The position numbers were made by a program, and so were the translations under genes. Of a DNA stretch of 64,000 nucleotides, positions 1-64,000 are shown piece by piece; positions within the stretch are counted from its first letter, which is position 1; every line of letters starts with the position of its first letter. Below the pieces are notes generated by a model. That model was given only the letters and a program-made list of their open reading frames with translations. It was not told the origin of the DNA and searched no databases. This stretch comes from an uncultured Bacillales bacterium (GTDB taxonomy: Bacteria > Bacillota_I > Bacilli_A > RF39 > UBA660), in NCBI GenBank assembly GCA_946539445.1, contig CAMNHK010000002.1:41744-105743 (forward strand), written 5' to 3'.

Positions 1-119
1 ACTGCTTTCACATCTATATACTCTCTCTTAAAGAAAGATTTTATAGATTCCTTGAGTCCGCTTTTTTTCTTAGCAACTCGGAAAGTTTTTGATATCTGTT
101 TAACCTCGATGAATGACAT
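1..119 (-). CDS. First 39 codons of an ABC-transporter ATPase-like gene, cut by the window edge
   Basis: Below the ORF-track cutoff. Reverse-strand ATG at 117-119 is preceded by GGAAGGAG. The translation MSFIEVKQISKTFRVAKKKSGLKESIKSFFKREYIDVKA opens like ABC ATP-binding subunits (I-x-V-x-x-I-S-K-x-F). Walker motifs lie outside the window, so the family call is tentative. Confidence 0.4.
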   Translation of the reverse strand, partial: MSFIEVKQISKTFRVAKKKSGLKESIKSFFKREYIDVKA

Positions 120-228
120 TTTTAATTTCACACTCCTTCCAACGCAAAAAAGCCACATATTCCAATGACCCGGGTCATAGAATATCTAGCTTAATTGCAA
201 AAACGTCGAATTCAACATATCATATTCT

Positions 229-257
229 AAAAAAAAAAGCAAGACTTTTTTTCTTGC
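229..257 (-). terminator. Rho-independent terminator after ybjQ
   Basis: On the minus strand: GCAAGA-AAAAAAG-TCTTGC hairpin followed by a run of 10 U, starting 5 nt after the stop at 262-264. Confidence 0.8.
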
Positions 258-261
258 TTTA

Positions 262-576
262 TTATTTTAATTTAACAGCAGTTCCATAAACAATAATTTC
301 AGCAGCACCTTGCATAACAGCTGAAGAACCATATCGAACTCCGACAACAGCATCTGCTCCTAAAGCTTCTGCTTCATCTACCATACGCTTAGTAGCGATT
401 TGTCTAGCTTCCCGAATCATTTCGGTATAGCCACCAATTTCTCCTCCTACAATGGTTTTCATCCCTGCCATAAAATCACGTCCAATATTTTTAGATTGAA
501 CGATTTCTCCTTTGACAACTCCCAAGCTTTCTTTAATGTCATGTCCTGCAACATAATCCGTTGTAACAAGAATCAT
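262..576 (-). CDS. ybjQ: YbjQ/UPF0145 family protein
   Basis: 104 aa. MILVTTD...G, GGEIGGYTEMIREAR and AVVGVRY...YGTAV match the conserved YbjQ_1 fold pattern along the whole length. Confidence 0.85.
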   Translation of the reverse strand: MILVTTDYVAGHDIKESLGVVKGEIVQSKNIGRDFMAGMKTIVGGEIGGYTEMIREARQIATKRMVDEAEALGADAVVGVRYGSSAVMQGAAEIIVYGTAVKLK

Positions 577-590
577 AGAATCCCTCCTTT

Positions 591-848
591 CTAATATTTA
601 CTGGCTTCTTGTTCTTCTCCGCTTTCAATCTCACGAATACGAAAGAATAAACTAACCCAAATTGCTCCTAAAAAAATACCAAAGAAAACAAGAATCCAAA
701 TAAAGAGTACCCAAGGCATTTTATCATCAGCGAATATTTGTCCAGCAATAATACCGATCATGGGAACCAAACAAAATAAACTATAAAATAAGCTAGATAA
801 AACCGCTCCTAATATACGTTGTTTTTTATGATATTTCGGATTATTCAT
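591..848 (-). CDS. Small integral membrane protein, unknown function
   Basis: 85 aa with two to three hydrophobic helices. Tightly packed between neighbouring genes. Confidence 0.6.
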   Translation of the reverse strand: MNNPKYHKKQRILGAVLSSLFYSLFCLVPMIGIIAGQIFADDKMPWVLFIWILVFFGIFLGAIWVSLFFRIREIESGEEQEASKY

Positions 849-856
849 AACTCCTC

Positions 857-1201
857 CTAAGAATGAATTTCTTCATTAGCCCAAAGACTATGTTTATTGC
901 AATAACTATAAGCTTTCATTCCCTCTTGATAAGGAACCGTTACTCTAGGATCATCTCCAGGAACAAAATGTTGAATCACTTGTTTTTCTCCATAATCCAC
1001 TAAAATCCATTCAATATAATGATCTTCTTCCATAACATGATTTACAAATATTTCTACTTGATCCCCTAGAATTTCATACTGAGGAACATGCTTTTCAAAA
1101 GAAGCATCTACTTCATTGGCACGAATGGCTTTATCTTCCACCTCACTAACTTCTTTTAAAACAAGCATAATATTGCCACTATGGCATTTTACAATTTTCA
1201 T
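857..1201 (-). CDS. Superoxide reductase-like protein (desulfoferrodoxin/neelaredoxin Fe-binding domain)
   Basis: 114 aa. The Fe-ligand pattern is present: E-K-H-V-P, N-H-V-M-E-E-D-H-Y-I-E-W and C-N-K-H-S-L-W near the C-terminus, as in 1Fe-SOR. Confidence 0.8.
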   Translation of the reverse strand: MKIVKCHSGNIMLVLKEVSEVEDKAIRANEVDASFEKHVPQYEILGDQVEIFVNHVMEEDHYIEWILVDYGEKQVIQHFVPGDDPRVTVPYQEGMKAYSYCNKHSLWANEEIHS

Positions 1202-1554
1202 ATTCTTTCACTCCATTCTTTTTCTCGAAAACCAACCAAAACTTCAGAATCTGTCAAAAGAATTGGTCGTTTTACTAACATTCCATCACTTGCTAATAGA
1301 TGAATTTTCTCCTTCTCACTAAGAGTAGGAATTTTTTCTTTTAAATGATATTCCCGATACTTCATTCCACTCGTATTAAAGAACTTTTGAATATCCTGTC
1401 CACTCCGAGAAATAATCTCGGAAAGTTCTTTCTCCCCTAAGGATTCCAAAACAATATCTCTAGTAGAAAAAGATAATTTCTTCTCTTCTAAAAAACGCTT
1501 AGCCTTTTGACAAGTAGAACACTTTGGATACCATATAAGTACGATAACAATCAC
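1198..1554 (-). CDS. ArsC/Spx/MgsR-family thioredoxin-fold protein
   Basis: 118 aa. N-terminal Y-P-K-C-S-T-C-Q-K-A-K-R-F-L (CxxC), then FFNTSG..YRE and L-V-K-R-P-I-L. Overlaps the downstream SOR gene by 4 nt. Confidence 0.75.
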   Translation of the reverse strand: MIVIVLIWYPKCSTCQKAKRFLEEKKLSFSTRDIVLESLGEKELSEIISRSGQDIQKFFNTSGMKYREYHLKEKIPTLSEKEKIHLLASDGMLVKRPILLTDSEVLVGFREKEWSERI

Positions 1555-1580
1555 CTCATAATTATCATAAATGGTTTCTA

Positions 1581-1618
1581 AAAAATAGTAAAGAAAAAGA
1601 GTATTTTTAATACTCTTT
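1581..1618 (-). terminator. Terminator after the 1235-aa gene
   Basis: Minus strand: AAAGAGTAT-TAAAA-ATACTCTTT hairpin overlapping the stop codon, followed by TTCTTTACTATTTTT. Confidence 0.6.
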
Positions 1619-4600
1619 TAATAAACTTTTGTAGATGATTCCTCTACTTTAGGAACTTCTCGTAACATATCATTCAAAGATGACTTTTTATAATATTTTT
1701 GATCCATTTGAGAAGCAACCAACACTGCTAAGGCATAAGAACCAATTTCAGAAAATAAAGCTTCTCTTGCATCATTTGGAAGAGAGGAAACAACGGTCAT
1801 TTCTGGAAGAGATTCATTCATATCTCCCAAAGCTTCAGCCCGATTGGATAAAGCTACCATCGTTGAACGAATTGCTCTACGATCATATTTAGAAGGATCT
1901 AAGCTTTCTACAACATCTCCAATGGTTTTATCTAAGGAATCATAGGCAGAACGAGCAACAATGGCAATTTCTTCCAAAGCTTGATCCGCTTGAACAGCTC
2001 CTCTACCATAACGATTCATAATATCTTGAAGGCTATGAGCAACTTCTCCTTTTGCATCAGCATGATAACGAGCCCTTACAATCGCAGAAGAAACCGCAAC
2101 ACTAGTAAACATATCTCTCATAAATTCATCGTCATGGAAGTGATACTCTTCCGCAAAGGAACTACAATACTTGGTTCCTACACTTCTACGACCCACTAAA
2201 CTTCTCGCAACATCTGGTCTCTTAAAGAAACAACTTTCAGAACCTAAGAAACCAGATACGATTGCTTCAACATCGCCATTTCCTAAAGCATCCTCAAATT
2301 CTTGATGATATTCATGGTAACGCTGTTTTAACTCAGAATCCAAAGCATTAACATCTCTCATTCCTCCACGAATAAAAGCATAATTGCCTTCTTCAAAAGC
2401 TTGTTTAATACCTGGAATCTCCGTAGATAATAATACCTCAGCTGCTTTTCTACTCTCCATGATTCCACGAATACAGTAACTTGCACTCTCCATAAGCTTT
2501 TTACGTGCATTATGATAAGCAAATCGTTCTTCTTCTAACAATTTACCAGAACCAATCTTTGTTTCTAAAGATTTAACTTGTCCTAATAAAGAATATAACT
2601 CTAAATAATCTTTTTGAAGGGATTGATCAATTTTTTGAATTCGATCCATTCCATAATCTTTCAAACGACCTATAATCACACGATTTACCGGATTATTAAA
2701 ATGTTTTTTTAGAGAACTAGAAGAATATTCTTTAAATAAAGTATCCATATCTTCTTCACTTAATAGACTCTTCATTCTCTTATCTAATTCTTTTAGTCCT
2801 TCATTTCCAAATCCAGAATTCATAAGATCATGAGAAAGATTTTCTAAAAATTCATAGGTAGCTTTACCAACCGTAGGAACATAGTGAATAACATTATAAA
2901 CCCATTCTCCAGATTGTAATTCTTGAATAAACTTCTTAGAAGCCTTCAAATGCATTGGTCGATAAGCTTTGACTTCTTCCTCTACTGGTTCACCCAACGA
3001 ATTGGTAATTTTACTAAGAATTTCTTCCACTCTTCCAGTAGTATTCTGTTTAGGAACTTCTTTTGACTCTTTACGCAGAATACGAATTCCTTCATAACGA
3101 ATATTAACTTTAGTATTTTCTTTTGCTTTTGCTTGCTCACAAATCTTTTGATAATCTTTTTCACTAATCTGATAACTGTTAATTCCATTAATACGAATTA
3201 GTTTACCAGTTGGATTAATACCATAACGTAATAGAATATGAGCATTTGCATAGATTAAATTGGTATTTTCTACATTTCGATAGAAAGTAATTTCTTCTTC
3301 TTCCATTTCTTCTGGAACCACTACCTTTGGTTTTTGTAATTCAACATCTTTTATATCCACACGATAAGGAGAATATTGATTTTCCGCATTATGTACAATA
3401 AAGGAAACATCATCATTATCAATGTGATAACAAGCTTTTCCATCAATTTTAATTTCTTCTCCAACAGGAACGATATGGAAACGAGCAAGAGCATATTTAT
3501 TAACATAAGCATCATTACCATTATTTTTATCGCGATATAGAAGAATTACTTCTTCCAATCCTCTAGACTCTTCTACTTTTGGTAAAACCGTTTTTTCTTC
3601 CACCTTTTGAACGGTATTTCCTAAATGAATCTCACGAAATGCTACTGTATAAGGAGAATATTGATTATTCATATTTCCAATAATATAGCTAGCATCCTCT
3701 TCCTCGATTGGATAAAAAGAAGCCCCATCAATTCTGACTTCCTCACCCGTTGGAACTAAATTAAAACGAGTAAGGGCATATTTACGAACGTATTTGCGAT
3801 TATTTTGATCTAAATCCGTATAAAGAAGAATTTGTTCTTGAACATCGCGAGCTTCCTGAATCATTTCTTCTGCTACTTCACGAGTAATATCATCATGAAT
3901 ACCTAAATGAACTTCCTCAACAGACATTTGATAAGGAGAATATTGATTATCGGAATTCTTCATAATATATTCAGCATCCTCTAAATCAATTGGATAACAA
4001 GTAGCTCCTTCAATTTTCGTCTCATCTCCGATAGGAACCAAATGGAAACGCTTCATCGTATAATCTCGTGCATATAATTGTCCGTTATTATCCATATCCT
4101 TAAAGAAAGTAACACGTTCTACTACTTCTTTTCGATCTTCTACTTCTACCGCAACACTATGCATTCCTTCAACCACATTTTTTAAATCTTCTGGTTTACT
4201 ACCAGGAGTATAATGTTGAACCATAGTATCATTAATAATCTTCTCAGGAATCTTTTTAGAATGCTGACGAATATTATTCAATTGTCTTTCTTTAACCAAT
4301 AAAGTTTTTGGCTTTTGACCAGCTCTATATTGAACCGATACAGAATAAAGAGTTTGAATAGCATCTAAAGCCGATACCGATTCATTTGCTGCCTTTAAGG
4401 CACTAATTTCTTTAAAAATCTCCTCTTTGGCTTCTTTTAATGTTTGTTTTTCTTCAGGAGTTCTTTCAGAAGCTTTTTTGCTTACAATATCCGCAAGTCC
4501 TTTTTTCTCGAAAATGGCATTTAAAATAGTTCTCTTATTTAAAGCCGCATTGATTTCCGTTAACTCAGCAACGGATATACCAAGAGCTTCTGCCATCTCC

Positions 4601-5325
4601 ATATCTCTTTCAATTTTATTTTTTCTTCTTTTCAAAGAAGTTAATAATTTCTTTTGTTCTTCAATTTGTTGTTTAATCACAATAGATTTTTCATTTTCTT
4701 CTAATTTCTTAGAAGCATAAAATTCACGTAGAGCAGCTAATTCTTCTTCAGACAACAATCCAGAATTTTCTAAACGAGCTTTTTGTTCATCAATTACGGC
4801 TTGTAAACGATTATAAGAAGCTTCATATTCCAAAGCTTTATTCTTTAATTCACTTTGTAAATCACGAATTTGTTTATCCAAAGCATCTAATTCTTCTTGA
4901 AATGCCTCATCCATTTTTGTAGATTGAGCAACAGAAGCCTCTAACTCCGATGTTCTTTCAGAAATTCTTTCAATTAAAGCCGCTCTCTCTTGTCCACTTT
5001 GGGTAACTGCTAACTTCGCTCTTAATTCCTTCAATTCTTGCAAGATATCAGACAAATCTTCTTCTCGAAGAATTTCTTTTTCATCTTCTTGATCTTTTTT
5101 AAGAACACGGTATACAACAAATTTCGTTTGAGCTGTTTCCGAAATACCATCTTGATCATCAGCTCCTTCATAGCCAATCTCAAGAGTAGATTCATCTCCT
5201 ACCTCTACACCAGCAAGCCTCATCATTTGAATAATTCTAGATTTTTGTTCTTCTGGACTCCTTCTGAAACTATCTAATACCAACGTTCCAGAAAATAACT
5301 CTTGTCTTTCTTCTTTAGAATTCAT
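1618..5325 (-). CDS. Giant (1235 aa) cytoplasmic coiled-coil protein with four tandem ~94-aa repeats, unknown function
   Basis: Uninterrupted 3.7-kb ORF in AT-rich DNA with RBS GGGTGGTGA. No signal peptide or N-terminal TM helix. Residues ~85-320 have heptad-like E/K/L/Q-rich sequence. Residues 404-750 hold four repeats, and residues 790-1235 form a helical C-terminal region. Confidence 0.9.
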   Translation of the reverse strand: MNSKEERQELFSGTLVLDSFRRSPEEQKSRIIQMMRLAGVEVGDESTLEIGYEGADDQDGISETAQTKFVVYRVLKKDQEDEKEILREEDLSDILQELKELRAKLAVTQSGQERAALIERISERTSELEASVAQSTKMDEAFQEELDALDKQIRDLQSELKNKALEYEASYNRLQAVIDEQKARLENSGLLSEEELAALREFYASKKLEENEKSIVIKQQIEEQKKLLTSLKRRKNKIERDMEMAEALGISVAELTEINAALNKRTILNAIFEKKGLADIVSKKASERTPEEKQTLKEAKEEIFKEISALKAANESVSALDAIQTLYSVSVQYRAGQKPKTLLVKERQLNNIRQHSKKIPEKIINDTMVQHYTPGSKPEDLKNVVEGMHSVAVEVEDRKEVVERVTFFKDMDNNGQLYARDYTMKRFHLVPIGDETKIEGATCYPIDLEDAEYIMKNSDNQYSPYQMSVEEVHLGIHDDITREVAEEMIQEARDVQEQILLYTDLDQNNRKYVRKYALTRFNLVPTGEEVRIDGASFYPIEEEDASYIIGNMNNQYSPYTVAFREIHLGNTVQKVEEKTVLPKVEESRGLEEVILLYRDKNNGNDAYVNKYALARFHIVPVGEEIKIDGKACYHIDNDDVSFIVHNAENQYSPYRVDIKDVELQKPKVVVPEEMEEEEITFYRNVENTNLIYANAHILLRYGINPTGKLIRINGINSYQISEKDYQKICEQAKAKENTKVNIRYEGIRILRKESKEVPKQNTTGRVEEILSKITNSLGEPVEEEVKAYRPMHLKASKKFIQELQSGEWVYNVIHYVPTVGKATYEFLENLSHDLMNSGFGNEGLKELDKRMKSLLSEEDMDTLFKEYSSSSLKKHFNNPVNRVIIGRLKDYGMDRIQKIDQSLQKDYLELYSLLGQVKSLETKIGSGKLLEEERFAYHNARKKLMESASYCIRGIMESRKAAEVLLSTEIPGIKQAFEEGNYAFIRGGMRDVNALDSELKQRYHEYHQEFEDALGNGDVEAIVSGFLGSESCFFKRPDVARSLVGRRSVGTKYCSSFAEEYHFHDDEFMRDMFTSVAVSSAIVRARYHADAKGEVAHSLQDIMNRYGRGAVQADQALEEIAIVARSAYDSLDKTIGDVVESLDPSKYDRRAIRSTMVALSNRAEALGDMNESLPEMTVVSSLPNDAREALFSEIGSYALAVLVASQMDQKYYKKSSLNDMLREVPKVEESSTKVY
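3076..4116 (-). repeat. Four tandem in-frame protein repeats inside the 1235-aa gene
   Basis: R1 VTFFKDMDNNGQLYARDYTMKRFHLVPIGDETKIEGATCYPIDLEDAEYIMKNSDNQYSPYQMSVEEVHLG. R2 ILLYTDLDQNNRKYVRKYALTRFNLVPTGEEVRIDGASFYPIEEEDASYIIGNMNNQYSPYTVAFREIHLG. R3 VILLYRDKNNGNDAYVNKYALARFHIVPVGEEIKIDGKACYHIDNDDVSFIVHNAENQYSPYRVDIKDVEL. R4 is degenerate (ITFYRNVENTNLIYANAHILLRYGINPTGKLIRINGINSYQIS...). The period is ~94 aa, with acidic linkers. Confidence 0.85.
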
Positions 5326-5340
5326 ATCATCACCACCCTA

Positions 5341-5616
5341 CTATGCATTTGCTTCCTCATCGAATTGTCTTAACACTTCATAAATCATCGCAAGTTCTTT
5401 TTGATCTGTTATATTTTCCAATTGCATGTTCGTATTCAATGGATTATAAGCCGATACATAAATATTTTTTCTACCGTTAGGAGCTACTGTATGATCCGTA
5501 TATCCAACATAAGATTTCATCGTATCTTCGCTATCGAAAGTAAATAATATATCACAATCTACCATTTTTCCATCTTTTTCAAGTTGTATCTTTTCATTTT
5601 CTATATTCCTATTCAT
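5341..5616 (-). CDS. DUF1292 (YrzB/UPF0473-like) small acidic protein
   Basis: 91 aa. D-I-L-F-T-F-D-S-E-D-x-x-K-S-Y-V-G-Y, then Y-x-P...L-x-x-I and E-V-L-x-x-F-D-E-E match the YrzB pattern. RBS GGAGGA. Confidence 0.8.
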   Translation of the reverse strand: MNRNIENEKIQLEKDGKMVDCDILFTFDSEDTMKSYVGYTDHTVAPNGRKNIYVSAYNPLNTNMQLENITDQKELAMIYEVLRQFDEEANA

Positions 5617-5651
5617 ACATAATCCTCCAACTTACTCTACTATACTATTAC

Positions 5652-5680
5652 AGTTTATCATTCCAAGAACAAAAAGTCAA
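5652..5680 (-). promoter_or_regulatory. Sigma-A-type promoter for the DUF1292 and giant-protein genes
   Basis: Minus strand: TTGACT, a 17-nt spacer, then TGaTAAACT (extended -10). It lies between the upstream terminator and the DUF1292 start. Confidence 0.55.
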
Positions 5681-5695
5681 TTTGAAAGGGTTGTT

Positions 5696-5727
5696 AAAAC
5701 AAAAAAAATTCGATAAAAATCGAATTT
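5696..5727 (-). terminator. Terminator after the 172-aa gene
   Basis: Minus strand: AAATTCGAT-TTTT-ATCGAATTT hairpin followed by TTTTTGTTTT. Confidence 0.8.
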
Positions 5728-5732
5728 AAAAA

Positions 5733-6251
5733 TCACTGTTCTTTGGCTTCTATCTTAACTTGAATAAATTCTTTTGAGTCTAACGCCGTAGTTTGAATCA
5801 TTTTTACATGATAATAAGTATCAAACTTCTCTCCTCCTGGAATATTCTCTCCTACGATAATAGTAGAAGCCTGATCTTGCATTAAATCCTTCTCCTCATC
5901 ATCTTTTGTAACTTCAATCACAGCATTCGTTTTATTCAATATTTGAACCTCATAAGAGATAGTGTCATCATTGATAGTATCTTTTTGATAATTTGTAATT
6001 TTAAATACATATTCATCGGAATTAGATAAAGCAAGAGCATTAATATTAAAAGCAAAATCTGTATTTTCACCCACAATAGGAATGACCAAGTCAGAAGATA
6101 CTTCCTTTTTAGAATCTTGATTCTTTTGGAAAACCAAAACAGTTAAAATCAATACAACTACAATTAGTAATCCAAAGACAATTTTTAAAACCCCATCTTG
6201 CTCCCAAAAAGATTTTTCCTTCATTCTATTTTTCTTTTTCTTCTTATCCAT
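5733..6251 (-). CDS. N-terminally anchored extracytoplasmic protein, unknown function
   Basis: 172 aa. Lys-rich N-terminus, one TM helix (IVFGLLIVVVLILTVLVF), then a beta-rich-looking domain. Starts 1 nt after the upstream stop. Confidence 0.75.
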   Translation of the reverse strand: MDKKKKKNRMKEKSFWEQDGVLKIVFGLLIVVVLILTVLVFQKNQDSKKEVSSDLVIPIVGENTDFAFNINALALSNSDEYVFKITNYQKDTINDDTISYEVQILNKTNAVIEVTKDDEEKDLMQDQASTIIVGENIPGGEKFDTYYHVKMIQTTALDSKEFIQVKIEAKEQ

Positions 6252-6252
6252 A

Positions 6253-7614
6253 TTATTGCTCCAATCTTGTTTTAATAGTCTCTATTTTTGTATTATATAA
6301 ATTCATCTGTTCTTCTGTTAAACTAGATTTTAAAATAGCATCCGATATGTCTTCTTCAATCTTCGCAACATTTTCCACTTTATAATTCAAAAGAACCGTT
6401 CCATTAAGTCGACTTTCTTTATGATCAATAATCTTAAAAGAAAGTTTTTTCTCATTCTGATAAGATTTCTTTTTTGTAATAGAATCAAATTTAGAAGAAT
6501 AAACAATATCATACTTTACATCATCAACATCTAAGGAATAATTAAAGTTCACGTTATGTTGATTTTTTTCAAGGCGAACTTCTCCTAAATGATTTCCTCT
6601 AGTATCCTGAATATCAACCAAAAATTGATGACTAGAATTCTTAACAGGCATTTGATATAACACTTTATCATCCTCAGAATAATAAATGGTTCCAGAAGAA
6701 TAATTTCCTTCATATACAACCAAACTCTTAGAATCTCCATTTAAGTGTAATAATTCAAATTTTAAAGGAGTATAAAGAATTTTGGTAGTATAGATATTCA
6801 AAGTATAAGACTCTTCTTTTGCTAAAAAGGTTTGTTCATCCTTCACTTTATAGCGAGAAAAATTAGAATCAATATTACTTAATATCTTAAAAGCTCCAGG
6901 ATCCTCTTTTAAATCTTTTAAAATTCCCTTTAACAAAGTATGAATCATAGAATCGGTAAAACGAATGGATATCTGATTGACATTTTTCTCTTTATCATCA
7001 ATCATTTGATTTACAACATAGTTTTGGAAATATTCATCCTTCATTTGTCTTTTAATGGAATCCACCAAGAACTGATTCAAATAATCAATATTATCCTTTG
7101 TAGTAATTTCTTCTCCTAATGTTTCAAAGTAATTGCAAGTTCCATCATTTACATAAGTATCCGCTACCCCATCCAAATAAAAATACTGAGTAGAATTGGT
7201 AACAAACAATTTATAGAAAAAGAAATCTTGTTCTCCTAACAAACTATGAATATCCAAATAAGATGTTTTCTTACTCTTATCTTGTTTTATAAGAAAAGAA
7301 GTATTCATCTGATTTAAATTTACCAAGGTATTATACGTTTTAGCACTATCTAAATCCGTATAATAGCGATTCCAGTGATACTCACTATCTACTTCAAATT
7401 TTAAATCTCCACCAATGGTAAATTTATCTCCCACAACAAGAGCATTATCCACTTTTGTATATTTTAAAACGTTACTGCTAACTTCATCTACCACTTTTCC
7501 AAAGATAGCACTAGGCTTTGACAAGCGATTAAAATAAAGTCCAACCCCTATAAAAGCAAATGCTACTAAAATAAAAAGGATTAAAAGGATTAATAACCAT
7601 TTTCTACGTTTCAT
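6253..7614 (-). CDS. N-terminally anchored extracytoplasmic protein (453 aa from the preferred start), unknown function
   Basis: The track ORF extends to 7656, but that start lies inside a consensus promoter. The ATG at 7612-7614 gives MKRRKWLLILLILFILVAFAFIGV, a typical signal-anchor. The rest is N/K/D/Y-rich and soluble. Confidence 0.75.
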   Translation of the reverse strand: MKRRKWLLILLILFILVAFAFIGVGLYFNRLSKPSAIFGKVVDEVSSNVLKYTKVDNALVVGDKFTIGGDLKFEVDSEYHWNRYYTDLDSAKTYNTLVNLNQMNTSFLIKQDKSKKTSYLDIHSLLGEQDFFFYKLFVTNSTQYFYLDGVADTYVNDGTCNYFETLGEEITTKDNIDYLNQFLVDSIKRQMKDEYFQNYVVNQMIDDKEKNVNQISIRFTDSMIHTLLKGILKDLKEDPGAFKILSNIDSNFSRYKVKDEQTFLAKEESYTLNIYTTKILYTPLKFELLHLNGDSKSLVVYEGNYSSGTIYYSEDDKVLYQMPVKNSSHQFLVDIQDTRGNHLGEVRLEKNQHNVNFNYSLDVDDVKYDIVYSSKFDSITKKKSYQNEKKLSFKIIDHKESRLNGTVLLNYKVENVAKIEEDISDAILKSSLTEEQMNLYNTKIETIKTRLEQ

Positions 7615-7638
7615 ATCAACACATCCTATACTATTACC

Positions 7639-7666
7639 ATTATAGCAAAATCTCATTCTTTGTCAA
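7639..7666 (-). promoter_or_regulatory. Near-consensus sigma-A promoter for the 453-aa and 172-aa genes
   Basis: Minus strand: TTGACA (7661-7666), a 16-nt spacer, then TGcTATAAT (-10 at 7639-7644). It sits directly downstream of a terminator. Confidence 0.7.
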
Positions 7667-7680
7667 TAAATGTCAACTCA

Positions 7681-7703
7681 TAAAAAAAGAACCCTTAGGT
7701 TCT
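7681..7703 (-). terminator. Terminator ending the mraZ-to-177-aa transcription unit
   Basis: Minus strand: AGAACC-TAAG-GGTTCT hairpin containing the TAA stop of the 177-aa gene, followed by TTTTTTT. Confidence 0.7.
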
Positions 7704-8228
7704 AGATTTTGTAATCAAAGCGATTTTATAGTCAAAAGATTTTTTTCCAGTAGAAGAACTTGGATTATAGTATACAGATATTTTTAATTGTAATTCTTCA
7801 CCAGGAGGAATGATTTTTCCTTTTACATCCGAAAGAGTAATTTGAACCGGACTAATCAATTTTTCCAAACGACTATTATGATAATCAGGAGATTCTACAA
7901 TATCCACTATTTCAGCAGGTAAAGAGCCATTATTTTGAATCGTCGCTAAATAGATAATTTCGTCATGAACGGAATACAAAGTAAAAGAAAAATCAATTTC
8001 TTTTTTTTGTTGAGTGATTTCTGCGTTTCCTAGTGGCTCAATCGTCGACCCCATAATAGAAGAGGATTTCTTAATATCCACAAAAGAAACATCAAAAGAA
8101 TGTTCTTCCTCTATTTTTTGCTTTAAATGGATCGATAACACAATAAAACCGACACTTAGGAAAACAACACAGAAGGACAACACTAAAATAATACTATTAC
8201 GTACCCGAATCATTCTCTTCACGAACAT
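7695..8228 (-). CDS. N-terminally anchored extracytoplasmic protein, unknown function
   Basis: 177 aa with TM helix IILVLSFCVVFLSVGFIVLSI, then a beta-rich-looking domain. Overlaps the upstream gene by 10 nt. An alternative start lies at 8213. Confidence 0.75.
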   Translation of the reverse strand: MFVKRMIRVRNSIILVLSFCVVFLSVGFIVLSIHLKQKIEEEHSFDVSFVDIKKSSSIMGSTIEPLGNAEITQQKKEIDFSFTLYSVHDEIIYLATIQNNGSLPAEIVDIVESPDYHNSRLEKLISPVQITLSDVKGKIIPPGEELQLKISVYYNPSSSTGKKSFDYKIALITKSRT

Positions 8229-9106
8229 TCACCTTCCTTTACCTGATCAATCGAACCCATATAGCAAACGGAATATACTTGAGATTGATCTACAAATTCA
8301 AGATAAGCATAAATATGCCCATCCATAACATAATACCAACTATTAGCCGTTGGATAATAAGAATACGAATCTCTAGCTTCGATAGCCGTAAGATCTATTC
8401 TAGGATCATTTTTTTCTGCCATCCGAATCTGCTGTTCTCTCACCATATTCTCCATTTTTTGATAAACAATATTCCCATAATGTAAAACTGTGTGATCACT
8501 TAATTCTCCACTTTCACTAGAAATAGAGGTTTTTTGTAAATGATTTTTAAAAACACGAATGAATTCTTTGGAATAAAAATCCAAACTTCGTAGCATAGAA
8601 CGATCACTGGAAGAAGTGGATAATTCAAATTCTTGGCAAAGATTGGATAATGTATTTTCCTTTTCTTCCATCGTAGCAATAACATCATACTTACGGAGTG
8701 TTTCTTGGAAGAAAGAAAGAAAATCAGAATAATAATCATCCGAATAGTGAGTAATAAAGATTCGTGAGTTTGTCTTTAAGAAATCATTTTGAATCAAAAT
8801 TGGTATCAATTGCTGAATTCCTTCTTTTAACGATTTCCCTTCCAAGTTTTGATTATAAAGGCATTCACAATTTGGATGAAAAAAGAACAAATGAATCAAG
8901 GTCTCATCTGAATTTAATACAAGAGCAAACCGAATCGACTGATCCACTTCTATCTCCATCATAGTTTGGTATTCATTAACTTTTAAAAACGCATCACTAG
9001 AGCCTTGACTCTCTCGGTACTCAGGGATTAATTCTCGAACGGTATAATATCCTAACGCTCCTAAGACAAATAAAATTTCCAATAAGATTATTATCTTTTT
9101 CTCCAT
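8219..9106 (-). CDS. N-terminally anchored protein, unknown function, translationally coupled to PBP2B
   Basis: 295 aa with TM helix IIILLEILFVLGALGYY. The ATG lies 3 nt after the PBP2B stop, and the RBS GGAG sits inside the PBP2B 3' end. Confidence 0.8.
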   Translation of the reverse strand: MEKKIIILLEILFVLGALGYYTVRELIPEYRESQGSSDAFLKVNEYQTMMEIEVDQSIRFALVLNSDETLIHLFFFHPNCECLYNQNLEGKSLKEGIQQLIPILIQNDFLKTNSRIFITHYSDDYYSDFLSFFQETLRKYDVIATMEEKENTLSNLCQEFELSTSSSDRSMLRSLDFYSKEFIRVFKNHLQKTSISSESGELSDHTVLHYGNIVYQKMENMVREQQIRMAEKNDPRIDLTAIEARDSYSYYPTANSWYYVMDGHIYAYLEFVDQSQVYSVCYMGSIDQVKEGECS

Positions 9107-9109
9107 AAA

Positions 9110-11263
9110 CTACTCCGTCAAATATCGAGGAGCTAAAACAAGTTGAATTTCCATACCTTCGACAATAGGAGTGCCCTCGGCTATAGATTGAGAGGTAACA
9201 TAGCCAACTCCATCTAGACTTACTTTCAAACCAAGTTTTTGTAAAATATCTTTTGCGACCTTGGAAGATAAACCTGTAACATTGGGAACCGTTTGTGCAG
9301 GATCATTCGTAATGAAATAAACAACATCTAAATTCGTAATCGTATCAAAACTACTTGGAGATTGTTTAATAACTTTATCTCCATTTCCTAAAAGAACATA
9401 ACGTACTCCTAAAGAATCCAAAGTAACTTTGGCATTCTCCACTTTTTGATTAGAAAAATTAGGAAGTTCTATCGAATGAACTTCTAACGTAGAGATTTCA
9501 AAGTCCTGATTTCCATAATATTTAGAAACATTCTGAACAATTTCTTTAACAGCATTGCTAACCGGTTTTTGACTACCTCCACTAGGTCTTTTAACAGAAG
9601 CATAAATGATGATTTGTGGATTACTTTTTGGATAGATACCAGCGAAAGAGGAAATGATATCTTCTTTTCCAGACAAATAACCTCCGCCATTTTCATTAGC
9701 AATTTGAGCCGTTCCCGTTTTTCCAATTAATTCTCCACTTTCGATTCGATAACCACTTCCGGTATTACCAATTCCATTGACGCAATCATCCATAAGTTGA
9801 ATCATTTTCTGAACGGTAGCAGTAGAAGCCACTCTCTCAATTTCTTCTCTTTCATTTTCTAAAATAACTTCCCCAGTATCGGAATCAACAATTTTAGAAA
9901 TAATATAAGGTTCTAATAACATACCATCATTGGTAAGAGGAGTCATAGCTTTTACATTCTGAATGGGGGTAGTCGTAATTCCCTGTCCAAATCCAGCATT
10001 GTAAATTTCGGTCTCATATTTAAACTCTAAATTTCCTTTCGATTCATTTGGTAATTCAATACCCGTCTTACGACCAAATCCCAATTTACGGAAATACTGA
10101 CGAAGCATCACACTAGACATGTGACGACTTATCATATTAATAACTCCTACGTTACTACTCATAGCATAACCTTTATCAAAAGTAATATAACCCCATCCAT
10201 TACGATTCCAGTCCCCAATTTCCGTTCCATCAGACGTTACATAAACACCGGATTTATAAGTTTCGGTACCATCATAAACACCATTTTCCATAGCAGCCAT
10301 ATAAGTAAACGTCTTCATAGTACTTCCTGGCTCATAAGGAGCAGAAACCATCATATCCAAATAATTCGTAATATCTCGTACATTTGGATCGAAAGCAGGA
10401 GAAGTAGACGTAGCAAGAACAGCCCCTGTTTTTGCATCTAAAATCGTCACATGAAACCATTCCCAATCATAATCCCGATCGGAATTATGCAAAGCTTGCT
10501 CCAAGAAAAATTGAATATTTTCATCAATCGTTAAATAAATATCTTTTCCTTGAATCGCATCTTTAACATCCACAGGAGTATTAGCAATTCGATATCCTTG
10601 TAAATCCTTTTGATAGCGAGTATAACCATCTTCTCCCTTTAAAATTTCATTATATTGCTTCTCAATTCCCATTTCCCCTTTAATAGTAGAATCTTCATCA
10701 CTAGTTGCTTTCGTATATCCCAATGTATAAGAAGCAAAATTTCCTTTTGGATAATATCTTTTAAAAGTTTCAATAAAACCAAGACCTGGTAAATTCAAAT
10801 CATCAATTTGCTTTTTAACAAGTTCTGTTAATCCTTTCCCTTTTACCCCAAATTCTGTTTGATATAAATTTTCTTTCGAAAGATAATAAAGAATTTCTTC
10901 TTTTTCCATTCCCAAAATAGGAGCTAATTTCTCAGCCGTCTCTTCTTTGTTAATAACATGTTGCGGTTTTTTTTCATTAGTAGTACGTTTTGGATCTAAA
11001 TAAGCGATTAATGTATAAGAAGATACTGTTTGAGCAAGAGCTTCTCCATTAACGGAATAAATCGTTCCTCTTTTAGCGGGTTCTATATCCGTACGAGTGG
11101 TTCTTTTACTAGCTAGTTTTTGTAAATTAATACCATCAATTTCCGTGGAAATACCTAGTTGAATTACTCTTCCAATCATAAGGCAAAATAAAAGAAGAGA
11201 ACCAAAAATCAATATTTTCGAATATCTTATGGTATTTTTTCTCTTCTTTTTCACGGATCTCAC
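9110..11263 (-). CDS. pbpB: Class B penicillin-binding protein (PBP2B/FtsI/SpoVD type) with two PASTA domains
   Basis: 717 aa with an N-terminal anchor. Transpeptidase motifs S-T-M-K, S-S-N and K-T-G-T-A are present, plus two C-terminal PASTA-like repeats. Positioned after ftsL. Confidence 0.95.
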   Translation of the reverse strand: MRSVKKKRKNTIRYSKILIFGSLLLFCLMIGRVIQLGISTEIDGINLQKLASKRTTRTDIEPAKRGTIYSVNGEALAQTVSSYTLIAYLDPKRTTNEKKPQHVINKEETAEKLAPILGMEKEEILYYLSKENLYQTEFGVKGKGLTELVKKQIDDLNLPGLGFIETFKRYYPKGNFASYTLGYTKATSDEDSTIKGEMGIEKQYNEILKGEDGYTRYQKDLQGYRIANTPVDVKDAIQGKDIYLTIDENIQFFLEQALHNSDRDYDWEWFHVTILDAKTGAVLATSTSPAFDPNVRDITNYLDMMVSAPYEPGSTMKTFTYMAAMENGVYDGTETYKSGVYVTSDGTEIGDWNRNGWGYITFDKGYAMSSNVGVINMISRHMSSVMLRQYFRKLGFGRKTGIELPNESKGNLEFKYETEIYNAGFGQGITTTPIQNVKAMTPLTNDGMLLEPYIISKIVDSDTGEVILENEREEIERVASTATVQKMIQLMDDCVNGIGNTGSGYRIESGELIGKTGTAQIANENGGGYLSGKEDIISSFAGIYPKSNPQIIIYASVKRPSGGSQKPVSNAVKEIVQNVSKYYGNQDFEISTLEVHSIELPNFSNQKVENAKVTLDSLGVRYVLLGNGDKVIKQSPSSFDTITNLDVVYFITNDPAQTVPNVTGLSSKVAKDILQKLGLKVSLDGVGYVTSQSIAEGTPIVEGMEIQLVLAPRYLTE

Positions 11264-11273
11264 TTCCTAGTAA

Positions 11274-11570
11274 TTAATGATCTTGAACGGATCTTATATT
11301 ATTATTATTATAACTCAATCCTTGTTCTTCTGCAACTTCTTGAATCTTTGTTAAGGAAGCCAACTCATCAATGGTCATTTCTAACGACTCATTCGTCTTT
11401 TTTTGAATTTCAATTTCTTTCTTTTGCTTCTCTACTTCAAAATTTACTTTGGCTAAAGTTGCTTTAAAAAAAACAATAGAAATAGGAGCTATCACAACTA
11501 AAAAAACAGCCAAAGAATATAATAATCGTTCAAATTTTGATATTTTTACCTTTTGTTTAACTGTTTTCAT
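11274..11570 (-). CDS. ftsL: Cell division protein FtsL
   Basis: 98 aa, single TM helix plus coiled coil, ending EEQGLSYNNNNI. Canonical position between rsmH and the PBP gene. Confidence 0.8.
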   Translation of the reverse strand: MKTVKQKVKISKFERLLYSLAVFLVVIAPISIVFFKATLAKVNFEVEKQKKEIEIQKKTNESLEMTIDELASLTKIQEVAEEQGLSYNNNNIRSVQDH

Positions 11571-11581
11571 TTTTCCATCTC

Positions 11582-12514
11582 CTATTTTATTCTTTCAATA
11601 ACACGTAATTTAGAGCTTCTAGCTCTTGGATTGTTTTCAAGTTCTTCCTCACTTGGAACAATTGCTTTATTTTCAACCAAACGAAAGTCTGGTAAATACT
11701 CTTCTGGTATATTTGGCATACCTTTTAATTTTGGATCAATTTCACATTTCTCTTTAAAGAAGTTTTTTACGATTCGATCTTCTAAAGAATGAAAGGTAAT
11801 AACCGCTACTCTACCACCAACCGATAATAATTCAAGAGCTTGTTCTAGAGCAGGTTCTATCACATCCAACTCATGGTTCACTTCAATACGAATAGCTTGA
11901 AAGATTTGCCTTGCAGGATGCTTTTCCATTCGAAACTTCATAGGAACAGCACTTTTAATAACCTCTACCAATTCTAAAGTAGATTCAATTGGTTTATTTT
12001 GGCGATACTCCACAATTTTTTTCGCAATATTATTCGCAAATTTATCTTCTCCATATCGAAAAAAGATTCTAGAAAGTTCTTCCTTCGAATAGGTATTGAC
12101 AACATCATAAGCCGTTAAATCTTGATCTTGATCCATTCTCATATCAAGTCTGGCATCCACATGATAGGAAAAACCTCTCTCCCCTTCATCCAATTGAGGG
12201 GAAGAGACTCCTAAATCAAATAACACCCCGTCCACCTTTTCAACACCAAGTTTATTTAATTCGTCTTTCATATGGACGAAATTGCTTTTGATGATAGTGA
12301 AGTTAGTACCGACCTTAGAGAGACGATCGGTACTATGCCGAATTGCTTCACTATCTTGGTCAAAGGCGAATAAATACCCCATATTTATTCTTTCTAAGAT
12401 GTTACTACTATGTCCACCATAGCCAAGTGTCGCATCTACTATAATACTATTTTCTTTTAAATTTAGGGAGGAAATAGATTCATTTAGTAATACACTTATA
12501 TGTTTTTCCATCAT
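11582..12514 (-). CDS. rsmH: 16S rRNA (cytosine1402-N4)-methyltransferase RsmH (MraW)
   Basis: 310 aa with H-I-S-V-L-L-N-E, D-A-T-L-G-Y-G-G-H-S, F-D-L-G-V-S-S-P-Q-L-D and ITFHSLEDR. Confidence 0.95.
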   Translation of the reverse strand: MMEKHISVLLNESISSLNLKENSIIVDATLGYGGHSSNILERINMGYLFAFDQDSEAIRHSTDRLSKVGTNFTIIKSNFVHMKDELNKLGVEKVDGVLFDLGVSSPQLDEGERGFSYHVDARLDMRMDQDQDLTAYDVVNTYSKEELSRIFFRYGEDKFANNIAKKIVEYRQNKPIESTLELVEVIKSAVPMKFRMEKHPARQIFQAIRIEVNHELDVIEPALEQALELLSVGGRVAVITFHSLEDRIVKNFFKEKCEIDPKLKGMPNIPEEYLPDFRLVENKAIVPSEEELENNPRARSSKLRVIERIK

Positions 12515-12954
12515 AAGTTCACACTCTCGTTAAATAAATTTTCGGCTATGTCTGACATATTTTCTTTTGTAGAATCAAAGAAGGCATCCCAAGCTTCTTG
12601 GGACCATATTTCAAGGCGATCTCCCGTGCCAATAACGACACAGTCTTTGATAAGACTTGCATATGCAATAAGAGGGGCCGGAAGGTTCACACGACCTTGC
12701 TTATCCAATTCTACATCTGTAGCACCTGACATAAAGAAACGATTAAAAGTTCTCGCATCTTTTTTAGTGAAAGGCAAAGAGTTTAGTTTATCGGTTATTT
12801 TTGCCCAGTTCTCTTGAGAATAGACAAAAAGGCAATTTTCGATACCACGAGTAATTACAAAATTCTCACCAAGAGAATCACGAAATTTCGCAGGAATAAT
12901 AATTCTTCCCTTTTCGTCAATCGTATGATGATATTCTCCTATAAACATAAACAT
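12511..12954 (-). CDS. mraZ: Transcriptional regulator MraZ
   Basis: MFMFIGEYHHTIDEKGRIIIPAKFR and the second DKQGRVNLP SpoVT/AbrB-like repeat. The track ORF starts further upstream (12981) on a non-ATG codon. ATGs at 12954 and 12948 follow a GGGGG RBS. Confidence 0.9.
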   Translation of the reverse strand: MFMFIGEYHHTIDEKGRIIIPAKFRDSLGENFVITRGIENCLFVYSQENWAKITDKLNSLPFTKKDARTFNRFFMSGATDVELDKQGRVNLPAPLIAYASLIKDCVVIGTGDRLEIWSQEAWDAFFDSTKENMSDIAENLFNESVNL

Positions 12955-12992
12955 CCCCCACTTTTCACCACATTCAACCACTACCTACTCTA

Positions 12993-13021
12993 ATATTACA
13001 CAAATCCTTTCTTTTTGTAAA
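12993..13021 (-). promoter_or_regulatory. Candidate dcw (mraZ) promoter
   Basis: Minus strand: TTTACA (13016-13021), a 17-nt spacer, then TAATAT (12993-12998), about 40 nt upstream of the mraZ start. Confidence 0.5.
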
Positions 13022-13062
13022 GTTCAAAAAAGTTTTTTTTAGAAGTTTTACATTTCTTTACA

Positions 13063-13092
13063 AATAAAAAAAATCTTTCCTTTCGGAAAGAT
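13063..13092 (-). terminator. Terminator after the 154-aa gene
   Basis: Minus strand: ATCTTTCC-GAAA-GGAAAGAT hairpin followed by TTTTTTTTAT. Confidence 0.85.
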
Positions 13093-13094
13093 CC

Positions 13095-13559
13095 TTAAGC
13101 AGATAAACATCCAGCAAAAACGGGGACAACGGGAACATTGTATTTTATATATTCAACGTTCATTTTATGATCCGGATCAATAAAGATTCCTGACAAATGG
13201 TAATCGCAAGCAATACCATCTTCCCCAACAAAAGTAGAAATATCATATTGGAAAGAATCACGCAATTGCTCCATCGTAATAAAATAAGCTCCATTATCAC
13301 TAAGATAAAGATCTATCTTATATTCTCGATTATTATAGATGTCTTCTCCAATCGCAATTAATTTATCAGAAAGTTCTTTTTCATAACTTACAGACTCCTG
13401 AGTCTCTTTCTCTTCTTCCTCTACGTTTTCTTCTGGCTCTTTAGAATTATTTTCTTTTAGACGAACAGAATAATCAGAAATACTAAAATATCCAAAACCT
13501 AATAAACCAATAATCGCAATAAGGACCACAAAAATTAAAATCTTACGAGTTTTACTCAT
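13095..13559 (-). CDS. N-terminally anchored protein, unknown function
   Basis: 154 aa with TM helix ILIFVVLIAIIGLLGFGYF, an acidic linker and a Cys-containing C-terminal domain. Flanked by terminators on both sides. Confidence 0.7.
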   Translation of the reverse strand: MSKTRKILIFVVLIAIIGLLGFGYFSISDYSVRLKENNSKEPEENVEEEEKETQESVSYEKELSDKLIAIGEDIYNNREYKIDLYLSDNGAYFITMEQLRDSFQYDISTFVGEDGIACDYHLSGIFIDPDHKMNVEYIKYNVPVVPVFAGCLSA

Positions 13560-13605
13560 ATACTCACCTACTTCTTATCATATCCATTATACTGGGTTTC
13601 AATCC

Positions 13606-13642
13606 AAAAAAGAGAAAAAAAAGCAATTTTTTCAAATTGCTT
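13606..13642 (-). terminator. Terminator after yqeH
   Basis: Minus strand: AAGCAATT-TGAAAA-AATTGCTT hairpin followed by TTTTTTCTCTTTTTT. Confidence 0.85.
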
Positions 13643-13646
13643 TACA

Positions 13647-14657
13647 TTAGATTAAACTCTTGCGAAGAAAGGAATCAACATCCTTATCCATATATAAGTC
13701 AATAACGCCTTTATTGACAATCTTAATAAATCCTAATCCACTAATAACCAAATCTTCCTCATAGCCAACATTATAAGTCGTTTTATTTAAATCTTTTAAA
13801 TCAGAATTATTGGTTAAATTTAATAAACGTTTTACTTTCAAATCATTGGATAAAAATAAAGTAAAACTATTTTTTTCACCCTCAACATAATCAATTCTTA
13901 CTAAATTTTCAATCACAATAGATTGATTCTTACGAAGTTGATAGGTTCTTGGTTTTATCTCTTTCTTTACAGAAATTTTCTTGACCATTTTCTCATCCAC
14001 ATGATTCAACATAGAACCAGTATCGACTAGCCCTGGAGTATCAATAAGTGTCAAATGTTCATCAATTTCAATCGTCACCGTATTCAAAGTAGTAGAAGGC
14101 AAAGGACTCATAGTCAATTCTTGTTGATGATCCGAATAATTTTGAATCAATTTATTAATCAAACTACTCTTACCAGCATTTGTATGTCCAACAACATATA
14201 CATTCTTACTAGTTTGGTAAAACTTAATACGTTTCCATAGATAATCCATATTATAGTTTTTATTAACCGAAATTACGATTACTTCCTCAAAATGAAGATT
14301 TTTAGAATCCAAATATTGAATGAGTTTTTGTTCTTTTACAGACTTTGGAAAAACATCTTTTTTATTTAACACTAAAATCATTTTATTTGGTAATAAATTA
14401 CGAATCTCTTCCAAGTTCTTTTCAAGATTTACCAAATCCGTAATATAAAGAACCAAATCTTTTGTCTCAGCTACCTGTTTTAATATATTTAAATACTCGT
14501 CATTGGATTTCGTAACGACTTGATATTCACCATAGTTTTTCATACGAAAACATCTTTGACAAATATCATTTTCAAGATTCGTAGTATATCCTTCCAACAA
14601 AACATTCTCATCTTGCAGTAAGACACCACACCCTAAACACCTTTTTTCTTTATCCAT
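13647..14657 (-). CDS. yqeH: Ribosome biogenesis GTPase YqeH
   Basis: N-terminal zinc knuckle C-x-G-C-G...C-Q-R-C-F-R-M-K-N-Y-G-E and circularly permuted GTPase motifs (LNKKD, GHTNAGKSS, DTPG). The ATG at 14657 has RBS GAGGGAA. Confidence 0.9.
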   Translation of the reverse strand: MDKEKRCLGCGVLLQDENVLLEGYTTNLENDICQRCFRMKNYGEYQVVTKSNDEYLNILKQVAETKDLVLYITDLVNLEKNLEEIRNLLPNKMILVLNKKDVFPKSVKEQKLIQYLDSKNLHFEEVIVISVNKNYNMDYLWKRIKFYQTSKNVYVVGHTNAGKSSLINKLIQNYSDHQQELTMSPLPSTTLNTVTIEIDEHLTLIDTPGLVDTGSMLNHVDEKMVKKISVKKEIKPRTYQLRKNQSIVIENLVRIDYVEGEKNSFTLFLSNDLKVKRLLNLTNNSDLKDLNKTTYNVGYEEDLVISGLGFIKIVNKGVIDLYMDKDVDSFLRKSLI

Positions 14658-15168
14658 AATAGTTCCCTCGCTCAAATATTCCTTTTTTTTCGTAACGTTT
14701 GATAATACGGGCTTCGATTTTACGATTCAAACCTGTAATTTTCAAATCTTTTTCTCCTAACGGATCTACCAAAACTGTTTTAATATGAAATCTTTTTCCC
14801 GCTAAGATATCCGTCACAATTTGATCTCCAATTATACACATTTCTTTTTTGTAAAAATGGTACTTGTTTTTAATTTGCAATAAACCTTTAATAGAAGGTT
14901 TCATACTCCAAGCAACACCTTCTACTCCCAAATCCTCTAAATAAGGTTTTAAACGTTTACGAGTATTATTAGAACAAATCAATACCGTAAAATCTTTTTG
15001 GAGTTTTTTGATAAGTTGTTTGGCTTCCTCTGGACAATTTTTATGAGAAATTAATCCCAACGTATTATCCAAGTCAAAAATCAAGCAACGAATTCCTTCT
15101 TCTTTTAATTTTTGATAAGGAATATCAAAGATTGTTTTTTGATATATACTTGGTTTAAAAATTCCCAT
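14650..15168 (-). CDS. yqeG: YqeG-family HAD-IIIA phosphatase
   Basis: IFDLDNTL motif, C-S-N-N and G-D-Q-I-V-T-D-I. The ATG at 15168 lies 8 nt after AGGAG. Canonical yqeG-yqeH pair. Confidence 0.85.
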   Translation of the reverse strand: MGIFKPSIYQKTIFDIPYQKLKEEGIRCLIFDLDNTLGLISHKNCPEEAKQLIKKLQKDFTVLICSNNTRKRLKPYLEDLGVEGVAWSMKPSIKGLLQIKNKYHFYKKEMCIIGDQIVTDILAGKRFHIKTVLVDPLGEKDLKITGLNRKIEARIIKRYEKKGIFERGNYYG

Positions 15169-15212
15169 GTCCATCACTCCTACGGTATTATACACGAAAT
15201 TAAGAATTTTGT

Positions 15213-16652
15213 CTAATTCCCTACTCTTTGAGTAACCATCTCGGTATCCATCGTAATTTTCTCAAAAATGTATCCATTTTCTTTTCCATAGCGAATAATA
15301 TTACGGACAGCATCACGAGTATAAGTTTTGATATCATGCATTAAAACCATATTCTCACGATCTGATCTCAATCCATTCACTACATTATTATAAACTTCAT
15401 TTGGATCCGTTGTATTTCCAGCATCTCCACTAGAAACATTCCAATCATAATAACGGAAACCTCTTCTTAACACTTCCTGTGTTAAATAACTCATAATACC
15501 AACACAATATCTTCTACTGATCGTATTACTACTACCTCCAGGAAAACGAATAATAAAACTCTCCTGTCCTGTAATATTCTTAACTCGATTCTGAACCGCA
15601 TATAAATCTTCAAAATAAGCATCAGCAGAAGAATAAACATAAGCATAATTATGAGTATTTGTATGTAAAGCAACCGTATGTCCTTCCTCATATTCTCGTT
15701 TGATAAGTTCATCTGGTCCTTTTCCCGTAACAAAGAAAGTTGCCTTTACTCCTTCTTCTTTTAAAATATCCAAAATAACATTGGTAGTACCATCGTTTGG
15801 TCCATCATCAAAGGTTAAATAAATAATCCCCTTGCGTTCCCGAACAATAACCGTACGAGAAATACTTGCCGAATTTCCACTTGAATCTTCCACATGATAA
15901 GAAAGAGAATACTCTCCTAACGTATGAACATCAACATTTCCCTGAACGACCACTTTTCCACTTAAATCATCCGAACAATTATCGACTACACTAACACCAG
16001 GATCATGGAATTCTTCATCCAAAAAAGTATATAGAACTTCTCCTCCATTTAAGGTAAGAACAGGCGCTTCAATATCTTGATATAAAATATTTTTAGTAAC
16101 TTCCCTTTCATTTCCAGAACTGTCTTTTACACGATACGTAACAGCTCCTCGGTCTTTTCGAATACTAGCCTCAACCTTACTCGACAAGTCTCCATCATAA
16201 TTGTCGGTAGCCTCCACTTTCTCTGGTACAAACTCATCACCTGGACATAAATAAATATCACTATCATCGACTGCTAATTTAGGTTTTTTTAAGTCTTTTA
16301 CCAAAACCATACGTTTTACTTTTTTGGAAAAATTATGATATTGAACCGTATAATCAAGTTCATAAGAACCTAGTTTATTAGAATCTACTTTTCCTTTAAC
16401 CTTTACTCGTGAAGTAATATCCTTTTTTCCAACCGTAGCCGTATATCCTGCCTCTTTATACTCTTCTTGATAATTCAATGTAATCGTATGTTTTCCTTTT
16501 AAGTGAATTTGAGGAAAGAAAAAATAATATCCCAATCCCAAAAGAACACATAAAATACAAGCAACTACGATAGAAAGGAAAACATTCCAACGAAATAATG
16601 TATTTCTTTTCCAAAAACGATTCCAACTACGACGAATATTAATATTTTTCAT
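15213..16652 (-). CDS. Membrane-anchored polysaccharide deacetylase (NodB domain) with Ig-like repeats
   Basis: 479 aa. N-terminal TM helix, three repeats resembling Ig-like (DUF5011-type) modules, then Y-L-T-F-D-D-G-P, H-T-x-x-H and L-M-H-D, which are characteristic of CE4 deacetylases. Confidence 0.85.
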   Translation of the reverse strand: MKNINIRRSWNRFWKRNTLFRWNVFLSIVVACILCVLLGLGYYFFFPQIHLKGKHTITLNYQEEYKEAGYTATVGKKDITSRVKVKGKVDSNKLGSYELDYTVQYHNFSKKVKRMVLVKDLKKPKLAVDDSDIYLCPGDEFVPEKVEATDNYDGDLSSKVEASIRKDRGAVTYRVKDSSGNEREVTKNILYQDIEAPVLTLNGGEVLYTFLDEEFHDPGVSVVDNCSDDLSGKVVVQGNVDVHTLGEYSLSYHVEDSSGNSASISRTVIVRERKGIIYLTFDDGPNDGTTNVILDILKEEGVKATFFVTGKGPDELIKREYEEGHTVALHTNTHNYAYVYSSADAYFEDLYAVQNRVKNITGQESFIIRFPGGSSNTISRRYCVGIMSYLTQEVLRRGFRYYDWNVSSGDAGNTTDPNEVYNNVVNGLRSDRENMVLMHDIKTYTRDAVRNIIRYGKENGYIFEKITMDTEMVTQRVGN

Positions 16653-16705
16653 ACAACCACTACTCTCAACTGAAATTATATAAGATTATCCATTTTTTGT
16701 AAAGA

Positions 16706-17395
16706 TTACAAGCCTTCCTTTCGTCGAAGAAATTCTCTCAATAGTTTCGTTAAGGCTCTTTTTTCAATTCGAGAAACATAACTCCTAGAAATACCCATTT
16801 TTTTAGAAATACTTTTTTGTGTTTCTTCATCACAATTTTCTAATCCATAACGATGCATAATAATCTTTTTTTCTCTTGGCGTTAAAACATCCATATATTC
16901 ATATAATTTCCCAATATTATCTTTTAATTCTATAGAATCACAAAAATCCACATCTTCCGTTTGTAAAACATCTTGAATCGCAATCTCATTTCCATCTTTA
17001 TCATAACCAATAGCTTCATGAATTGAAACATCTTTACTATATTTATTGTTTTTTCGAAAATACATTAGTATTTCATTTTCAATGCAACGAGCACAATAAG
17101 TAGTAATACGAACCCCTTTTTCAAGGGAGAAAGTATCAACCCCTTTAATCAAACCAATGGTTCCAATACTAATTAAATCATCTAAATCATAATAAGAGTT
17201 TTCATATTTTTTCGCGATATGTGCCACTAATCGAAGATTATGCTCAATCAATCGATTGCGGCAATCCAAATCCCCTTTCATTTTACCCAAAATGCATACT
17301 TCTTCCTCTTCTTTACTGAGAGGTTCTAAAAAAACATCATTCGAATAACTTCCCATAAAACAAAAAAGTCCTCGAATGAATTCAAATAAAAACAT
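16706..17395 (-). CDS. sigK: Sporulation sigma factor, pro-sigma-K type
   Basis: 229 aa with LIEHNLRLVAHIAKKY, ISIGTIGLIKG, ARCIENEILMYFR and GISRSYVSRIEKRAL, as in B. subtilis SigK. The hydrophobic N-terminal pro-sequence ...FMGS/YSNDVFLEPL parallels ...LVS/YVKNNAFPQPL. RBS AGGTGA. Confidence 0.85.
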   Translation of the reverse strand: MFLFEFIRGLFCFMGSYSNDVFLEPLSKEEEEVCILGKMKGDLDCRNRLIEHNLRLVAHIAKKYENSYYDLDDLISIGTIGLIKGVDTFSLEKGVRITTYCARCIENEILMYFRKNNKYSKDVSIHEAIGYDKDGNEIAIQDVLQTEDVDFCDSIELKDNIGKLYEYMDVLTPREKKIIMHRYGLENCDEETQKSISKKMGISRSYVSRIEKRALTKLLREFLRRKEGL

Positions 17396-17434
17396 ATAAT
17401 CACCTAAAGTATTATATGTCTAAATTTGTCTATC

Positions 17435-18853
17435 TTATGACTTCTTTAAAATAGGAAGTTTGGCTTGAATCGTTTTCCAAGTTTCTCGTAAAAAGGTACG
17501 ATTCAAGAAAAAAGCATAAAAGCAAGCAACAATTAAGTTTAAAATGTTCAAGTATAAATGATTGTAATAGTATAAAGCAATGGTAAAGCCAAAGATAAGA
17601 ATGGTCTTCCAAACAAATCCCTTTTCCAAACGAATCGAAATATACTTTTTTAAATCTATATGTCGATAAATCATCATAACAAAATAAGAAATAGTGGTTG
17701 AAATAGCAGCAGCATATAATCCGATCTTTCGAACAAACAATAAATTAATAACAATATTTATAATAGCCCCTAAAACAGCCGTAGAAGCAACCTGCTTTGA
17801 TAATTTCTTAGCAAGATATACTTGACTATACAAACAAATAGCTACATTAAAAACAACACCTAATACTAAGAAAGGAATATAGAGATACGCTTCCTGATAT
17901 TTTGTATCAATTAAAATAGGAAAAGCAAATGGCATACAAGCAAGCATTCCCACTCCTAAAGAAGTAAATAGTTTCATAACCGTATTCATAATATCAGAGA
18001 AGAATTCATCTCGATCTGGACTATTAATATGCAAAGCAGCACTCTCACTCCAACTAAGATTAAAAACTCCCGTTAAACTACTAATTATAGTTGGAAACTT
18101 ATTACTAATAGCATATAATCCATTAGCTCCAGCTCCTAAAATAAAAGAAATAATCGTACGATCACTAACATTCACAATCCACCAACTAATTCCATTCGGA
18201 ATCAAAGGAATCGAATATTGATACATTTCCTTAATTAAAGAATGATCCACTAATTGAAAATCAATTTGACGATACAACTTCAAACGGAAGAACAAATAAG
18301 CACTACAAACAAAATTAGCAAGAGCCATGGATAAAATCATACCCTCTGCTTGCATATGTACAAAACAAATCAAAATAATATTAGAAACAACCGTCGTAAG
18401 ACCCGTTAAAATACAACTAATCGAATAATCGACCGTTCTCCCAAAACCTCGCGCAACTTGTAAAAAGTTTCCAGATAAAACACAAACAATAATATCTACT
18501 AATATTAAGAATCGGAATGGTACGGTAACAAAACAAGTAACAATCAAATAAAGAATACTAAATACCGTTAAGCTAATTCCCAATATATAAAAGTCAATAC
18601 TCATCAATTGCTTGGTATTAGCCGCACTCTTTCGAGAATCAATCAAATAACGGAAAATACTCATCTCTAACTCTAACGTAATAATAGGAACTAATAAAGT
18701 AACATACGTCTGAATTAAATCCACGACTCCATATTCACTAGTAGCCAAATAAGAAGTATAAAGAGGTAATAAAAAGAAAGATATTAATTGCGTACAAACT
18801 CTTCCAAAAAAGATAATTAACGTGTTTTTAGCAAGTTGTTTTTTCTTGTTCAT
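17435..18853 (-). CDS. MOP-superfamily polysaccharide/oligosaccharide flippase (Wzx-like)
   Basis: 472 aa with ~12-14 hydrophobic helices. The N-terminal K-N-T-L-I-I-F-x-G-R and overall layout are typical of polysaccharide biosynthesis (PST) proteins. Confidence 0.7.
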   Translation of the reverse strand: MNKKKQLAKNTLIIFFGRVCTQLISFFLLPLYTSYLATSEYGVVDLIQTYVTLLVPIITLELEMSIFRYLIDSRKSAANTKQLMSIDFYILGISLTVFSILYLIVTCFVTVPFRFLILVDIIVCVLSGNFLQVARGFGRTVDYSISCILTGLTTVVSNIILICFVHMQAEGMILSMALANFVCSAYLFFRLKLYRQIDFQLVDHSLIKEMYQYSIPLIPNGISWWIVNVSDRTIISFILGAGANGLYAISNKFPTIISSLTGVFNLSWSESAALHINSPDRDEFFSDIMNTVMKLFTSLGVGMLACMPFAFPILIDTKYQEAYLYIPFLVLGVVFNVAICLYSQVYLAKKLSKQVASTAVLGAIINIVINLLFVRKIGLYAAAISTTISYFVMMIYRHIDLKKYISIRLEKGFVWKTILIFGFTIALYYYNHLYLNILNLIVACFYAFFLNRTFLRETWKTIQAKLPILKKS

Positions 18854-19298
18854 GAAAATTCCTCCTTATAAGTGTATAGAAATAACTAGCACAACTTCCA
18901 CCAAAAGTATCTAAGAAAACATCGAGAATTTCTCCACTCCTACTTTCGACAAACAATTGATGAATCTCATCACTACAAGCATAAAAAAATACAAAGAAAA
19001 TTGTCCAAAAAAGTATATTTTTAGAAGAAACCGAATATTCCTTAAGCAAACTAGCAAACGATAATCCAAGCAAAAAATAAATACTAAAATGAGCACATTT
19101 TCTAAGAGGCTTATTATATTTTAAAACATAAGTTTCTTTTTCCTGCTCTGTTAATTCTCTTCTTAAAAAGAATTCACTAATCGTAAAGACAATGGAATGA
19201 CTCTTCTTAGAAGAAGCATCTCCAGAATCCATAGAAAAAGCAAAAATAACACTCATAAAAAAAATCACAAGTATGATTTTTAAAACTTTTCGAACCAT
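18828..19298 (-). CDS. VanZ-like family membrane protein
   Basis: 156 aa with K-x-A-H-F-x-x-Y-F-L-L-G and S-D-E-I-H-Q-x-F-V-x-S-R motifs. Overlaps the flippase start by 26 nt. Confidence 0.75.
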   Translation of the reverse strand: MVRKVLKIILVIFFMSVIFAFSMDSGDASSKKSHSIVFTISEFFLRRELTEQEKETYVLKYNKPLRKCAHFSIYFLLGLSFASLLKEYSVSSKNILFWTIFFVFFYACSDEIHQLFVESRSGEILDVFLDTFGGSCASYFYTLIRRNFHEQEKTTC

Positions 19299-19335
19299 AA
19301 TTTCACCAGAATCATTATAGCAATATTTCTCATAA

Positions 19336-19368
19336 AAAGCAAAAAAAGAAAAGAATCATTTCTTTTCT
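19336..19368 (-). terminator. Terminator after the 332-aa gene
   Basis: Minus strand: AGAAAAGAA-ATGA-TTCTTTTCT hairpin overlapping the stop codon, followed by TTTTTTTGCTTT. Confidence 0.7.
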
Positions 19369-20365
19369 AATAACCTTTTTTAGAAGGACTAGTATAAGAG
19401 TCCGTAATTTGTTCAAAAGGAGATAAATAAGAATTAACAATGACAGAACTTCCTTTAGAAGCACTTAATCCAATAATTTGATAAGTACTATCTTTAATTT
19501 TTCCCATAGTAGCCAGTAAAATGACAAAACTATCAATCTTATCCGGATGAAATTCTAATTCCCTTTCAATTCTCGCAACAAAATCCCCACGAAAAGCTGC
19601 AATATCGAGTTTTCTGAGCACTTCATCATCACTATCTTGAACTTCACAATGTAAAAAAGAAAGTGTTCTCGCAAAACGAACCGCAATCTTTTGAAATTCA
19701 CCATATAAATTAAAATTCGTTCGATAAGAATTTAACCCAAAGATAGCTTTATCATTACGACTCTCCATCAAAGGCCTTGCCTGACCTTTCTTTAAATAAG
19801 TAACTCTCTCCGCAACATCTTGTACCACCACTTCATCTAACAAACAAAAGCCATCTTTCAAATAGGAAGCGGAAGAAAGTCCCATATTACGCAAAATTCC
19901 CTGAACTCTAGGATTTTGATATAAAGTGTTGGCATAATGAAAAGAAGCATCCACCCATTGATTATTAATAACATGTCCTAGTTCATGAGAATGAACCATC
20001 AAATACATATCATCCGGTGTTAAAGAGCGAACTGGCTTTAAATCGGGATTAATATAGATTTGATTTTGATACGTTAAAGCAAAATACTTTCTAGCATCTT
20101 TTGGTAATACCTTAACAGCCACTACTTTTTTTATTTGATCCAAAACATTTCGAAAGTTCTCTTTGGTAATCAAATGGGCCTTAAAAAGAGCCAAATAATA
20201 ATATTCAAAATCATGCAAAAACGTATCAATGGAATGGGCTTCTGCCAGATTTCCTCCGGCAGTATCACGGTAATAGGCTTTAGAGACTTCCTCTAAATCC
20301 ACTAGTTTTTTTTGAAAACCCGGAAAATCTTTTTCATTCCAAATGGAATACTGAATTTGATACAT
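19367..20365 (-). CDS. Cytoplasmic HExxH-motif protein (putative zinc metallopeptidase), family not recognised
   Basis: 332 aa with a single H-S-H-E-L-G-H motif and no TM helix. Lies 13 nt downstream of murE. Confidence 0.6.
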   Translation of the reverse strand: MYQIQYSIWNEKDFPGFQKKLVDLEEVSKAYYRDTAGGNLAEAHSIDTFLHDFEYYYLALFKAHLITKENFRNVLDQIKKVVAVKVLPKDARKYFALTYQNQIYINPDLKPVRSLTPDDMYLMVHSHELGHVINNQWVDASFHYANTLYQNPRVQGILRNMGLSSASYLKDGFCLLDEVVVQDVAERVTYLKKGQARPLMESRNDKAIFGLNSYRTNFNLYGEFQKIAVRFARTLSFLHCEVQDSDDEVLRKLDIAAFRGDFVARIERELEFHPDKIDSFVILLATMGKIKDSTYQIIGLSASKGSSVIVNSYLSPFEQITDSYTSPSKKGY

Positions 20366-20378
20366 ATATTATCAACTC

Positions 20379-21827
20379 CTATGAATGAACTCCTTCTTTT
20401 ATCTTACGAGAAGCAACCGCATTATACGCTTCTTCAATATCATTAAAATAAATCGTTTGATCTTTTAATTTTTCATAAGTCTCATTTCCCTTACCAAGAA
20501 TTAAAACCATATCTTTCGCTTCTGCCATATTAATAGCTTTTTCAATGGCACTTCTACGATCAATTACAATTTCATAATTCGAATGAGTCTCTTTTAATTC
20601 CGCAATAATGTCATTGCAAATGTCCATCGGATCTTCACTTCTTGGATCTTCATACGTAAAGATTGCATAACTAGCATTCTCAACCACAACATTCCCAACT
20701 TTTGGCCTTTTATAAGGATCTCTCTCCCCTGCTTGACCAATAACGACGATACTACGATTTATATCTAACGTATGAACAAAGTTTAATAACTTAGCGATTC
20801 CATTAGGAGTATGCGCATAATCTACCATAACATAATAAGGAGTATTGGTATTTAACAATTCTAATCGACCACTTACTTTTATATTTTGAACTTTTTTCAA
20901 AATCATATCCATACGAAATCCAGCCGCTACGACACACAATAAAGCACAAGCTAAATTATAAACATTAAAGTCTCCCATCATAGGACTTTCTACATCCAAG
21001 ATTTCTCCCTTATAACGATATTTTATATTCGTATGATCTGGGAACAATTGAAAAGAAACAATTTGTAAATCATTATCTTCCCCTTTACCATACGTTAATA
21101 CCTTTCCATTGCAAGCCTCCTTTACTTGTTCAAAGTAAGGATCATCATGATTTAAAACACAATATCCATCTTTTTTCGTTTGTTTAAAAAGCATTAACTT
21201 ACACTGTAAGTAGTTTTCAAAAGATCCATGAATATTTAAATGTTCAGAAGTAATATTCGTATAAGCAGATATATCAAATTTCATAGCTTGTAAACGTCCA
21301 CGGAAGAAAGCTTCACTAGAAGTTTCAATAGAAGCATATTGGCAACCAAAATGAACAAACTCATCTAAATACAAATACAAATTTTGAGCATCTGGTGTCG
21401 TATTTGGATTATCTCCCGTAAAGGCCGCACAACTTCGACCATTCGTCCCAATATATCCACATAAATCACTACCAATTAAAGTCTGAATAATAGTCGTTAC
21501 ACTCGTTTTCCCATCCGTTCCCGTTACTCCAATCATCTTTAACTTTTGATCTGGATAATCATAAAACTTTTGACACAAATAAGGAAGTTCACGGTTCGTA
21601 TCAGGTACTTTAATCGTTGGCACATCTGGATCTTTAATATCACGACTAACAATTAAAGCACAGGCTCCATTTTTCTTAGCCTCTTCAATAAAGTCATGAC
21701 GATCCACGGTAACTCCCTTCGTACAGACAAACAAGTCTCCTTCTTCCACTTCTTTTGAATTAATTTTTATACCTTTTACTAAAATATCCACTCCAATACC
21801 GGGATATAATTCTTCTAATTTTTTCAT
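20379..21827 (-). CDS. murE: UDP-N-acetylmuramoyl-L-alanyl-D-glutamate ligase MurE
   Basis: GVTGTDGKTS P-loop and Mur ligase middle and C-terminal domains (DYAHTP, the ...YEDPRSEDP segment). The preferred ATG at 21825-21827 (MKKLEELYPG) has RBS AGGTGATGA. The longer track ORF would run into the divergent arginase gene. Confidence 0.9.
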   Translation of the reverse strand: MKKLEELYPGIGVDILVKGIKINSKEVEEGDLFVCTKGVTVDRHDFIEEAKKNGACALIVSRDIKDPDVPTIKVPDTNRELPYLCQKFYDYPDQKLKMIGVTGTDGKTSVTTIIQTLIGSDLCGYIGTNGRSCAAFTGDNPNTTPDAQNLYLYLDEFVHFGCQYASIETSSEAFFRGRLQAMKFDISAYTNITSEHLNIHGSFENYLQCKLMLFKQTKKDGYCVLNHDDPYFEQVKEACNGKVLTYGKGEDNDLQIVSFQLFPDHTNIKYRYKGEILDVESPMMGDFNVYNLACALLCVVAAGFRMDMILKKVQNIKVSGRLELLNTNTPYYVMVDYAHTPNGIAKLLNFVHTLDINRSIVVIGQAGERDPYKRPKVGNVVVENASYAIFTYEDPRSEDPMDICNDIIAELKETHSNYEIVIDRRSAIEKAINMAEAKDMVLILGKGNETYEKLKDQTIYFNDIEEAYNAVASRKIKEGVHS

Positions 21828-21927
21828 ATCATCACCTAAAAGTATTATACAGTAAAGTTTTTTCGAATAAAAGACTTTTCCTTGATAAGAACCATAATTT
21901 ACGTTAAAATGAATATGGTGATTATAA

Positions 21928-22833
21928 ATGAGAACAATGATATTTGGAGCAGGAACTGACTTAGGAGTACACATCGATGGAGCTTCTCTAGGACCCATTC
22001 AATTAATGAACGACTTACAAGCTTTTTATCAAGGAGAAAGCATGATGTTTTCACAAGATAAAGAAATTATTAAAAGTCGAAACTTATCCGATCGAAGAAA
22101 AAATGAATATGAAATTGAAAAATTCAATTCCAATCTATATAAAAACATAGTAGAAAAAATCAAAGAAGAATACTTTCCAATTATGATTGGAGGAGATCAT
22201 TCTGCAGCAATTGCTTCTGCCCTAGCATCTGCGAAAGCAAACATTGATGTAGGAATTATCTGGATTGATGCTCATACAGATTATAATACGTTTGAAACAA
22301 CGGTTACCGGAAACATTCACGGTCTTCCTCTTGCCGCTATTAATGGATACAAAAATCCAGAATTACGCTATTATCATGATGGGAAAATAATTCAAGCATC
22401 CAAAACCGTTATTGTAGGAGCAAGAAGCATTGATCCTGCTGAAAAAGATAATGTACGTTATTCCGGAGTAACAGTATTTACGACACAAGATATCAAAGAA
22501 AAAGGAATTGAAGCAGTCATGGACGAAGCCTTCAAAATAGCTGGTTACAAAACCAAAGGAATTCATATTAGTTATGATCTAGACGTAATTGATCCAGAAA
22601 CAGCACCAGGAGTATCTATCCCAGAATTTGATGGAATATCCGAAGAAGAAGCCATGAAAATCAATGAATATTTAGTAAAGCATATGAAAGACATTTTATC
22701 CTTTGATTTAGTAGAGTTTAATCCTCTACGAGACATTGATCGTAAAACGGAGCAAATTGCCTTAAATATTTTAGCACAAATTATTAAAGCAGCTGAAAAT
22801 AAAAAGAAATTTGAACAAAAAACATATTACTAA
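21928..22833 (+). CDS. Arginase-family ureohydrolase (arginase-like)
   Basis: 301 aa with G-G-D-H-S, W-I-D-A-H-T-D, G-N-I-H-G-L-P-L-A and S-Y-D-L-D-V-I-D-P, the Mn-binding motifs aligned with B. subtilis RocF from memory. Confidence 0.85.
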   Translation: MRTMIFGAGTDLGVHIDGASLGPIQLMNDLQAFYQGESMMFSQDKEIIKSRNLSDRRKNEYEIEKFNSNLYKNIVEKIKEEYFPIMIGGDHSAAIASALASAKANIDVGIIWIDAHTDYNTFETTVTGNIHGLPLAAINGYKNPELRYYHDGKIIQASKTVIVGARSIDPAEKDNVRYSGVTVFTTQDIKEKGIEAVMDEAFKIAGYKTKGIHISYDLDVIDPETAPGVSIPEFDGISEEEAMKINEYLVKHMKDILSFDLVEFNPLRDIDRKTEQIALNILAQIIKAAENKKKFEQKTYY

Positions 22834-22861
22834 AAAAAGCAACAAATTCGTTGCTTTTTTA
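22832..22861. terminator. Bidirectional terminator between the arginase and esterase genes
   Basis: AGCAAC-AAATTC-GTTGCT hairpin flanked by A7 on one side and T5 or more on the other. The genes are convergent. Confidence 0.8.
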
Positions 22862-23917
22862 ATTAGAAAAAATAAATTTCATCATTTCTTTATTTCCTCG
22901 AGCATTTCCCATTGCTTCGCCATGAGAAGTACGAGGCAAAATAGTATACTTCCATTCTTTCGCATAAGGCTTTATTGAATTAACATCTCTCTGCATACAC
23001 CTTCCATAAGTATCATCACTACTAGAGCCACTTCCTGCTCCCGTGCCACGCATAGCCCATACTTTTACGCCAGAAAAATGACTAGGTTGAAAACCTCTTC
23101 CAGAACAACAACTGATAGGAGCTGCTGCATGAAAGAAATTAGGATAGGAACTTACCATCATCCAAGCACCAATGGCACCTCGAGAATGCCCTCCTACATT
23201 AATATTCGTTTTATCACAATTATATTTTTGACATACCTCATCCACAATAGACTTTACTTCAGACAAATGTCCTCCTTCAAACCATCCAGGATTAGAAGAA
23301 CTACCTAAACGAGGAGAATAAGGTTGAACCACAATAGCCGGATATCCAGCACTAGCAGCCGTTTTTCCTAAAGAAGAATTCTGAGGTCCACTCTCACTAG
23401 CCCCATCTCCATGAAGCCAAACCAATAAAGGCATATTAGTAGTAGCATCAGGAGGTAAATAAACATAATAAGTCATATTTCCACTTTTTCCAGAATTAAC
23501 CCCCTCCGCAACTCCTAAAGACCTACCTTTCTCTCCTTTTTCATAATCCGAAGGATTCGTAATAATTTGAGATTTCTTAGTTTGATAAGGATCCACATAA
23601 TGAGAAGATCCAGAAGGAGTCGAGATACTTTTCCAACAGGCACTAACCGAAAAAGAGCTTCCAAGCATATTCATCACAACATCCACAAATACCGGAATAA
23701 AAAAAACAATGACCGTCGCTAAAACCGCATTTTTAATTTTAGGTAATAATTTTTTATCCTCCGGATTCGCTACCAACTTAATCAAATTCAAAATGAAAGA
23801 AATCATCAATAAGATGGGAACCATTATTTGAATCAGATTTAAAATTCTTTTCAAAACAGATAAGGACATCCCCAAAGCCGGAGAGGTACAACCACTAATA
23901 TCTAATATCGTTATCAT
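22859..23917 (-). CDS. Membrane-anchored alpha/beta hydrolase (esterase/depolymerase-like)
   Basis: 352 aa with N-terminal hydrophobic helices, L-V-W-L-H-G-D-G and the nucleophile elbow G-G-H-S-R-G-A. Confidence 0.65.
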   Translation of the reverse strand: MITILDISGCTSPALGMSLSVLKRILNLIQIMVPILLMISFILNLIKLVANPEDKKLLPKIKNAVLATVIVFFIPVFVDVVMNMLGSSFSVSACWKSISTPSGSSHYVDPYQTKKSQIITNPSDYEKGEKGRSLGVAEGVNSGKSGNMTYYVYLPPDATTNMPLLVWLHGDGASESGPQNSSLGKTAASAGYPAIVVQPYSPRLGSSSNPGWFEGGHLSEVKSIVDEVCQKYNCDKTNINVGGHSRGAIGAWMMVSSYPNFFHAAAPISCCSGRGFQPSHFSGVKVWAMRGTGAGSGSSSDDTYGRCMQRDVNSIKPYAKEWKYTILPRTSHGEAMGNARGNKEMMKFIFSN

Positions 23918-23949
23918 AATATCCCTCTAGTAAAATATATCACAATAAA

Positions 23950-23980
23950 CCACAAAAAAAAAGAATGTTCTCACATTCTT
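23950..23980 (-). terminator. Terminator after ftsZ
   Basis: Minus strand: AAGAATGT-GAGA-ACATTCTT hairpin starting at the ftsZ stop, followed by TTTTTTTTTGTGG. Confidence 0.85.
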
Positions 23981-25119
23981 TAAAAATTTCTATCTCTTAA
24001 GAAAGATGGCATTTCAATATCTACATTACTATTCATAGATCCTGAATCATCGTCATCATCCGCTTGAAGAACTTCTGGTTGATAAGAATAATCTTCACGA
24101 GTTGGAATTCTTCTAGAAGGTTGTGTATTACCAACTGGATAAGAATTATCAACTGGTTCCGCTTTCTTAGATTTATCAAATCCTGTTGCAATAACAGTAA
24201 CAATAACTTCATCATTTAAGTTTTCATTAATAACAGAACCAAAGATAGTATTAATATCTGTATTAGCAGCACTACGTACCACTTCAGCTGCTTGCTCTGC
24301 TTCAAATAACGTTAAGTTTACTCCACCAGTAATATTGATAATCGCATCGGTAGCTCCTTCAATAGAAGTTTCCAATAATGGAGAAGAAACCGCTTGTTTA
24401 GCAGCTTCTAAAGCTCTATCTTCACCCATACCAATACCAATACCGATAATAGCGCGTCCACTCTTTTCCATAACAGCTTTAACATCCGCAAAGTCCAAGT
24501 TAACAAGTCCAACAACAGCAATCAAATCAGATATAGATTGAACTCCTCGACGAAGAACATTATCAACTTCTTTAAAAGCTTCTAACATTGGAGTAGACTT
24601 ATCAATAATCTCTCTTAAACGATCATTTGGAATAACAATTAAAGTATCGACATGTTTCTTTAATTCTTCAATTCCAGCCAAAGCATTTTCCATTCTTCTT
24701 TTTCCTTCAAAAGAAAATGGTTTTGTAACAATGGCAACCGTTAAAGCTCCAAGCCCTTGAGCAATCTCTGCAACAACAGCAGCAGCACCTGTTCCAGTAC
24801 CTCCACCCATTCCGGCTGTAATAAATACCATATCAGCTCCACTAAGAGCATCTTCAATTTCTTTCTTAGATTCAACGGCAGATTCTTTTCCAACTTCTGG
24901 TTTTCCTCCAGCACCTAACCCATCAGTAAGAGTAGCCCCAATTTGAATTTTAACATCTGCTTTTGAAGTATTTAAAACTTGTAAATCGGTATTAGCAGCA
25001 ATAAATTCTACCCCTTTAACACCAGATTCTACCATTCGATTAATAGCGTTTCCACCACCGCCACCTAATCCGATGACTTTGATTTTCGCTAATTGATCCA
25101 TTTCTAATCCGCCTATCAT
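23980..25119 (-). CDS. ftsZ: Cell division GTPase FtsZ
   Basis: [27 protein letters not shown] (tubulin signature) and NLDFADV. RBS AAGGAGG lies 7 nt upstream of the ATG. Confidence 0.98.
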
Positions 25120-25131
25120 ACCTTTTCCTCC

Positions 25132-26367
25132 TTAACGATCGAGAAAGTGTCCAAACACTTTACTAAGCATATTTTCATTTGTAAGATTCGAATCAATTGA
25201 TAATAGTGTTTCAACATCCTCTTTACTAACCATATTATAATGTTTTCCTCTCAAGGATAACTTATCATCAAAATATTTTGTTATTCCGTAGCAACTACTA
25301 TATTGATTATGACGAACTCCCATAGTAGTCATTCTACATACTTTTGCTATAAAGCCAAATTCCTGTTCTACTAAGTACTGGAATCCAGCCATCTCACTCA
25401 AACCACCTGTTATAATTATATAACGTATTTCCCTATTTGTTAAGTTTTTTATTTCATTTTTCGCAAGTTTTAAAATTTCCCGAACACGAGCTTCCACTAC
25501 CTTAGAAACATTCAATTGATTTACTTCTTTTTTCGTATCTTTATCAATCGCAATTTCCCATATTTCATTACTATCTGCATAGCTAGACATAGCCATAGCA
25601 AATTTCTCTTTCATTTTACGAGATTCACTTAACTTGGATTTAAATACATAGGTAATATCTTTATCTACATAACAACTTCCAACGGGAAGCAAACTATTTT
25701 TGATTGGAATTCCTTTATTAAAAACCGAAACATTGGTAGCTTCTTCCCCAATATTAATAATAGCTCCTACTAATTCATCATATTTACGATTTTTAATCGT
25801 ATAATAATCCCCAATCGAAGTAAAAGCAATATCTACCGTCTCAATACCACTAAGTTTTAAAGTCTCTAAAATACGATACAAAGGTTCTTTTGGAACCGTA
25901 CTAATCACAACTCTAGTTTCTAGTACACTTCCCTTCATACCTTTCGGATCTCGAATGTTGGCATGATCATCTACCGTAAAACTAATAGGCATAGCAGTTA
26001 CCAACTCATCCGTAGAAAAATCCTGTCCCTTGATGGCATCTAATAAAACATTACTAACATCTAAACCAGTAATTTCGTTATAATCAATAATATTCGTAGT
26101 TCCTTGAATAATATCCATACGACAATTAGCCGGTGGAATACAAGCAACGGCTTTTACAATTTTAATTCCCAAAGAATCCTGAATTTGTTTTAAGGCTTTT
26201 TTGATACTAGCAACGGCTGCTTTGGTATCCGTTATAAAGCCATTTCGGATTCCGTTCGAAGGACTACTAACAGAGGCTAAAACATTAAATCTATCATTTA
26301 CTTTCTCAGAAACAACAATCTTTATACTACTTGTACCTAAATCGATTCCTGTATAAATATCACTCAT
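25132..26367 (-). CDS. ftsA: Cell division protein FtsA
   Basis: 411 aa, actin-like ATPase (IYTGIDLGTSSIKIVV, ITGGLSEMAGF). Immediately upstream of ftsZ. Confidence 0.95.
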   Translation of the reverse strand: MSDIYTGIDLGTSSIKIVVSEKVNDRFNVLASVSSPSNGIRNGFITDTKAAVASIKKALKQIQDSLGIKIVKAVACIPPANCRMDIIQGTTNIIDYNEITGLDVSNVLLDAIKGQDFSTDELVTAMPISFTVDDHANIRDPKGMKGSVLETRVVISTVPKEPLYRILETLKLSGIETVDIAFTSIGDYYTIKNRKYDELVGAIINIGEEATNVSVFNKGIPIKNSLLPVGSCYVDKDITYVFKSKLSESRKMKEKFAMAMSSYADSNEIWEIAIDKDTKKEVNQLNVSKVVEARVREILKLAKNEIKNLTNREIRYIIITGGLSEMAGFQYLVEQEFGFIAKVCRMTTMGVRHNQYSSCYGITKYFDDKLSLRGKHYNMVSKEDVETLLSIDSNLTNENMLSKVFGHFLDR

Positions 26368-26391
26368 AGAATCCTCCTACTTTCAAATTTT

Positions 26392-26420
26392 ATTATACTA
26401 TATTTTCCCCTTTTTGCAAA
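26392..26420 (-). promoter_or_regulatory. Candidate ftsA-ftsZ promoter
   Basis: Minus strand: TTTGCA (26415-26420), a 17-nt spacer, then TATAAT (26392-26397), 24 nt upstream of the ftsA ATG. Confidence 0.6.
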
Positions 26421-26440
26421 CACTAATTCAAGATTCCATT

Positions 26441-27979
26441 CTATTTTTCTTCTTGGTAACTTTGATCCACATTAACATTCCATAAAGCCTCTAAATCATG
26501 AGAATTTTTATGAATTAAATCCGCACAAATCATCCCACTTAAAATGGAATGATCCATATTATTATAGGAATGAGTACCATTCCGCCCAATACAATATAAA
26601 TTATCAATCGTATCAATATAATTTCGCACAACATCAATATCTTTATAACTATCAAAGTAAGCCGGATAAGCCTTTTTTTCTTTAATAACGCAACTATCTA
26701 AAATAGTTCCATCATAAAATCCAATTTTCTTTAATTCTCTTTTGGCAATTTTCTTTAAATCCTCATCTGATTTTTTCCAAAAAGAATCTCCTTCTAAACA
26801 AAAATATTCCATACCAATCCACATCGTATGAATTGGATCCTCTACCATATAAGGAGACCAATTATTAAAAACTTGAACTCTTCCCACTTTAACGGAAGTA
26901 TCTTGAATATAAAGCCAATTATCAGGAATATTACCATGAATCGTCGCAACAGAAGAATTTTTTTCCAAATCTAGGTTAGGAACCAATACTCCTACAGTAA
27001 CAAAATCACGGTATGGCAAATGATTACTAACGTCTAAAACATTTTTAGGAACTGAATTCATCTCTTCTAATAAATCTTTCATCGGCATAGAAGAGACAAA
27101 CTGATCACAAGGCAAAACCTCTCTTTTACCCTCTTTTTCATAGGTGACATTCACAATCCTTTGATTTTTTTTATGAATTTTAACGACTCTACTATTTCGA
27201 TAAATCTCTCCCCCCATTTTTTCAATTTTATGGGCAAGTAATTCATAAAACTCACCAGGTCCTAATTTTGGATAATAAAAGTAATCCGTTAAACTAACTT
27301 CCTTTTTTGTATCTTTAATATGGAATAGTCTTTTAAAATAATCACTCAAAACTTTAGAAATGGATATTCCTTTTACTCTTTGACTTCCCCAACTAGAATC
27401 AATCTCTTTGGGACTTCTACCCCACAATTTTGTAGTATATCCTTTAAAAAACATTTCATATAATTCATTTCCAAAACGATTAATATAAAAGTTTTCTAGA
27501 TTAGACTCTTCCTTTTTCCATAAACTTGCTTTTAAATAGCTAAGTCCACATCGAAAAGTGGTTAATAACCCCATATTTCGTATTGTCTTCATCGTTAAAT
27601 TAACCGGATAGTCAAAAAACTTTTGATGATAATAAATACGCGAAATACGATTTCGGATAAGCATAGCATCTTCTTTTTCAGGATCTCTCTTACCATCATG
27701 ATAATCTCGATGAATTCCTAATAATTTTTCATCCAAGGCCGGTTTCCCCTGCATAGGTAAAATGTCTTTCCAAAAGTTTAAAACAGTCTCATTTTTTGTA
27801 AAAAAGCGATGCCCACCAATATCCATATGATTTCCATGATATTCTTCCGTTCTACTAATTCCTCCGACAATTGACTTCTCCTCTAAAATCGTGACATGGC
27901 AATCCTTATGTCCTTTTAATAAATAATAAGCACAAGTCAATCCCGCAGGGCCAGCTCCAGCAATAACGATATTCTTCAC
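26441..27979 (-). CDS. FAD-dependent oxidoreductase with UDP-galactopyranose-mutase-like motifs
   Basis: N-terminal I-V-I-A-G-A-G-P-A-G-L dinucleotide fold, D-I-G-G-H-R-F-F and M-F-F-K-G-Y-T-T-K-L-W-G-R-S-P-K-E-I. The last resembles the F-F-K-G-Y-T-x-K-Q-W-G segment of Glf (recalled, not aligned). The preferred GTG start at 27979 follows GAAGGTGG; the track start at 28015 is TTG. Confidence 0.7.
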   Translation of the reverse strand: MKNIVIAGAGPAGLTCAYYLLKGHKDCHVTILEEKSIVGGISRTEEYHGNHMDIGGHRFFTKNETVLNFWKDILPMQGKPALDEKLLGIHRDYHDGKRDPEKEDAMLIRNRISRIYYHQKFFDYPVNLTMKTIRNMGLLTTFRCGLSYLKASLWKKEESNLENFYINRFGNELYEMFFKGYTTKLWGRSPKEIDSSWGSQRVKGISISKVLSDYFKRLFHIKDTKKEVSLTDYFYYPKLGPGEFYELLAHKIEKMGGEIYRNSRVVKIHKKNQRIVNVTYEKEGKREVLPCDQFVSSMPMKDLLEEMNSVPKNVLDVSNHLPYRDFVTVGVLVPNLDLEKNSSVATIHGNIPDNWLYIQDTSVKVGRVQVFNNWSPYMVEDPIHTMWIGMEYFCLEGDSFWKKSDEDLKKIAKRELKKIGFYDGTILDSCVIKEKKAYPAYFDSYKDIDVVRNYIDTIDNLYCIGRNGTHSYNNMDHSILSGMICADLIHKNSHDLEALWNVNVDQSYQEEK

Positions 27980-28035
27980 AAAACCACCTTCTAAAGAAAG
28001 TATATCATATAACAAAAAAGAATTCTAAAAAACTC

Positions 28036-29469
28036 TTAGAATTCTTTCTTTTCTCCTATTTTATAGATTCGATAGTCTTCGAAAGAATAAGACTTCAAGG
28101 AAGAAGAATAAACCAGATCCAATTGATAATTTTGATCCAAATAATCAACGATTAGATTATCTTCCCAATTGTAATTCGTATAAACATAGTAGACCAAATC
28201 ATGAGAATCCACAAACTCCCCAATTTCCCTCATAACAGGCATATCATCTCGTTTTGCTTTCCAAACAATATAAGTAAAAAACTCTTTAGAATTTGGATGA
28301 TAAAATCGATTAGATGTATAAGGAATTAAAGAAGAACACATATGATCACAGTTACAAAGGATAATGGCATGATCCTCCACCTCTTTCTGGATGTATTTAG
28401 CCGTCTCAATCCCATTGGAATAAGGATATAAATAATCAAAAGAATAAGCTTTATAAACCGTAAAGCAAGAACAAATGGATAAAATAGATAAACCAATAAG
28501 GAAAGGTTTTGTAATGTCACTGGATAATAAGAATACACAAAATAAAAAGAGACTATACACCAAAGCGGATGAATAAATAGAAGCTCCTCCCAAAACAAAA
28601 TCGAGTAAAAATGCCATAAAAAAGGAAGAACACAAAAACAGCCAAAATACAAAACGATTGCTACGAAACATCCAAAATAATACAAAGACAAGAATACCAA
28701 ACGTTACAAATACAGAAAGAAAAGAATAATTGCACGTCTGCCCTGCTAAGAAAGAAAAGAAAAAGATAACGAAATTCGATAGTGAAAATTCCGTATTCAT
28801 TCTTAATCCATCATTTGGTACTAAAACAGGATAAAATTGGCCATAAAATAGAATTCCAAAGAATCCTAAAACAGCTAGTGCTTGATACATCTTCTTCCGA
28901 ACAGAGGAATCATTCTTTGAAAAATATATTTCATAAAAATAAAAACCAAAAACATGAAATCCTACAAAGCCAAACATTAATAAATGAGTATTTAATAAGA
29001 GTCCTAAAATAACCGCTAATAAAATTGGTTTTTCCTTGCGATAAGGAAATATCCAAACATAAAGTGTAAGCAAGAAAAAGATAAGGGAATAACTTCTACC
29101 AACAACACTAAATTCATAGAGAACTGGATAAGAAAACAAAATACAAAACTTAATCCAATCCCTTCCAGGAATTTTAAAAAGCAATAAGTACATAGAAAGA
29201 ATCATAAAAAAAGCCGAAAAAATATTTACAATAGAAGGTCCTACTCCTAATTTAACAAAGGGATATAACAAAAGATAATAAAAAATAGGATGTCCTTCAT
29301 AATGAGCATTTTGAAATATTTGCCATAAATTCATATCTCGACACAACAAATAAGATTGTGCCTCATCTCTCCAGTTTTCATGATGAAAAAACATAAAAAG
29401 GATACCCACACAATATAAAGCAAATAATCCAATTGTAAGCCATTTTCTTTTATTGAAACTCATAAACAT
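28036..29469 (-). CDS. Polytopic GT-C-like membrane protein (divergent member of the array)
   Basis: ~477 aa with ~11 hydrophobic helices. W-R-D-E-A-Q-S-Y follows helix 1 (a DE-type first-loop motif as in ArnT/PMT-type GT-C enzymes). Soluble C-terminal domain ends E-D-Y-R-I-Y-K-I. The start overlaps the upstream gene. Confidence 0.6.
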   Translation of the reverse strand: MFMSFNKRKWLTIGLFALYCVGILFMFFHHENWRDEAQSYLLCRDMNLWQIFQNAHYEGHPIFYYLLLYPFVKLGVGPSIVNIFSAFFMILSMYLLLFKIPGRDWIKFCILFSYPVLYEFSVVGRSYSLIFFLLTLYVWIFPYRKEKPILLAVILGLLLNTHLLMFGFVGFHVFGFYFYEIYFSKNDSSVRKKMYQALAVLGFFGILFYGQFYPVLVPNDGLRMNTEFSLSNFVIFFFSFLAGQTCNYSFLSVFVTFGILVFVLFWMFRSNRFVFWLFLCSSFFMAFLLDFVLGGASIYSSALVYSLFLFCVFLLSSDITKPFLIGLSILSICSCFTVYKAYSFDYLYPYSNGIETAKYIQKEVEDHAIILCNCDHMCSSLIPYTSNRFYHPNSKEFFTYIVWKAKRDDMPVMREIGEFVDSHDLVYYVYTNYNWEDNLIVDYLDQNYQLDLVYSSSLKSYSFEDYRIYKIGEKKEF

Positions 29470-30766
29470 CAAATTCCCCTATTGAATCAATTTTTACCGC
29501 ATTTTGAATAATAGTATTATATCCCTTTTTATCAATTTGAGAAAGAGTGATATCGTGAGGAAGTAAATATAGTTTTTCTGGATGATTTTGAATTTCCAAC
29601 AATAAAGTTTCACTACCATGATATCCATGATTTCCATAATTAACGATATCCAAAGAATCAAGTTTCTGATCCATCGCAATCTTATAAAAATAATTGTGAT
29701 CGGAAAAAACAACAAAATCACGACCATCTAAATAAGTAAGAATCTCTTTGGCATATGTCTTTTCTGCCGTTGAAAAATAGCGAAATTCAAAATGCAAAAA
29801 AGGATTCGTAAAATGAAAATCAGAAACAACATCCCTTCCCTCGATTCCAACAATTCCAAGGAAAAGAACGGTAATTAAAAAGACTCCTTGCTTCTTCCCT
29901 AGAAAAGAAAAAGAAAAACGTTCCATAAGGCAAAAAGCAAATAATAAGAAAACAAGCATTAAATGTAAAAAATCTATAATCGGAATTGCGAGAGAAAAAC
30001 CACATAAGTAATAAAAATAAGGGATTTTTTGAATCGACTTTTTCATAAAAACAACACTAAGAATAATCATCAATAACAGTAAACCAAAAGACCATAGAGA
30101 AAAAGACGTATTATGATCCCCAAAATCCAATAATCCTAAGAAACAATAATTGAAGTATTCAAATAAAGAATGGGTAATCAAAAAATAAAAAAGGAAAAGC
30201 AAACTAACACTAACAAATCCATAAACTCGCTTTTTCCAATTACAGTTTTTCAAAAAGAAAAGAGTTGGAAGGCATAGCAAAAATCCCGTACTTTGTTTGG
30301 TAAAAAAGCAACAGGCAATCACAATACCAATCAACCAATCTTTATAAGAAAAAGAACTCTTTTCTAAAAAAACAAGAAACAAAATACACATAACAACAAA
30401 TAAATTATAAGAAGGAGAAATAAGAGCCGGAAACATCACGCAAAGAAGAAGTCCTAAAAACATTTTATTGGAATACATCTCTTCCATCAAAGCAAAAAAA
30501 CAAGTTAATAAAACAACATGAAACAATAAATAGGAAAACAAAGAATTAGAAACAAGTAATGGTATCGTCATTAGAAAAGGATAAAAAGGTCCAACTACTA
30601 AATTAAAATCTCGATATAAAACTTCTCCTTTTCGAATCGCATAACTAAATCCATAATTCCATAACTCATTGGAAGTCAAAGGAGAAAGATACAAGCAATA
30701 AAACAAAAGAAAAAAACTAAGAATGATATAACGAATTATATTTTTATTCTTTGTAAAAAACATCAT
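29450..30766 (-). CDS. Polytopic GT-C-like membrane protein, paralogue 1 of 4
   Basis: 438 aa with WNYGFSYAIRKGEVLYRDFNLVVGPFYPF after helix 1, T-K-Q-S-T-G mid-membrane, and C-terminal NYGNHGYHG...FDVYEFQ. RBS GGAGGGAG. Confidence 0.6.
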   Translation of the reverse strand: MMFFTKNKNIIRYIILSFFLLFYCLYLSPLTSNELWNYGFSYAIRKGEVLYRDFNLVVGPFYPFLMTIPLLVSNSLFSYLLFHVVLLTCFFALMEEMYSNKMFLGLLLCVMFPALISPSYNLFVVMCILFLVFLEKSSFSYKDWLIGIVIACCFFTKQSTGFLLCLPTLFFLKNCNWKKRVYGFVSVSLLFLFYFLITHSLFEYFNYCFLGLLDFGDHNTSFSLWSFGLLLLMIILSVVFMKKSIQKIPYFYYLCGFSLAIPIIDFLHLMLVFLLFAFCLMERFSFSFLGKKQGVFLITVLFLGIVGIEGRDVVSDFHFTNPFLHFEFRYFSTAEKTYAKEILTYLDGRDFVVFSDHNYFYKIAMDQKLDSLDIVNYGNHGYHGSETLLLEIQNHPEKLYLLPHDITLSQIDKKGYNTIIQNAVKIDSIGEFDVYEFQ

Positions 30767-32066
30767 AATATTCTCCCTCCTCTATTTTTGGATAATGCTG
30801 ATAAAAATAATCAACAATCGTATAATCCATTTGTGAAATATAATCTCGATTATAATAAGTGCTTTTCGTCACAATATAATACGTATCATGAGATTCCTGA
30901 ATCATAGAAAGAATTCGATTCGTTCCCTCTTTTCCATAATTTCCAGTAAGTAACATATCAAAATAAGTAATAGGGCGATTTAAAACCATATCATATTTCG
31001 TACTAAAAAAATCAATCATATAAGAATTCGGATATTTCTGATAAACATCCAAGACATTCCAAAATTCCTTTCGATAAGAAGAAGGAACTAGTTGAATCGC
31101 GAATGGTTTTTTCCCTAAAAAATTACAATCTTTATAATAAGAAATATTTAAATAATAATACATCCCTAAACTTCCCAAAAAGATAAGAATTCCAAGAAGT
31201 GTATAAGGAATCGGAAAAGAGAAAATCTTATCTCCCAAACAAAATAAGAAAAAAACAAACAAATAGACAAAATGAGAAATATCCATGATGGGAATCACAA
31301 AGCAAAAAGCTCCCAACAAATAAAAGGCTTCCATCTTTTTCTCTTTGAATAACCAAAAAAGAGTAAAGAAGAAAAAGACAATGCTAAGAAACGTAATAGA
31401 AGAAAAAGACAAATGATTTTGATTTGAAAATTGAAATAAACCCATAAAGCATAAATCGAAAAAGGAAGAAAGACTATGAGTACATAATAAATAAAGAAAA
31501 AAAGCGCCACAAGGAATCATCGCAAAAACTCCTCTTAAAACTCCCCTCTTCCATTGAAAAGTAGAAATCATAGATAAAAACAATATAGGAATACCAATCG
31601 TATGCTTAGTCAAAATAAGAATTCCTAAAAGAATACCAATAAGACGATCATCGACCCATTCCTTTTCCGCCACAACAATCCATACAAGAAGAAGAAAAGC
31701 CATAAAATTATAAGAAGGAATAAAAAGTTGAAATAAAAAAACACAAGAGATTCCTAAATAAAAAACCGTTCTCTTCGCTTGCCACTTATAAAGAAGATAA
31801 AAAAGAAAAGTAAAAAGGCCTGCATTAACACATAAATAAACAAAATAAGAATCATAAACAGCTAAAAACAAAGCATGAAAAAAAGGATAAAAAGGCGTCG
31901 TAATAATATTAAAATCCAAATATGGCACTTCACCTAATACAATTGCATGAGCCATTCCATATTCCCAAGTAGCATCAAACAACATACTTGGAGAAAGAAA
32001 AAGGAAAAGAAAAAAAACAACAAAAAAACAAATTAGATAAGCATAATTTCGACGAAGAAATTCCAT
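30744..32066 (-). CDS. Polytopic GT-C-like membrane protein, paralogue 2 of 4
   Basis: 440 aa with WEYGMAHAIVLGEVPYLDFNIITTPFYPF, LTKHTIGIPILFLSMISTFQWK, GNYGKEG and an ending of YDVFYKE. Confidence 0.6.
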   Translation of the reverse strand: MEFLRRNYAYLICFFVVFFLFLFLSPSMLFDATWEYGMAHAIVLGEVPYLDFNIITTPFYPFFHALFLAVYDSYFVYLCVNAGLFTFLFYLLYKWQAKRTVFYLGISCVFLFQLFIPSYNFMAFLLLVWIVVAEKEWVDDRLIGILLGILILTKHTIGIPILFLSMISTFQWKRGVLRGVFAMIPCGAFFLYLLCTHSLSSFFDLCFMGLFQFSNQNHLSFSSITFLSIVFFFFTLFWLFKEKKMEAFYLLGAFCFVIPIMDISHFVYLFVFFLFCLGDKIFSFPIPYTLLGILIFLGSLGMYYYLNISYYKDCNFLGKKPFAIQLVPSSYRKEFWNVLDVYQKYPNSYMIDFFSTKYDMVLNRPITYFDMLLTGNYGKEGTNRILSMIQESHDTYYIVTKSTYYNRDYISQMDYTIVDYFYQHYPKIEEGEYYDVFYKE

Positions 32067-32075
32067 AATATCACC

Positions 32076-33404
32076 TTATTCTTTATAGTAAACATCATAG
32101 TTTAAAATAGAATCTATTTTTTTAGAATGTTCCACAATATATCGTAAAACATCCAAATCAAATTGCCCCTCATCGATTCCATTTTCATATAAACCACTAC
32201 GAATGAAAAAAGTAGTATCGTGAAGCATATCCACCCTATTTATCATTTTTTCAGTCCCATGATATCCATAATTACCTTTCAATAAAACATCAAAATAAGA
32301 AATAGGACGATTACTCATCAAATCAAACATAATAGCATCCGAATCAATCATATAAACCGAATCATAAGAAGAATAAGCTTGATATAGACTTTGTATCTCC
32401 TGCTGACGTTTCTCTTCTACGACCATATAACGAAAATGAGGCTTCTTCAAAAAAGTAAGATTTTGAAAACTCATAGGCATCAAAAGATAGTAAACAATCA
32501 AAAAAACACTCAAAAAAACATAGCTCATTCTTCGAACATATAACTCTGGTAAAGAAAGATGATCCAAATAAAATACAAGTAATAAAGCGGCTAATAATCC
32601 AACATGATAATAATCAAAAATAGGAATACAAAAAGAAAAAGCAGCAAATGCATAATAAGATTCCTTTCTTCGAATATTCCTAATAAAGGAAATAAGAACC
32701 AAAAGAAAGAAAAAGGCCGTAAGAAACATAAAACCATTTAAAGAAGAATGATTCTTCTCTCCAAAATCCAATAATCCCATAATACATAAATCCCAAAAAG
32801 AAGAAAAACTATTTTCAAGAACTAAAATAAGAAGAAAGACTAAACAAGGAAGAGTCGCTCCTAAAAACCGTTTCCAAATCTTTTTCCATTGAAACGTACT
32901 AAGAAGAGATAAGAATAATACCGGTAAACCAATCGTATGTTTCGTCAAAATAAGAATCCCTAAAACAAAGCCAATCCAATAATCTCCTTTTTCCTTTTTC
33001 TCCATCCAATATAAAACAACAAGTAAAAAGAAAGCAAAAAAATTATAGGTAGGATTAAAGGGTAAAAAAAATGGCAAAACAAGAACAGGTAAAAGAAGCC
33101 ACCCTTTTTCTCCATGCAATTGAAAAATAAAATAAAACATCAAAACAACTAAAATAGTTTGCTCCAAAAAGAACATAGAAATATCATCATAAAGAAATAA
33201 ACCAATACTCATAAGATAAGAGTAAAAAGGAGTACTAACCGTATTAAAATCAACATAAGGAATCTCTCCCATACGGATTGCATGACTAAATCCATAATTC
33301 CATAAAACATCATAACTGCAATTTTGATGAAAAAAAACAATATAAAAGAACAGGAACAAAAAAAACAATATAAAATATTTACCATTATGACGAATAAAAT
33401 CCAT
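32076..33404 (-). CDS. Polytopic GT-C-like membrane protein, paralogue 3 of 4
   Basis: 442 aa with WNYGFSHAIRMGEIPYVDFNTVSTPFYSY, LTKHTIGLPVLFLSLLSTFQWK, GNYGYHG and an ending of YDVYYKE. Confidence 0.6.
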   Translation of the reverse strand: MDFIRHNGKYFILFFLFLFFYIVFFHQNCSYDVLWNYGFSHAIRMGEIPYVDFNTVSTPFYSYLMSIGLFLYDDISMFFLEQTILVVLMFYFIFQLHGEKGWLLLPVLVLPFFLPFNPTYNFFAFFLLVVLYWMEKKEKGDYWIGFVLGILILTKHTIGLPVLFLSLLSTFQWKKIWKRFLGATLPCLVFLLILVLENSFSSFWDLCIMGLLDFGEKNHSSLNGFMFLTAFFFLLVLISFIRNIRRKESYYAFAAFSFCIPIFDYYHVGLLAALLLVFYLDHLSLPELYVRRMSYVFLSVFLIVYYLLMPMSFQNLTFLKKPHFRYMVVEEKRQQEIQSLYQAYSSYDSVYMIDSDAIMFDLMSNRPISYFDVLLKGNYGYHGTEKMINRVDMLHDTTFFIRSGLYENGIDEGQFDLDVLRYIVEHSKKIDSILNYDVYYKE

Positions 33405-33409
33405 TTTCT

Positions 33410-34756
33410 CTACTCCTTATAATAAATATCATAAACCCCTATTCTCTTTACTTTTTTACTATGTTCTACCACATATTCTCCTAACTCCACGATATATTGT
33501 TGATTTACATCTTGTTTTTCCAATAAAGTATAATCCAAAACGAAATAACAATCATGTTGTTGATTAATCCTAGTAAGCATTTTATCAATTCCATTATAAC
33601 CATAATTACCATAGTTTGGTAAATCAAAATAAGACAATCGATTGGAATGAATGATTTGAAAAAAATAATTTTCAGATCCTCGCATAAAATAATGAACATT
33701 CGAAGGAAGAGAATCAACATACTCCAAAAAATCCTTCGTTTGTTTTTGATAACTTTCTCGATTAATCACCCAAGAAAAATGAGAATAATTAGAAATAGTT
33801 GGATGGTCTAAATACTGAAAAGAAACAATCCCCCACAAAAAACAAATCAAAAGAAAAACAGGAGTCAAAACCCAATACCCTTTTTTAGAAAAGGAAATGG
33901 AATCTAAAAAAAGATAAAGAGGAAGAATGAAAAACAAACAAACATGATAATAATCAATAATAGGAAATACAACACTACTAAATAATAAGACATAATACAA
34001 AGAAATATCTTTTGGATTCTTAATAATTCGAAATAGCAAATAAAGAATTCCTATTAAGAATAAAAGAAAATAAAACCAATCAACTTGCTGATTGCTTTTT
34101 TGAAAATCAAATAGTCCTAAAAAGCATAAATCTATAAAGGAAGAAAAATTTCCCAGAAAAGCAAATAAAAGAAGCATAATAGCAATCGGAATACAATATC
34201 CTAACAGCATCTTAAAAAACGTCTTTGGTTGTTTCACTATATACCAAAAACTAGGTATAAACAATACAATCCCAATCGTTTGCTTCGTACAAAAAATAAG
34301 TCCTAATAAGAATCCCAACAAAAGAGGATTCTGATTCTTTTCCAAGCCTAAATAAAAAAGGAAAAATAAAAATACGAGTAAAAAATTATATCCTGGAAAA
34401 ATAGTCGATACCATAGCAATAGGATATGGAAGTAATAAAAGAAAAAAGAATAAATAAACCTTATGCTGCAGTTTCTTTTTCAATAAGAAAAATAATATGG
34501 TTAATAAACAAGCTTGTTCCAAATAAAACATAATAATATTATTAAAAAGAAATAAACCAATAGAATATAAAAAAGGAGCCAAAGGAGTAATTACCATATT
34601 AAAGTCTAGATAAGGAATCTCCCCCATTCGAATGGCATAACTAAATCCATAATTTACAAAAGTATCTCCACGAGATAGTGTAAAAAGAAAAACTAAAGAG
34701 AAGAAAAAACACAAAAAAACAAAGACAACTGGTATAGTTTTCCGAATCCATTGCAT
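33410..34756 (-). CDS. Polytopic GT-C-like membrane protein, paralogue 4 of 4
   Basis: VNYGFSYAIRMGEIPYLDFNMVITPLAPF, C-T-K-Q-T-I-G, NYGNYGYNG and an ending of YDIYYKE. The preferred ATG at 34756 (MQWIRK...) follows GGAGGGGA; the track start at 34786 has no RBS. Confidence 0.6.
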   Translation of the reverse strand: MQWIRKTIPVVFVFLCFFFSLVFLFTLSRGDTFVNYGFSYAIRMGEIPYLDFNMVITPLAPFLYSIGLFLFNNIIMFYLEQACLLTILFFLLKKKLQHKVYLFFFLLLLPYPIAMVSTIFPGYNFLLVFLFFLFYLGLEKNQNPLLLGFLLGLIFCTKQTIGIVLFIPSFWYIVKQPKTFFKMLLGYCIPIAIMLLLFAFLGNFSSFIDLCFLGLFDFQKSNQQVDWFYFLLFLIGILYLLFRIIKNPKDISLYYVLLFSSVVFPIIDYYHVCLFFILPLYLFLDSISFSKKGYWVLTPVFLLICFLWGIVSFQYLDHPTISNYSHFSWVINRESYQKQTKDFLEYVDSLPSNVHYFMRGSENYFFQIIHSNRLSYFDLPNYGNYGYNGIDKMLTRINQQHDCYFVLDYTLLEKQDVNQQYIVELGEYVVEHSKKVKRIGVYDIYYKE

Positions 34757-34826
34757 AAAATCCCCTCCATTTTTCACTTCTATCATACCATATTTTAATC
34801 GAAAAAAAAAAGAAAGTTATACTCAA

Positions 34827-35516
34827 CTATTCTTTTATTTGAAAATGATTTCCGTTATCCAAATACAAAATTCCTTTATGATTTTCCACTTGAGTTAAAA
34901 CCTCATTATAATGATTGATAAGTTTAAACTTCGTTAAAGTAACAAAAACCATATTTCCATCATCCATATATAATAAGAAACGATCTTTATCATAATCATT
35001 GGGTTTATACTCAATATCACTAATTTTTGATAAAACATTTGCTTCTACTCCATCCATACATTCTACAAACTTAGAATATTTGGTATCAGGAACATAATTC
35101 AACAATCTTGGAACAAGAAATTCTTGACTGATAGAATCTTCTAAAACGGAAGTTTTATCTTGAAATACATATTTATTTTGATTCAAATCAAAAAACAATG
35201 GTTTTTCTTCTTGAATCTCCAATTCAAATAAAAATTTGTATTTTTTTCGTAATTTTGCTTTCTGTATATAAGGAGACGTTTCTAATTTCTTTTGTACTTT
35301 ATAAGAATTTGTAAAGAAGAAATTCGGATAATCTTTGATACCTCCTAGTTCTAAAATCATATCATCCTTTAAATAAGAAGTATTCAAAATAACAATATTT
35401 TGAACAGGAGTTTGTAAAAAGAAATACAAGCCAAAAAATAGTGCTAATAACAATACTAGTACTAAAAGAAAATTACCAATCTTAATTCTTTTCTTTTCCA
35501 CTATTTTTTTTCCCAT
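34827..35516 (-). CDS. divIB: Cell division protein DivIB/FtsQ
   Basis: 229 aa. Basic N-terminus, one TM helix, a POTRA-like segment (VQNIVILNTSYLKDDMILELGGI...) and position after murB. Confidence 0.8.
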   Translation of the reverse strand: MGKKIVEKKRIKIGNFLLVLVLLLALFFGLYFFLQTPVQNIVILNTSYLKDDMILELGGIKDYPNFFFTNSYKVQKKLETSPYIQKAKLRKKYKFLFELEIQEEKPLFFDLNQNKYVFQDKTSVLEDSISQEFLVPRLLNYVPDTKYSKFVECMDGVEANVLSKISDIEYKPNDYDKDRFLLYMDDGNMVFVTLTKFKLINHYNEVLTQVENHKGILYLDNGNHFQIKE

Positions 35517-35518
35517 TT

Positions 35519-36427
35519 TTACTCCCAGTTAACAAATTCTTGTTCTATTTTTAAATCAATACCATTTTCTTTTAACACGGTGTCATGAGCTAAATCAATT
35601 AAATATTTCACATCTTCCGCACTAGCATGATTGAAATTCACAATAAAATTAGCATGCTTATCACTTATTTTAGCTCCCCCACGTTTTTTACCTTTTAAGC
35701 CAGCGTCTTCTATAAGTTTACCAGCAAAACCACCTTCTGGATTTCGGAAAACACTACCAGCAGAAGGATATTCCAAAGGTTGAGATTCAATTCGTCGATT
35801 TCGTCTTTCTTTCATTACTTCTTCAATAGCTTCCCGTTTTCCTTTGTGAAGGCGGAAAATAACTTCTAAACAAATATAATCTGGATGTTTTTGCAAGAAA
35901 GAAGTACGGTAATGAAAATCCATTTCTTTATTCTCTAAACGAATAATTCGAAAATCAGGCGTTAAAACTTTCACACTCTCAACTACATATCCCATATCCG
36001 ATTTGTAGGCACCAGCATTCATAAAAACACTTCCTCCTACACTACCAGGAATACCAGATGCAAATTCCAAACCAGTATATCCTTTTTTAGCCGCTAAGAA
36101 ACTCAATTTAATAAGAGAAAAACCAGCTCCTACACGAATCTTATAACGTCCAAAAAACTCAACACGATCGAGTTCGGATAGTTTAATTAAAACGCCTTCA
36201 AATACTCGTCCACTAAACAATAAATTAGATCCATTCCCAATAACTTTATAAAGAATATTTTCTCTCTTCAAATAACGAAGAAGTTTCACTAAACTAGTAA
36301 TACTTCTAGGATAGACAACACATCTCGCGATTCCTCCCACACGATAAGTAGTCATTTTCTCAATAGAAACATCTTCTTCTACTTTTCCAATATTTAAATC
36401 TTTTATTTCTTTTATGACTTCTTTCAT
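35519..36427 (-). CDS. murB: UDP-N-acetylenolpyruvoylglucosamine reductase MurB
   Basis: TTYRVGG, GNGSNLLF, PGSVGGSVFMNAGAY and AGSVFRNP. The preferred ATG at 36427 lies just after the murG stop, with AGGTGA acting as RBS. Confidence 0.95.
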   Translation of the reverse strand: MKEVIKEIKDLNIGKVEEDVSIEKMTTYRVGGIARCVVYPRSITSLVKLLRYLKRENILYKVIGNGSNLLFSGRVFEGVLIKLSELDRVEFFGRYKIRVGAGFSLIKLSFLAAKKGYTGLEFASGIPGSVGGSVFMNAGAYKSDMGYVVESVKVLTPDFRIIRLENKEMDFHYRTSFLQKHPDYICLEVIFRLHKGKREAIEEVMKERRNRRIESQPLEYPSAGSVFRNPEGGFAGKLIEDAGLKGKKRGGAKISDKHANFIVNFNHASAEDVKYLIDLAHDTVLKENGIDLKIEQEFVNWE

Positions 36428-36431
36428 AAAA

Positions 36432-37508
36432 TCACCTAATAATCTTTCTAGCTTCTTCATAAATTCTAGTTGCGGAATCAACAATTCCTAGTTTACGACT
36501 ATTCTCAACCATCTGATTGTACTTTTTAGAATCATCCAATAAATCATCGATTTCTTTTAGTATTTTCTCAGCCGAAAACTCATCTTCCGTCACAATAACA
36601 CAGGCTCCTGCTTCTTGTAATTCTAAAGCATTCTTATATTGATGATTATTGGTAACGTAAGGAGAAGGTACCAATATAGCCGGAAGGCCAATCGCCGTTA
36701 TTTCAGCAATCGTACTAGCTCCAGCCCGAGAAACAATCAAATCAGAATCCTTTAAAACTTGAATCAAATCTTCCATAAAAGGAACAATTTGTACGTTAGA
36801 AGATGGTTTTAAATCCTTGTACTGATCATAATAATTCCGTCCTGTTATGATTAAAACTTGATAATCTTTTGTTTGAAAACCAGGAATCAATTCTTGAATC
36901 TTCTGTGTCATAGTAACACTTCCCAAAGATCCCATGACAATAACAACTAATTTTTCATCTTTTTGAAATCCTAAAGACTCCTTCTTTTTAACTGGAACAG
37001 ATAGGATTTCTTCACTACGAGGGTTTCCTGTATAAACAACCTTATCCTTTGGAAATAAATTCATACTATTGGGTAAGGAAACACAAATTCGATTGGCAAA
37101 ATTTCCAATAAATTTATTAGATAATCCCGGAACCGAATTTTGTTCATGAATAAGCACCGGAATATGACATTTATGAGCGGCATATAAAACGGGCGCTGTA
37201 ATATATCCACCAGCTCCAATAACCAAATCTGGCTGAAATTTTAATAATTCTTCTTTAGCTCTTCGGACAGCTTTCAAAAACATAGAAAGCACACCAAAAT
37301 TAGAAAAAACATTTTTTCGATTTAATCCACTCATCGGAATACCAACGAAAGGAATTCCTAATTTAGGAATCAAATCTTTTTCCATACGGTCATCCGTTCC
37401 TATATATAAAAATTCACTATCTGGTTCTTTTTCTTGAATTTTATGCATAATCGCAAGAGCGGGATAAATGTGTCCGCCTGTTCCGCCAGCTACAACAACA
37501 ACTTTCAT
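36432..37508 (-). CDS. murG: Lipid II synthase MurG (UDP-GlcNAc transferase)
   Basis: AGGTGGHIYPALA N-terminal G-loop, HEQN, and RAGASTIAEITAIGLPAILVP. Confidence 0.95.
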   Translation of the reverse strand: MKVVVVAGGTGGHIYPALAIMHKIQEKEPDSEFLYIGTDDRMEKDLIPKLGIPFVGIPMSGLNRKNVFSNFGVLSMFLKAVRRAKEELLKFQPDLVIGAGGYITAPVLYAAHKCHIPVLIHEQNSVPGLSNKFIGNFANRICVSLPNSMNLFPKDKVVYTGNPRSEEILSVPVKKKESLGFQKDEKLVVIVMGSLGSVTMTQKIQELIPGFQTKDYQVLIITGRNYYDQYKDLKPSSNVQIVPFMEDLIQVLKDSDLIVSRAGASTIAEITAIGLPAILVPSPYVTNNHQYKNALELQEAGACVIVTEDEFSAEKILKEIDDLLDDSKKYNQMVENSRKLGIVDSATRIYEEARKIIR

Positions 37509-37528
37509 CTAATCCCTCCGTTAATCAA

Positions 37529-37537
37529 ATTATACCA
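37529..37537 (-). promoter_or_regulatory. Extended -10 element upstream of murG
   Basis: Minus strand: TGgTATAAT, 20 nt upstream of the murG ATG region. No good -35 is present. Confidence 0.4.
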
Positions 37538-37674
37538 TATTTTTCAAACGAAAATGGAATTTTCATAGAATTGTACTATACTTTACATTCTATGAGAATA
37601 GCCACCCAAATAGACATCGAATTGTAAAAAAAAGAAGAATATGATAAGATACAAAAAAGAAAGAAGGGACGTCT

Positions 37675-38820
37675 ATGAAAGCAATTGGAATTGTGGCCGA
37701 ATATAATCCATTTCATTGTGGACATTACTATCAAATTAAAAAAATACAAGAACAATATCCAGAGCATGCCATTGTCGTAGTCATGACAGGAAACTTTACA
37801 CAACGAGGAGAATGCGCCATTATGGACAAATGGAAACGTTGTCAAATTGCCCTAGATCACGGAGTAGATTTAGTAATAGAACTTCCTTATCCATTCGCAA
37901 CACAATCCGCCGACTTTTTTGCCTATGGCGCCATAACCCTTTTAGAAAAACTAAAAGTAGAAAAAGTAGTTTTTGGAAGTGAATCCAATCAAATAGAAGA
38001 TTTATATACCATAGCCAAAACCCAAATAGAAAATGAAGACTTTGAAAAACTAGTAAAAATCTATTCTAAATTAGGAAAAAATTATCCAACCGCCATTTCT
38101 TGTGCCATTGAAGACTTAACTGGTAAAAAAATCGATACTCCAAATGACCTATTAGGAGTTAGCTATATCAAAACAATTTTAAAAAATCACTATAACATAA
38201 TACCAGAAACCATTCAAAGAACCAATGAATATCATGATAAAGAATTATCCAAAACCATCTCAAGTGCCACTTCGATTCGAGAGGCTCTAAAAAGGAAAGA
38301 ATCCATCCAAGGACAAGTACCAGAAGATACGCTTTCCTATTTTGAAAACTTACATAATATGGAAGACTATTTCCCTTTATTAAAATACAAAATTTTAAGT
38401 GATAATCATCTAAATCAATATCAAACGGTAGAAGAAGGAATTGAACATACTCTAAAAAAGGAAATAGAAAAAGCAAATTCCTATGAAGAATTCATTCAAA
38501 AAATAAAAACCAAACGTTATACTTATAACAAGATAAGTAGAATGCTATTACATATTTTATGTGGTTTTACCAAAGAACAATCTTCCTCTTTTCAAACGAT
38601 CGAATATATACGTATCTTAGGTTTTAATGAAAAAGGAAGAGCCTATTTAAATGAAAACAAAAAACAAATCACTCTACCAATCATTAGCAAAATAAATCGT
38701 GGAAAGCCAGCTATGTTAGACTGGGAATTACAAACAACGAAGCTTTATACAATTTTTTCAAAAGATCAAAAAGAAAAAGAAGAAACAAAAATAATATATA
38801 AAGGAGATTCTTATGATTAA
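37675..38820 (+). CDS. tmcAL: tRNA(Met) cytidine acetate ligase TmcAL (YlbM family)
   Basis: MKAIGIVAEYNPFHCGHYYQ, MTGNFTQRGE and DLVIELPY, near-identical in pattern to B. subtilis YlbM. Confidence 0.9.
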   Translation: MKAIGIVAEYNPFHCGHYYQIKKIQEQYPEHAIVVVMTGNFTQRGECAIMDKWKRCQIALDHGVDLVIELPYPFATQSADFFAYGAITLLEKLKVEKVVFGSESNQIEDLYTIAKTQIENEDFEKLVKIYSKLGKNYPTAISCAIEDLTGKKIDTPNDLLGVSYIKTILKNHYNIIPETIQRTNEYHDKELSKTISSATSIREALKRKESIQGQVPEDTLSYFENLHNMEDYFPLLKYKILSDNHLNQYQTVEEGIEHTLKKEIEKANSYEEFIQKIKTKRYTYNKISRMLLHILCGFTKEQSSSFQTIEYIRILGFNEKGRAYLNENKKQITLPIISKINRGKPAMLDWELQTTKLYTIFSKDQKEKEETKIIYKGDSYD

Positions 38821-39502
38821 ACAAAAAAAACAAGGACAATTAATTGTAGTATCAGGCCCAAGTGGAGCTGGAAAAGACACCATCGTTGGAAAACTAATAG
38901 AGAATAATTCCAATATTTGGCTTTCCGTTTCAGCAACATCTAGAAAGCCAAGAGCTGGAGAAGAAGAAGGCATCAATTATTTTTTCCTAGAAAAAGAAGA
39001 ATTTGAACAAAAAATCCAGGAAAACTATTTTTTAGAATATGCTGAATATGCAGGAAATTATTATGGTACTCCAAAAGAAAAAATAATTGAAAAAATTGAA
39101 AAAGGAATCGATGTAGTATTAGTAATAGAAATTCAAGGAGCGAAAAAGATTAAAGATTTAGTACCTGAAGCTATTTTTATCTTCATTATGCCTCCTTCTG
39201 AAAAAGAATTACTAAAACGACTAAAGAATCGAAAAACAGAGGCCAAAGAAAAAATTATAGAAAGATTTAATATTGCCTACAAAGAAATGAATGAAGTTAC
39301 AAAATACAACTACGTAGTAGTAAATGATGAGTTAGAAGAAGCAGTTGACAAAGTGGATTCCATTATCAAAGCAGAAAAATGCCGAGTAGATCGTATTGAA
39401 GAAATGCTAGTAGCCAACCAAGAGGAAATTATTCATGAATTCTTAATGGAAAACGATTTTGATAATTCCCCTATGACCGATAAAATGAAGGAGGAAAAAT
39501 GA
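38813..39502 (+). CDS. gmk: Guanylate kinase with a ~25-aa C-terminal extension
   Basis: VVSGPSGAGKDT P-loop, S-A-T-S-R-K-P-R-x-G-E and Y-F-F. Overlaps the tmcAL end by 8 nt. Confidence 0.9.
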   Translation: MIKQKKQGQLIVVSGPSGAGKDTIVGKLIENNSNIWLSVSATSRKPRAGEEEGINYFFLEKEEFEQKIQENYFLEYAEYAGNYYGTPKEKIIEKIEKGIDVVLVIEIQGAKKIKDLVPEAIFIFIMPPSEKELLKRLKNRKTEAKEKIIERFNIAYKEMNEVTKYNYVVVNDELEEAVDKVDSIIKAEKCRVDRIEEMLVANQEEIIHEFLMENDFDNSPMTDKMKEEK

Positions 39503-39825
39503 AAGTAAAAATCAAAGATCTTATTAGTTTGATAGAAGAAAAAAAAGAGGCAAAGAAAATTGAAAAACAATTTGTAGAAGATGTAAGAACATGGATTTCC
39601 TTCTTTCAACATGAAAGACTAATTCATTTAATTGTTACCTTTTTTACAGGAATTGCTAGTATCTTATTTTTACTAGGAGCTTTATTGTTAGATTCTCTAC
39701 CTCTTCTATTACTATTTGCCTTAACTCTTTGTTTATTTATTCCGTATATATTCCATTACTATACATTAGAAAATGGAGTACAAAAATTATATAATTATTA
39801 TTTTGAAATAAAAGAAAAACTATAG
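39499..39825 (+). CDS. Small membrane protein, unknown function
   Basis: 108 aa with two hydrophobic helices. Its start overlaps the gmk stop (ATGA). Confidence 0.6.
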   Translation: MKVKIKDLISLIEEKKEAKKIEKQFVEDVRTWISFFQHERLIHLIVTFFTGIASILFLLGALLLDSLPLLLLFALTLCLFIPYIFHYYTLENGVQKLYNYYFEIKEKL

Positions 39826-39842
39826 AATAAAATCTATAGTTT

Positions 39843-41258
39843 TTATATTTCAACAATTCTTAAATAATTAGTAGCACGAGTTTGTCCTAAAGGAAATCCT
39901 CCTGTTACAACAATTAAATCTCCTTCTTTTAAATGAAATTTTTCTTTGGCAATTTTCCTTGCTCCTTCCACCATTTCATCGGTTGTATGGAAAAGTTCCG
40001 TAACCGTTGGTTCAACTCCAAAGTTTAAAGCAACTTTTTCCGCAATATGATTGGTTGGACAACAAGCTAAAATTGTACAATTAGGTCGCAAATTACTAAT
40101 CTTACGGGCAGTGAATCCAGTCATAGTAGTTGTGACAATTAACTTAATATCATCATACTCTACCGCATCCACAACCAGTTTCGCAATCGTATCTGAAACG
40201 CCAATCTTTCTCTTATAAGTAGTATGTTTCGTATAGTCAATGGTAGATTCGACATACTCACAAATGCGACTCATAAAGGAAACAGCCTGAATAGGATATT
40301 TTCCAACCGTTGTTTCACCAGAAAGCATAACACAATCGGTACCATCCAAAACAGCATTTGCAATATCCGAAACTTCAGCTCGAGTAGGTCTTGGATTCTG
40401 ATACATAGAGGCCAACATTTCTGTCGCAACAATCGCAAACTTGCCATTTTCTCGACACTTGCGAATAATTTCTTTTTGTAGAACTGGCAACTCTTCCATC
40501 GGAACTTCTACCCCTAAATCCCCTCGAGCAACCATAATACCATCACTTTCAGCAATAATACTATCAATATTATCGATTCCCATCTGACTTTCAATTTTAG
40601 AAATAATCCGAGCATCGCCACCATTTTCTAAAATAATGTGACGAGCTTGACGAACATCTTCTGCTGTATTTACAAAAGATAACGCTAGATAATCACAAGA
40701 ATGTTTGGCAGCAAAGGCTATATCCCGACGATCCTGTTCACTAATAAAATCCAGATTTAAATCAATCCCCGGAACATTCAACGTTTTATGACTTTTAATT
40801 TCTCCATCATTCAAAGCTTGAAGTAAAACAAAATCAATTCCTTTCTGTACCACCTGTAAATCAAGCAAAGCATTGTCAACTAATACATGAGCTCCAACAG
40901 AAATAAAATCAATGGCTTCTGGATGATTGACACTAAACCTCTCTCTATTTCCTAAAACAGAATCTTTTATCATATAAATAGAATCTCCCGTTTTTAAAGA
41001 AATACCTTCTCCTTCAATCTCTTGAGTACGGAATTCAGGACCTTTTGTATCATACATAATAGCAACTGGCAAACCGGTTCTTTGTCTTACTTGACGAACG
41101 GCTTCAATTGTACGAAGGCAATCTTCTTCTGTTGCATGCGAAAGATTAATACGAGCACAGTTCATACCACTATGTACCATTTCTTCCATAACTTCTACTT
41201 TTTCACTTGCAGGACCAATACTACAAATAATTTTTGTTTTTTTCACACAGTCCACCAC
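39843..41258 (-). CDS. pyk: Pyruvate kinase
   Basis: KTKIICSIGPAS, MNCARINLSH, MVARGDLGVE and ATEMLASM. The start is uncertain: GTG at 41258 or GTG at 41246, the latter preceded by GGTGGTGGA. Confidence 0.95.
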   Translation of the reverse strand: MVDCVKKTKIICSIGPASEKVEVMEEMVHSGMNCARINLSHATEEDCLRTIEAVRQVRQRTGLPVAIMYDTKGPEFRTQEIEGEGISLKTGDSIYMIKDSVLGNRERFSVNHPEAIDFISVGAHVLVDNALLDLQVVQKGIDFVLLQALNDGEIKSHKTLNVPGIDLNLDFISEQDRRDIAFAAKHSCDYLALSFVNTAEDVRQARHIILENGGDARIISKIESQMGIDNIDSIIAESDGIMVARGDLGVEVPMEELPVLQKEIIRKCRENGKFAIVATEMLASMYQNPRPTRAEVSDIANAVLDGTDCVMLSGETTVGKYPIQAVSFMSRICEYVESTIDYTKHTTYKRKIGVSDTIAKLVVDAVEYDDIKLIVTTTMTGFTARKISNLRPNCTILACCPTNHIAEKVALNFGVEPTVTELFHTTDEMVEGARKIAKEKFHLKEGDLIVVTGGFPLGQTRATNYLRIVEI

Positions 41259-41292
41259 CCTATCATTCTATTCTAATTATATAACAGAACGC

Positions 41293-41322
41293 AAAAAAAG
41301 GAATAGTTTTTTTACGATTCCT
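41293..41322 (-). terminator. Terminator after mutM
   Basis: Minus strand: AGGAAT, a 12-nt loop, ATTCCT, followed by TTTTTTGC. Confidence 0.55.
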
Positions 41323-41323
41323 T

Positions 41324-42145
41324 TTACTTTTGACACCTCTTACAATAATAGGTTCCTCTACCACCAACATACTCTTTTAAAATAGGATTCTGACAATTAG
41401 GACAAGTTTCTCCTTCTCGCCCATGAATCATCAATTCATTTTGAAAAAGTCCATGTACTCCTTCAGATGAAGTGAAACTTCGAATAGTAGTTCCCCCTAA
41501 TTGAACTGCCCTCTCTAATACTTTCTTGGTATTTTGAACCAAACATTCACATTCTTTTTTTGATACTTTGGAAGCAACTCGTTTGGGAGAAATTTTACTT
41601 AAGAATAAAATTTCATTGGCATAAATATTTCCTATCCCCGCTATAATAGATTGATCAAGCAAAACCGTTTTAATAGGTTTCGTAAGAGCATGAATTTTAG
41701 TATACAAATAAGGACCTGTAAAGCAATCATCATAGTATTCTAAACCCAAATTTTGAATCGGTTTTTGCTTTTCAAATGTATCCTTTTCCAATAAATACAT
41801 TTTTCCAAATTTACGGACATCATGATACCGAAAACTACATCCATCATCCAAAAGAAATTCCACATGTTCATGTTTTTCAATAGGATCTTTTTTCTGGCGG
41901 AACAAAAACTTTCCTTCCATTCGTAAGTGAATCAGTAAAACATAAGGGTCTAAATCCAATACTAAAAATTTTCCTCTAGTTTGTATCTTTAAAATTTTGT
42001 GATGAATAACATTCTCTCGAAAAGCATCCGTTGTCGGAGCCGCAATAATATTATCCCAAAAAACATTACAACCAACAATCTCTCTCCCGACTAATAAAGG
42101 TTCTAAACTCTTAGCAACCGTAATTACCTCAGGCTTTTCTGGCAT
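41324..42145 (-). CDS. mutM: Formamidopyrimidine-DNA glycosylase MutM/Fpg
   Basis: N-terminal M-P-E-x-P-E-V, the H2TH region and a C-terminal zinc finger C-P-N-C...C-K-R-C. Confidence 0.9.
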   Translation of the reverse strand: MPEKPEVITVAKSLEPLLVGREIVGCNVFWDNIIAAPTTDAFRENVIHHKILKIQTRGKFLVLDLDPYVLLIHLRMEGKFLFRQKKDPIEKHEHVEFLLDDGCSFRYHDVRKFGKMYLLEKDTFEKQKPIQNLGLEYYDDCFTGPYLYTKIHALTKPIKTVLLDQSIIAGIGNIYANEILFLSKISPKRVASKVSKKECECLVQNTKKVLERAVQLGGTTIRSFTSSEGVHGLFQNELMIHGREGETCPNCQNPILKEYVGGRGTYYCKRCQK

Positions 42146-42160
42146 ATCATCACCTTCTTT

Positions 42161-44776
42161 TTATTTTGCTTCGTACCAATTATTTCCTTCTTCTATATCT
42201 ACTTTTAAAGGAACTCGTAATTGGAATGTATTTTCCATAATATTACGAACAATTTCCTTTACCTCAGCTAATTCTTCTTTTAATACATTGAAGACTAATT
42301 CATCGTGAACTTGAATTAACATTTTACTTTTTAATTGCCGCTTTTCAAATTCCTGATAAATTTCAACCATAGCTTTTTTAAGAATATCCGCAGCCGTTCC
42401 TTGAATAGGAGTATTAAGAGCCATTCTTTCTCCACTACTGCGAATAATATAATTCTTACTTTTTAATTCTTCGATAACACGTTTCCGATTCATCAAAGTT
42501 CGAACATACCCGTTTTGATAAGCCAAAGCTTTTTCCTTTTCCATATAATCTTGAATACCAGGATATGTATCCAAATAATTATCAATAAAATTTTTTGCTG
42601 TAACAATATCAATTCCTAAATCTTCGGATAATCCAAAACTACTAATTCCATATAATATTCCAAAGTTTACTGCCTTTGCATTACGACGCATATCCTTAGT
42701 AACTTGATCCTCTGGAACATGGAAAATGTCCGCAGCCGTTTTAGCATGAATATCTTTATTATCCTTAAACGCTTGAATCAAGTTTTCTTCATTCGACATA
42801 TGAGCAAAAATACGCAATTCTACTTGAGAATAATCACTAGACATTAAAACACTATCTTCATCTGGAATAAAAGCTTTTCGAATTAATCTAGAATAATCCG
42901 AACGTGCTGGAATATTTTGCAAATTAGGACTAATACTAGACAAACGTCCTGTACGTGTTAATGTTTGGGTAAAAATAGTATGGATACGTCCATCTTCTCG
43001 AATCTCTGCTTTCAAGCCAACCGCATAATTAGTATACAATTTTGCTAAAGTTCTATATTCTAATATTTTTTCTACGATAGGATGTTCTCCAATAATTTTA
43101 TCAAGGATTTCTTTACTAGTAGAATACTTTTGATCTTTGACCTTTTTAGGATAATGAATTCCAAGATCTTCAAATAATACTTTTGCTAATTGTGAAGGAG
43201 ACATAATATTAAACTCCTGATTAGCATCTTGATAGATACTCTTCTCTAATGTATCCATCTCCTTCTTCAATTCCTCTTCCACTTCCGTTAAATAATCACG
43301 ATCTACTTTGATACCTGTAATCTCCATATCCGCCAAAACCGTTGCAAGTGGCATTTCAATCGAATGGAACAATTCCTCTTCTTCATTTTCTTTTAATTCA
43401 TTTAAAAGTCTTTCTCTGGTTTCGTATATAAATTTTGCCTTCTGGCAACAGATTTGTTTTAACTCATCCAAAGGAATTTCCTTCGGTCTTTTATCAGTTC
43501 CATATAATTCCTCATAATCTGGTATATCATATTGAAAACTTCTAGCAACAAAACTAATATCGTCTTTCACAATATAATCCAATAGATAAGCGGCAATCAT
43601 CGTATCGAATGTTACATTTTGAATCGATAATCCATAAGGATTCAATACAACCAAACACTTCTTTAAATCATACGTATATTTTTCATTTGTAAAACAAAAC
43701 AAATCTTTATGTTGAATGATATCATCTAAAGATAAGAAATATCCTTTTTCCCCATCATAAATTCCTAATCCTAAGATATCACTTTTACTATAGATAGATC
43801 CTCTCGTTTCTAAATAAAAGGAGAAATTTTTATTTTTAAAATGAGAGATATCCTCTATAATAAGTTCTTTTAATTTTTCTTCCTTCTTCTCTTCTTTTTC
43901 CATAGTAACGTTTGTAAAATCTAATTTTTTAAGTAATGAATAAAATTCTAATTCTTCTAATATTCTTTTAAACTCTTCTGGTTTATAACCTTTATAAGCA
44001 CAATCTTCAAAAGTAAAATCAATGGGAACTTCTCGATAAATAGTAGCAAGATCATAACTCATATAAGCATTTTCTCGGTCATTTTCTAGTTTTTCTCTTG
44101 TCTTTGGAGAAATACAATCCAAATGTTCATAAACACCATCCAAACTTCCATATTTTACTAACAAATCAATCGCCGTTTTTTCTCCAATTCCCTTAACTCC
44201 AGGAATATGATCACTAGGATCTCCCATCAATGCTTTTAAATCAATCATACGAATTGGATCGACTTTATACGTATTACGAAATTCTTCTGTATTCATCCAA
44301 ATATGACCAGTTTGTTTTAATAATTTTACATCTACTTCGTCACTAATTAATTGCAATAAATCTTTATCACTACTTACGATAGTAGCAACAAACTCATCTT
44401 CCTCATCCACTTTTTTGGCTAACGTACCAATAATATCATCAGCTTCATAATTATCAATTTCATAGTGTTTAATACCCATACTATCCAATACTTCTTTGGC
44501 TTTTGGAAATTGAACACGAAGCTCATCTGGCATAGCCATTCTTCCCGCTTTATAACTTTCATATTTATCATGTCTAAAGGTTTTTCCTTTATCAAATGCT
44601 ACTACAATATAATTAGGATTCTCTTCCTTAATAATCTTATTCATCATATTAATAAATCCATACAACGCATTCGTAGGAAAACCTTTAGAATTTTTCATGA
44701 TAACGCCTTGATAAGCAGTTGCATAAAAACTACGAAATAATAAATTATTACCATCGACTAATATAATCTTTTTCAT
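42161..44776 (-). CDS. polA: DNA polymerase I
   Basis: 5'-nuclease domain (ILVDGNNLLFRSFYA), then polymerase motifs (DYSQVELRIFAH, RRNAKAVNFGILYG, QVHDELV). The ATG at 44776 follows AGGTGAT; the track start at 44785 is GTG. Confidence 0.97.
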   Translation of the reverse strand: MKKIILVDGNNLLFRSFYATAYQGVIMKNSKGFPTNALYGFINMMNKIIKEENPNYIVVAFDKGKTFRHDKYESYKAGRMAMPDELRVQFPKAKEVLDSMGIKHYEIDNYEADDIIGTLAKKVDEEDEFVATIVSSDKDLLQLISDEVDVKLLKQTGHIWMNTEEFRNTYKVDPIRMIDLKALMGDPSDHIPGVKGIGEKTAIDLLVKYGSLDGVYEHLDCISPKTREKLENDRENAYMSYDLATIYREVPIDFTFEDCAYKGYKPEEFKRILEELEFYSLLKKLDFTNVTMEKEEKKEEKLKELIIEDISHFKNKNFSFYLETRGSIYSKSDILGLGIYDGEKGYFLSLDDIIQHKDLFCFTNEKYTYDLKKCLVVLNPYGLSIQNVTFDTMIAAYLLDYIVKDDISFVARSFQYDIPDYEELYGTDKRPKEIPLDELKQICCQKAKFIYETRERLLNELKENEEEELFHSIEMPLATVLADMEITGIKVDRDYLTEVEEELKKEMDTLEKSIYQDANQEFNIMSPSQLAKVLFEDLGIHYPKKVKDQKYSTSKEILDKIIGEHPIVEKILEYRTLAKLYTNYAVGLKAEIREDGRIHTIFTQTLTRTGRLSSISPNLQNIPARSDYSRLIRKAFIPDEDSVLMSSDYSQVELRIFAHMSNEENLIQAFKDNKDIHAKTAADIFHVPEDQVTKDMRRNAKAVNFGILYGISSFGLSEDLGIDIVTAKNFIDNYLDTYPGIQDYMEKEKALAYQNGYVRTLMNRKRVIEELKSKNYIIRSSGERMALNTPIQGTAADILKKAMVEIYQEFEKRQLKSKMLIQVHDELVFNVLKEELAEVKEIVRNIMENTFQLRVPLKVDIEEGNNWYEAK

Positions 44777-44813
44777 TTTTATCACCTGCTTCTAGTATAA
44801 CACAAATCAAATA

Positions 44814-44963
44814 TTATTCACCAGTATTTACAGTAACCAATGTTTTCTCAGTTTGTTCCGCTTCTTCTAAACGTTCGATTCGATAACTAGCAAAAAGCAA
44901 ATAAACCAAAATCATAAGATAGATTACCACAATAATCATCCCATTCTTTACCGTTTCTTTCAT
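44814..44963 (-). CDS. Unannotated 49-aa single-pass membrane peptide, divergent from lexA (candidate SOS-induced effector)
   Basis: Below the ORF-track cutoff. ATG at 44961-44963 lies 7 nt after GAAAGGAGAG. Translation: MKETVKNGMIIVVIYLMILVYLLFASYRIERLEEAEQTEKTLVTVNTGE. The promoter contains a LexA box. Confidence 0.6.
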   Translation of the reverse strand: MKETVKNGMIIVVIYLMILVYLLFASYRIERLEEAEQTEKTLVTVNTGE

Positions 44964-44992
44964 ATAAATCTCTCCTTTCATCTTATAGATTT

Positions 44993-45021
44993 AGTATATA
45001 TCGAATATCTGTTCGTGTCAA
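44993..45021 (-). promoter_or_regulatory. Promoter of the 49-aa gene with embedded LexA operator
   Basis: Minus strand: TTGACA (45016-45021), 17-nt spacer CGAACAGATATTCGATA, then TATACT (44993-44998). The spacer carries the operator. Confidence 0.65.
45002..45015. promoter_or_regulatory. LexA (Cheo) box
   Basis: CGAATATCTGTTCG differs from the Bacillota consensus CGAAC-N4-GTTCG at one position. It lies between divergent lexA and the 49-aa gene. Confidence 0.75.
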
Positions 45022-45030
45022 TTAAAATTA

Positions 45031-45069
45031 AAACATTTGTTTGACATTTTACAGCAACCATGGTAAACT
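45031..45069 (+). promoter_or_regulatory. lexA promoter with a degenerate second LexA box over the -35
   Basis: TTGACA (45041-45046), a 17-nt spacer, then TGgTAAACT (-10 at 45064-45069). AAACATTTGTTT (45031-45042) is a 2-mismatch GAAC-N4-GTTC overlapping the -35. Confidence 0.6.
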
Positions 45070-45090
45070 GAAAACATAAGGAGGGATTCT

Positions 45091-45708
45091 ATGGAAAAAT
45101 TAACTGGAAGACAAGCCTTTATTTTAGAAGTTTTAAAGAAATTAATTGCCGAAAATGGATACCCACCTACGGTTCGAGAAATTGGTGAAAAAGCTCACCT
45201 ATCTTCTCCTGCAACCATCCATTTTCATTTGAAAAAACTAGAAGAAAAAGGATATATAAAAAAGGGAGACAATAAAAACAGAACCATTGAAATACTAGTT
45301 CCAAATGAATATTTAGAGCAAAACGAAAACGTGGTAGATGTTCCACTACTAGGAAAAGTAACAGCTGGTACCCCTATTGAAGCAATAGAGACTCCAGATG
45401 AATACTTCAGTCTTCCTACCAATCTGATTACTACCAAAAACGAAGTATTTACATTAAGAGTTAGTGGAGAGTCTATGATTAACGTAGGAATATATGATGG
45501 GGACATATTAATTGTAGAAAGACAAAACACCGCAAGAAATGGAGAAACCGTAGTAGCTATGAACAGCAATAATGAAGCAACGGTTAAAACTTTCTACAAA
45601 GAAAATGGATACTTCCGTTTGCAACCAGAAAATGATACCATGGATCCAATTATTCTAAAAGAAGTAACCATTCTTGGAAAAGTAATTGGTCTATACCGAA
45701 AGTTATAA
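45091..45708 (+). CDS. lexA: SOS repressor LexA
   Basis: 205 aa. Winged-helix N-terminus (LTGRQAFILEVLKKLIAENGYPPTVREIG) and an S24 peptidase C-terminus with V-S-G-E-S-M and V-K-T-F. Confidence 0.97.
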   Translation: MEKLTGRQAFILEVLKKLIAENGYPPTVREIGEKAHLSSPATIHFHLKKLEEKGYIKKGDNKNRTIEILVPNEYLEQNENVVDVPLLGKVTAGTPIEAIETPDEYFSLPTNLITTKNEVFTLRVSGESMINVGIYDGDILIVERQNTARNGETVVAMNSNNEATVKTFYKENGYFRLQPENDTMDPIILKEVTILGKVIGLYRKL

Positions 45709-45737
45709 AAAAAAGACTAGAAACTAGTCTTTTTTTG
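45707..45737. terminator. Bidirectional terminator shared by lexA and the 393-aa gene
   Basis: AAGACTAG-AAA-CTAGTCTT hairpin flanked by an A-run and a T-run. It overlaps the stop of the convergent 393-aa ORF. Confidence 0.75.
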
Positions 45738-46898
45738 TGTCTCATAATCTTTTAATAATTCTGCTTTACCTTTTAAATGAAATTCCATGTTCTCACCTTG
45801 AACAAATGATTCACGAACACAATCCATATTCCTAGAATGTCTCATCAATTCTAAAAAAGTATAAATAAGACGTTCACTCTTATGTTCACTAATAATATCC
45901 TGTTTTTCAACAAAACGGGAAACCATTCCTTTGGTATGAATATAATCTAAAACCTTATCACTTCTGTCTCCTGATTCATATAAGAAATCAAGTTCTTTTT
46001 GATCCTCCTCACTATATCCAGAAAAACTATCTGCAATACTAGAAGATAATTGTTCATGATAAGGATAATTAAAGATTTGCAAAGTGGGAACAACAATATC
46101 CTGAATTTGTTGATCGTACAAATAATCTAAAAACAAACTAATTCCAATAATAAAATCTGAAGAAACATACTTATTTCGAAGAAACTTTCTTAGTGATTGA
46201 AGACTCTCTTTTATTTCTGGATCTTTCATAGGATGAAGGGACTGTATTCCATAAATATAACAAGTTGGTCTTTCCTTTTCCTTAACAAGAGCAAAATGAA
46301 TAGCAGGAAAGTCATAGTCCTTAGGAGAATCAAAAATATCTTCACAATTTTTTCGAATCGAAAAAACAATATTTTGATTGGTTTCAAACCAATCGTCATT
46401 TTCATGAATCCGATAGGCCAAAACCTCTTGATTAGAAAGTCTCTTTATTTCTAGATAATTCGGAAAAATAGAATCATTTTTCAAAAACACGATTTGTTTG
46501 CGCAAAAAATTTTCCACATTTAAAATATCTTCTACTCCCATACGTAACCAAATACTACGAATAAAATGATCCGCATCTTGCAGCTTTCGATTTTTTCTCT
46601 TTGAATAAATAGTAATCATTTCTTCTAATAAAGAAAAAAACTCTTTTGAATTAGGAACACAAATAAAAATAGAATCTTCTCCTCGCTCATACTCTTCTCG
46701 AATACTCTTTAAATAATCAAGAGATTTTCTTCCTTTCATCCATAAATCTCCCTTTAAAGTTTTTAATTGTTCTTCCATTTCATTTATTGTTTCCCTATCA
46801 AAAACAAACTTAATATAGGGAGTAAAAAATTCCCAACTCAAGAAATCCGCAATGGTTTTTACAAGAAAAGTCATTTCCATATTCATCCTACCATTCAC
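45717..46898 (-). CDS. Cytoplasmic protein of unknown function (393 aa)
   Basis: Long ORF 28 nt downstream of tcdA on the same strand. No motif recognised. Confidence 0.75.
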   Translation of the reverse strand: MNGRMNMEMTFLVKTIADFLSWEFFTPYIKFVFDRETINEMEEQLKTLKGDLWMKGRKSLDYLKSIREEYERGEDSIFICVPNSKEFFSLLEEMITIYSKRKNRKLQDADHFIRSIWLRMGVEDILNVENFLRKQIVFLKNDSIFPNYLEIKRLSNQEVLAYRIHENDDWFETNQNIVFSIRKNCEDIFDSPKDYDFPAIHFALVKEKERPTCYIYGIQSLHPMKDPEIKESLQSLRKFLRNKYVSSDFIIGISLFLDYLYDQQIQDIVVPTLQIFNYPYHEQLSSSIADSFSGYSEEDQKELDFLYESGDRSDKVLDYIHTKGMVSRFVEKQDIISEHKSERLIYTFLELMRHSRNMDCVRESFVQGENMEFHLKGKAELLKDYETQKKTSF

Positions 46899-46926
46899 CC
46901 CTTTCTACAAAAAAAATAGTTTAAAA

Positions 46927-47631
46927 CTATTTTTTTAAAAAACTCCTTATAATATAACTAGCAATCAAAAGTCCAGCACTAGAAGGTACAAACGAACTAG
47001 ATCCAGGGGTTCTTTCTCCTGTTTTAATAGGTAATTCCCGAGAAGAAAGTACCATGACCTTTTGAGAAATTTTTTCATCTTTAACATACTTTCTCAAAAT
47101 TCTAGCTAACGGATCATTTTGAGTCTTACGAATATCAACAATTTCTAATTGACTAGGATCTAATTTATTACCCGTTCCCATACTACTAATAAATGGTATG
47201 TTTTTCTCTAAACATAAACGAATAATTTCTTTTTTAGTAGATACCGTATCACAAGCATCTACGAAATAATCAACTGAATTTTCAAATAAAACTTCTATGT
47301 TATGAGAATCAATAAATTGATCAATTTTAATAATCTTACAATCACGATTAATATCTTTAATTCTTTCTTCCAATACATCTACTTTTTTTCTTCCAATAGT
47401 AGACTCTAACGCAATAATTTGACGATTGATATTGGTCTCATCAATAATATCATAATCCACCAAAATAAGAGTCCCTACTCCGCTTCGAGCCAAAGCCTCA
47501 CAAACATACCCTCCAACTCCTCCACAGCCTAATATTAAAACACTTTTATGAGTTAGAGAAAGAAGAGCATCCTCTCCTATGATTTTTTCAAAACGTTGAA
47601 ATCTATGCAACTTGGGAGTGTTCATTTTCAT
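46927..47631 (-). CDS. tcdA: tRNA threonylcarbamoyladenosine dehydratase TcdA (ThiF/E1-like, YrvM)
   Basis: ILGCGGVGGYVCEALARSGVGTLILVDYDIIDETNINRQ matches the TcdA/CsdL Rossmann region. ~234 aa. Confidence 0.85.
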   Translation of the reverse strand: MKMNTPKLHRFQRFEKIIGEDALLSLTHKSVLILGCGGVGGYVCEALARSGVGTLILVDYDIIDETNINRQIIALESTIGRKKVDVLEERIKDINRDCKIIKIDQFIDSHNIEVLFENSVDYFVDACDTVSTKKEIIRLCLEKNIPFISSMGTGNKLDPSQLEIVDIRKTQNDPLARILRKYVKDEKISQKVMVLSSRELPIKTGERTPGSSSFVPSSAGLLIASYIIRSFLKK

Positions 47632-48418
47632 CCTTCTTTTTAATAAACTGTTTTTGTCTTTGAGACTGAGATTGAATTAAAGTTAATGGCTGATCATAAA
47701 TAATTTTATGAATATAAGAAATGGTTGTATAAATACGAGCATTCGATTTAGCCATTTCATAATATTTTTTTAAATGACGATAATCTCTAGTATTAATAGC
47801 TTCCATAGCTCTAAGAGTATCTTGAAGACTATCTTCTGGAATAGAATGATCCGAAAGAACCGTACATTCAAAATGGTTCATAAAGTCAATCGTATCACTT
47901 AAATCAGCAATTCCCGCTTTTTGAAATAATTGTGGCCATAAAGCAGAATTCTTTTCTTCCCGAACAATTTTTTGTAAATGAGCAATTTTTTCATCCGTTA
48001 AATGATCTTTAATACCCAAATCTTCAAAAGAAACATATCGACCTCTTTGTTTTACTCCAGGAATTTCTTTACGAAGATCCGTAATTGCTTTTCCATATAA
48101 TTTATCTAAACTAGTATTAACCTTTTTAGGTGGTTGTTTTACTTCATAAACATCATAAAAATGGGAATTATTTTCTTGTTTGGTTGTTACTAAAAAGTTT
48201 CTAGGATACAAAATGGATTTACTTCGAATGAAATCCGTAGGAGCATTTTCTTCTTTAGAATCTCGAAAACTAGATTCCGAAAATTTTTCACGATTCACAA
48301 TAATATCGCTCTCTTTGGCATCTTCATAAAAAACACGAGAACGAATCTTAGAAGCATTCTTCAAACGCACTTCTACATTCATAACTCTACGTTTATTGAC
48401 AATCGGTAAAATTAACAT
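47603..48418 (-). CDS. Protein of unknown function (271 aa), overlaps the tcdA start by 29 nt
   Basis: Basic/acidic soluble protein with RBS AGAGGTGAGGA. No motif recognised. Confidence 0.7.
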   Translation of the reverse strand: MLILPIVNKRRVMNVEVRLKNASKIRSRVFYEDAKESDIIVNREKFSESSFRDSKEENAPTDFIRSKSILYPRNFLVTTKQENNSHFYDVYEVKQPPKKVNTSLDKLYGKAITDLRKEIPGVKQRGRYVSFEDLGIKDHLTDEKIAHLQKIVREEKNSALWPQLFQKAGIADLSDTIDFMNHFECTVLSDHSIPEDSLQDTLRAMEAINTRDYRHLKKYYEMAKSNARIYTTISYIHKIIYDQPLTLIQSQSQRQKQFIKKKDENEHSQVA

Positions 48419-48441
48419 GTATCCTCACCTCTTATCCGCCT

Positions 48442-48470
48442 ATTCTAGCATAAAACCCCTTAAAAATCAA
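48442..48470 (-). promoter_or_regulatory. Promoter for the 271-aa/tcdA/393-aa operon
   Basis: Minus strand: TTGATT (48465-48470), a 17-nt spacer, then TGcTAGAAT (-10 at 48442-48447). It sits immediately after the sRNA terminator U-run. Confidence 0.6.
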
Positions 48471-48471
48471 C

Positions 48472-48655
48472 AAAAAAAGTCAGACATAGATACGTCACGG
48501 ACAAACGATAAAACCTAATCAGAGACCAGGTGGGTGTTCATACGTTATCATTAGGATCCTTATATAAAATAAGTATTCAACACCGATAACTAGATCCGAA
48601 CTCCCTTATCGTTATTTTCGTCGGTTTTAATAGCGCCTACTCGTATCAATCTGAC
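48472..48655 (-). ncRNA. ssrS: 184-nt structured small RNA, candidate 6S RNA
   Basis: Own promoter: TTGTGA (48685-48690), 17 nt, TATAAT (48662-48667), with the predicted +1 at 48655. The 5' GUCAGAuuGAUACG pairs with 3' CGUAUCuaugUCUGAC, and further long-range helices form (ACGAUAA/UUAUCGU, GUUCG/UGAAC, GUUAUC/GAUAAC). A U7 tail follows. No ORF. It lies upstream of tcdA/yrvM, as B. subtilis 6S-1 does. Confidence 0.5.
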
Positions 48656-48739
48656 AATTCCATTATACTATAAAAAAGCATTTATCACAAGTCTTTTAAC
48701 ACTCCCCCTCATTTTTCATAAACTATCATAGGTGATACA

Positions 48740-49492
48740 ATGTTCTATAAAAAAAATCATATAACCCTATATTATGAAAAAATAGGAAACAAGAAAAAAA
48801 ACCTAATTATTCTTCCTGGTTGGGGAAATACGAGACAGACGTTTCAATCTATAATTGAATCTCTAAAAGGAAAATATACAATCTACATCATAGATTATCC
48901 TGGTTTTGGAAACAGTCCCATTCCTACAAAAGTCTTAACAATAGAAGATTATGCGGAATTAATCTATGTATGGATCCAAGAAAAAGAGATAAAAAATCCA
49001 TCGATTCTAGCTCATTCTTTTGGTGGTAGAATTACTTCCTTATTAATAGCAAAATACAATTGTAAAATGGATAAATTAGTCTTAATGGATGTAGCTGGTA
49101 TTCGTCATCATAAGATAACTACTTTTTTAAAACAATTATTTTATAAAGGGCTAAAAAAATCACTCCTTCTTCTTCCACGAAAAAAAAGAAAAGAAGCAGA
49201 AAAAAAACTGTTCCAATTCTTTTCATCCACTGATTATCAAGAAATACCGCCTATCATGAGAAAAACATTTCAAAACATCGTAAAAAAAGATCTAAAAAAA
49301 TATTATAAAAAAATATCCATAGAAGCCCTAATTCTTTGGGGAGAAAAAGACCTCGACACTCCCTTAAAAGATGCCTATTATCTACAGAAACATCTAAAAG
49401 AATCGGCACTAATCATCTTTCCAAAAGCAAGCCATTTTTCTTATCTAGACTACCCATTATTAACCAATAACATATTAAATAAATATTTATAA
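48740..49492 (+). CDS. Alpha/beta hydrolase
   Basis: 250 aa with L-P-G-W-G and the nucleophile elbow A-H-S-F-G-G-R. RBS AGGTGA. Confidence 0.8.
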   Translation: MFYKKNHITLYYEKIGNKKKNLIILPGWGNTRQTFQSIIESLKGKYTIYIIDYPGFGNSPIPTKVLTIEDYAELIYVWIQEKEIKNPSILAHSFGGRITSLLIAKYNCKMDKLVLMDVAGIRHHKITTFLKQLFYKGLKKSLLLLPRKKRKEAEKKLFQFFSSTDYQEIPPIMRKTFQNIVKKDLKKYYKKISIEALILWGEKDLDTPLKDAYYLQKHLKESALIIFPKASHFSYLDYPLLTNNILNKYL

Positions 49493-49511
49493 AAAAAAAG
49501 ACAAAGTCTTT

Positions 49512-50117
49512 TTATAGTTCCTCTAAAACAAAGTAACCATGTAAATGAGAATTTGAATCAAACATTTCACTAGCAGTAAGCCAAAGACGAACATTCAATT
49601 GAATCTTATGTCCATGCATTAAATATCCTTCTCCTACTACAAAAAAAGAATCCGCTAAAGAAGAAATCTCTTCCTCTTGAAAAGAAAAATGAACAAAATC
49701 CATAAGAATAGGATTCTCATCACAACCACATAAAATAGCTTGGTCTCGATCTTCCACAAAAACAATACGATATTGAATATCGCGATTCGTACGATTATCA
49801 ACCGTTAACAAGTAAGGTTTAGTTTCTCTTCCCTCTTCATCCGTCATAATATCTTCACGAGTAAGGGTAACAGCCGTACTAGAAAGAGAAATACCATAGT
49901 CTTGAGTTTGAATCTCTTTCATAGAATTAAATACAACAAGAGAATTCACTCGTAATGTAAAATACCCAATAAAGCCAAAAAGAATCATAAAAAACAAAAC
50001 TAACAAAATAGTATATTTTGCCTCTTTTTCTTTCATTCGACGAATGGAATGGGAAACTTCAAAAGAAGCATTCTTACGAATATCCGATTTTTGAAGTTTA
50101 CGAATAGGTTTCCCCAT
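49512..50117 (-). CDS. N-terminally anchored protein, unknown function
   Basis: 201 aa with a basic N-terminus, TM helix ILLVLFFMILFGFIGYF and a beta-rich-looking ectodomain. Confidence 0.7.
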   Translation of the reverse strand: MGKPIRKLQKSDIRKNASFEVSHSIRRMKEKEAKYTILLVLFFMILFGFIGYFTLRVNSLVVFNSMKEIQTQDYGISLSSTAVTLTREDIMTDEEGRETKPYLLTVDNRTNRDIQYRIVFVEDRDQAILCGCDENPILMDFVHFSFQEEEISSLADSFFVVGEGYLMHGHKIQLNVRLWLTASEMFDSNSHLHGYFVLEEL

Positions 50118-50171
50118 AAACCCACCACCTTATACTAAAGAGTATATCATCCTTTTATAAAAATAAAAAGT

Positions 50172-50197
50172 CAAAAAAAAAGTTGTTTTCACAACCT
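50172..50197 (-). terminator. Terminator after hisS
   Basis: Minus strand: AGGTTGT-GAAA-ACAACTT hairpin followed by T8. Confidence 0.75.
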
Positions 50198-50198
50198 T

Positions 50199-51569
50199 TT
50201 ATTCATTATGAGAATGACAATGTCCACAATGACATTCATGTTCCCCTTCACAATCATGGTCATCACAACCACAATTGCAATCCTCATCTTCCTCTAAAGA
50301 AGCATTTAATTTTTCATCCAAATAATAAATTAAAACATCTAAACTAATAATTTCTTCTTCTTTGGTACGATTATCTTTAATTTTTACTTCATTATTATTT
50401 AAATCTTCACTATTTAAAACACAAGTAAAGCGAGCATTCAAACGATCAGCTTGTTTAAATTGTCCTTTTAACCCTCTTCCAGTATATTCAGTCTCAACAA
50501 TAAAACCAGCTAAGCGTAATTCCTGTGCCAAATAAGCCGCATATTTTTTTTCATCTTCATTTACATATAATAAGAACAAATCAACACCATCAACGATAGG
50601 TAATTTTACTTCTTCCAACTCTAATGCTTTCACAAGTCTTCCCAAACCACATGCAAATCCAACACAAGGAGTTTCCGGTCCATCTAATTGTTGGACAAGT
50701 CCATTATAACGACCTCCACCACCTAATACATTATTAGATCCAAATCCTTCGACTTTTGCTTCAATTTCAAAAACCGTATGATTATAATAATCAAGTCCAC
50801 GTACAATATTAGGATTAATTTCATAAGGTATTTGCATAATATCTAAGTATTCTTGTACTTTTTCAAAACGATCACGACTTGCTTCATTTAAATACTCTAA
50901 AGTCTTAGGTGCTTGTTTCAAAATAGGATTATCACAGTCTACCTTACAATCTAAAATACGTAAAGGATTCTTTTCTAAACGTTCTACACAGTCTTCGCAA
51001 AAATCTTGAATATGTGGTTTGAAATATTCAATTAAAGCCTCTCGGTAAGCGAGTCTTGACTCCGTATCTCCTAAGCTATTAATGTTTACTTTAATTTCCT
51101 TTAAACCTAGCATTTTATAAATATTAACGGCTAAAGAAATAACTTCTGCATCACTCAAAGGATCATCGCTTCCCAAAACTTCCATACCGAATTGAGTTAA
51201 CTCACGATCTCTTCCACTTTGTGGCCTCTCATAACGGTACATCGTTCCATTATAGTATACTTTTACAGGTTGATTTGGATCTCCATACATTTTATTTTCA
51301 ATATAACTACGTACAACACCAGCAGTTCCTTCTGGGCGAAGAGTAATTCTTCTTCCACCTTTATCTTCAAAATCATAACTCTCTTTTGTAACAATATCCG
51401 TAGTATCTCCTATTCCTCTATGGAATAATTCCGTTGCTTCAATAATAGGAGTACGAATATAAGAATAATTATATTTTTCCATCATCGCATCAATAACAGT
51501 ATCAACATATTTCCATATCTTAGCTTCTCTACCATATAAGTCGTTGCATCCTTTTTGTCTTTGTATCAT
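50199..51569 (-). CDS. hisS: Histidine--tRNA ligase with a Cys/His-rich C-terminal tail
   Basis: Class II motifs are present (LRPEGTAGVVR, YRYERPQSGRDRE, GGGRYNGL). The preferred ATG at 51569 (MIQRQKGCNDLYG) follows GGAGGG. The last 31 aa are EEDEDCNCGCDDHDCEGEHECHCGHCHSHNE. Confidence 0.95.
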   Translation of the reverse strand: MIQRQKGCNDLYGREAKIWKYVDTVIDAMMEKYNYSYIRTPIIEATELFHRGIGDTTDIVTKESYDFEDKGGRRITLRPEGTAGVVRSYIENKMYGDPNQPVKVYYNGTMYRYERPQSGRDRELTQFGMEVLGSDDPLSDAEVISLAVNIYKMLGLKEIKVNINSLGDTESRLAYREALIEYFKPHIQDFCEDCVERLEKNPLRILDCKVDCDNPILKQAPKTLEYLNEASRDRFEKVQEYLDIMQIPYEINPNIVRGLDYYNHTVFEIEAKVEGFGSNNVLGGGGRYNGLVQQLDGPETPCVGFACGLGRLVKALELEEVKLPIVDGVDLFLLYVNEDEKKYAAYLAQELRLAGFIVETEYTGRGLKGQFKQADRLNARFTCVLNSEDLNNNEVKIKDNRTKEEEIISLDVLIYYLDEKLNASLEEDEDCNCGCDDHDCEGEHECHCGHCHSHNE

Positions 51570-51628
51570 AGTATCATTTCCCTCCAACAATTCAGTATCA
51601 TTATAAAACAAATCATAAGATTTCACAA

Positions 51629-52780
51629 TTATTTTTTAATAAGTTGTACTTCCTTACGATATAGTTCTGCATATCTTTCAGAACTATATCCATGTTCTTC
51701 CAAGAATTCTTTTTGAAAAACAGAAGTACGATGTTCTAAGAAAGAACGAATCTCTTCCCCTTGTAAGCCATTCTTTAAAGCATCTTCGCTCAAGAATAAA
51801 GATAAAATATCTCCATAAGCATAAGAATAGATCTCTGCAAAATCAAACTCCGATAAAGATTCTAAAACACCTGCTATATCGGCATTTTTCGTAAAATAAT
51901 TTTTAACTTTTTTTACAATCGTATCAACATCACAATCTAGATAATCATCATTTAATAAAAAATCCGGATCTAGTAAGCTAAAAATATAAGCCCCTAATAA
52001 AAATCCATGATTCAAATCTTCAAAATCAATTAAATGATCCCTTACTGTATCCCCATGAATATTATTTTCGATACAATAGTGAAAAAACAATCTCTCAAAT
52101 AATCGAGAAAATACTTCTCCATAAAAAGAAGTATAGTAATAATGATTATACTCTTCTGAATTTCCATGAAGCTGATTCAAATCGTATCCATGACCAAATT
52201 CATGAACCACGGTATTTAAACTAGTAAAATTATAACCTAAATTACGTATAAATATATCCGTATCATGATTAATAGGATTATAAATAATAAACCCAATATT
52301 ATGATCCGTCTGTCCTATTTGACTAGAATAGATATGTCCATTTTTATAAAAATAATCAAATAATTCATCTACTCCAAACTGTCTCATAAACTGATACAAA
52401 ATATCAAAAAAATCATCTTTGGAAAATTCATCTTCTTTTGGAAAAGTAAGAGGACAAAACCACATCATTTCATCTTCAATATCTGGTATAACATCTTGTA
52501 GAAATTGTTTATGAAAAGACTGATTTAATACATAATTTTCAAGCATACGATCAGAATAAATATTCAATTTTTTAATAGCCGTGCGATATTTTCCTTTTCC
52601 ACCAAAAATTTGATGACGGCTAAGATCAATAGAACTATCCCCCATACAAACTAGAGCACGATAAAGATTTCCAATATAATTGGATAATGCCAGATTATCA
52701 TTTGCGGAAACAATCGTCTTACGCATATTACAAGCTTCTTCTAACTGATGATATAAAGAATCTGGTGTAAACTGAATCAT
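51629..52780 (-). CDS. Putative zinc metallopeptidase (HEFGH gluzincin-like)
   Basis: V-V-H-E-F-G-H-G followed ~28 aa later by G-E-V-F-S (a possible third ligand Glu). The ATG at 52780 follows GGAGGAAA. Shorter than classical M3 enzymes. Confidence 0.6.
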   Translation of the reverse strand: MIQFTPDSLYHQLEEACNMRKTIVSANDNLALSNYIGNLYRALVCMGDSSIDLSRHQIFGGKGKYRTAIKKLNIYSDRMLENYVLNQSFHKQFLQDVIPDIEDEMMWFCPLTFPKEDEFSKDDFFDILYQFMRQFGVDELFDYFYKNGHIYSSQIGQTDHNIGFIIYNPINHDTDIFIRNLGYNFTSLNTVVHEFGHGYDLNQLHGNSEEYNHYYYTSFYGEVFSRLFERLFFHYCIENNIHGDTVRDHLIDFEDLNHGFLLGAYIFSLLDPDFLLNDDYLDCDVDTIVKKVKNYFTKNADIAGVLESLSEFDFAEIYSYAYGDILSLFLSEDALKNGLQGEEIRSFLEHRTSVFQKEFLEEHGYSSERYAELYRKEVQLIKK

Positions 52781-52832
52781 AGACTTTCCTCCAATTAGTT
52801 CTATATTATACTGCATTTTAAAAATTTTTGCT

Positions 52833-52859
52833 ACAAAAAAAGAGACTACATCGTCTCTT
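52833..52859 (-). terminator. Terminator after the AI-2E transporter gene
   Basis: Minus strand: AAGAGAC-GATGTA-GTCTCTT hairpin containing the stop codon, followed by TTTTTGT. Confidence 0.65.
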
Positions 52860-53904
52860 TTACTTTTGTCATTCCTTTTTTTAAATCTTTTTGAAAGAAA
52901 TAATAAGTAGTTCTAACAAGTAAATAACAAGGAAGTGCCGCGATAATACCAACAACTCCTGCCAATGTACCGCCCACTGAAACCACCATAATCGTTATTA
53001 ATGGATTTACATTATTCGTTTTACCATATACTCTTGGACTAATAATATATCCATCCAATTGAGGAAATATCAAGCAAATAACAATGGTTGCGATAACTAG
53101 TCCTGGAGAAACAACACTAGCTAAAACAATCGCAATTAAATTGGTAATAAGTCCTCCGAAATAAGGAATTACCGTAGTAACGCAAGCAAGAACTCCTAAT
53201 ATTAACCAGTTAGGATGTCCAATGATAAAGAATAACAAACTATATTCAAAAAGTTGAATCATCATGAATATTTCAAGTCCTTTTAAATATTGTGTTATTT
53301 CCAAATCCATACAACGAATATATTCTAATAATCGTTTATGAGTGGCCTTTAATAAATTCTTAAATCCTCTACGAATCTTATCCATATCCGCCAAGAAATA
53401 AATAAAGCCTACAAATCCCACAATAAATTTACTAAAGAAATTAACGGATTTTCCGATAATATCAATGGTAGTCGAGGAAGTAACCGTTCCTAAATCTTTT
53501 AAAGTCGAATTCAAATAATCCGTAATTTTGATTTGAAAAGAGCCAACATTAATATCAAACTTAGTACTAATATTATTCAAAACTTCCACAATCATTTTAA
53601 CAAGTAAAGATAATTGATCATATAAAAGTGGTAAGGTAATCCACATTAATCCAAATAGGAAGAGAACAATCAAAAGAATCGTAATTAATATGGCAACAAC
53701 ATGAGGAATTCCCTTTTTTTCAAGCCATCTCACCAAAGGAGTAAAAGCATAAGCAAAAGCAAATCCTATTATAAAAGGAGACAAGACCGATAAACATTTC
53801 GATAGTATTCCCCACCAAAGACCTATATTAGAAAAACCAATATATAAAAGAAGCATCAAAGCTGCTAGATTAATAATCTGATAATTTAATTTATTCTCAA
53901 ACAT
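52846..53904 (-). CDS. AI-2E family transporter (PerM/UPF0118)
   Basis: 352 aa with ~8 helices. C-terminal IPYFGGLI...P, layout typical of the family. Confidence 0.8.
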   Translation of the reverse strand: MFENKLNYQIINLAALMLLLYIGFSNIGLWWGILSKCLSVLSPFIIGFAFAYAFTPLVRWLEKKGIPHVVAILITILLIVLFLFGLMWITLPLLYDQLSLLVKMIVEVLNNISTKFDINVGSFQIKITDYLNSTLKDLGTVTSSTTIDIIGKSVNFFSKFIVGFVGFIYFLADMDKIRRGFKNLLKATHKRLLEYIRCMDLEITQYLKGLEIFMMIQLFEYSLLFFIIGHPNWLILGVLACVTTVIPYFGGLITNLIAIVLASVVSPGLVIATIVICLIFPQLDGYIISPRVYGKTNNVNPLITIMVVSVGGTLAGVVGIIAALPCYLLVRTTYYFFQKDLKKGMTKVKETM

Positions 53905-53908
53905 TTCA

Positions 53909-54343
53909 TTACCTCTCTAACAGAATTGTAGTAGGACCAATATTTGTAATAGATACAACCATATCGGCTCCAAACTTTCCTGTTTCAACGTCAACATAAT
54001 TACGTAATTCTTGATTAAAAGCATCATACAAAGTAGTAGCTAACTCTCCTTTTAAGGCTTGAACATAACTAGGTCTATTCCCTTTTTTCGTATCGGCATA
54101 TAAAGTAAATTGAGAAATCGATAAAATACTACCACCATACTCTAAAATACTCTTATTCATTACATCATTCTCATCCGGAAAAATACGCAATTGAACCACT
54201 TTTTTAGCTAAATAAGAAACCGTTTCTAATGTATCTCCTTCGGTAAAACCCACTAGAAGTACAAGACCACTATCAATCTTTCCAACCACTTTTTCTTCAA
54301 TGGAAACTTGTGCTTTACCACTTCTTTGAACTAATACTCTCAT
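53909..54343 (-). CDS. dtd: D-aminoacyl-tRNA deacylase
   Basis: MRVLVQR, SQFTLYADTKKGNRPSY and GPTTILLE. Overlaps the relA stop by 4 nt. Confidence 0.95.
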   Translation of the reverse strand: MRVLVQRSGKAQVSIEEKVVGKIDSGLVLLVGFTEGDTLETVSYLAKKVVQLRIFPDENDVMNKSILEYGGSILSISQFTLYADTKKGNRPSYVQALKGELATTLYDAFNQELRNYVDVETGKFGADMVVSITNIGPTTILLER

Positions 54344-56502
54344 CGAAAAGCCCTCTCTACTTTCTCAATATAATTATTCTTTTGAATTGCTAATAAAAGC
54401 TTATTTAATTGCTCCAAACCTGTAACATAACAAGTAATTTCATAGATACAATTTTCTTCTTTACTCATTGTTTTAATCCCATCAACCGATACATTAATAC
54501 TAGAAATCGTTTGAACCAAATCCAACATATGATTCTCACTATCTTTGGTATAAACCAATAAACAAGTTAAGTATCTCTTATTAACATTTGTATTCCAGTT
54601 TACTTCCAACGTACGATCTTCTAACATTTCCAAATTATGACAATTCATACGATGAACCGTAATTCCATTTCCTTTAGTAATATATCCAACAATAGAATCA
54701 CCAAATACTGGATTACAGCAATTAGCTAAATTAACTTTTACTTTATCAATTCCACTAACAATAATATCTGCATCAATACTCTTGGTAGATACTTTAACAA
54801 CCTTAGGAACTGGTGCCTCCTCAGTTTTATCAATAACATTGATAACCCCATTAACGGTTGCTTTTCCGTTACCAATATTTAAATAAATCTCATCTAAGTC
54901 TTCTACTTTAATAGATTCACAAATCTTTTTAACATTTTCATCCGTTAAAAAATCAGAGAAAACAAGTTTACGCTTACGTAATTCTTTTTCCAAAGCATAC
55001 TTACCACGTTCAATATATATTTCACGATCATTTTTTGTAAAGAAAGCTTTAATCTTATTCTTAGTAGCAGTACTCTTTACCATATTAACCCACTCTTTAG
55101 AAGGAGTAGAATTTTTATTGGTATTAATTTTTACAATATCATTATCTTGCAATTCATAATTTAACGGAACAATATTATTATTAACAATAGCTCCAACAGT
55201 AGTTTCCCCTACTTTGGTATGAATCTTATAAGCAAAATCCAAAGGAGTAGATCCTCTTGGTAATTCTATGACGTCTCCTTTTGGTGTATAACAATAAATA
55301 TTATTATTTAATACTTCATCTTTTACGGTATTAACAAAATCCTCACTACTCATTTTGTCATGACTTAAATCAATAATAGATTTAAAAAATTGTAATTTTT
55401 GTTCCGTAGTAGATTGTAAATTAGCCGCAGTATTACTTCCACCATTTTCCTTATAAGCCCAGTGGGAAGCAATACCATTTTCAGCCACTTCATCCATATC
55501 ATACGTACGAATTTGAATTTCAAACAAATAACCATCAATTCCAAAAACCGTAGTATGCAAAGATTGATACATATTAGGTTTTGGCATTGCGATATAATCT
55601 TTAAAACGCTTAGGTAAAGGTCGGAATTTAGAGTGAATCAATCCCAATGCCAAATAACACTCTTGCTCGGTATTAACTAAAATCCGAAGAGCTAATAAAT
55701 CATAAATATCACTGAATTTTTTTCCTTTATCCAATTTATTATAAATACTATAAATACTTTTTGCTCTACCTTTTATTTCATGAGGAATATGATGCTCATT
55801 TAATAAATCCGTGACTTCTACCTGCATATCATATACAGCTTTATCACGCTCTAATTTTGTTTTATTCAATTTTTCAGCAATATCATAAAACACATCTGGT
55901 TTTAAATAACGTAAAGACAAATCTTCTAATTCACTTTTAATTTTATGAATTCCTAAATGGTGCGCTATAGGAGCCAAAATATCTAAAGCTTCATGAGCTT
56001 TTACCTTCTGACGATCTTCTGGAATCGCCCATAACGTTCTCATATTATGAAGACGATCAGCTAATTTTATAATAATAACACGAACGTCTTCACTCATTCC
56101 AACAATAATTTTTTTATAATAATCAATCAAATATTCATTCTCTGTAGAAAAATGAATTTTACTTAATTTCGTAACCCCTTGTACTAATTTTGTTATCGTT
56201 TTTCCAAAAGTTTCTTCCATCTCTTCTTCTGTACAATCGCAATCTTCCAAAACATCATGCATAAGTCCAGCCGAAATTGTTTCATAATCGGCATACACAG
56301 AAATAAGAATTAAGGCAACATTCATCGGATGATAAATGTATGCCTCTCCACTTTTTCGATATTGACCTTCATGTTTTTCTTTTGCAAACAAGTAGGCCTT
56401 TTCTATTACACGAATTTGTTCTTCATCTTCAATATAAGAACGAGCTTTGGAAAGAATCTCATCGATTGTAAGATCTTCTTTCATCTTTGACAAAGAACTC
56501 AT
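54340..56502 (-). CDS. relA: Bifunctional (p)ppGpp synthetase/hydrolase (RelA/SpoT homologue)
   Basis: 720 aa. HD domain (HDVLED), synthetase motifs (RAKSIYSIYNKL, YQSLHTTV), then TGS and ACT-like C-terminal regions. Confidence 0.95.
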   Translation of the reverse strand: MSSLSKMKEDLTIDEILSKARSYIEDEEQIRVIEKAYLFAKEKHEGQYRKSGEAYIYHPMNVALILISVYADYETISAGLMHDVLEDCDCTEEEMEETFGKTITKLVQGVTKLSKIHFSTENEYLIDYYKKIIVGMSEDVRVIIIKLADRLHNMRTLWAIPEDRQKVKAHEALDILAPIAHHLGIHKIKSELEDLSLRYLKPDVFYDIAEKLNKTKLERDKAVYDMQVEVTDLLNEHHIPHEIKGRAKSIYSIYNKLDKGKKFSDIYDLLALRILVNTEQECYLALGLIHSKFRPLPKRFKDYIAMPKPNMYQSLHTTVFGIDGYLFEIQIRTYDMDEVAENGIASHWAYKENGGSNTAANLQSTTEQKLQFFKSIIDLSHDKMSSEDFVNTVKDEVLNNNIYCYTPKGDVIELPRGSTPLDFAYKIHTKVGETTVGAIVNNNIVPLNYELQDNDIVKINTNKNSTPSKEWVNMVKSTATKNKIKAFFTKNDREIYIERGKYALEKELRKRKLVFSDFLTDENVKKICESIKVEDLDEIYLNIGNGKATVNGVINVIDKTEEAPVPKVVKVSTKSIDADIIVSGIDKVKVNLANCCNPVFGDSIVGYITKGNGITVHRMNCHNLEMLEDRTLEVNWNTNVNKRYLTCLLVYTKDSENHMLDLVQTISSINVSVDGIKTMSKEENCIYEITCYVTGLEQLNKLLLAIQKNNYIEKVERAFR

Positions 56503-56513
56503 CTCCCCTCAAA

Positions 56514-58802
56514 CTAACAATTTATTCCTTTTATTTTCTTTTCTTGTAAATCATCTTCATATACTTTTTTAACTTTTTCTTTTTTACCTAAATTTTTCTT
56601 TTCAAAAAACATATATACAACCGTTGCAATAAAGATAGAAGAAAAAGTACCAGCAATTAGACCAAATAACATAGCCATATTGAAAGTAAAGATTCCACTA
56701 GATCCTAATATCAATAATACAACAACTGGTAATAAAGTAGTAATCGTTGTATAAATCGTTCTTGTAAAGGTTTCTTGAATACTACGATTACATACTTGAT
56801 AGAACTCATCATACGTAAGTTTTTCATGATCTACTTTTTTCAAATTCTCACGAATTCTATCGAAAGAAACAATCGTATCATTAATAGAATATCCGATAAT
56901 GGCAAGAACAGCTGCAATAAACATAGAACTAACTTCTAAACGGAAAATAGCAAATAAAGCAAACATCATAGCCACGTCATGAATTAAGGCAACAACTCCT
57001 CCAATCGCATAACTAAATTTAAAACGAATAGATACATAAACAATAATACCAATTAAAGCAATCAATACAGAAAGAATAGCATTTTTAACAAGTTCTTTTT
57101 GAACTAAGTTAGAAACAACTCCAATATTAACTTTAGCATCATATTTATCTTCAAAATATTTATTAACTTCTTTTACTTGCTCTCCACTGAAAGATTCATC
57201 AATACGAATGCTAACTTCATCGTTTGCTTTGGTAATAGAACTAGCTGTATATCCTAATTCTTTTAAATCTTTCTCAATACCAGAAACGGTCATTTTTTCA
57301 CTACTAACAACTGTAATAGAAGTTCCTGCTTTATAATCGATTCCTAAATTAAGTCCCTTAGTAGATAAGAAAATTCCACCAACAACTAAAATCACAAAAG
57401 CAATTAAAACAGCAATCTTTCTAAATCCTAAGAAATCAACTTTAGCAAAACGATTTGGTTTTGCTTTTTCATTTTTATTAACATTTGGAATATCTTCTTT
57501 ATTAACATGAATAAACAATCCAACTTTGTCATCAAAGAATCCAGTTTTAACAAACATACGAAGTAAGAATCGAGTTAAGAATACCATAGTAAACATAGTA
57601 ACTAATACGGTGATAATTAACATCGTAGCAAAACCTTTAATACTAGATTCTCCTAAAATAAACATAATAATCGCAACAATAATAGTCGTTAAATTAGAGT
57701 CCAATATAGCACTCCAGCTTTCCTTAGAACCCTCTAAGAAAGCAGTAGGTAAACTCTTACCTTTTAATAATTCTTCTCGAATACGAGCAAAAGTAATAAC
57801 ATTAGAATCCACTGCCATACCAATACCTAATACTAAAGCAGCAATTCCAGGTAATGTTAATACTCCTCCAACAATCCAAAATACTCCAAATACTAAGAAT
57901 GTATAAAGTAACATAGAAATGGATGAAATAAATCCTGCAAAATGATAAATAATCATTAATAAAATCATAATAGCAGCAATCGCAATAATACCAGCAATCA
58001 AAGTAGTATGTAGAGTTTGATCTCCGAAAGAAGCTCCAACCGTAGTAGAAGACAACTCTGTTAACTTACTTGGTAAAGATCCACTATTAATCAAATCAAC
58101 TAAGTTACTAACTTCTTCTAAAGTAAAGTTTCCTTGAATAATAACATCACTAGCGAATCCTTGAGAAACAGTAGCGGCACTCAAACATCTAGAACCACTC
58201 GTTCCACATTTTCCAGCTTCTTTAGCATAACTGTCTGTTAAAGCATTATAGTCTAACCAAATAACAATCATATTATTTTCTTTTTGACTAATATTACTTG
58301 TAACTTCATAAAATTTATCTTTATCTTTGATAGATAATGCAACCGCAGGATTTCCAACAGAATCTTGTCCAATTTTTGCTTTACCTGCTTGTAACACTTC
58401 ACTAGTCATTAATAAATTATCTTCTGTATCACGGAATGATAAAGTCGCAACCGTAGATAATTGAGTACGGGCTTCTTCTGGATTTTTAACTCCCGCTAGT
58501 TTTACACGAATCTTATCATTTCCCTCTACAATAATTTCTGGTTCACTAACCCCTAAGCTATCAATTCTTTTACTTAATGTCTTATAGGTAGAAACAATTT
58601 TTTCGTTTGTCATTTTAGAACCATCAATGGATTCAGCCTTATAAAGAATTTCAAATCCACCTTGTAAATCCAAACCAAATTTCAAACTCTTAAAAAGTGG
58701 AACAAACAAAAAACCGATTCCTACTGCAATCAAAAGTAATAGAATGGAATTTCGAATAACTTTTCCTTTTCCTTTTTGTTTTTCTTTTTTCATGTCTTTC
58801 AC
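56514..58802 (-). CDS. secDF: Protein translocase subunit SecDF (fused)
   Basis: 762 aa with LDLQGG, a large first periplasmic domain and two 6-TM modules (DSNVITFARIRE, NDTIVSFDRIRE). Confidence 0.95.
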   Translation of the reverse strand: MKDMKKEKQKGKGKVIRNSILLLLIAVGIGFLFVPLFKSLKFGLDLQGGFEILYKAESIDGSKMTNEKIVSTYKTLSKRIDSLGVSEPEIIVEGNDKIRVKLAGVKNPEEARTQLSTVATLSFRDTEDNLLMTSEVLQAGKAKIGQDSVGNPAVALSIKDKDKFYEVTSNISQKENNMIVIWLDYNALTDSYAKEAGKCGTSGSRCLSAATVSQGFASDVIIQGNFTLEEVSNLVDLINSGSLPSKLTELSSTTVGASFGDQTLHTTLIAGIIAIAAIMILLMIIYHFAGFISSISMLLYTFLVFGVFWIVGGVLTLPGIAALVLGIGMAVDSNVITFARIREELLKGKSLPTAFLEGSKESWSAILDSNLTTIIVAIIMFILGESSIKGFATMLIITVLVTMFTMVFLTRFLLRMFVKTGFFDDKVGLFIHVNKEDIPNVNKNEKAKPNRFAKVDFLGFRKIAVLIAFVILVVGGIFLSTKGLNLGIDYKAGTSITVVSSEKMTVSGIEKDLKELGYTASSITKANDEVSIRIDESFSGEQVKEVNKYFEDKYDAKVNIGVVSNLVQKELVKNAILSVLIALIGIIVYVSIRFKFSYAIGGVVALIHDVAMMFALFAIFRLEVSSMFIAAVLAIIGYSINDTIVSFDRIRENLKKVDHEKLTYDEFYQVCNRSIQETFTRTIYTTITTLLPVVVLLILGSSGIFTFNMAMLFGLIAGTFSSIFIATVVYMFFEKKNLGKKEKVKKVYEDDLQEKKIKGINC

Positions 58803-58803
58803 C

Positions 58804-59097
58804 TCATATTATACTTATATCCTCAAAAGATGATTCCTTTATAGAAGATTTCTTTTTTTCCCAATAATCATAAATCATATGACAATCTGTATTTAAAATG
58901 TCATCTACAATATCCGAAAGCATAAGACCATGTCCCATCTTCCATCTTGTCTCGATTAGATAATTCCAAATATCAACACTATGAATGGATAAGTATCCTA
59001 AGCGTTGAAATTCTTCCTCTTTAACATGTAAAGCAGGTTGAACTCTTTGGAACAATTCTAATTGGGAATGAAATTCATAATCCATAAAAGACCACAT
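58804..59097 (-). CDS. ComN/YrzD-like post-transcriptional regulator family protein
   Basis: 97 aa with F-Q-R-L-G-Y...I...D-I-W-N-Y-L...W-K...L-S-D-I-V-D-D-I-L. Sits directly upstream of secDF, as in B. subtilis. Confidence 0.55.
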   Translation of the reverse strand: MWSFMDYEFHSQLELFQRVQPALHVKEEEFQRLGYLSIHSVDIWNYLIETRWKMGHGLMLSDIVDDILNTDCHMIYDYWEKKKSSIKESSFEDISII

Positions 59098-59156
59098 CCC
59101 TTTTTTGAATCAATATTATTATATCGAATCTGTTTAAAAAATTAAAGAGTTATTGA

Positions 59157-59191
59157 TAAAAAAAGAAAAAGAGCTAATCTTTTTTAGCTCT
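59157..59191 (-). terminator. Terminator after the recombinase gene
   Basis: Minus strand: AGAGCTAA-AAAAGA-TTAGCTCT hairpin overlapping the stop, followed by TTTTCTTTTTTT. Confidence 0.75.
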
Positions 59192-60088
59192 TGGAAAACT
59201 ATGATAGTATACTTCTTTTAATCGATCCGTCGTAACATGAGTATAAATTTGAGTCGCTTTAATGCTTTCATGCCCTAATAATTTTTGAACCGTTAACAAA
59301 TCACAACCTTGATTTAATAAATGAGTCGCAAAACTATGACGAATCATATGAGGAGAAATATTTTTATGAATACTTGTTTTTTGAATGATCTGATTCAATA
59401 TATAACGTACTCCTCGTTCCGTTAAAACTCCCCCATTATGATTAAAGAATAAATAATCACTATTATGAGTATTTAAAGCAACTCTTCCATCCTCCAAATA
59501 TAGTTTTAAAGCCTCTTCACAATACTCTCCATAAGTAACATATCTCTCTTTATTCCCTTTTCCTAAAATCAAGATACTACGATTCCCCAAATCAATATCG
59601 GATACTTTAATTTGAACTAGCTCTCCTACTCGCACTCCAGTAGCATAAAGCATCTCCAATAATAAAGAATCTCTTTGCCCCAATGGAAGAGTTTTATCAG
59701 GAATTAAAAACAATTCTTCCAATTCATTATATTCAAAATAACGAGGTAATTTCTTACTTTTTTTAGGACCATTTACCAAAGAAAAAACGTTACTATCCAC
59801 AACCTTTTCATTGGCTAAATATTTATAAAACCCTCGTAACGAACTTAGTTTTCGGTTAATAGACGAATTATCATCTCTCTTGTTATCTTTCAAATACATT
59901 AAATAAAAACGAATATCGCTATACTGAATACTTTTAAAATCTAAAGATTCACTTTTTATGTAATTCAAATATTCCAAGATATCATCTTGATAATTTAAAA
60001 TCGTATAATCCGAATAATTCTTTTGATATTTTAAATACTCCAAGTAATTAGTTAACTCTGGTACCATTATATCGTTTTTGGAATCCAT
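59174..60088 (-). CDS. Tyrosine recombinase, XerC/XerD type
   Basis: N-terminal SAM-like core-binding domain (YLEYLKYQKNYSDYTILNYQDD) and catalytic R...H-x-x-R...Y (ATGVRVGEL, HMIRHSFATHLL, LGHESIKATQIYTHV). The preferred start at 60088 gives ~304 aa. Confidence 0.85.
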   Translation of the reverse strand: MDSKNDIMVPELTNYLEYLKYQKNYSDYTILNYQDDILEYLNYIKSESLDFKSIQYSDIRFYLMYLKDNKRDDNSSINRKLSSLRGFYKYLANEKVVDSNVFSLVNGPKKSKKLPRYFEYNELEELFLIPDKTLPLGQRDSLLLEMLYATGVRVGELVQIKVSDIDLGNRSILILGKGNKERYVTYGEYCEEALKLYLEDGRVALNTHNSDYLFFNHNGGVLTERGVRYILNQIIQKTSIHKNISPHMIRHSFATHLLNQGCDLLTVQKLLGHESIKATQIYTHVTTDRLKEVYYHSFPRAKKD

Positions 60089-60782
60089 TTTCCTCAACCT
60101 CTTCCCCACGATCCATTTCATCAAATAAGGATATTTGATTTGGATCATAATCTTTATGAGTAACTCTCAATAAATCCGTATCTAATTGACGACGATACAA
60201 ATCATCATTCATAAAAGCATAATGCTGATTTTCAAAACGGGACATAGTCTCCAATATATTTCGAATTAAATAATAAGATTTTATGATCCAAGAGTTACCT
60301 TCATATCGAGTAGCATAAGGAGATTGTAGACGCCAATTGGGTAATAATTTTACAAACTTATCATACAAACTGGTTTTTCCATATACAACAAAATCATAAA
60401 AATCCGAACGTTTTTGAAACTTTTGAAAAAAGCGATGATAGACATGATCAATGGCATCTTGACTCTTATGAATTTTCTTTTGCAAAGAAGCATCCGCAAT
60501 ATCTTGCACTTCACGACTATCAGAGAACAAAACCTCTAACTTTCGAAGAAACACTTGTCCCCCACGCTTCACCTGAGTAACAATATAAAAATCCGTAGAT
60601 TGAGGAATTTCCAAACCTTGTCCTCTTAAATATCCAGCTAATTCCTTCTCATCCATAAAGTCCGTTGTATAAAGATCAATTTCTTCCAAAGTACTTCCGT
60701 ATTGAGAAGACGTTGGTACAATTTGAAAATGATTAGTCTCACGATCTCTTGCTATCAAAAAATAACGATTCGGTTTACTCAT
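60048..60782 (-). CDS. Protein of unknown function (244 aa) between topA and the recombinase
   Basis: Soluble, no motif recognised. Its 3' end overlaps the recombinase start by ~40 nt. Confidence 0.7.
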   Translation of the reverse strand: MSKPNRYFLIARDRETNHFQIVPTSSQYGSTLEEIDLYTTDFMDEKELAGYLRGQGLEIPQSTDFYIVTQVKRGGQVFLRKLEVLFSDSREVQDIADASLQKKIHKSQDAIDHVYHRFFQKFQKRSDFYDFVVYGKTSLYDKFVKLLPNWRLQSPYATRYEGNSWIIKSYYLIRNILETMSRFENQHYAFMNDDLYRRQLDTDLLRVTHKDYDPNQISLFDEMDRGEEVEENGFQKRYNGTRVN

Positions 60783-60810
60783 ATTATCACCTCATTATAA
60801 AGTATACCAT

Positions 60811-60843
60811 AAAAAAAGTATCAAGTCTAATGACTTAATACTT
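60811..60843 (-). terminator. Terminator after topA
   Basis: Minus strand: AAGTATTAAGTC-ATTA-GACTTGATACTT (one mismatch), followed by TTTTTAT. Confidence 0.75.
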
Positions 60844-62866
60844 ATTTTTCTTCGTAGGTACAATTGCTACATTTAACCGTATGATTCTTTTCCGTTAACA
60901 TGCTTCCACATTCTGGACATTTACGATCAACTGGTTTATCCCAATAGGCTGTTTTACATTTTGGATAATGGTTACAACCATAGAATACTTTTCCTTTACG
61001 ACTCTTCTTCTCGATAATTTTTCCATCACAATTTGGACAATCACAAATCTCTACAACAGCAACTTCCTCTTTCTTGATGTACTTACATTCTGGATAGTTA
61101 CTGCAAGCAGTAAATTCTCCAAACTTTCCTTTTCGAATAACCAAAGGATTTCCACATTCTGGACAGATTTCTCCCGTTTCTTCTGGTTTCTTCTTTTCCA
61201 TATCCGTAAAAGCACTTTCAACTCTAGGTTCAAATAAATCATAAAATTTTTGTAAGACTTCATTCCAAACAAGTTTACCATCCGCAATAAAGTCCAAATC
61301 ATTTTCCATATCACGAGTATAATCTGTATTAATCAAATCACTGAAAAACTCTTGTAATTTATCCGTAGTTTCAATACCAATTGTCGTAGGTTTAAATTTT
61401 TTATCTTCTAATGTAACATAATCTCTAGACTTAATAGTATCAATAATCGTTGCATAAGTAGAAGGTCTACCAATTCCTAATTCTTCTAACTCTTTAATAA
61501 GTTTTGCTTCACTATATCGAGCAGGAGGTTGAGTAAAATGCTGACTAGATTCCACATTCGTAGTATGGCATACTTCATGGTCTCCAATCTCTGGTAATAC
61601 TTTATCTTCGTTACTTTCATAATCTTGATAAATCTTTAAATATCCATCAAATAGTAAAACACTACCCGTCGTTTTAAACTTGTAATCATGATTATCAAAA
61701 ATAATCGTCGTTTGATTAACGGTAGCATCAGCCATTAACGAAGCAAGGGTCCTTTTATAAATCAAACTATATAATTTAAATTCATCATTGGACAAATATT
61801 GTTTTACCGTTAATGGATCTCGTAAAACACTAGTAGGACGAATTGCTTCATGAGCATCTTGAACATTGTCCGTCTTCTTAGCTTGTTTTACATACCCAAG
61901 ATAACGTTTTCCATATTTTTCCTCAATATACTTCATAGCAGGTCGTACAAAATCATCCGACAAACGAATGGAATCCGTTCTCATATAAGTAATCAATCCA
62001 ACCGTCTCAGTCCCCAAATCAATTCCTTCATATAATTTTTGAGCAATCGTCATAGTCTTCCGAGCTGGAAATCCTAACTTAATAGAAGCTTCTTGTTGTA
62101 AGGTAGAAGTAATGAACGGGAATTTACTCTTACGAGCTTTTTCTTTTTTCTCAATACTTTCTACGGTATAATCTTCTCCTAAAGCATCTAGTACAGAATT
62201 GGCTTCATCCTCACTATGAAGTTCAATATCATCTTCCTTATATCGAAATAATTCAGCTTCATATTCTGGGAAAATCGCAATAATCTTCCAATACTCTTCC
62301 GGAATAAACGCTTCAATTTCTCTTTCTCGATCAACAATTAATTTAAGAGCAACACTTTGTACTCTTCCAGCACTTTTTGCTCCAATCTTTCTTTGTAGTA
62401 ACTTACTTAAACGAAAGCCAATGATTCGATCTAAAATACGACGAGTTTCCTGAGATTTAACTAAATTATCATCAATCACCGTTGGATTTTGCATAGCTTC
62501 TAACACTTTATCATGAGTAATTTCGTTAAAAAGAACTCGTTTATAATTCTTATCCTTAATACCCAAAGCATCTTTTAAGTGCCAAGCAATTGCTTCTCCC
62601 TCACGATCAGGATCGGATGCTAAATAAACCATATCACTATCTTTAACATCTTTCTTTAGTTCCTTAATAACCGAAGTTTTTCCTTTAATAGGAACATAAT
62701 TTGGTTGAAATCCATGTTCAATATCCACACCAAGTCCAAAAGATCCAGTAGTAGCTAAATCACGAATATGTCCCTTAGAAGAAACAACTTTATAATCCTT
62801 TCCTAAGTACTTTTCAATCGTCTTACTTTTACTAGGACTTTCGACAATCACTAAATTCTTTGCCAT
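60842..62866 (-). CDS. topA: DNA topoisomerase I
   Basis: TOPRIM (LVIVESPSKSKTIEKYLG, DPDREGEAIAWH), the active-site region (ITYMRTDS) and three C-terminal C4 zinc ribbons. Confidence 0.97.
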   Translation of the reverse strand: MAKNLVIVESPSKSKTIEKYLGKDYKVVSSKGHIRDLATTGSFGLGVDIEHGFQPNYVPIKGKTSVIKELKKDVKDSDMVYLASDPDREGEAIAWHLKDALGIKDKNYKRVLFNEITHDKVLEAMQNPTVIDDNLVKSQETRRILDRIIGFRLSKLLQRKIGAKSAGRVQSVALKLIVDREREIEAFIPEEYWKIIAIFPEYEAELFRYKEDDIELHSEDEANSVLDALGEDYTVESIEKKEKARKSKFPFITSTLQQEASIKLGFPARKTMTIAQKLYEGIDLGTETVGLITYMRTDSIRLSDDFVRPAMKYIEEKYGKRYLGYVKQAKKTDNVQDAHEAIRPTSVLRDPLTVKQYLSNDEFKLYSLIYKRTLASLMADATVNQTTIIFDNHDYKFKTTGSVLLFDGYLKIYQDYESNEDKVLPEIGDHEVCHTTNVESSQHFTQPPARYSEAKLIKELEELGIGRPSTYATIIDTIKSRDYVTLEDKKFKPTTIGIETTDKLQEFFSDLINTDYTRDMENDLDFIADGKLVWNEVLQKFYDLFEPRVESAFTDMEKKKPEETGEICPECGNPLVIRKGKFGEFTACSNYPECKYIKKEEVAVVEICDCPNCDGKIIEKKSRKGKVFYGCNHYPKCKTAYWDKPVDRKCPECGSMLTEKNHTVKCSNCTYEEK

Positions 62867-62890
62867 AAACCCACTCCTTAAATATGTATA

Positions 62891-62919
62891 CTTATACTAA
62901 TAAAAATATATTTTGTCAA
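62891..62919 (-). promoter_or_regulatory. Candidate topA promoter
   Basis: Minus strand: TTGACA (62914-62919), a 17-nt spacer, then TATAAG (62891-62896), 25 nt upstream of the ATG. Confidence 0.6.
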
Positions 62920-63007
62920 TATCTAGATAGAACTATTATATCCAAAAATCATTATATCTAGATTTATTCAAAAAATACAAACAAAACAAAAAAAGAAGGT
63001 GTAAAGA

Positions 63008-63931
63008 TTATGTATTATGTTTTTCCAAATAATCTTTAACAGGCCCATAACTTCTTCTATGTTCGGGAATAATCCCATATTCTTCAATAGCTTCCAAATG
63101 TTTTTTAGTAGGATAGCCAACGTTATTCTTAAAATCATACATTGGATATTTTTGGTCCAACTCCATCAACATACGATCACGAGTAACTTTTGCCAAAACA
63201 CTTGCCGCACTAATCGTAATACTCTTTAAATCTCCTTTAATAATAGGGGTTACTGGAATAGTAAGATCAAGTTTCATCGCATCCGTTAGTACATGTTCTG
63301 GTTGAATCTTACAATTATGAATAGCCTCGATCATAGCCTCTTTCGTTGCCTCATAAATATTAATTTCATCAATTCTCTTTTCATCTACAATTCCAATTCC
63401 ATAACTAATGGCTTGTTTTTTAATTTCCTCAAAAAAATATTCTCGTTTTTTCTCACTTAGTTTTTTACTATCGGTTAATCCATCTAATTGAAATGTCTCT
63501 GGTAAGATACAACAAGCAGCCACAACTGGTCCAACAAGGGGACCTCTACCCACTTCATCCACTCCACCAATAAGCTGGACTCCTTTTTTTCTAAGCTCTC
63601 TTTCATATCGATAGGTATCTTGTGATTCTAAATATAATTTTAATTTTTTGATAATAGCTTTATCTTCTATATTATTCGCATTTATTTTACGCTCCAAACA
63701 GTTATCTAAAGAAAGAAAGGAATAAGAATCGATTTTCTCAAACTCAGGAAGTTCTTCTACTACTTGAATAGAAACATTCGAAAGAGAAAACTCCTTCAAT
63801 GACTCTATTTCGAGGCAAGTACAATTCCTCATTACTCCATGACAAACTAAACTAGCATCCCCTACTATTACATATTGACTAGAATCAATAGGAATACTAT
63901 CTAAAACGGAAAATATTTCTTTTTTCGTCAT
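63008..63931 (-). CDS. rnhB: Ribonuclease HII with an extended N-terminal region
   Basis: [36 protein letters not shown] and [12 protein letters not shown]. The ATG at 63931 follows GGTGAT; the track start at 63943 is TTG. The catalytic core starts about residue 120. Confidence 0.9.
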
Positions 63932-64000
63932 CTTTATCACCAATTCAATTGTCTAATAAGAACTCAAAAAATGCAAGAAAAAAAAGAATTGCTTATTGAA

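Follow-up and report, generated by a model that had tools for sequence, protein, structure and literature searches.

The window, a 64,000-nucleotide stretch of DNA from an uncultured Bacillales bacterium, contains as its longest ORF (3.7 kb, in a region of ~33% GC) the gene for a 1235-residue protein, called the giant protein below. The exact protein sequence is found on two metagenome contigs. The gene follows that of a DUF1292 protein after a gap of 15 nt, and GGGTGGTGA precedes its ATG; the ORF list and a Pfam search thus uphold what a first-pass annotation, made from the sequence alone, had said of its rank, length and spacing. The pair and its surroundings are as follows.

1590..1619, (-) strand: terminator-like hairpin and U-run directly 3' of the giant gene (folding against shuffles)
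1618..5325, (-) strand: giant-protein gene, ATG start, stop codon 1618-1620, 1235 aa (ORF list)
5341..5616, (-) strand: DUF1292 partner gene, 91 aa, Pfam PF06949
5652..5680, (-) strand: promoter-like site for the pair, TTGACT-17-(TG)A-TAAACT
5698..5727, (-) strand: terminator-like hairpin with U-run, following the 172-aa gene that precedes the pair (folding against shuffles)
5733-6251, (-) strand: unannotated type-II bitopic membrane protein, 172 aa (block 5733..9106)
6253-7656, (-) strand: unannotated type-II bitopic membrane protein, 467/453 aa (same block)
7695-8228, (-) strand: unannotated type-II bitopic membrane protein, 177 aa (same block)
8219-9106, (-) strand: unannotated type-II bitopic membrane protein, 295 aa (same block)
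9110..12981, (-) strand: mraZ-rsmH-ftsL-PBP2B operon (Pfam on the identical contig L001; ORF coordinates)

The pair had been described as bracketed by terminators (5696-5727 and 1581-1618), and in both places a hairpin folds better than its shuffles and is followed by a U-run: 5706-5727 has dG -7.4 kcal/mol (z -2.7) and 1595-1619 has dG -8.9 kcal/mol (z -3.5). A terminator scan with a 3-GC-pair rule picked up neither of these AT-rich hairpins. A hairpin plus T-run comparable to the upstream one is present in loci L003 and L004 and absent from L015, L020 and L021. The site proposed as the promoter (TTGACT-17-TAAACT with TG, 5680-5652) matches the consensus at 9/12 positions; taken alone this is no better than chance, as the scan found 41 such sites with 35.6 expected. 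The arrangement itself recurs, however: TTGAC[TA]-17-nt-TAxxxT, a motif read by eye, is seen at the equivalent intergenic position in eight related loci, preceded by TG in six of them. By sequence, then, the pair appears to have a conserved promoter-like site of its own.

The DUF1292 partner and the conserved block

The partner is a DUF1292-domain protein, scoring 27.8 bits against Pfam PF06949 (gathering cut-off 24) over model positions 2-73 of 75. DUF1292/YrzB genes are usually found in a yrzL-ruvX-yrzB-mltG neighbourhood, with yrzB co-transcribed with ruvX. The partner resembles the YrzB/UPF0473 proteins of Bacillus, Listeria and Enterococcus in its domain, its usual length (~90 aa) and its motif pattern, taken here from an alignment of ten partner proteins. 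It differs in falling far below the cut-offs of the NCBIfam YrzB-type equivalogs (PRK13678.x; best score 41.4 bits, cut-offs 87-147), and so outside their membership, and in being translationally linked to the giant gene. Nor does its position identify it as YrzB/UPF0473: its neighbours are the 172-aa membrane-protein gene and the giant gene rather than yrzL(ireB), ruvX or mltG. No ruvX or mltG homologue was detected among the window ORFs scanned with Pfam, and the window holds no second DUF1292-like ORF.

The pairing with DUF1292 is conserved. Wherever a locus includes upstream sequence, the giant gene is immediately preceded (1-21 nt) by a DUF1292 gene, and this also holds for distant members that lack repeats and occur in other contexts (L017, L018, L019). 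Orthologues of the partner share 60-70% identity across 11 loci, compared with 27-36% for the giant protein. The two form a genuine gene pair. The description of the pair as a self-contained bicistronic unit is therefore half right, since the pairing stands in all these loci but the pair also closes a larger conserved block.

In most loci the order is mraZ-rsmH-ftsL-PBP2B, four bitopic proteins, DUF1292 and, last, the giant gene. The four bitopic proteins each have, from sequence, a basic N-terminal tail followed by one hydrophobic helix, and have no Pfam, NCBIfam, PHROG or PADLOC match. With tblastn, 12 related loci show their orthologues in this order; a thirteenth (L007) yields no match for the 467-aa gene. 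The same gene order can also be seen in L020 and L021. PBP2B itself is 68-80% identical across loci, and ftsZ, ftsA, divIB and murB lie within the same window. The block after PBP2B is retained while its downstream neighbours vary, and the place of the giant gene beside core genes is fixed in ~20 loci. In L017 the PBP2B synteny is absent; the DUF1292 pairing alone is kept, and the pair's neighbours are a two-component system and a tRNA synthetase. Mapping distribution and neighbourhood, as the first-pass annotation had suggested, thus places the pair in uncultured Bacilli, mostly at the end of this block; the synteny with the PBP2B operon could reflect gene order inherited within one lineage.

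Modules of the giant protein and its family

The proposed layout (an N-terminal domain, a heptad-like stretch, four repeats and a helical C-terminal region) is reproduced by HMM searches, heptad scoring and AF2 models, which give the following modules.

5098..5304, (-) strand: N-domain, aa 8-76, motif FxGTxxLD...IGYEGADD...SETxxTKFVVYR (iterated HMM)
4141..5085, (-) strand: helical, partly coiled-coil region, aa 81-395 (heptad score, conserved alignment columns)
3898..4131, (-) strand: repeat R1, aa 399-476
3616..3849, (-) strand: repeat R2, aa 493-570, the unit used for AF2 modelling
3331..3564, (-) strand: repeat R3, aa 588-665
3073..3309, (-) strand: repeat R4, aa 673-751, divergent terminal type
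1621..3048, (-) strand: C-terminal all-helical domain, aa 760-1235, shortened form (AF2 and family profile)
2170..2193, (-) strand: conserved Gly/Arg loop GRRSVGTK, aa 1045-1052, family consensus G.RSvG.kyYsP
2077..2112, (-) strand: first small-residue-rich hydrophobic helix MFTSVAVSSAIV, aa 1072-1083, apolar run of 12 residues
1705..1761, (-) strand: second hydrophobic helix ALFSEIGSYALAVLVASQM, aa 1189-1207, flagged by the first-pass annotation

The N-domain (42 copies among the 23 close homologues found, by iterated HMM) is putatively a small globular module of b-a-b-b-like type, and has no match in Pfam or PDB sequences. The following region carries the conserved motifs YEASY, KRRKNKI, LPEKI and Y.PG..PED, and within it residues 126-188, 211-248 and 291-323 are heptad-like, above the 99th percentile of shuffles on a home-made, crude and uncalibrated score. 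On that score, the sequence has heptad periodicity beyond composition, as expected of a generic coiled coil. The label 'coiled-coil protein' is borne out to this extent, but applies to only about a quarter of the protein.

Repeats R1-R3 are 39-49% identical to one another and 21-32% identical to R4, whose type is also the last repeat in the homologues read (P0003, P0016, P0017, P0023). An AF2 model of R2 from 44 repeat sequences (pLDDT 91.6, pTM 0.79) has the topology b-b-a-b-b-a-b. A Foldseek search of the PDB with this model gives no significant match; the weak top matches are eIF1/SUI1 and the MutS connector (E >= 0.47, TM 0.34-0.51). The secondary-structure order of eIF1/SUI1 is identical to that of the repeat, but at E 0.47-1.8, probability <= 0.21, TM 0.34-0.38 and rmsd 5.5-6 A.

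A profile search with the C-terminal domain returns 306 clusters at E <= 1e-3 (205 of these at E <= 1e-30), so that the family comprises at least 306 clusters at 50% identity. The named members and genome loci found are all from metagenome-assembled genomes of uncultured Bacilli, mostly gut or rumen. Its core is an N-terminal coiled coil and an all-helical C-terminal domain of 480-600 aa; the 78-aa bbabbab repeat (0-9 copies per member) and the N-domain (0-5 copies) are placed before or between the core parts. The large helical C-terminal domain is thus the family-defining part, and the repeats and N-domain are optional inserts. The giant protein had been called a protein of unrecognised family, and a confident profile match to a characterised family, sought module by module, was not found in Pfam, NCBIfam, PHROGs, PADLOC, PDB sequences or, with Foldseek, PDB and BFVD folds. 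Pfam gives 0 families at E <= 0.1 for the giant protein and none for ten diverse relatives. The giant protein is therefore a member of a sizeable, wholly unannotated family.

Given its size, fast evolution and varying number of repeats, the giant protein could be mobile-element, phage or defence/toxin-system cargo, such as a tape-measure-like or polymorphic-toxin-like protein. Tape-measure proteins also have small-residue-rich hydrophobic helices, and in one locus (L003) an integrase lies 1.3 kb downstream. Such an origin is nonetheless extremely unlikely and largely refuted. As a phage tape-measure or virion protein the giant protein was rejected on a PHROGs match at noise level (E 0.074), a best BFVD fold match of E 0.18 and TM 0.12, tblastn searches of 50,697 phage and 72,556 plasmid records that found nothing, and no IMG/VR relative. 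PADLOC defence systems were rejected with 0 families for the giant protein, the DUF1292 protein and the four upstream proteins. The position beside core chromosomal genes, noted above, also argues against cargo, and a conserved C-terminal end is the reverse of the pattern in polymorphic toxins.

The C-terminal domain was modelled with AF2 from a 10-sequence alignment (pLDDT 80.1, pTM 0.76). The model contains helices only, without strands, and has no fold match in the PDB or BFVD with Foldseek. The Gly/Arg loop lies in the model's only internal low-confidence loop (C-domain residues 282-287); over 155 members, G292 is 99% and S290 92% conserved. GRRSVGTK is thus a candidate functional site.

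The first-pass annotation had reported no signal peptide or N-terminal transmembrane helix, and a single marked hydrophobic stretch near the end followed by basic residues. Simple hydrophobicity scales (Kyte-Doolittle, Hessa) were used for assessment. The scan agrees that there is no N-terminal signal or transmembrane segment, and the most hydrophobic 19-aa window is indeed 1189-1207 (Kyte-Doolittle 1.32), followed by DQKYYKK. In all 153 members compared, the two highest hydrophobicity peaks occupy the same positions, ~280 and ~50 residues from the C-terminus, and in typical members the apolar runs there are 16-18 residues long, with basic and aromatic residues on the would-be cytoplasmic sides. 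These features are consistent with a protein anchored by a membrane-embedded C-terminal domain in which the two helices form a transmembrane or re-entrant pair, and the 100-250 residues between them may be outside the cell. We consider this clearly unlikely: the summed Hessa scale spans +1.9 to +7 kcal/mol across the 153 members, without a single value <= +1.5, Kyte-Doolittle values stay below 1.6, the apolar runs of the window's protein are just 12 and 14 residues, and translocation would have neither a signal sequence nor an earlier transmembrane segment to start it. Both stretches are modelled inside helices, in blocks with pLDDT ~90. By these scales, the stretch near the end lacks the length and the hydrophobicity of a membrane anchor, and an integral or tail-anchored membrane protein was rejected on the same values; the stretch is instead modelled with high confidence as a helix of the C-terminal domain. 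The giant protein is accordingly predicted to be cytoplasmic.

Proposed role and comparison with known systems

Our best guess, to which we give a probability of about 0.4, is that the giant protein serves as an elongated scaffold in the cytoplasm, where it binds the DUF1292 protein and works with the PBP2B-linked envelope machinery. Through its coiled coil it would form dimers or larger oligomers. The working end would be the helical C-terminal domain with the invariant Gly/Arg loop, and this domain would also be the likeliest place for the DUF1292 protein, which is co-translated and far better conserved, to dock. N-domains and repeats are separated by acidic linkers and may serve as spacers or adaptors; their copy number would then determine the protein's length and valency from lineage to lineage. 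The whole would probably act at the cytoplasmic face of the envelope or division machinery linked to PBP2B, which is encoded just upstream. A scaffold, division or envelope role is made more plausible by the conserved synteny.

The position after PBP2B could, however, be no more than inherited order, with the pair serving a cytoplasmic role unrelated to division or the envelope, such as a nucleic-acid-, ribosome- or stress-associated scaffold. We regard this as somewhat unlikely. The different neighbourhood of the L017 pair is in its favour, as are the eIF1/SUI1 and MutS connector folds among the repeat's matches, though none of these is significant. A DUF1292 (yrzB) locus with ruvX is on record in E. 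faecium, and as canonical DUF1292 neighbours in other Firmicutes include RuvX, a nuclease, DUF1292 alone does not point to the envelope. Nucleic-acid binding is disfavoured because every region of the giant protein is acidic, with net charges of -6 to -20, and retention of the block after PBP2B while downstream neighbours change also argues against an unrelated role.

For the envelope-linked scaffold, the closest comparisons are the Firmicute proteins DivIVA, GpsB and EzrA, scaffolds of division and elongation, which are likewise cytoplasmic, mostly helical or coiled-coil and non-enzymatic, and are found near or act with the PBP/FtsZ machinery; ftsZ, ftsA, divIB and PBP2B are all in the window. 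The giant protein has no sequence or fold similarity to them, is 5-10 times larger than DivIVA and GpsB, and has globular repeats, a C-terminal domain (480-600 aa) of unmatched fold and an obligatory DUF1292 partner gene. DivIVA and GpsB, marked by a DivIVA-type N-terminal lipid-binding domain, were rejected on the Pfam result for the whole protein, and EzrA, whose anchor precedes spectrin-like helical repeats, on the lack of its type of N-terminal hydrophobic anchor, of a Pfam match and of a significant PDB fold match to the helical domain. SMC/Rad50/MukB-like ATPases, in which the coiled coil is flanked by an ABC-type ATPase head (Walker A/B), were also rejected: there is no Pfam or NCBIfam match, the C-terminal domain is without strands, and the GxxxxG loop is without GK[ST].

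Mycoplasma cytoskeletal proteins of the HMW1/HMW2 type, found in the terminal organelle, are giant, acidic, coiled-coil-containing, lineage-restricted cytoplasmic structural proteins, fast-evolving and modular, from Bacilli in the broad GTDB sense. The giant protein may be seen as analogous in all these respects. No sequence similarity was detected, and HMW1/HMW2 (EAGR-box) were rejected on the Pfam searches of the giant protein and its ten relatives. Genomic context differs, we know of no DUF1292 partner for HMW proteins, and the source organisms of the giant protein have a cell wall and FtsZ.

The short form in the window

The window's copy is, judged by its alignment to the family, an atypical, unusually degenerate and shortened member that has lost a conserved subdomain. 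It keeps 34 of 67 family-conserved C-domain positions (family median 61), 13 of the 67 are deleted, profile columns 330-400 are missing, and the family's SGGxHGxEEDxKA motif is replaced by STEIPGIKQAFEE. Its conservation score is the joint third-lowest of ~150 members. With half of the conserved positions lost, the family's function may be altered here, and these same losses suggest that the gene could be decaying or re-purposed in the source genome, the ancestral function having been lost. We consider this very unlikely, since the ORF is intact through 1235 codons in an AT-rich genome and still has its ribosome-binding site, promoter and terminators. P0002 (1183 aa, 44-56% identical), the closest homologue, is also intact and has the same deletion, substitutions and neighbours. 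The short form is thus intact in at least two assemblies, which indicates continued purifying selection on it.

The DUF1292-giant gene pair

The longest open reading frame in the window starts with ATG and encodes a protein of 1235 aa, referred to here as the giant. As the first-pass annotation had reported, a DUF1292 gene lies just ahead of it: a 91-aa reading frame (Pfam score 27.8 bits, threshold 24) whose stop codon is followed, after 15 nt, by the start of the giant. The ribosome-binding site of the giant gene is GGGTGGTGA.

Features of the gene pair
5706-5727: terminator hairpin upstream of the pair (dG -7.4, z -2.7)
5680-5652: promoter-like sequence, TTGACT-17-TAAACT
5341-5616, minus strand: DUF1292 gene, 91 aa
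1618-5325, minus strand: giant gene, 1235 aa
1595-1619: terminator hairpin after the giant (dG -8.9, z -3.5)

The two flanking terminators that had been proposed are AT-rich hairpins, more stable than shuffled sequences and followed by U-runs; the GC rule of the terminator scan overlooked both. The proposed promoter is a 9/12 match of a kind that is not enriched in the AT-rich region around the pair, where 41 promoter-like sites were found and 35.6 are expected from shuffles, but its arrangement is kept in eight related loci. Read by eye, the eight loci have TTGAC[TA], 17 nt and TAxxxT at the equivalent place upstream of the DUF1292 gene, with TG ahead of TAxxxT in six. Together, the DUF1292 and giant genes are a genuine two-gene module, conserved and served by a promoter of its own. 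The earlier description of a self-contained bicistronic unit is correct as to the promoter but not as to the surroundings, since in most genomes the pair closes a fixed block of genes that follows PBP2B.

DUF1292/YrzB is a small protein conserved across Firmicutes, including Bacillus, Listeria, Enterococcus and Staphylococcus. To our knowledge it has never been assigned a role, and a literature search turned up no study of function for DUF1292, YrzB or UPF0473. In all loci that include upstream sequence, the gene immediately upstream of the giant is DUF1292 or DUF1292-like, and this linkage is solid.

Gene immediately upstream of the giant (L001-L021, loci of giant relatives, L001 being a contig identical to the window; P0002, closest homologue of the giant)
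Window and L001: DUF1292, genes as called
L002-L004, L015/L016, L020 and L021: DUF1292, related loci
L005-L013: DUF1292, by tblastn
L017: DUF1292, 36% identity, E 2e-12
L018 and L019: DUF1292, loci of minimal members
P0002 contig: 90-aa gene 11 nt upstream of the giant, assigned by position alone

Wherever the genes were called, 1-21 nt separate them, except in L021, where about 1 kb (9009-10001) lies between DUF1292 and the called start of the giant (P0174, 705 aa). The near-identical L020 carries a 1025-aa giant gene that begins 12 nt past DUF1292; the gap in L021 probably reflects a frameshift or a gene call cut short at its 5' end. Across the same loci the DUF1292 partner is 60-70% identical, versus 27-36% for the giant. 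The partner in the window is a divergent family member, above the Pfam threshold but far under all NCBIfam cut-offs for YrzB-type equivalogs, and it has no match among PDB sequences. A preprint mentions the usual ruvX-DUF1292 arrangement for E. faecium.

Modules and family of the giant

The giant is modular and mostly helical, with four kinds of module. Net charge is acidic in every region, and the N-terminus is hydrophilic, in agreement with the earlier statement that it has no N-terminal signal or transmembrane helix. By its sequence the protein is cytoplasmic, with no enzymatic or nucleotide-binding signature.

Modules of the giant
aa 8-76: N-domain, motif FxGTxxLD...IGYEGADD...SETxxTKFVVYR
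aa 81-395: helical region, heptad-like stretches and several conserved motifs
aa 399-476, 493-570, 588-665 and 673-751: repeats R1-R4
aa 760-1235: C-domain, helices only in the AlphaFold2 model

The four tandem repeats, already recognized in the first reading, are 78 aa in length and joined by acidic linkers; R1-R3 share 39-49% identity, and R4 is a divergent type (21-32%). AlphaFold2 models a single repeat with a b-b-a-b-b-a-b order (pLDDT 91.6, pTM 0.79, from 44 family repeat sequences) and the C-domain, from a 10-sequence alignment, as helices only (pLDDT 80.1, pTM 0.76). Shared ancestry of the N-domain and the repeat was considered and rejected (hhalign probability 0.2%).

A word-indexed search returned 23 homologues of 1082-1783 aa, none of them named or with a Pfam domain. 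With the C-domain profile, exhaustive HMMER at E <= 1e-3 found 306 clusters (defined at 50% identity), and 205 of these reach E <= 1e-30; a second profile search with distant C-domains added only unnamed members without Pfam domains. Truncated entries aside, the proteins that carry the C-domain have about 750-2000 aa, with the domain at their C-terminal end or close to it. It is universal among the 151 apparently full-length members, whereas the N-domain (0-5 copies) is absent from 106 of them and the repeat (0-9 copies) from 79, and the minimal members P0093 and P0148 consist of a short coiled coil and the C-domain. Thus, the C-domain, rather than the coiled coil or the repeats, defines the family; the label 'coiled-coil protein' given earlier suits the heptad-like stretches of aa 81-395 but not the family-defining part. 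The only name attached to members is 'hypothetical protein [Bacilli bacterium]'. Among GTDB species genomes there are ten loci, all in uncultured MAGs (sources include sheep, rabbit, mouse, yak and human gut) and mostly titled Bacilli, Bacillales or Erysipelotrichaceae, with one lacking a taxon name and one labelled Muribaculaceae. The family has no known cultured host.

The view that the giant belongs to no recognized family has held up. It has no match in Pfam, NCBIfam, PHROGs or PADLOC, and the PDB sequences yield none by single sequence or by profiles of the three modules (C-domain, 78-aa repeat and N-domain), which by sequence comparison match no known family. Ten distant relatives gave nothing above the Pfam cut-offs, with two sub-threshold noise matches, and no weak Pfam match recurred when all members of the C-domain, repeat and N-domain alignments were scanned. 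At the level of predicted structure, the C-domain and the repeat have confident models without PDB counterparts. Foldseek places the best C-domain match at E 0.6 (TM < 0.2) in the PDB and at E 0.18 (TM 0.12) in BFVD; the best PDB match of the repeat, at E 0.47, is likewise not significant. The top repeat matches, aIF1/eIF1 (TM 0.34-0.38, rmsd 5.5-6 A, not significant), have the same b-b-a-b-b-a-b order, but superpose poorly. Segments of the MutS connector reach TM ~0.5 at a non-significant E of 2. The proposal that the giant is cargo of a mobile element, phage or defence system is largely refuted: no relatives were found in phage records, plasmid records or IMG/VR.

The late hydrophobic stretch picked out in the first reading is SYALAVLVASQM (aa 1189-1207), followed by DQKYYKK. 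With a Kyte-Doolittle value of 1.32 it is the maximum for the whole protein in 19-residue windows. The two most hydrophobic windows occupy the same places throughout 153 members, ~280 and ~50 residues from the C-terminus, and Ala, Ser, Thr and Gly are abundant in both (e.g. LFTTVAISSATISAINAIR and MLSTLVCAASAAGLALRVS). A membrane-embedded C-domain would account for these stretches, but we consider it rather improbable. Their summed Hessa insertion free energies range from +1.9 to ~+7 kcal/mol, never <= +1.5, in the 153 members; the apolar runs of the window's giant span just 12 and 14 residues; and both stretches fall within helices of pLDDT about 90 in the C-domain model. On simple hydrophobicity scales and this model, we read them as buried core helices, not membrane anchors. 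The two helices also resemble each other (…SA.NAIRVH and …SA.GLA.RVS; window 2077-2112 and 1705-1761, minus strand; 153 relatives), a likeness in sequence that suggests internal duplication or paired function.

The copy in the window is atypical. It retains 34 of the 67 conserved C-domain columns (>= 80% conservation over 155 members); the family median is 61. Thirteen conserved positions are gone through a deletion of ~70 columns (profile 330-400) that removes the conserved ER..LD...W.....Y...D...H motif and is carried only by this protein and P0002. Twenty more are substituted, including the SGGxHGxEEDxKA motif, here STEIPGIKQAFEE. The G.RSvG.kyY loop is retained, and so is F.xDDxF.RD further downstream, a stretch that corresponds to the DYrdDPFirD motif of the family. 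Losses of this kind could mean that the copy is functionally decaying or has been re-purposed, which we regard as very unlikely: P0002 (1183 aa), from another assembly, has the same changes in an intact reading frame with the same neighbours, so the short form is maintained rather than decaying.

Division-gene context and a possible role

The fixed block found in most genomes comprises mraZ-rsmH-ftsL-PBP2B, four genes for bitopic membrane proteins, DUF1292 and the giant. The bitopic proteins, type II in orientation and typically of about 290, 175, 450 and 170 aa, have no family match in Pfam, NCBIfam, PHROGs or PADLOC. Mapping of the neighbourhood gives DUF1292 upstream wherever sequence exists and the block in most genomes, and the linkage of the pair to the ftsL-PBP2B operon and the four membrane proteins is solid and lineage-wide. 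Downstream genes vary by locus (ArsC-like, ABC transporter, integrase, cation ATPase, acetate kinase). In L017 the DUF1292-giant pair is located elsewhere, outside the block; a cytoplasmic function that has nothing to do with the envelope nevertheless seems unlikely to us. With murB, divIB, ftsA and ftsZ further upstream within the window, the host organism has a conventional wall and FtsZ-based division.

From the conserved module, the helical cytoplasmic protein without enzymatic signature and the linkage to both DUF1292 and ftsL-PBP2B, we infer a scaffold. Our main reading, based on gene context and modular architecture and given a probability of about 0.4, is that the giant is an elongated, oligomeric cytoplasmic scaffold that docks DUF1292 and serves PBP2B-linked envelope or division machinery. 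The conserved C-terminal head would dock the DUF1292 protein, the variable N-domains and repeats would be spacers or adaptors, and the whole would work at the inner face of that machinery. Such a protein resembles DivIVA, EzrA and HMW-type proteins in being a lineage-specific coiled-coil scaffold beside division genes, and the best-supported reading is accordingly rated as a known kind of protein, not a categorically new one. A bolder proposal, which we hold to be doubtful, is that the pair and the four bitopic proteins make up a lineage-specific divisome or cell-wall-synthesis scaffold, a new bacterial cytoskeletal or division class and a first handle on DUF1292/YrzB; this class would combine a minimum of two domains that have no detectable PDB fold match (C-domain and repeat) with the N-domain.

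If the scaffold reading is right, an order-level group of common uncultured gut and rumen Bacilli uses division or wall proteins absent from model organisms, and DUF1292/YrzB gains its first testable partner and context. If it is wrong, the giant is one more of the lineage-restricted hypothetical families that are numerous in metagenomes. Whatever the function, three unannotated domain families are supplied, and the DUF1292 pairing and PBP2B-linked block give testable hypotheses.

Other features of the surrounding genes

In the window the bitopic proteins (5733-9106, minus strand) have 295, 177, 467/453 and 172 aa and come directly after PBP2B. The first gene begins 3 nt past the PBP2B stop codon and overlaps the second by 10 nt; the order is kept in the related loci examined, except that L007 has no match for the 467-aa gene. 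A perfect promoter (TTGACA-16-TATAAT with TG, 12/12; 7639-7666, minus strand), preceded by a terminator-like hairpin at 7688-7703, extends across the ATG annotated for the 467-aa frame. Because of this overlap, translation probably starts at Met15 (7614) instead, which yields the 453-aa protein called on L001, the contig identical to the window.

The dcw cluster is in at least three pieces, mraZ-rsmH-ftsL-PBP2B (9110-12981), ftsA-ftsZ (23980-26367) and murB-divIB (34827-36484), separated within the window by unrelated genes; a second PBP and then mraY follow ~6 kb downstream of the giant, beyond the window (L001 20112-23708). An unusual insertion inside the cluster is a run of five consecutive reading frames of 438-478 aa without Pfam match (28036-34786, minus strand), flanked by divIB (34827-35516) and by an amine-oxidase-like gene, then ftsA. 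Four of the five, with 438, 440, 442 and 458 aa, form a set of tandem paralogues (27-38% identity), and their hydrophobic N-terminal sequences make them look like membrane proteins. A scan of the whole window found no Rfam RNA family. After the giant come genes for an ArsC/Spx-like protein of 118 aa and a desulfoferrodoxin-family protein of 114 aa (857-1554, minus strand), overlapping by 4 nt (1198-1201); L004 and the P0002 contig lack the ArsC-like gene here and retain the desulfoferrodoxin gene.

Follow-up and report, generated by a model that had tools for sequence, protein, structure and literature searches.

We herein show that the interval between divIB and ftsA in the analysed DNA (a stretch of 64 kb, hereafter the window) encodes five polytopic proteins of predicted GT-C glycosyltransferase fold (G1-G5) and a flavoprotein resembling UDP-galactopyranose mutase (UGM), named FLAV. 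We consider it fairly likely that G1-G4, G5 and FLAV together form a glycosylation line that works outside the membrane, depends on undecaprenyl-phosphate sugars and serves a wall glycopolymer or lipoglycan. Since the arrangement recurs across the lineage, it probably builds or decorates a previously undescribed wall glycan.

ORF calling confirmed the initial annotation of five consecutive minus-strand ORFs (438-478 aa) between divIB and ftsA; these are not chance reading frames, having near-identical and many diverged homologues (E down to 1e-286). All five lie in the interval as claimed, but a sixth gene there, that of the 524-aa flavoprotein at 26441-28015, had been missed. The features are, in the order of transcription:

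35519..37508, minus strand: murG and murB, upstream genes of the same-strand block (ORFs and conserved synteny)
34827..35516, minus strand: divIB (FtsQ-type POTRA; Pfam POTRA_1), upstream flank of the slot
33410..34756, minus strand: G1, predicted GT-C-fold polytopic glycosyltransferase at the first array position, 448 aa
32076..33404, minus strand: G2, predicted GT-C-fold glycosyltransferase, the modelled family representative, 442 aa
30744..32066, minus strand: G3, predicted GT-C-fold paralogue, 440 aa
29450..30766, minus strand: G4, predicted GT-C-fold paralogue, 438 aa
28036..29472, minus strand: G5, predicted GT-C-fold enzyme of a sister family, 478 aa
26441..28015, minus strand: FLAV, 524-aa FAD-binding protein, UDP-galactopyranose-mutase-like
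26392..26420, minus strand: sigma-70-like hexamer pair within the 73-nt FLAV-ftsA spacer, 10/12 consensus matches
23980..26367, minus strand: ftsA and ftsZ, downstream flank of the slot (ORFs and conserved synteny)

The longest ORF of G1 spans 33410-34786 (458 aa), but translation most likely begins at the ATG at 34756, 5 nt downstream of a GGAGGGG Shine-Dalgarno sequence and in agreement with the end coordinate given initially; G5 probably starts at the ATG at 29469, a 99% identical database protein being 477 aa long. The successive G1-G5 junctions measure 5, 9, -23 and -23 nt, the last 23 nt of G3 being also the first of G4. No terminator-like hairpin was found on the minus strand from murG through ftsA, including the stretch between the divIB stop (34827) and the array, where its absence had been claimed. 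The common strand, the short or overlapping junctions, the lack of terminator-like sites and the conserved synteny suggest that the array may be co-transcribed with murG-murB-divIB. The promoter proposed ahead of ftsA exists as a hexamer pair, possibly an internal ftsAZ promoter, but it is statistically indistinguishable from the background: promoter-like sites are rarer in this region than in shuffled sequence (54 vs 68), hence the site carries no statistical weight. Another promoter-like site is located upstream of murG (37598-37570).

G1-G4 are paralogues sharing 28-37% pairwise identity (37% for G1 and G2), and are thus not the close paralogues they had been called. The divergence of G5 was correctly recognised, as BLAST detects no significant similarity to G1-G4 and only a profile-profile comparison links it to their family (hhalign, probability 98.3%, E 1.7e-14); G5 has the same architecture of 11 TM helices and a C-terminal domain, and its sister family has the invariant residues W34, D36 and E37 directly past TM1. 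The motifs reported for G1-G4 are largely as described, with exceptions in G1 (V instead of W at the first motif position), G3 (C-terminus YDVFYKE) and G4 (N-H-G, and C-terminus FDVYEFQ). Among 186 array copies, Y120, K155 and N378 are kept in 186/186, H267 in 185/186, D32 in 180/186 and D52 in 174/186; hence, the claim of conserved acidic residues in the first loop stands for the two aspartates but not for the E of the G-E-x-P-Y motif, which is poorly conserved (109/186). G1 keeps D32, D52, Y120, N121, K155, H267 and N378. Two replacements speak against the function proposed here, namely that of the near-invariant D213 by Q in G3 and that of the near-invariant D32 by N (then E) in G4.

None of G1-G5 has a sequence match above threshold in Pfam or NCBIfam, or any in PDB, but both AlphaFold models, of G2 (pLDDT 94.1, pTM 0.93) and G5 (pLDDT 94.5), are confident. 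The top 16 Foldseek matches of G2 are all GT-C enzymes, ArnT reaching E 2e-4 and TMq 0.52-0.55, and its matches include AglB, STT3, PglB, ALG12/6/9, EmbA/B/C and PimE; those of G5 comprise ALG12 (E 3e-4), ArnT (TMq 0.60), STT3, DPY19, PglB, AftA, EmbB, ALG3, AftD and Pmt1/2. The TM-scores are moderate (0.5-0.6), and no transporter, Wzy or O-antigen ligase occurs among the significant matches of either protein. Moreover, relatives reach the Pfam thresholds of GT87 (22 of 69 family members) and PMT_2 (7 of 69), so that structure and relatives both support the GT-C identity put forward initially. A rival view, that these are transporters or structural membrane proteins merely resembling GT-C enzymes, might appeal to the missing direct sequence matches, but is very improbable given that every significant structural match is a GT-C enzyme, that outer-face polar residues are invariant over the 186 copies, as expected for an active site, and that relatives pass the two thresholds.

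The predicted topology comprises 11 TM helices, a cytoplasmic N-terminus and an outside C-terminal alpha/beta domain of ~130 aa, in keeping with the earlier description of polytopic proteins with a soluble C-terminal domain. All conserved polar residues are predicted to lie outside, with D32, D52 and N54 (extracellular loop 1), Y120-N121, K155, D213, N218 and H267 at the outer face. The acidic loop would thus be extracytoplasmic, as had been proposed, and the distribution of K+R agrees (17.8 per 56 residues in cytoplasmic loops vs 4.2 per 101 in outside loops). The C-terminal domain is variable but contains an invariant G-N-x-G motif and Q414. Collectively, sequence and models suggest that G1-G4 represent a previously unmodelled GT-C family and G5 its sister family. 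The 152 homologues of G2 are all unnamed (64 homologues were found for G5), and an exhaustive search for the G2 family returned 1857 cluster representatives. Equivalent arrays do occur in databases, but all their proteins are hypothetical or unnamed and come from uncultured MAGs, and our literature search found no paper describing such arrays.

A survey of the divIB-ftsA interval, suggested initially, revealed that the slot murG-murB-divIB-array-ftsA-ftsZ is common to 58 related uncultured gut Bacilli genomes with both flanks, containing 1-5 copies. Together with the window this gives 59 arrays, with one (3 arrays), two (13), three (25), four (8) or five (10) copies; the loci were retrieved by matching the G1-G4-type family, so that the presence of at least one copy in 59/59 is not independent evidence. 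The divIB flank is conserved in 63 loci and ftsA/ftsZ synteny in 63-67. Gene order within arrays is conserved (members of the G1 subfamily cluster are first in 17 cases, in the middle in 9 and last in 0), and the array subfamilies are old. The slot of relatives also holds PMT_2, DUF6056/GT_STM0557_N, a third related family (X), an LtaS-like enzyme and a CDP-alcohol phosphatidyltransferase. Elsewhere, G5-type genes adjoin PMT_2 and GT_STM0557_N genes, and G5- or X-type genes adjoin GtrA, GT2+DUF2304, a GT2-GtrA fusion, LCP, LtaS, Wzy-like and rml genes; in one locus (L086), genes of the G1-4, G5, FLAV and X types are clustered on their own, away from dcw genes. Of the matched loci, two come from named members of RF39 (Ca. 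Faecimonas = GTDB CAG-877), an order predicted to have a wall but to lack the standard WTA/LTA routes (PMC8035907; PMC10868615). By this shared synteny, rather than by a phylogeny, the window probably stems from a walled, uncultured gut member of the Bacillota in or close to RF39.

FLAV falls in NCBIfam family PRK07208.1-2 (688 bits, cutoff 418), which is uncharacterised and named 'hypothetical protein', and it matches Pfam Amino_oxidase and NAD_binding_8. UGMs make up 25 of its 28 PDB sequence matches, including all the best ones, and it keeps the conserved UGM motif segments: an FAD-binding N-terminus with a GGH loop, 'ELYExFFKGYTxKxWG' and a C-terminal 'GRxGTxxYxxMD'. It differs from Glf/UGM in scoring far under the family cutoffs (Pfam GLF, 15 vs 26 bits; TIGR00031, 38 vs 304 bits), in its length (524 aa vs 367-399 aa in the matched bacterial UGM chains) and in its coupling to polytopic GT-C genes, and it could carry out another flavin reaction. 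In 7/7 contexts examined outside the slot, FLAV lies beside a polytopic GT-C-like gene, six of which belong to the G5/X superfamily. As a separable, widely distributed cassette, G5 and FLAV probably supply and transfer a furanose sugar, galactofuranose being the obvious candidate; the literature searched contained no furanose module with a UGM-like enzyme of this kind.

The fold and the gene neighbourhoods of relatives suggest that each GT-C enzyme would use an undecaprenyl-phosphate-linked sugar and transfer it to an acceptor outside the membrane; a GT2-type synthase encoded elsewhere would make this donor, and a flippase of the GtrA or Wzx type would bring it across. Against this proposal, neither an undecaprenyl-phosphate-sugar synthase (GT2) nor a GtrA-type flippase was found in the window, and none recurs near the array in relatives. 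The paralogues, acting in sequence or in parallel, probably put different residues or linkages onto one polymer, because they are old, stand in fixed order, retain catalytic-face residues and diverge most in TM8-11 and the C-terminal domain. The acceptor would most likely be a secondary wall glycopolymer or a membrane-anchored lipoglycan; standard teichoic-acid pathways are predicted to be absent from this lineage. Lying within the operon, the array would be expressed in step with the synthesis of wall and septum, and a link of the array to septation may be envisaged. The GT-C-only structural matches, the outer-face conservation, the conserved slot, the old, ordered subfamilies, their rapid divergence compared with the flanking genes, the further envelope genes found in the slot of relatives, the neighbourhoods of G5-type, X-type and FLAV genes elsewhere, the operon-like layout and the predicted wall state of RF39 all favour this proposal, and fold, topology and slot likewise support the initial idea of an extracytoplasmic glycosylation module.

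A different biological role, though not a different chemistry, would be diversification of surface glycans under phage or host-immune pressure, as for gtr-type O-antigen or teichoic-acid cassettes, with the dcw site being incidental, permissive and highly expressed. The array genes evolve far faster than their flanks: compared with the closest relative (L004), G1, G2, G4 and G5 are 43, 40, 47 and 39% identical, FLAV 72%, MurB and FtsA 86% and FtsZ 93% (39-47% for the GT-C genes vs 76-93% for flanks). Moreover, copies vary from 1 to 5, G3-type and X-type genes are gained or lost between close relatives (G3 is missing from L004 but found, in the same order, in L038), and several distinct GT-C families share the slot. 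However, at least one copy is present in every array with both flanks, albeit among loci chosen by family match, the subfamilies are old and keep their order, and a non-exhaustive search saw no mobile-element genes or phase-variation signals; we therefore regard this role as unlikely.

Less likely is protein glycosylation, in which the enzymes would O- or N-glycosylate extracytoplasmic proteins, e.g., of the divisome or wall-synthesis machinery, in a PMT/OST- or Pgf/PgtC-like manner. Streptococcal Pgf/PgtC systems glycosylate the Ser/Thr-rich tails of FtsQ, PBP1a, PrsA and PknB. The top structural matches of G2/G5 include oligosaccharyltransferases and PMTs, the array adjoins divIB, and GT-C enzymes glycosylate S. 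mutans FtsQ (PMC12041528), but no Ser/Thr-rich stretch (>=48% S+T in 25 aa) occurs in 55 window ORFs or 64 DivIB orthologues. Partner contexts elsewhere are, moreover, of polysaccharide/teichoic-acid type (rml, LCP, LtaS, Wzy-like), and up to five diverged paralogues with other GT-C families better fit the building or decoration of a glycan.

Less probable again is direct peptidoglycan chemistry, i.e., the addition of sugars to MurNAc/GlcNAc of lipid II or nascent strands, or attachment of a polymer to peptidoglycan. This would account for the fixed position near murG, murB and divIB, inside the dcw block of the 58 related genomes; some GT-C enzymes (OSTs) use undecaprenyl-diphosphate-linked donors, and SEDS, mraY and murD genes are absent from the window. 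Yet GT-C enzymes are not known to us to act on peptidoglycan, and both their very fast divergence here and the variation from 1 to 5 copies set the array apart from core peptidoglycan enzymes. In L086 this gene set lies away from the dcw genes, and the window encodes a Mur ligase as well as a class B PBP of normal type.

The glycosylation line proposed here has partial parallels in known systems. Mycobacterial GT-C sets (PimE/Mpt/Emb/Aft) build one polymer in series outside the membrane from polyprenyl-phosphate sugars, and the several Csd/Gtl/YfhO systems of Firmicutes are a precedent for paralogues adding different residues or linkages. By analogy, the array resembles the GT87 PimE/MptC type, EmbA/B/C and AftA-D in combining several GT-C paralogues, possibly for one polymer; Emb, Aft and PimE are among the G2/G5 structural matches, and GT87 and PMT_2 are the only Pfam families that relatives reach. 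Nevertheless, the window proteins fall under the GT87 threshold, belong to another phylum and lack large carbohydrate-binding modules, and the mycobacterial genes are not a tandem array in the dcw cluster. ArnT (GT83; PDB 5ezm, 5f15), which transfers L-Ara4N from undecaprenyl-phosphate to lipid A, is the best structural match of G2 and the second best of G5 (TMq 0.52-0.60, probability 1.0), and likewise combines a TM bundle with an outside-facing C-terminal alpha/beta domain, its conserved residues at the outer leaflet also being of Asp, Lys and His type, but shows 10-12% sequence identity, no profile match and 13 rather than 11 TM helices, and the window host is Gram-positive, without lipid A.

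In characterised Gram-positive systems, GT-A and GT-C genes are usually adjacent, whereas the arrays described here have no linked GT-A or flippase gene, comprise up to five tandem GT-C paralogues instead of one, are fixed in the division operon across the lineage and belong to a family without a Pfam model, most characterised examples being YfhO or PMT_2. These multi-component transmembrane systems (CsbB/GtcA/YfhO; GtlA/GtlB; CsdAB, CsdCD, CsdEF; GacI/J/K/L; PMC8035078) share with the array polytopic GT-C proteins with an acidic outside-loop motif, low sequence similarity between systems and, if the present proposal holds, wall polymers and C55-P-sugar donors, and distant G5-type relatives adjoin GtrA, a GacI/J-like GT2+DUF2304 pair and a GT2-GtrA fusion. 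Further precedent for multi-component GT-C systems is the three-component GT136 pentofuranose system of Citrobacter youngae (ORF12-15; PMC11127046), in which a furanose is added extracytoplasmically by a GT-C enzyme whose C-terminal domain lies outside, with the help of a flippase and of an enzyme dedicated to modifying the donor. Its donor derives from PRPP via a polyprenyl-phosphoribose synthase and epimerases, whereas the UGM-like enzyme of the window points to a hexofuranose made from a nucleotide sugar.

The five consecutive open reading frames (ORFs) that the initial annotation had placed on the minus strand between divIB and ftsA were all recovered at their positions, and the interval contains a sixth gene which that annotation had left out, encoding a flavoprotein similar to UDP-galactopyranose mutases (UGM), referred to here as FLAV.

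Genes of the divIB-ftsA interval
33410-34786, minus strand: ORF G1
32076-33404, minus strand: ORF G2
30744-32066, minus strand: ORF G3
29450-30766, minus strand: ORF G4
28036-29472, minus strand: ORF G5
26441-28015, minus strand: ORF FLAV (524 aa), between G5 (20-nt gap) and ftsA (73-nt gap)

The successive junctions from G1 to G5 measure 5, 9, -23 and -23 nt, and the upper boundary previously given for G1 fits an internal ATG at 34756 with a GGAGGGG Shine-Dalgarno sequence 5 nt upstream, which is probably the start of this gene. In agreement with the earlier claim, a scan of the coding strand from murG to ftsA revealed no terminator-like hairpin; the 70-nt divIB-G1 spacer (34757-34826, minus strand) holds a T10 run, which we did not call a terminator because no GC-rich stem precedes it. 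The promoter proposed in front of ftsA does exist as a hexamer pair at 26420-26392, but it is indistinguishable from the background; the DNA is so AT-rich that the promoter scan does not discriminate. Neither an Rfam nor a tRNA scan of the window gave a match, so the operon gaps hold no known riboswitch or leader. Within the array region (28000-34000) the plus strand exhibits a strongly positive AT skew (0.26-0.34) and a slightly lower GC content (28-30%); this is expected where the minus strand encodes membrane proteins, with their T-rich Phe, Leu and Ile codons, and hence was not counted as evidence of foreign origin.

GT-C superfamily proteins are polytopic, with 7-13 transmembrane (TM) helices, a conserved GT-C fold module and one or more conserved acidic residues in the outward-facing first extracytoplasmic loop. 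G1-G5 had no Pfam match even at E <= 1, and so fell below the GT87 (PF09594) and PMT_2 (PF13231) thresholds; NCBIfam likewise gave no match, and sequence-profile searches of the PDB with alignments of 5, 69 and 50 sequences returned nothing meaningful. The paralogy of G1-G4 assumed in the initial annotation is true, but the four are not close, as their identity is only 28-37%; the motifs described as shared among them are present with minor exceptions, and G5 is indeed divergent, its pairwise similarity to G1-G4 not being significant. The G1-G4 family is large: the 152 homologues of G2 in a word-indexed database are all unnamed or 'hypothetical' and all from uncultured gut Bacilli, and an exhaustive profile search yielded 1,857 representatives of 50%-identity clusters (682 at E <= 1e-30). 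Among 69 aligned members, 22 matched GT87 and 7 matched PMT_2 (E < 0.01) over residues ~58-215, corresponding to TM2-TM7, some of them scoring 25-36 bits against cutoffs of 25 (GT87) and 26.1 (PMT_2) and so just over the gathering threshold.

Structure comparison supports the GT-C reading of the initial annotation. The AlphaFold model of G2, built on the family alignment (pLDDT 94.1, pTM 0.93), was compared with the PDB using Foldseek, and its top 16 matches were all GT-C glycosyltransferases, namely ArnT (E 2e-4, TMq 0.52-0.55), AglB, STT3, PglB, ALG12, ALG6, ALG9, EmbA, EmbB, EmbC and PimE. For G5, whose family gave 64 matches, none with a Pfam annotation, the model (pLDDT 94.5) matched ALG12, ArnT (TMq 0.60), STT3, DPY19, PglB, AftA, EmbB, ALG3, AftD and Pmt1/2. 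The top matches of both models were thus exclusively GT-C (probability 0.8-1.0, TMq up to 0.60), and both models have 11 predicted TM helices, within the GT-C range. Moreover, the G1-G4 and G5 families align with each other from end to end in profile-profile comparison (probability 98.3%, E 1.7e-14), with the invariant D36-E37 of the G5 family at the position of G2 D32 and the C-terminal domains aligning too; a third polytopic family, X, is homologous to both (probability 97.2% with the G5 family and 95.9% with the G1-G4 family). Wzy, O-antigen ligase and SEDS proteins were rejected as candidates, giving no Pfam match and being absent from the top 50 Foldseek matches of either model. Local matches to Rossmann-like methyltransferases are weak (probability <=0.4 for G2, up to 0.96 for G5); they probably reflect the small C-terminal alpha/beta domain of the models and should not be taken as functional evidence.

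With helices taken from the G2 model and charges counted across 69 family members, cytoplasm-assigned loops carry 17.8 K+R per 56 residues and outside-assigned loops 4.2 per 101, which predicts an inside N-terminus, 11 TM helices, and an outer location both of the C-terminal domain and of loop 1, the acidic loop previously proposed to lie outside. In 186 array copies from 59 genomes, the strongly conserved polar residues of the G1-G4 family (numbered as in G2) all map to this predicted outer face: D32 (180 of 186), D52 (174), N54 (178), Y120 (186), N121 (183), K155 (186), D213 (168), N218 (176), H267 (185), N378 (186) and Q414 (183). The glutamate on which the initial annotation had laid stress, E47, is not among them, being kept in only 109/186 copies; the conserved acidic residues of loop 1 are D32 and D52 in this family, and D36-E37 in the G5 family. 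The paralogues all keep the predicted catalytic face. In the window, D32 is replaced by N in G4 and D213 by Q in G3. Conservation is highest in loop 1, loop 4 and TM2-7 (40-47% mean pairwise identity) and lowest in TM8-11 and the C-terminal domain (27-28%), a pattern that would fit a common donor chemistry combined with differing acceptor recognition.

The position of the array is itself conserved. Scanning one genome per species with the family profile, a survey biased to family carriers, gave 76 distinct loci, and mapping of the window proteins onto them revealed the order murG-murB-divIB-[family copies]-ftsA-ftsZ in nearly all; we refer to the divIB-ftsA interval of this division and cell wall (dcw) block as the slot. 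Counting the window and 58 related loci, 59 arrays have both flanks; of these, 3 contain one copy, 13 two, 25 three, 8 four and 10 five. The subfamily cluster of G1 stands first in 17 arrays, in the middle in 9 and last in 0, another cluster is last in 17/20, and the order G1-G2-(G3)-G4-G5 is retained in two relatives (L004 and L038); these position biases and the retained order indicate that the duplications are old and the paralogues differentiated. Compared with L004, the closest relative, the GT-C genes have changed far more quickly than the genes around them: identity is 81% for MurG, 86% for MurB, 76% for DivIB, 86% for FtsA and 93% for FtsZ, and within the slot 72% for FLAV, 43% for G1, 40% for G2, 47% for G4 and 39% for G5. 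The two loci also differ in content, since a G3-type gene is present in the window but not in L004, and an X-type gene in L004 but not in the window.

The synteny common to the window and the loci extends upstream to TmcAL-like, gmk and pyk genes and downstream to an arginase-like gene, Mur ligase, VanZ, a MOP flippase and a sigma factor, so that the window organism can be assigned to their clade or its vicinity. The loci include 'Mycoplasma sp. CAG:877' and Candidatus Faecimonas intestinavium, and Ca. Faecimonas corresponds to GTDB CAG-877 of the order RF39, family CAG-611 (PMC8035907); as the labels of the other loci are only broad, their RF39 membership was deduced from synteny. Three loci labelled Acidaminococcus fermentans or Muribaculaceae (L006, L056, L066) have the same murG-murB-divIB-array-ftsA-ftsZ synteny and are probably mis-binned or mislabelled MAG contigs, and family copies that stand alone (L021, L035, L041) have housekeeping genes around them and are uninformative. 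The slot of relatives may hold further genes, encoding a PMT_2 GT-C (L022, L027), a DUF6056/GT_STM0557_N protein (L019) or the unannotated family X (12 loci). Other gene pairs occupy it at 12683-15198 of L039, 11439-14359 of L052 and 16853-19844 of L076; in some relatives (L039) the pair encodes a CDP-alcohol phosphatidyltransferase and an LtaS-like sulfatase-fold enzyme, and in others an unannotated 457-481 aa protein ('SFRDPSGYIYY' N-terminus) followed by a 516-518-aa membrane protein. Such pairs hint at phosphodiester-linked substituents.

FLAV belongs over its full length to the NCBIfam family PRK07208.1-2 (688 bits vs a cutoff of 418), which is named only 'hypothetical protein'. UGM accounted for 25/28 of its PDB sequence matches, including all the best ones, and it keeps the UGM segments, i.e., the FAD-binding N-terminus with the GGH loop, 'ELYExFFKGYTxKxWG' and 'GRxGTxxYxxMD'; its scores lie under the UGM cutoffs of GLF (PF03275; 15.3 vs 26.3 bits) and TIGR00031 (38 vs 304 bits). 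Judged by sequence, FLAV is UGM-like. FLAV-type genes gave more than 8,000 matches, of which the top 120 have 52-73% identity. Outside the dcw slot, such a gene abuts a polytopic GT-C-like gene in 7/7 contexts examined, often with stop/start overlap; the partner belongs to the G5/X superfamily in 6/7, and GtrA is adjacent in 2/7.

Further contexts of FLAV-type genes
L077: GtrA, then FLAV (called as two genes), then G5-type
L081: FLAV, then G5-type
L082: LPG_synthase_TM protein, 420-aa protein, FLAV, then G5-type
L083: FLAV, then two X-type genes
L084: FLAV, then X-type, with LtaS, LCP, Wzy-like, GT2 and rml genes around
L085: 541-aa polytopic protein, GtrA, FLAV, then 533-aa polytopic protein of another type
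L086 (22% GC), 3256-8969: stand-alone four-gene cluster of G1-4-type, G5-type, FLAV and X-type

The L086 cluster lies on a contig of another lineage, with no divIB or ftsA within 6 kb, and because it stands alone the G1-4, G5, FLAV and X families evidently travel together independently of dcw. The two polytopic proteins of L085 (3886-5511 and 7554-9155; 533-541 aa) carry 'H-x-D-C-x-D-T' just after the first hydrophobic helix and did not match the G1-4, G5 and X profiles; they may represent another GT-C-like family. G5-type genes also adjoin a GT2+DUF2304 pair, PMT_2 and GT_STM0557_N in L079, and a GT2-GtrA fusion and rml genes in L080; L079 was left out of the FLAV association because its DAO-type flavoprotein is unrelated to FLAV. 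These contexts suggest that FLAV is functionally tied to the GT-C superfamily, and the two form a candidate cassette for extracytoplasmic hexofuranosylation that occurs well beyond this lineage. Extracytoplasmic addition of a pentofuranose by a GT-C enzyme is known for GT136 (PMC11127046); our literature search found no paper on a UGM-like/GtrA/GT-C module or the PRK07208 family.

Our computations thus reveal a GT-C fold, outward conserved residues, ordered old paralogues, a conserved slot in the division block and a coupling of FLAV to GT-C genes. The use of a lipid-phosphate-sugar donor and glycosyl transfer are suggested indirectly, by the GtrA, GT2 and DUF2304 neighbours of distant relatives. 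We propose that the donors would be undecaprenyl-phosphate sugars, made and flipped by the products of unlinked genes, and the acceptor a wall glycopolymer or lipoglycan; the paralogues would add different residues or linkages, G5 with FLAV would add a furanose, and expression would be tied to the dcw operon. The main weakness of this proposed glycosylation line is that no GT2 or GtrA gene is linked to it: unlike multi-component (three-component) transmembrane glycosylation systems, in which the cognate GT-A/GT2 is encoded with the GT-C, the array has no such neighbour. No GT2 C55-P-sugar synthase was found in the 64-kb window (17 ORFs scanned with Pfam, N-termini inspected, and all 59 ORFs scanned for motifs), nor a GtrA-like small ORF, and no GT2 recurs within 10 kb of the array in the 76 loci, where the recurrent neighbours are only housekeeping and dcw genes; the synthase may be encoded elsewhere in the genome. 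A MOP-family Polysacc_synt candidate (17435-18853, minus strand) lies ~5 kb downstream of ftsZ, a position kept in at least 21 related loci, and could be a lipid II flippase or, equally, a flippase of lipid-linked sugars.

Among other roles for the array, a mainly diversifying one, as a means of evading phages or immunity, would suit both the same chemistry and the rapid turnover of these genes. Direct action on peptidoglycan is less likely, as it agrees badly with such fast divergence, with the variation in copy number and with the L086 cluster standing alone, and a non-enzymatic function is disfavoured by the invariant outer-face residues. Glycosylation of Ser/Thr-rich protein tails, as found in streptococci (PMC12041528), was also considered and is disfavoured, as a scan revealed such tails in 0/55 window ORFs and 0/64 DivIB orthologues.

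RF39 bacteria and their relatives are prevalent, uncultured gut Bacilli with small genomes. All that is known of their envelope comes from gene inventories, in which peptidoglycan is predicted but no standard teichoic-acid pathway; most RF39 members are predicted to be walled, their gene losses being too many for the standard wall- and lipoteichoic-acid routes (PMC10868615). A conserved multi-paralogue GT-C array at a fixed place of the division operon is a tangible candidate for the machinery of the missing secondary wall polymer, and it would also be likely to determine how phages and the host immune system recognise this group. As a tentative proposal, possible but rather unlikely, G1-G4 may be the core machinery for a lineage-specific (RF39 or close), division-operon-coupled wall glycopolymer or lipoglycan replacing teichoic acids, and FLAV with a G5/X-type GT-C (and GtrA) an undescribed, widespread route by which a lipid-linked donor would supply a hexofuranose, for instance galactofuranose, for addition on the outer side of the membrane. 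The enzymes are of a known kind (GT-C superfamily, multi-component glycosylation); the families are unmodelled, the conserved arrangement is new, and the flavoprotein-GT-C cassette was previously unnoticed. Our literature search found no paper on a GT-C array in the dcw cluster. The G1-G4 family, which has neither a curated model nor a name, would if characterised probably found a new CAZy GT-C family, and the cassette suggests an unrecognised pathway of extracytoplasmic furanosylation whose carriers appear to include cultivable Firmicutes.

The window also encodes a polysaccharide deacetylase, a Mur ligase and a class B PBP that carries PASTA domains. Its dcw genes are split up and rearranged (9110-12981 and 20379-21998, minus strand): mraZ-rsmH-(gap)-class B PBP follows ftsZ on the same strand at a distance of ~11 kb, and a Mur ligase lies ~2 kb downstream of ftsZ. 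No SEDS (ftsW), mraY or murD gene was identified in the 64 kb when 17 ORFs were scanned with Pfam and the others inspected by eye. At the low end of the window lies a 1,235-aa ORF (1618-5325, minus strand). Downstream of ftsZ, a sigma-70-family factor (regions 2 and 4) adjoins a polysaccharide deacetylase with Ig-like domains (16706-17395 and 15213-16652, respectively, minus strand), an arrangement resembling the sporulation sigma-factor neighbourhood of ftsAZ in Bacilli.

Follow-up and report, generated by a model that had tools for sequence, protein, structure and literature searches.

A predicted LexA-repressed 49-residue membrane peptide encoded divergently from lexA in uncultured Bacilli, and its candidacy as an SOS division inhibitor

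SOS-induced membrane proteins that inhibit division are known from a handful of cultured bacteria, and their fast evolution defeats homology searches; genes of 49 codons also fall under the usual annotation cut-offs. A stretch of 64,000 nucleotides from an uncultured Bacillales bacterium (the window) carries a short open reading frame (ORF) divergent from lexA, which raises the question of whether this ORF is a gene of the SOS response and, if it is, what its product does. The original prediction described a 49-codon minus-strand ORF with a strong ribosome-binding site (RBS), a TTGACA-N17-TATACT promoter and a LexA operator within the promoter spacer, and all of these elements are present where it had placed them (Table 1). 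On the minus strand they follow one another as TTGACA (the -35, 45021-45016), CGAACAGATATTCG (45015-45002), ATA, TATACT (the -10, 44998-44993), about 13 nt, the Shine-Dalgarno sequence GAAAGGAGAG, 6 nt and ATG, with 17 nt between -35 and -10, and the promoter is the best promoter-like site within 44300-45800. The leader of about 25 nt has a folding energy of 0 kcal/mol, so that the Shine-Dalgarno sequence is exposed and unstructured. The translation of the ORF is MKETVKNGMIIVVIYLMILVYLLFASYRIERLEEAEQTEKTLVTVNTGE. An in-frame ATG at 44981 would extend the product to 55 aa, but this codon falls within the RBS and has no conserved counterpart in relatives, and the 49-aa start is therefore the correct one.

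The divergent neighbor is lexA, as had been claimed; the gene is complete, and both Pfam domains are found in it. Its product has the A-G cleavage site in VTAGTP and the Ser/Lys dyad, with the serine in SGESM and the lysine in TVKTF. Past the end of lexA, a hairpin (AAAAAAAAGACTAGAAACTAGTCTTTTTTT, window 45709-45745) lies between this gene and a converging 393-aa gene (45717-46898, minus strand) that has no Pfam match and whose annotated end the hairpin overlaps; the hairpin looks like a bidirectional terminator.

Table 1. Features of the peptide-lexA intergenic region and its flanks, in window coordinates
Feature	Position	Strand	Remarks
polA (DNA polymerase I)	42161-44776	-	starts 37 nt past the peptide stop
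Extended -10 TGtTATACT of polA's own promoter	44794-44802	-	between peptide stop and polA
Single-pass membrane peptide (predicted) CDS, 49 aa	44814-44963	-	ATG 44963-44961, TAA 44816-44814
Shine-Dalgarno GAAAGGAGAG	44970-44979	-	6 nt 5' of the peptide ATG
Peptide-gene promoter TTGACA-N17-TATACT, sigma-A type	44993-45021	-	11 of 12 consensus positions
Predicted strong LexA operator CGAACAGATATTCG	45002-45015		first 14 nt of the peptide-promoter spacer
Weaker LexA-type box AAAACATTTGTTTG	45030-45043		overlaps the lexA -35
lexA promoter TTGACA-N17-TAAACT, TG-extended	45041-45069	+	
lexA, 205 aa	45091-45708	+	LexA_DNA_bind 2e-22, Peptidase_S24 7e-35

The lexA loci that we compared came from 40 relatives and, with LexA serving as the anchor, from 80 species representatives in a public genome collection. 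Within the genus (the genome itself and 24 relatives), 20 of 25 genomes have an ORF of 38-56 codons at the equivalent place, and an RBS of the GAAAGGAG type is conserved before the ORF in relatives. The peptide frame is open in all 20 of the genus genomes that carry the ORF, and the remaining five frames contain 1-13 stops each; an open frame of 50 codons is uncommon at the composition of this assembly (31% G+C). Across the same 20 genomes, codon pairs differ at position 2 in 25% of cases and at positions 1 and 3 in 47% and 49%, respectively, with a median dN/dS of about 0.48 at saturated dS. A profile search of 5.8 billion proteins returned 202 homologs (E <= 0.01) of about 48-89 aa, none of which has a Pfam domain and which are either unnamed or labeled 'hypothetical protein [Bacilli bacterium]'. 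When 1.84 billion cluster representatives were searched exhaustively with a profile, 124 clusters at 50% identity were recovered, in which sizes range from 38 to 84 aa except for one weak match of 690 aa, with no fusions to other domains. In scans of the peptides against Pfam, NCBIfam and PHROG, all matches stayed below threshold and concerned membrane segments, OAD_gamma for example, that are unrelated. The ORF is indeed unannotated in the track of the window, as had been stated, but the description does not extend to the family, since several homologs are entered as hypothetical proteins in NCBI metagenome-assembled genomes. The hosts are uncultured gut and rumen Bacilli whose named relatives, Candidatus Onthousia, Scybalousia and Faecenecus, are placed by NCBI in 'Bacilli incertae sedis'. 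Conservation of the small ORF beside lexA, a check proposed with the original prediction, extends to frame, residues and operator across dozens of species. On this comparative record, the peptide gene is real, and its family is undescribed and lineage restricted.

Whole-genome profile searches found exactly one copy of the peptide, beside lexA, in each carrying genome, and no copy anywhere in the genomes of five loci (L011, L016, L019, L023 and L024). The strong LexA box is absent from these five loci too, and polA lies directly divergent from lexA; it looks as though a subclade of the genus lost the gene together with its operator. We searched the peptide-less genomes for a replacement small gene with a LexA box and saw no obvious one, which suggests that the function of the peptide is dispensable. 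The only extra box in these genomes (G003:C216:7850) lies inside a coding sequence and was rejected as a sign of replacement. Five further loci (L041, L049, L056, L063 and L066) likewise have polA directly divergent from lexA, with neither the peptide nor the strong box. At L013 (genome G020; the same sequence as P0185 of the public protein collection), the peptide is cut to 38 aa, with the tail after the conserved S-D motif gone, and may be a decaying copy. A weak family member of a different setting, P0226 (52 aa; L113:205-363, on the 47.6-kb ENA contig NODE_799), retains Y15, F18, Y21, S26, R28 and E30. Its promoter is of the consensus type but lacks a LexA box, and it is the first in a series of eight small acidic genes; one member of this series (111 aa in our reading, DUF8033) matches PHROGs without assigned function. 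P0226 may be a phage-borne or plasmid-borne copy.

The operator CGAACAGATATTCG is the sole match to CGAAC-N4-GTTCG with at most one mismatch in the 64-kb window, and the assembly (1.37 Mb, 77% complete) holds six such matches. Boxes with at most two mismatches are not enriched across the window (6 found against 10 expected). Despite this, the box is more than a chance occurrence, because it is kept at the identical promoter-spacer position in 73 related loci of our lexA-locus collection. Its consensus over these loci is CGAACAaTTGT[TA][CT]G, and the design that recurs in them consists of TTGACA, the 14-nt box, about 3 nt and TAxxxT. The operator is thus conserved both in sequence and in promoter register, and we infer that a repressor bound there would exclude RNA polymerase. 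The second, weaker box at the lexA -35 is likely to be the autoregulatory operator of lexA. The sequence AAACATTTGTTTGACA is kept across the lexA loci of the genus, including those without the peptide, and variants related to the weak box (for example, AAACAAATGTTTGA and GAACATTTGTTTGA) are found in most of the more distant loci. We are highly confident that the ORF is a real gene for a membrane peptide and that, as its operator predicts, LexA represses it.

The predicted SOS regulon of this genome provides a context for the peptide. recA is preceded by AAAACATTTGTTCG (C12:19494-19507), a near-identical version of the weaker box that overlaps the lexA -35. A Y-family polymerase operon (C21:7555-9885), encoding a 496-aa polymerase that appears UmuC/ImpB-like from its N-terminal motifs as well as proteins of 139 aa and 113 aa, is preceded by CGAACTTATGTTCT; this box stands just 5' of a TGtTATACT -10 (C21:9872) and is the only other promoter-located box with at most one mismatch in the assembly. 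At uvrA, no LexA box was seen. The other four boxes with at most one mismatch were set aside: they lie in a gyrA-like gene, in a dnaX-like gene, in another coding region and in a non-coding stretch of a putative RNA gene, and relatives have them too, simply as conserved sequence. Two additional candidates, AGAACTATCGTTCT (C5:21079) and AGAACTATAGTTCT (C7:26389), were rejected as stems of intrinsic terminators followed by T-runs. As found in the 77%-complete assembly, the SOS regulon is small, comprising lexA, recA, one translesion operon and the peptide, and the best operator among its members is that of the peptide. An SOS regulon can evidently shrink far in a 1.4-Mb genome and yet keep the peptide, and this retention suggests that the peptide matters to the SOS response.

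AlphaFold2, run with 115 sequences, predicts a single helix spanning residues 3-48, with pLDDT values of 87-97 over residues 1-30 and of about 60 in the tail. The hydrophobic stretch covers G8-A25. Because the mean net charge over the family is +2.8 for the N-terminal segment and -1.1 for the tail, the positive-inside rule predicts one transmembrane (TM) helix with the N-terminus in the cytoplasm and the tail outside the cell, which agrees with the single TM helix and acidic tail originally described, the tail being acidic or polar. Y15, Y21 and R28 are invariant, and conservation is 90% or higher at G8, I11, I14, F18, S26, E30 and L32. Over residues 8-34, conservation has an alpha-helical periodicity that peaks at 100 degrees per residue, and only 51 of 20,000 shuffles score as high. 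The conserved helical face is made up of I11, I14/Y15, F18, Y21/L22, A/V25, V/I29 and L32, a pattern that suggests packing against a partner helix. The strongest conservation, S-[DN]-R-[VI]-E-[KR]-L-[DE], comes immediately past the membrane segment, and the tail ends in a semi-conserved alternating V-x-V-x-L-K-x. A cleaved signal peptide was considered and rejected on sequence inspection, as F-[AV]-S before the conserved S-D-R misfits the small -3/-1 rule.

Position, predicted control through a LexA box, predicted topology and conservation pattern together match the functional class of the lexA-linked SOS division inhibitors. Arguing by analogy with that class, we take as the best reading, at about even odds, that the peptide is an SOS division inhibitor that acts on the septal synthase and represents a new sequence family of the class. 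Against this reading stand the loss of the gene from a subclade with no visible replacement, the weak homolog P0226 in its setting without a LexA box, and the lack of detectable similarity to any characterized inhibitor or to any Pfam, NCBIfam or PHROG family.

The other neighbor of the peptide gene bears on the alternatives to this reading. The original prediction did not include a link to polA, an arrangement that is conserved in at least 72 loci: polA follows the peptide gene on the same strand, and both diverge from lexA, in at least 72 of 110 lexA-anchored loci. In most loci, 29-70 nt separate the peptide from polA; six loci have a gap of about 160 nt and one a gap of about 1.1 kb, and the Pfam domains of DNA polymerase I were found on the polA ortholog. 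Neither a pattern search nor folding revealed a terminator between the two genes, and the interval has a weak AU-rich fold (z = -1.6). Because there is no terminator, the two genes share a strand and the gap is 37 nt, the promoter of the peptide probably serves a peptide-polA transcript. The SOS promoter thus probably also feeds polA, adding damage-inducible transcription onto a constitutive promoter; a TATACTA element upstream of polA is kept in genomes with and without the peptide. P0233 (E = 4e-4), a distant family member whose retrieval was not anchored on lexA, is likewise flanked by lexA and polA. Four loci (L012, L018, L020 and L021) were considered as cases of the peptide without polA and then rejected, as tblastn places polA about 160 nt onward, past an inserted segment. 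These four loci, as well as L031 and L042, owe their gap of about 160 nt to an insert of about 120 nt in which a hairpin (CCAGATATTTAATATCTGG and variants) is conserved. The insert might be either a small repeat element or a one-strand terminator.

In more distant relatives (LexA no more than about 72% identical), polA is located elsewhere, and a different single-TM ORF of 37-57 aa is divergent from lexA behind TTGACA-CGAAC..GTTCG-TAT.AT. Because such analogous peptides stand beside lexA where polA is elsewhere, the link between peptide and lexA appears older than the link between peptide and polA. One locus from another family of the class (L027, genome G037; LexA 58% identical) has an unrelated 57-aa single-TM ORF (MSFKKISEESIVCSMF...) divergent from lexA, with CGAACATTTGTTTG upstream of it. 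Loci L098-L108 contain further single-TM examples of 42-51 aa, in which the position is kept and the sequence replaced.

A first alternative is that the peptide is an SOS membrane peptide with another role, either in modulating the envelope or transport or in acting together with DNA polymerase I. Function is not readable from the sequence of the peptide, and its pairing with polA in at least 72 loci, across a 29-70-nt gap without a terminator, would suit a partner of the polymerase. However, polA has a conserved extended -10 of its own and stands alone where the peptide has been lost, and the analogous peptides of distant relatives lie beside lexA without polA. We know of no precedent for a membrane partner of DNA polymerase I, and we consider another role of this kind unlikely.

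A second alternative, and the chief rival of the division-inhibitor reading, is an SOS toxin of the TisB or DinQ kind, which would oligomerize in the membrane, lower the proton motive force and bring about dormancy under severe damage. These type I toxins of Escherichia coli resemble the peptide in being small and single-TM and in having LexA-controlled promoters, and the conserved helical stripe described above could equally serve self-association. The weak homolog P0226 heads a phage-like block of small genes, which would also suit a toxin. The E. coli SOS regulon includes such a peptide, DinQ, which requires transcript processing and antisense RNA control (PMC3567139). TisB and DinQ loci have antisense or divergent small RNA antitoxins and translationally inert primary transcripts, and neither feature was found here. 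No plus-strand promoter-like site other than that of lexA lies over or beside the ORF, which is a weak test for an antitoxin RNA, and an Rfam search of 44300-45800 returned only noise. The structured 5' leader that hides the RBS in type I systems is also absent, the leader of the peptide being short, with its strong Shine-Dalgarno sequence in the open (a fold of 0 kcal/mol). Unlike typical patchy type I loci, moreover, the gene occurs as a single copy and keeps strict synteny with lexA in many species, and half of the peptide is polar, partly conserved and predicted to be extracellular. A toxin is, in our judgment, quite improbable. The last alternative, that the task of the promoter is damage-inducible polA and that the small ORF is incidental or leader-type, would fit the conserved arrangement without a terminator before polA but is very hard to reconcile with the amino-acid-level conservation of the ORF (Y15, Y21 and R28 invariant, seven more residues at 90% or above and a constrained codon position 2), with its conserved strong RBS and with the existence of family members and analogs that have no downstream polA.

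If the peptide is an SOS division inhibitor, it might work as follows. In undamaged cells, LexA would occupy the spacer operator between -35 and -10 and keep RNA polymerase off. On DNA damage, RecA-stimulated self-cleavage of LexA would free the peptide promoter, and the short unstructured leader with its strong Shine-Dalgarno sequence would allow immediate translation of the peptide; as no terminator intervenes, the transcript would probably continue into polA. The peptide would insert so that the basic N-terminus stays in the cytoplasm and the acidic or polar tail lies outside, and the conserved helical face and the S-x-R-[VI]-E-x-L motif would dock on a late component of the divisome. By pure analogy, the most likely target would be a SEDS polymerase of the FtsW type or the PBP that partners it. 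Docking would stall septal wall synthesis until repair is done, after which an extracytoplasmic protease would remove the peptide. Of these steps, damage induction is inferred from the anatomy and conservation of the promoter, and division arrest, target and turnover by analogy with the known inhibitors. The gene content of the genome is permissive for such a course: SEDS proteins are encoded by three genes, and there is a single C-terminal protease of the S41 type (G000:C10:28007-28489), the type that degrades SosA and YneA.

A more specific version of the division-inhibitor reading combines several of these elements, namely a 49-aa inhibitor that lacks a peptidoglycan-binding domain and sets its helical face on an FtsW-type polymerase, a two-gene SOS operon with polA and copies borrowed by phages. 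We offer this combination tentatively and with low confidence. Were it to hold, inhibition would come from the S-x-R-[VI]-E-x-L segment, which would lie at the outer surface of the membrane, a single operator would switch on both division arrest and gap-filling capacity, and diverged copies would have been taken over by phage-like elements as a means of delaying host division. The peptide would then be among the smallest Gram-positive effectors of a DNA-damage checkpoint and near the smallest size workable for such an inhibitor. If it binds a septal peptidoglycan synthase, its membrane-proximal motif would constitute a natural minimal inhibitor of a SEDS-bPBP pair. The locus in any case yields a well-delimited family in a large group of uncultured gut and rumen Bacilli; it numbers more than 200 sequences, three of its residues are invariant, and its operator is conserved.

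The known SOS division inhibitors provide the closest comparisons. YneA, ChiZ, DivS and SosA are encoded beside lexA, share little sequence and have one membrane span and an extracellular C-terminus, which bears out the premise of the original prediction that lexA-linked single-TM proteins of this class have little mutual similarity (PMC6851548). YneA (Bacillus subtilis and Listeria) and ChiZ (Rv2719c of Mycobacterium tuberculosis) are lexA-linked, SOS-induced and single-pass, and the peptide shares the linkage and, by prediction, the topology. The TM helix of YneA contacts TM7 of FtsW to reach the divisome, as reported in a 2026 study (PMC13396833), and this binding would fit the conserved helical face of the peptide. 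YneA blocks septal synthesis only with its LysM domain, however, and the TM helix alone binds without blocking (PMC13396833). Pfam finds no LysM domain in the peptide, whose 49 aa leave no room for one, so that it departs from YneA and ChiZ in this respect. The genome likewise has no YneA-like small LysM protein, LysM occurring there only in open frames of 244-509 aa. If the peptide inhibits division, either its membrane-proximal motif does the job of LysM or the mechanism differs.

SosA of Staphylococcus aureus resembles the peptide in more respects. Both are encoded divergently from lexA and are under LexA control, which for the peptide is predicted from the operator, and both have a single N-terminal TM helix, a C-terminus predicted to be extracellular and no LysM domain. 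Conservation in SosA is strongest just past the TM helix and weaker at the extreme C-terminus (PMC6851548), and the peptide has the same profile. The two differ in length (49 aa in the peptide and 77 aa in SosA), in the extracellular part of the peptide, which comprises only about 23 residues, and in the polA gene that follows the peptide on the same strand. The peptide also has no Pfam or NCBIfam match, and its likeness to SosA is one of descriptions and not of sequence alignment.

SidA of Caulobacter crescentus is reported to be an SOS-induced single-TM protein of 29 aa that binds FtsW and blocks division, and it resembles the peptide in being very small, in having a single TM helix and in lacking a peptidoglycan-binding domain (PMC4211646). 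It differs in its host, a Gram-negative alphaproteobacterium, and its sequence is unrelated to that of the peptide. To our knowledge, sidA is not located next to lexA. The original prediction that the peptide is the local analog of the lexA-linked inhibitors draws support from its position, the operator in its promoter, its predicted topology and its conservation, whereas the different contact that had been proposed for so short a protein is not required, as SidA binds FtsW with 29 aa and YneA docks through its TM helix alone. Small size is therefore no obstacle to division inhibition.
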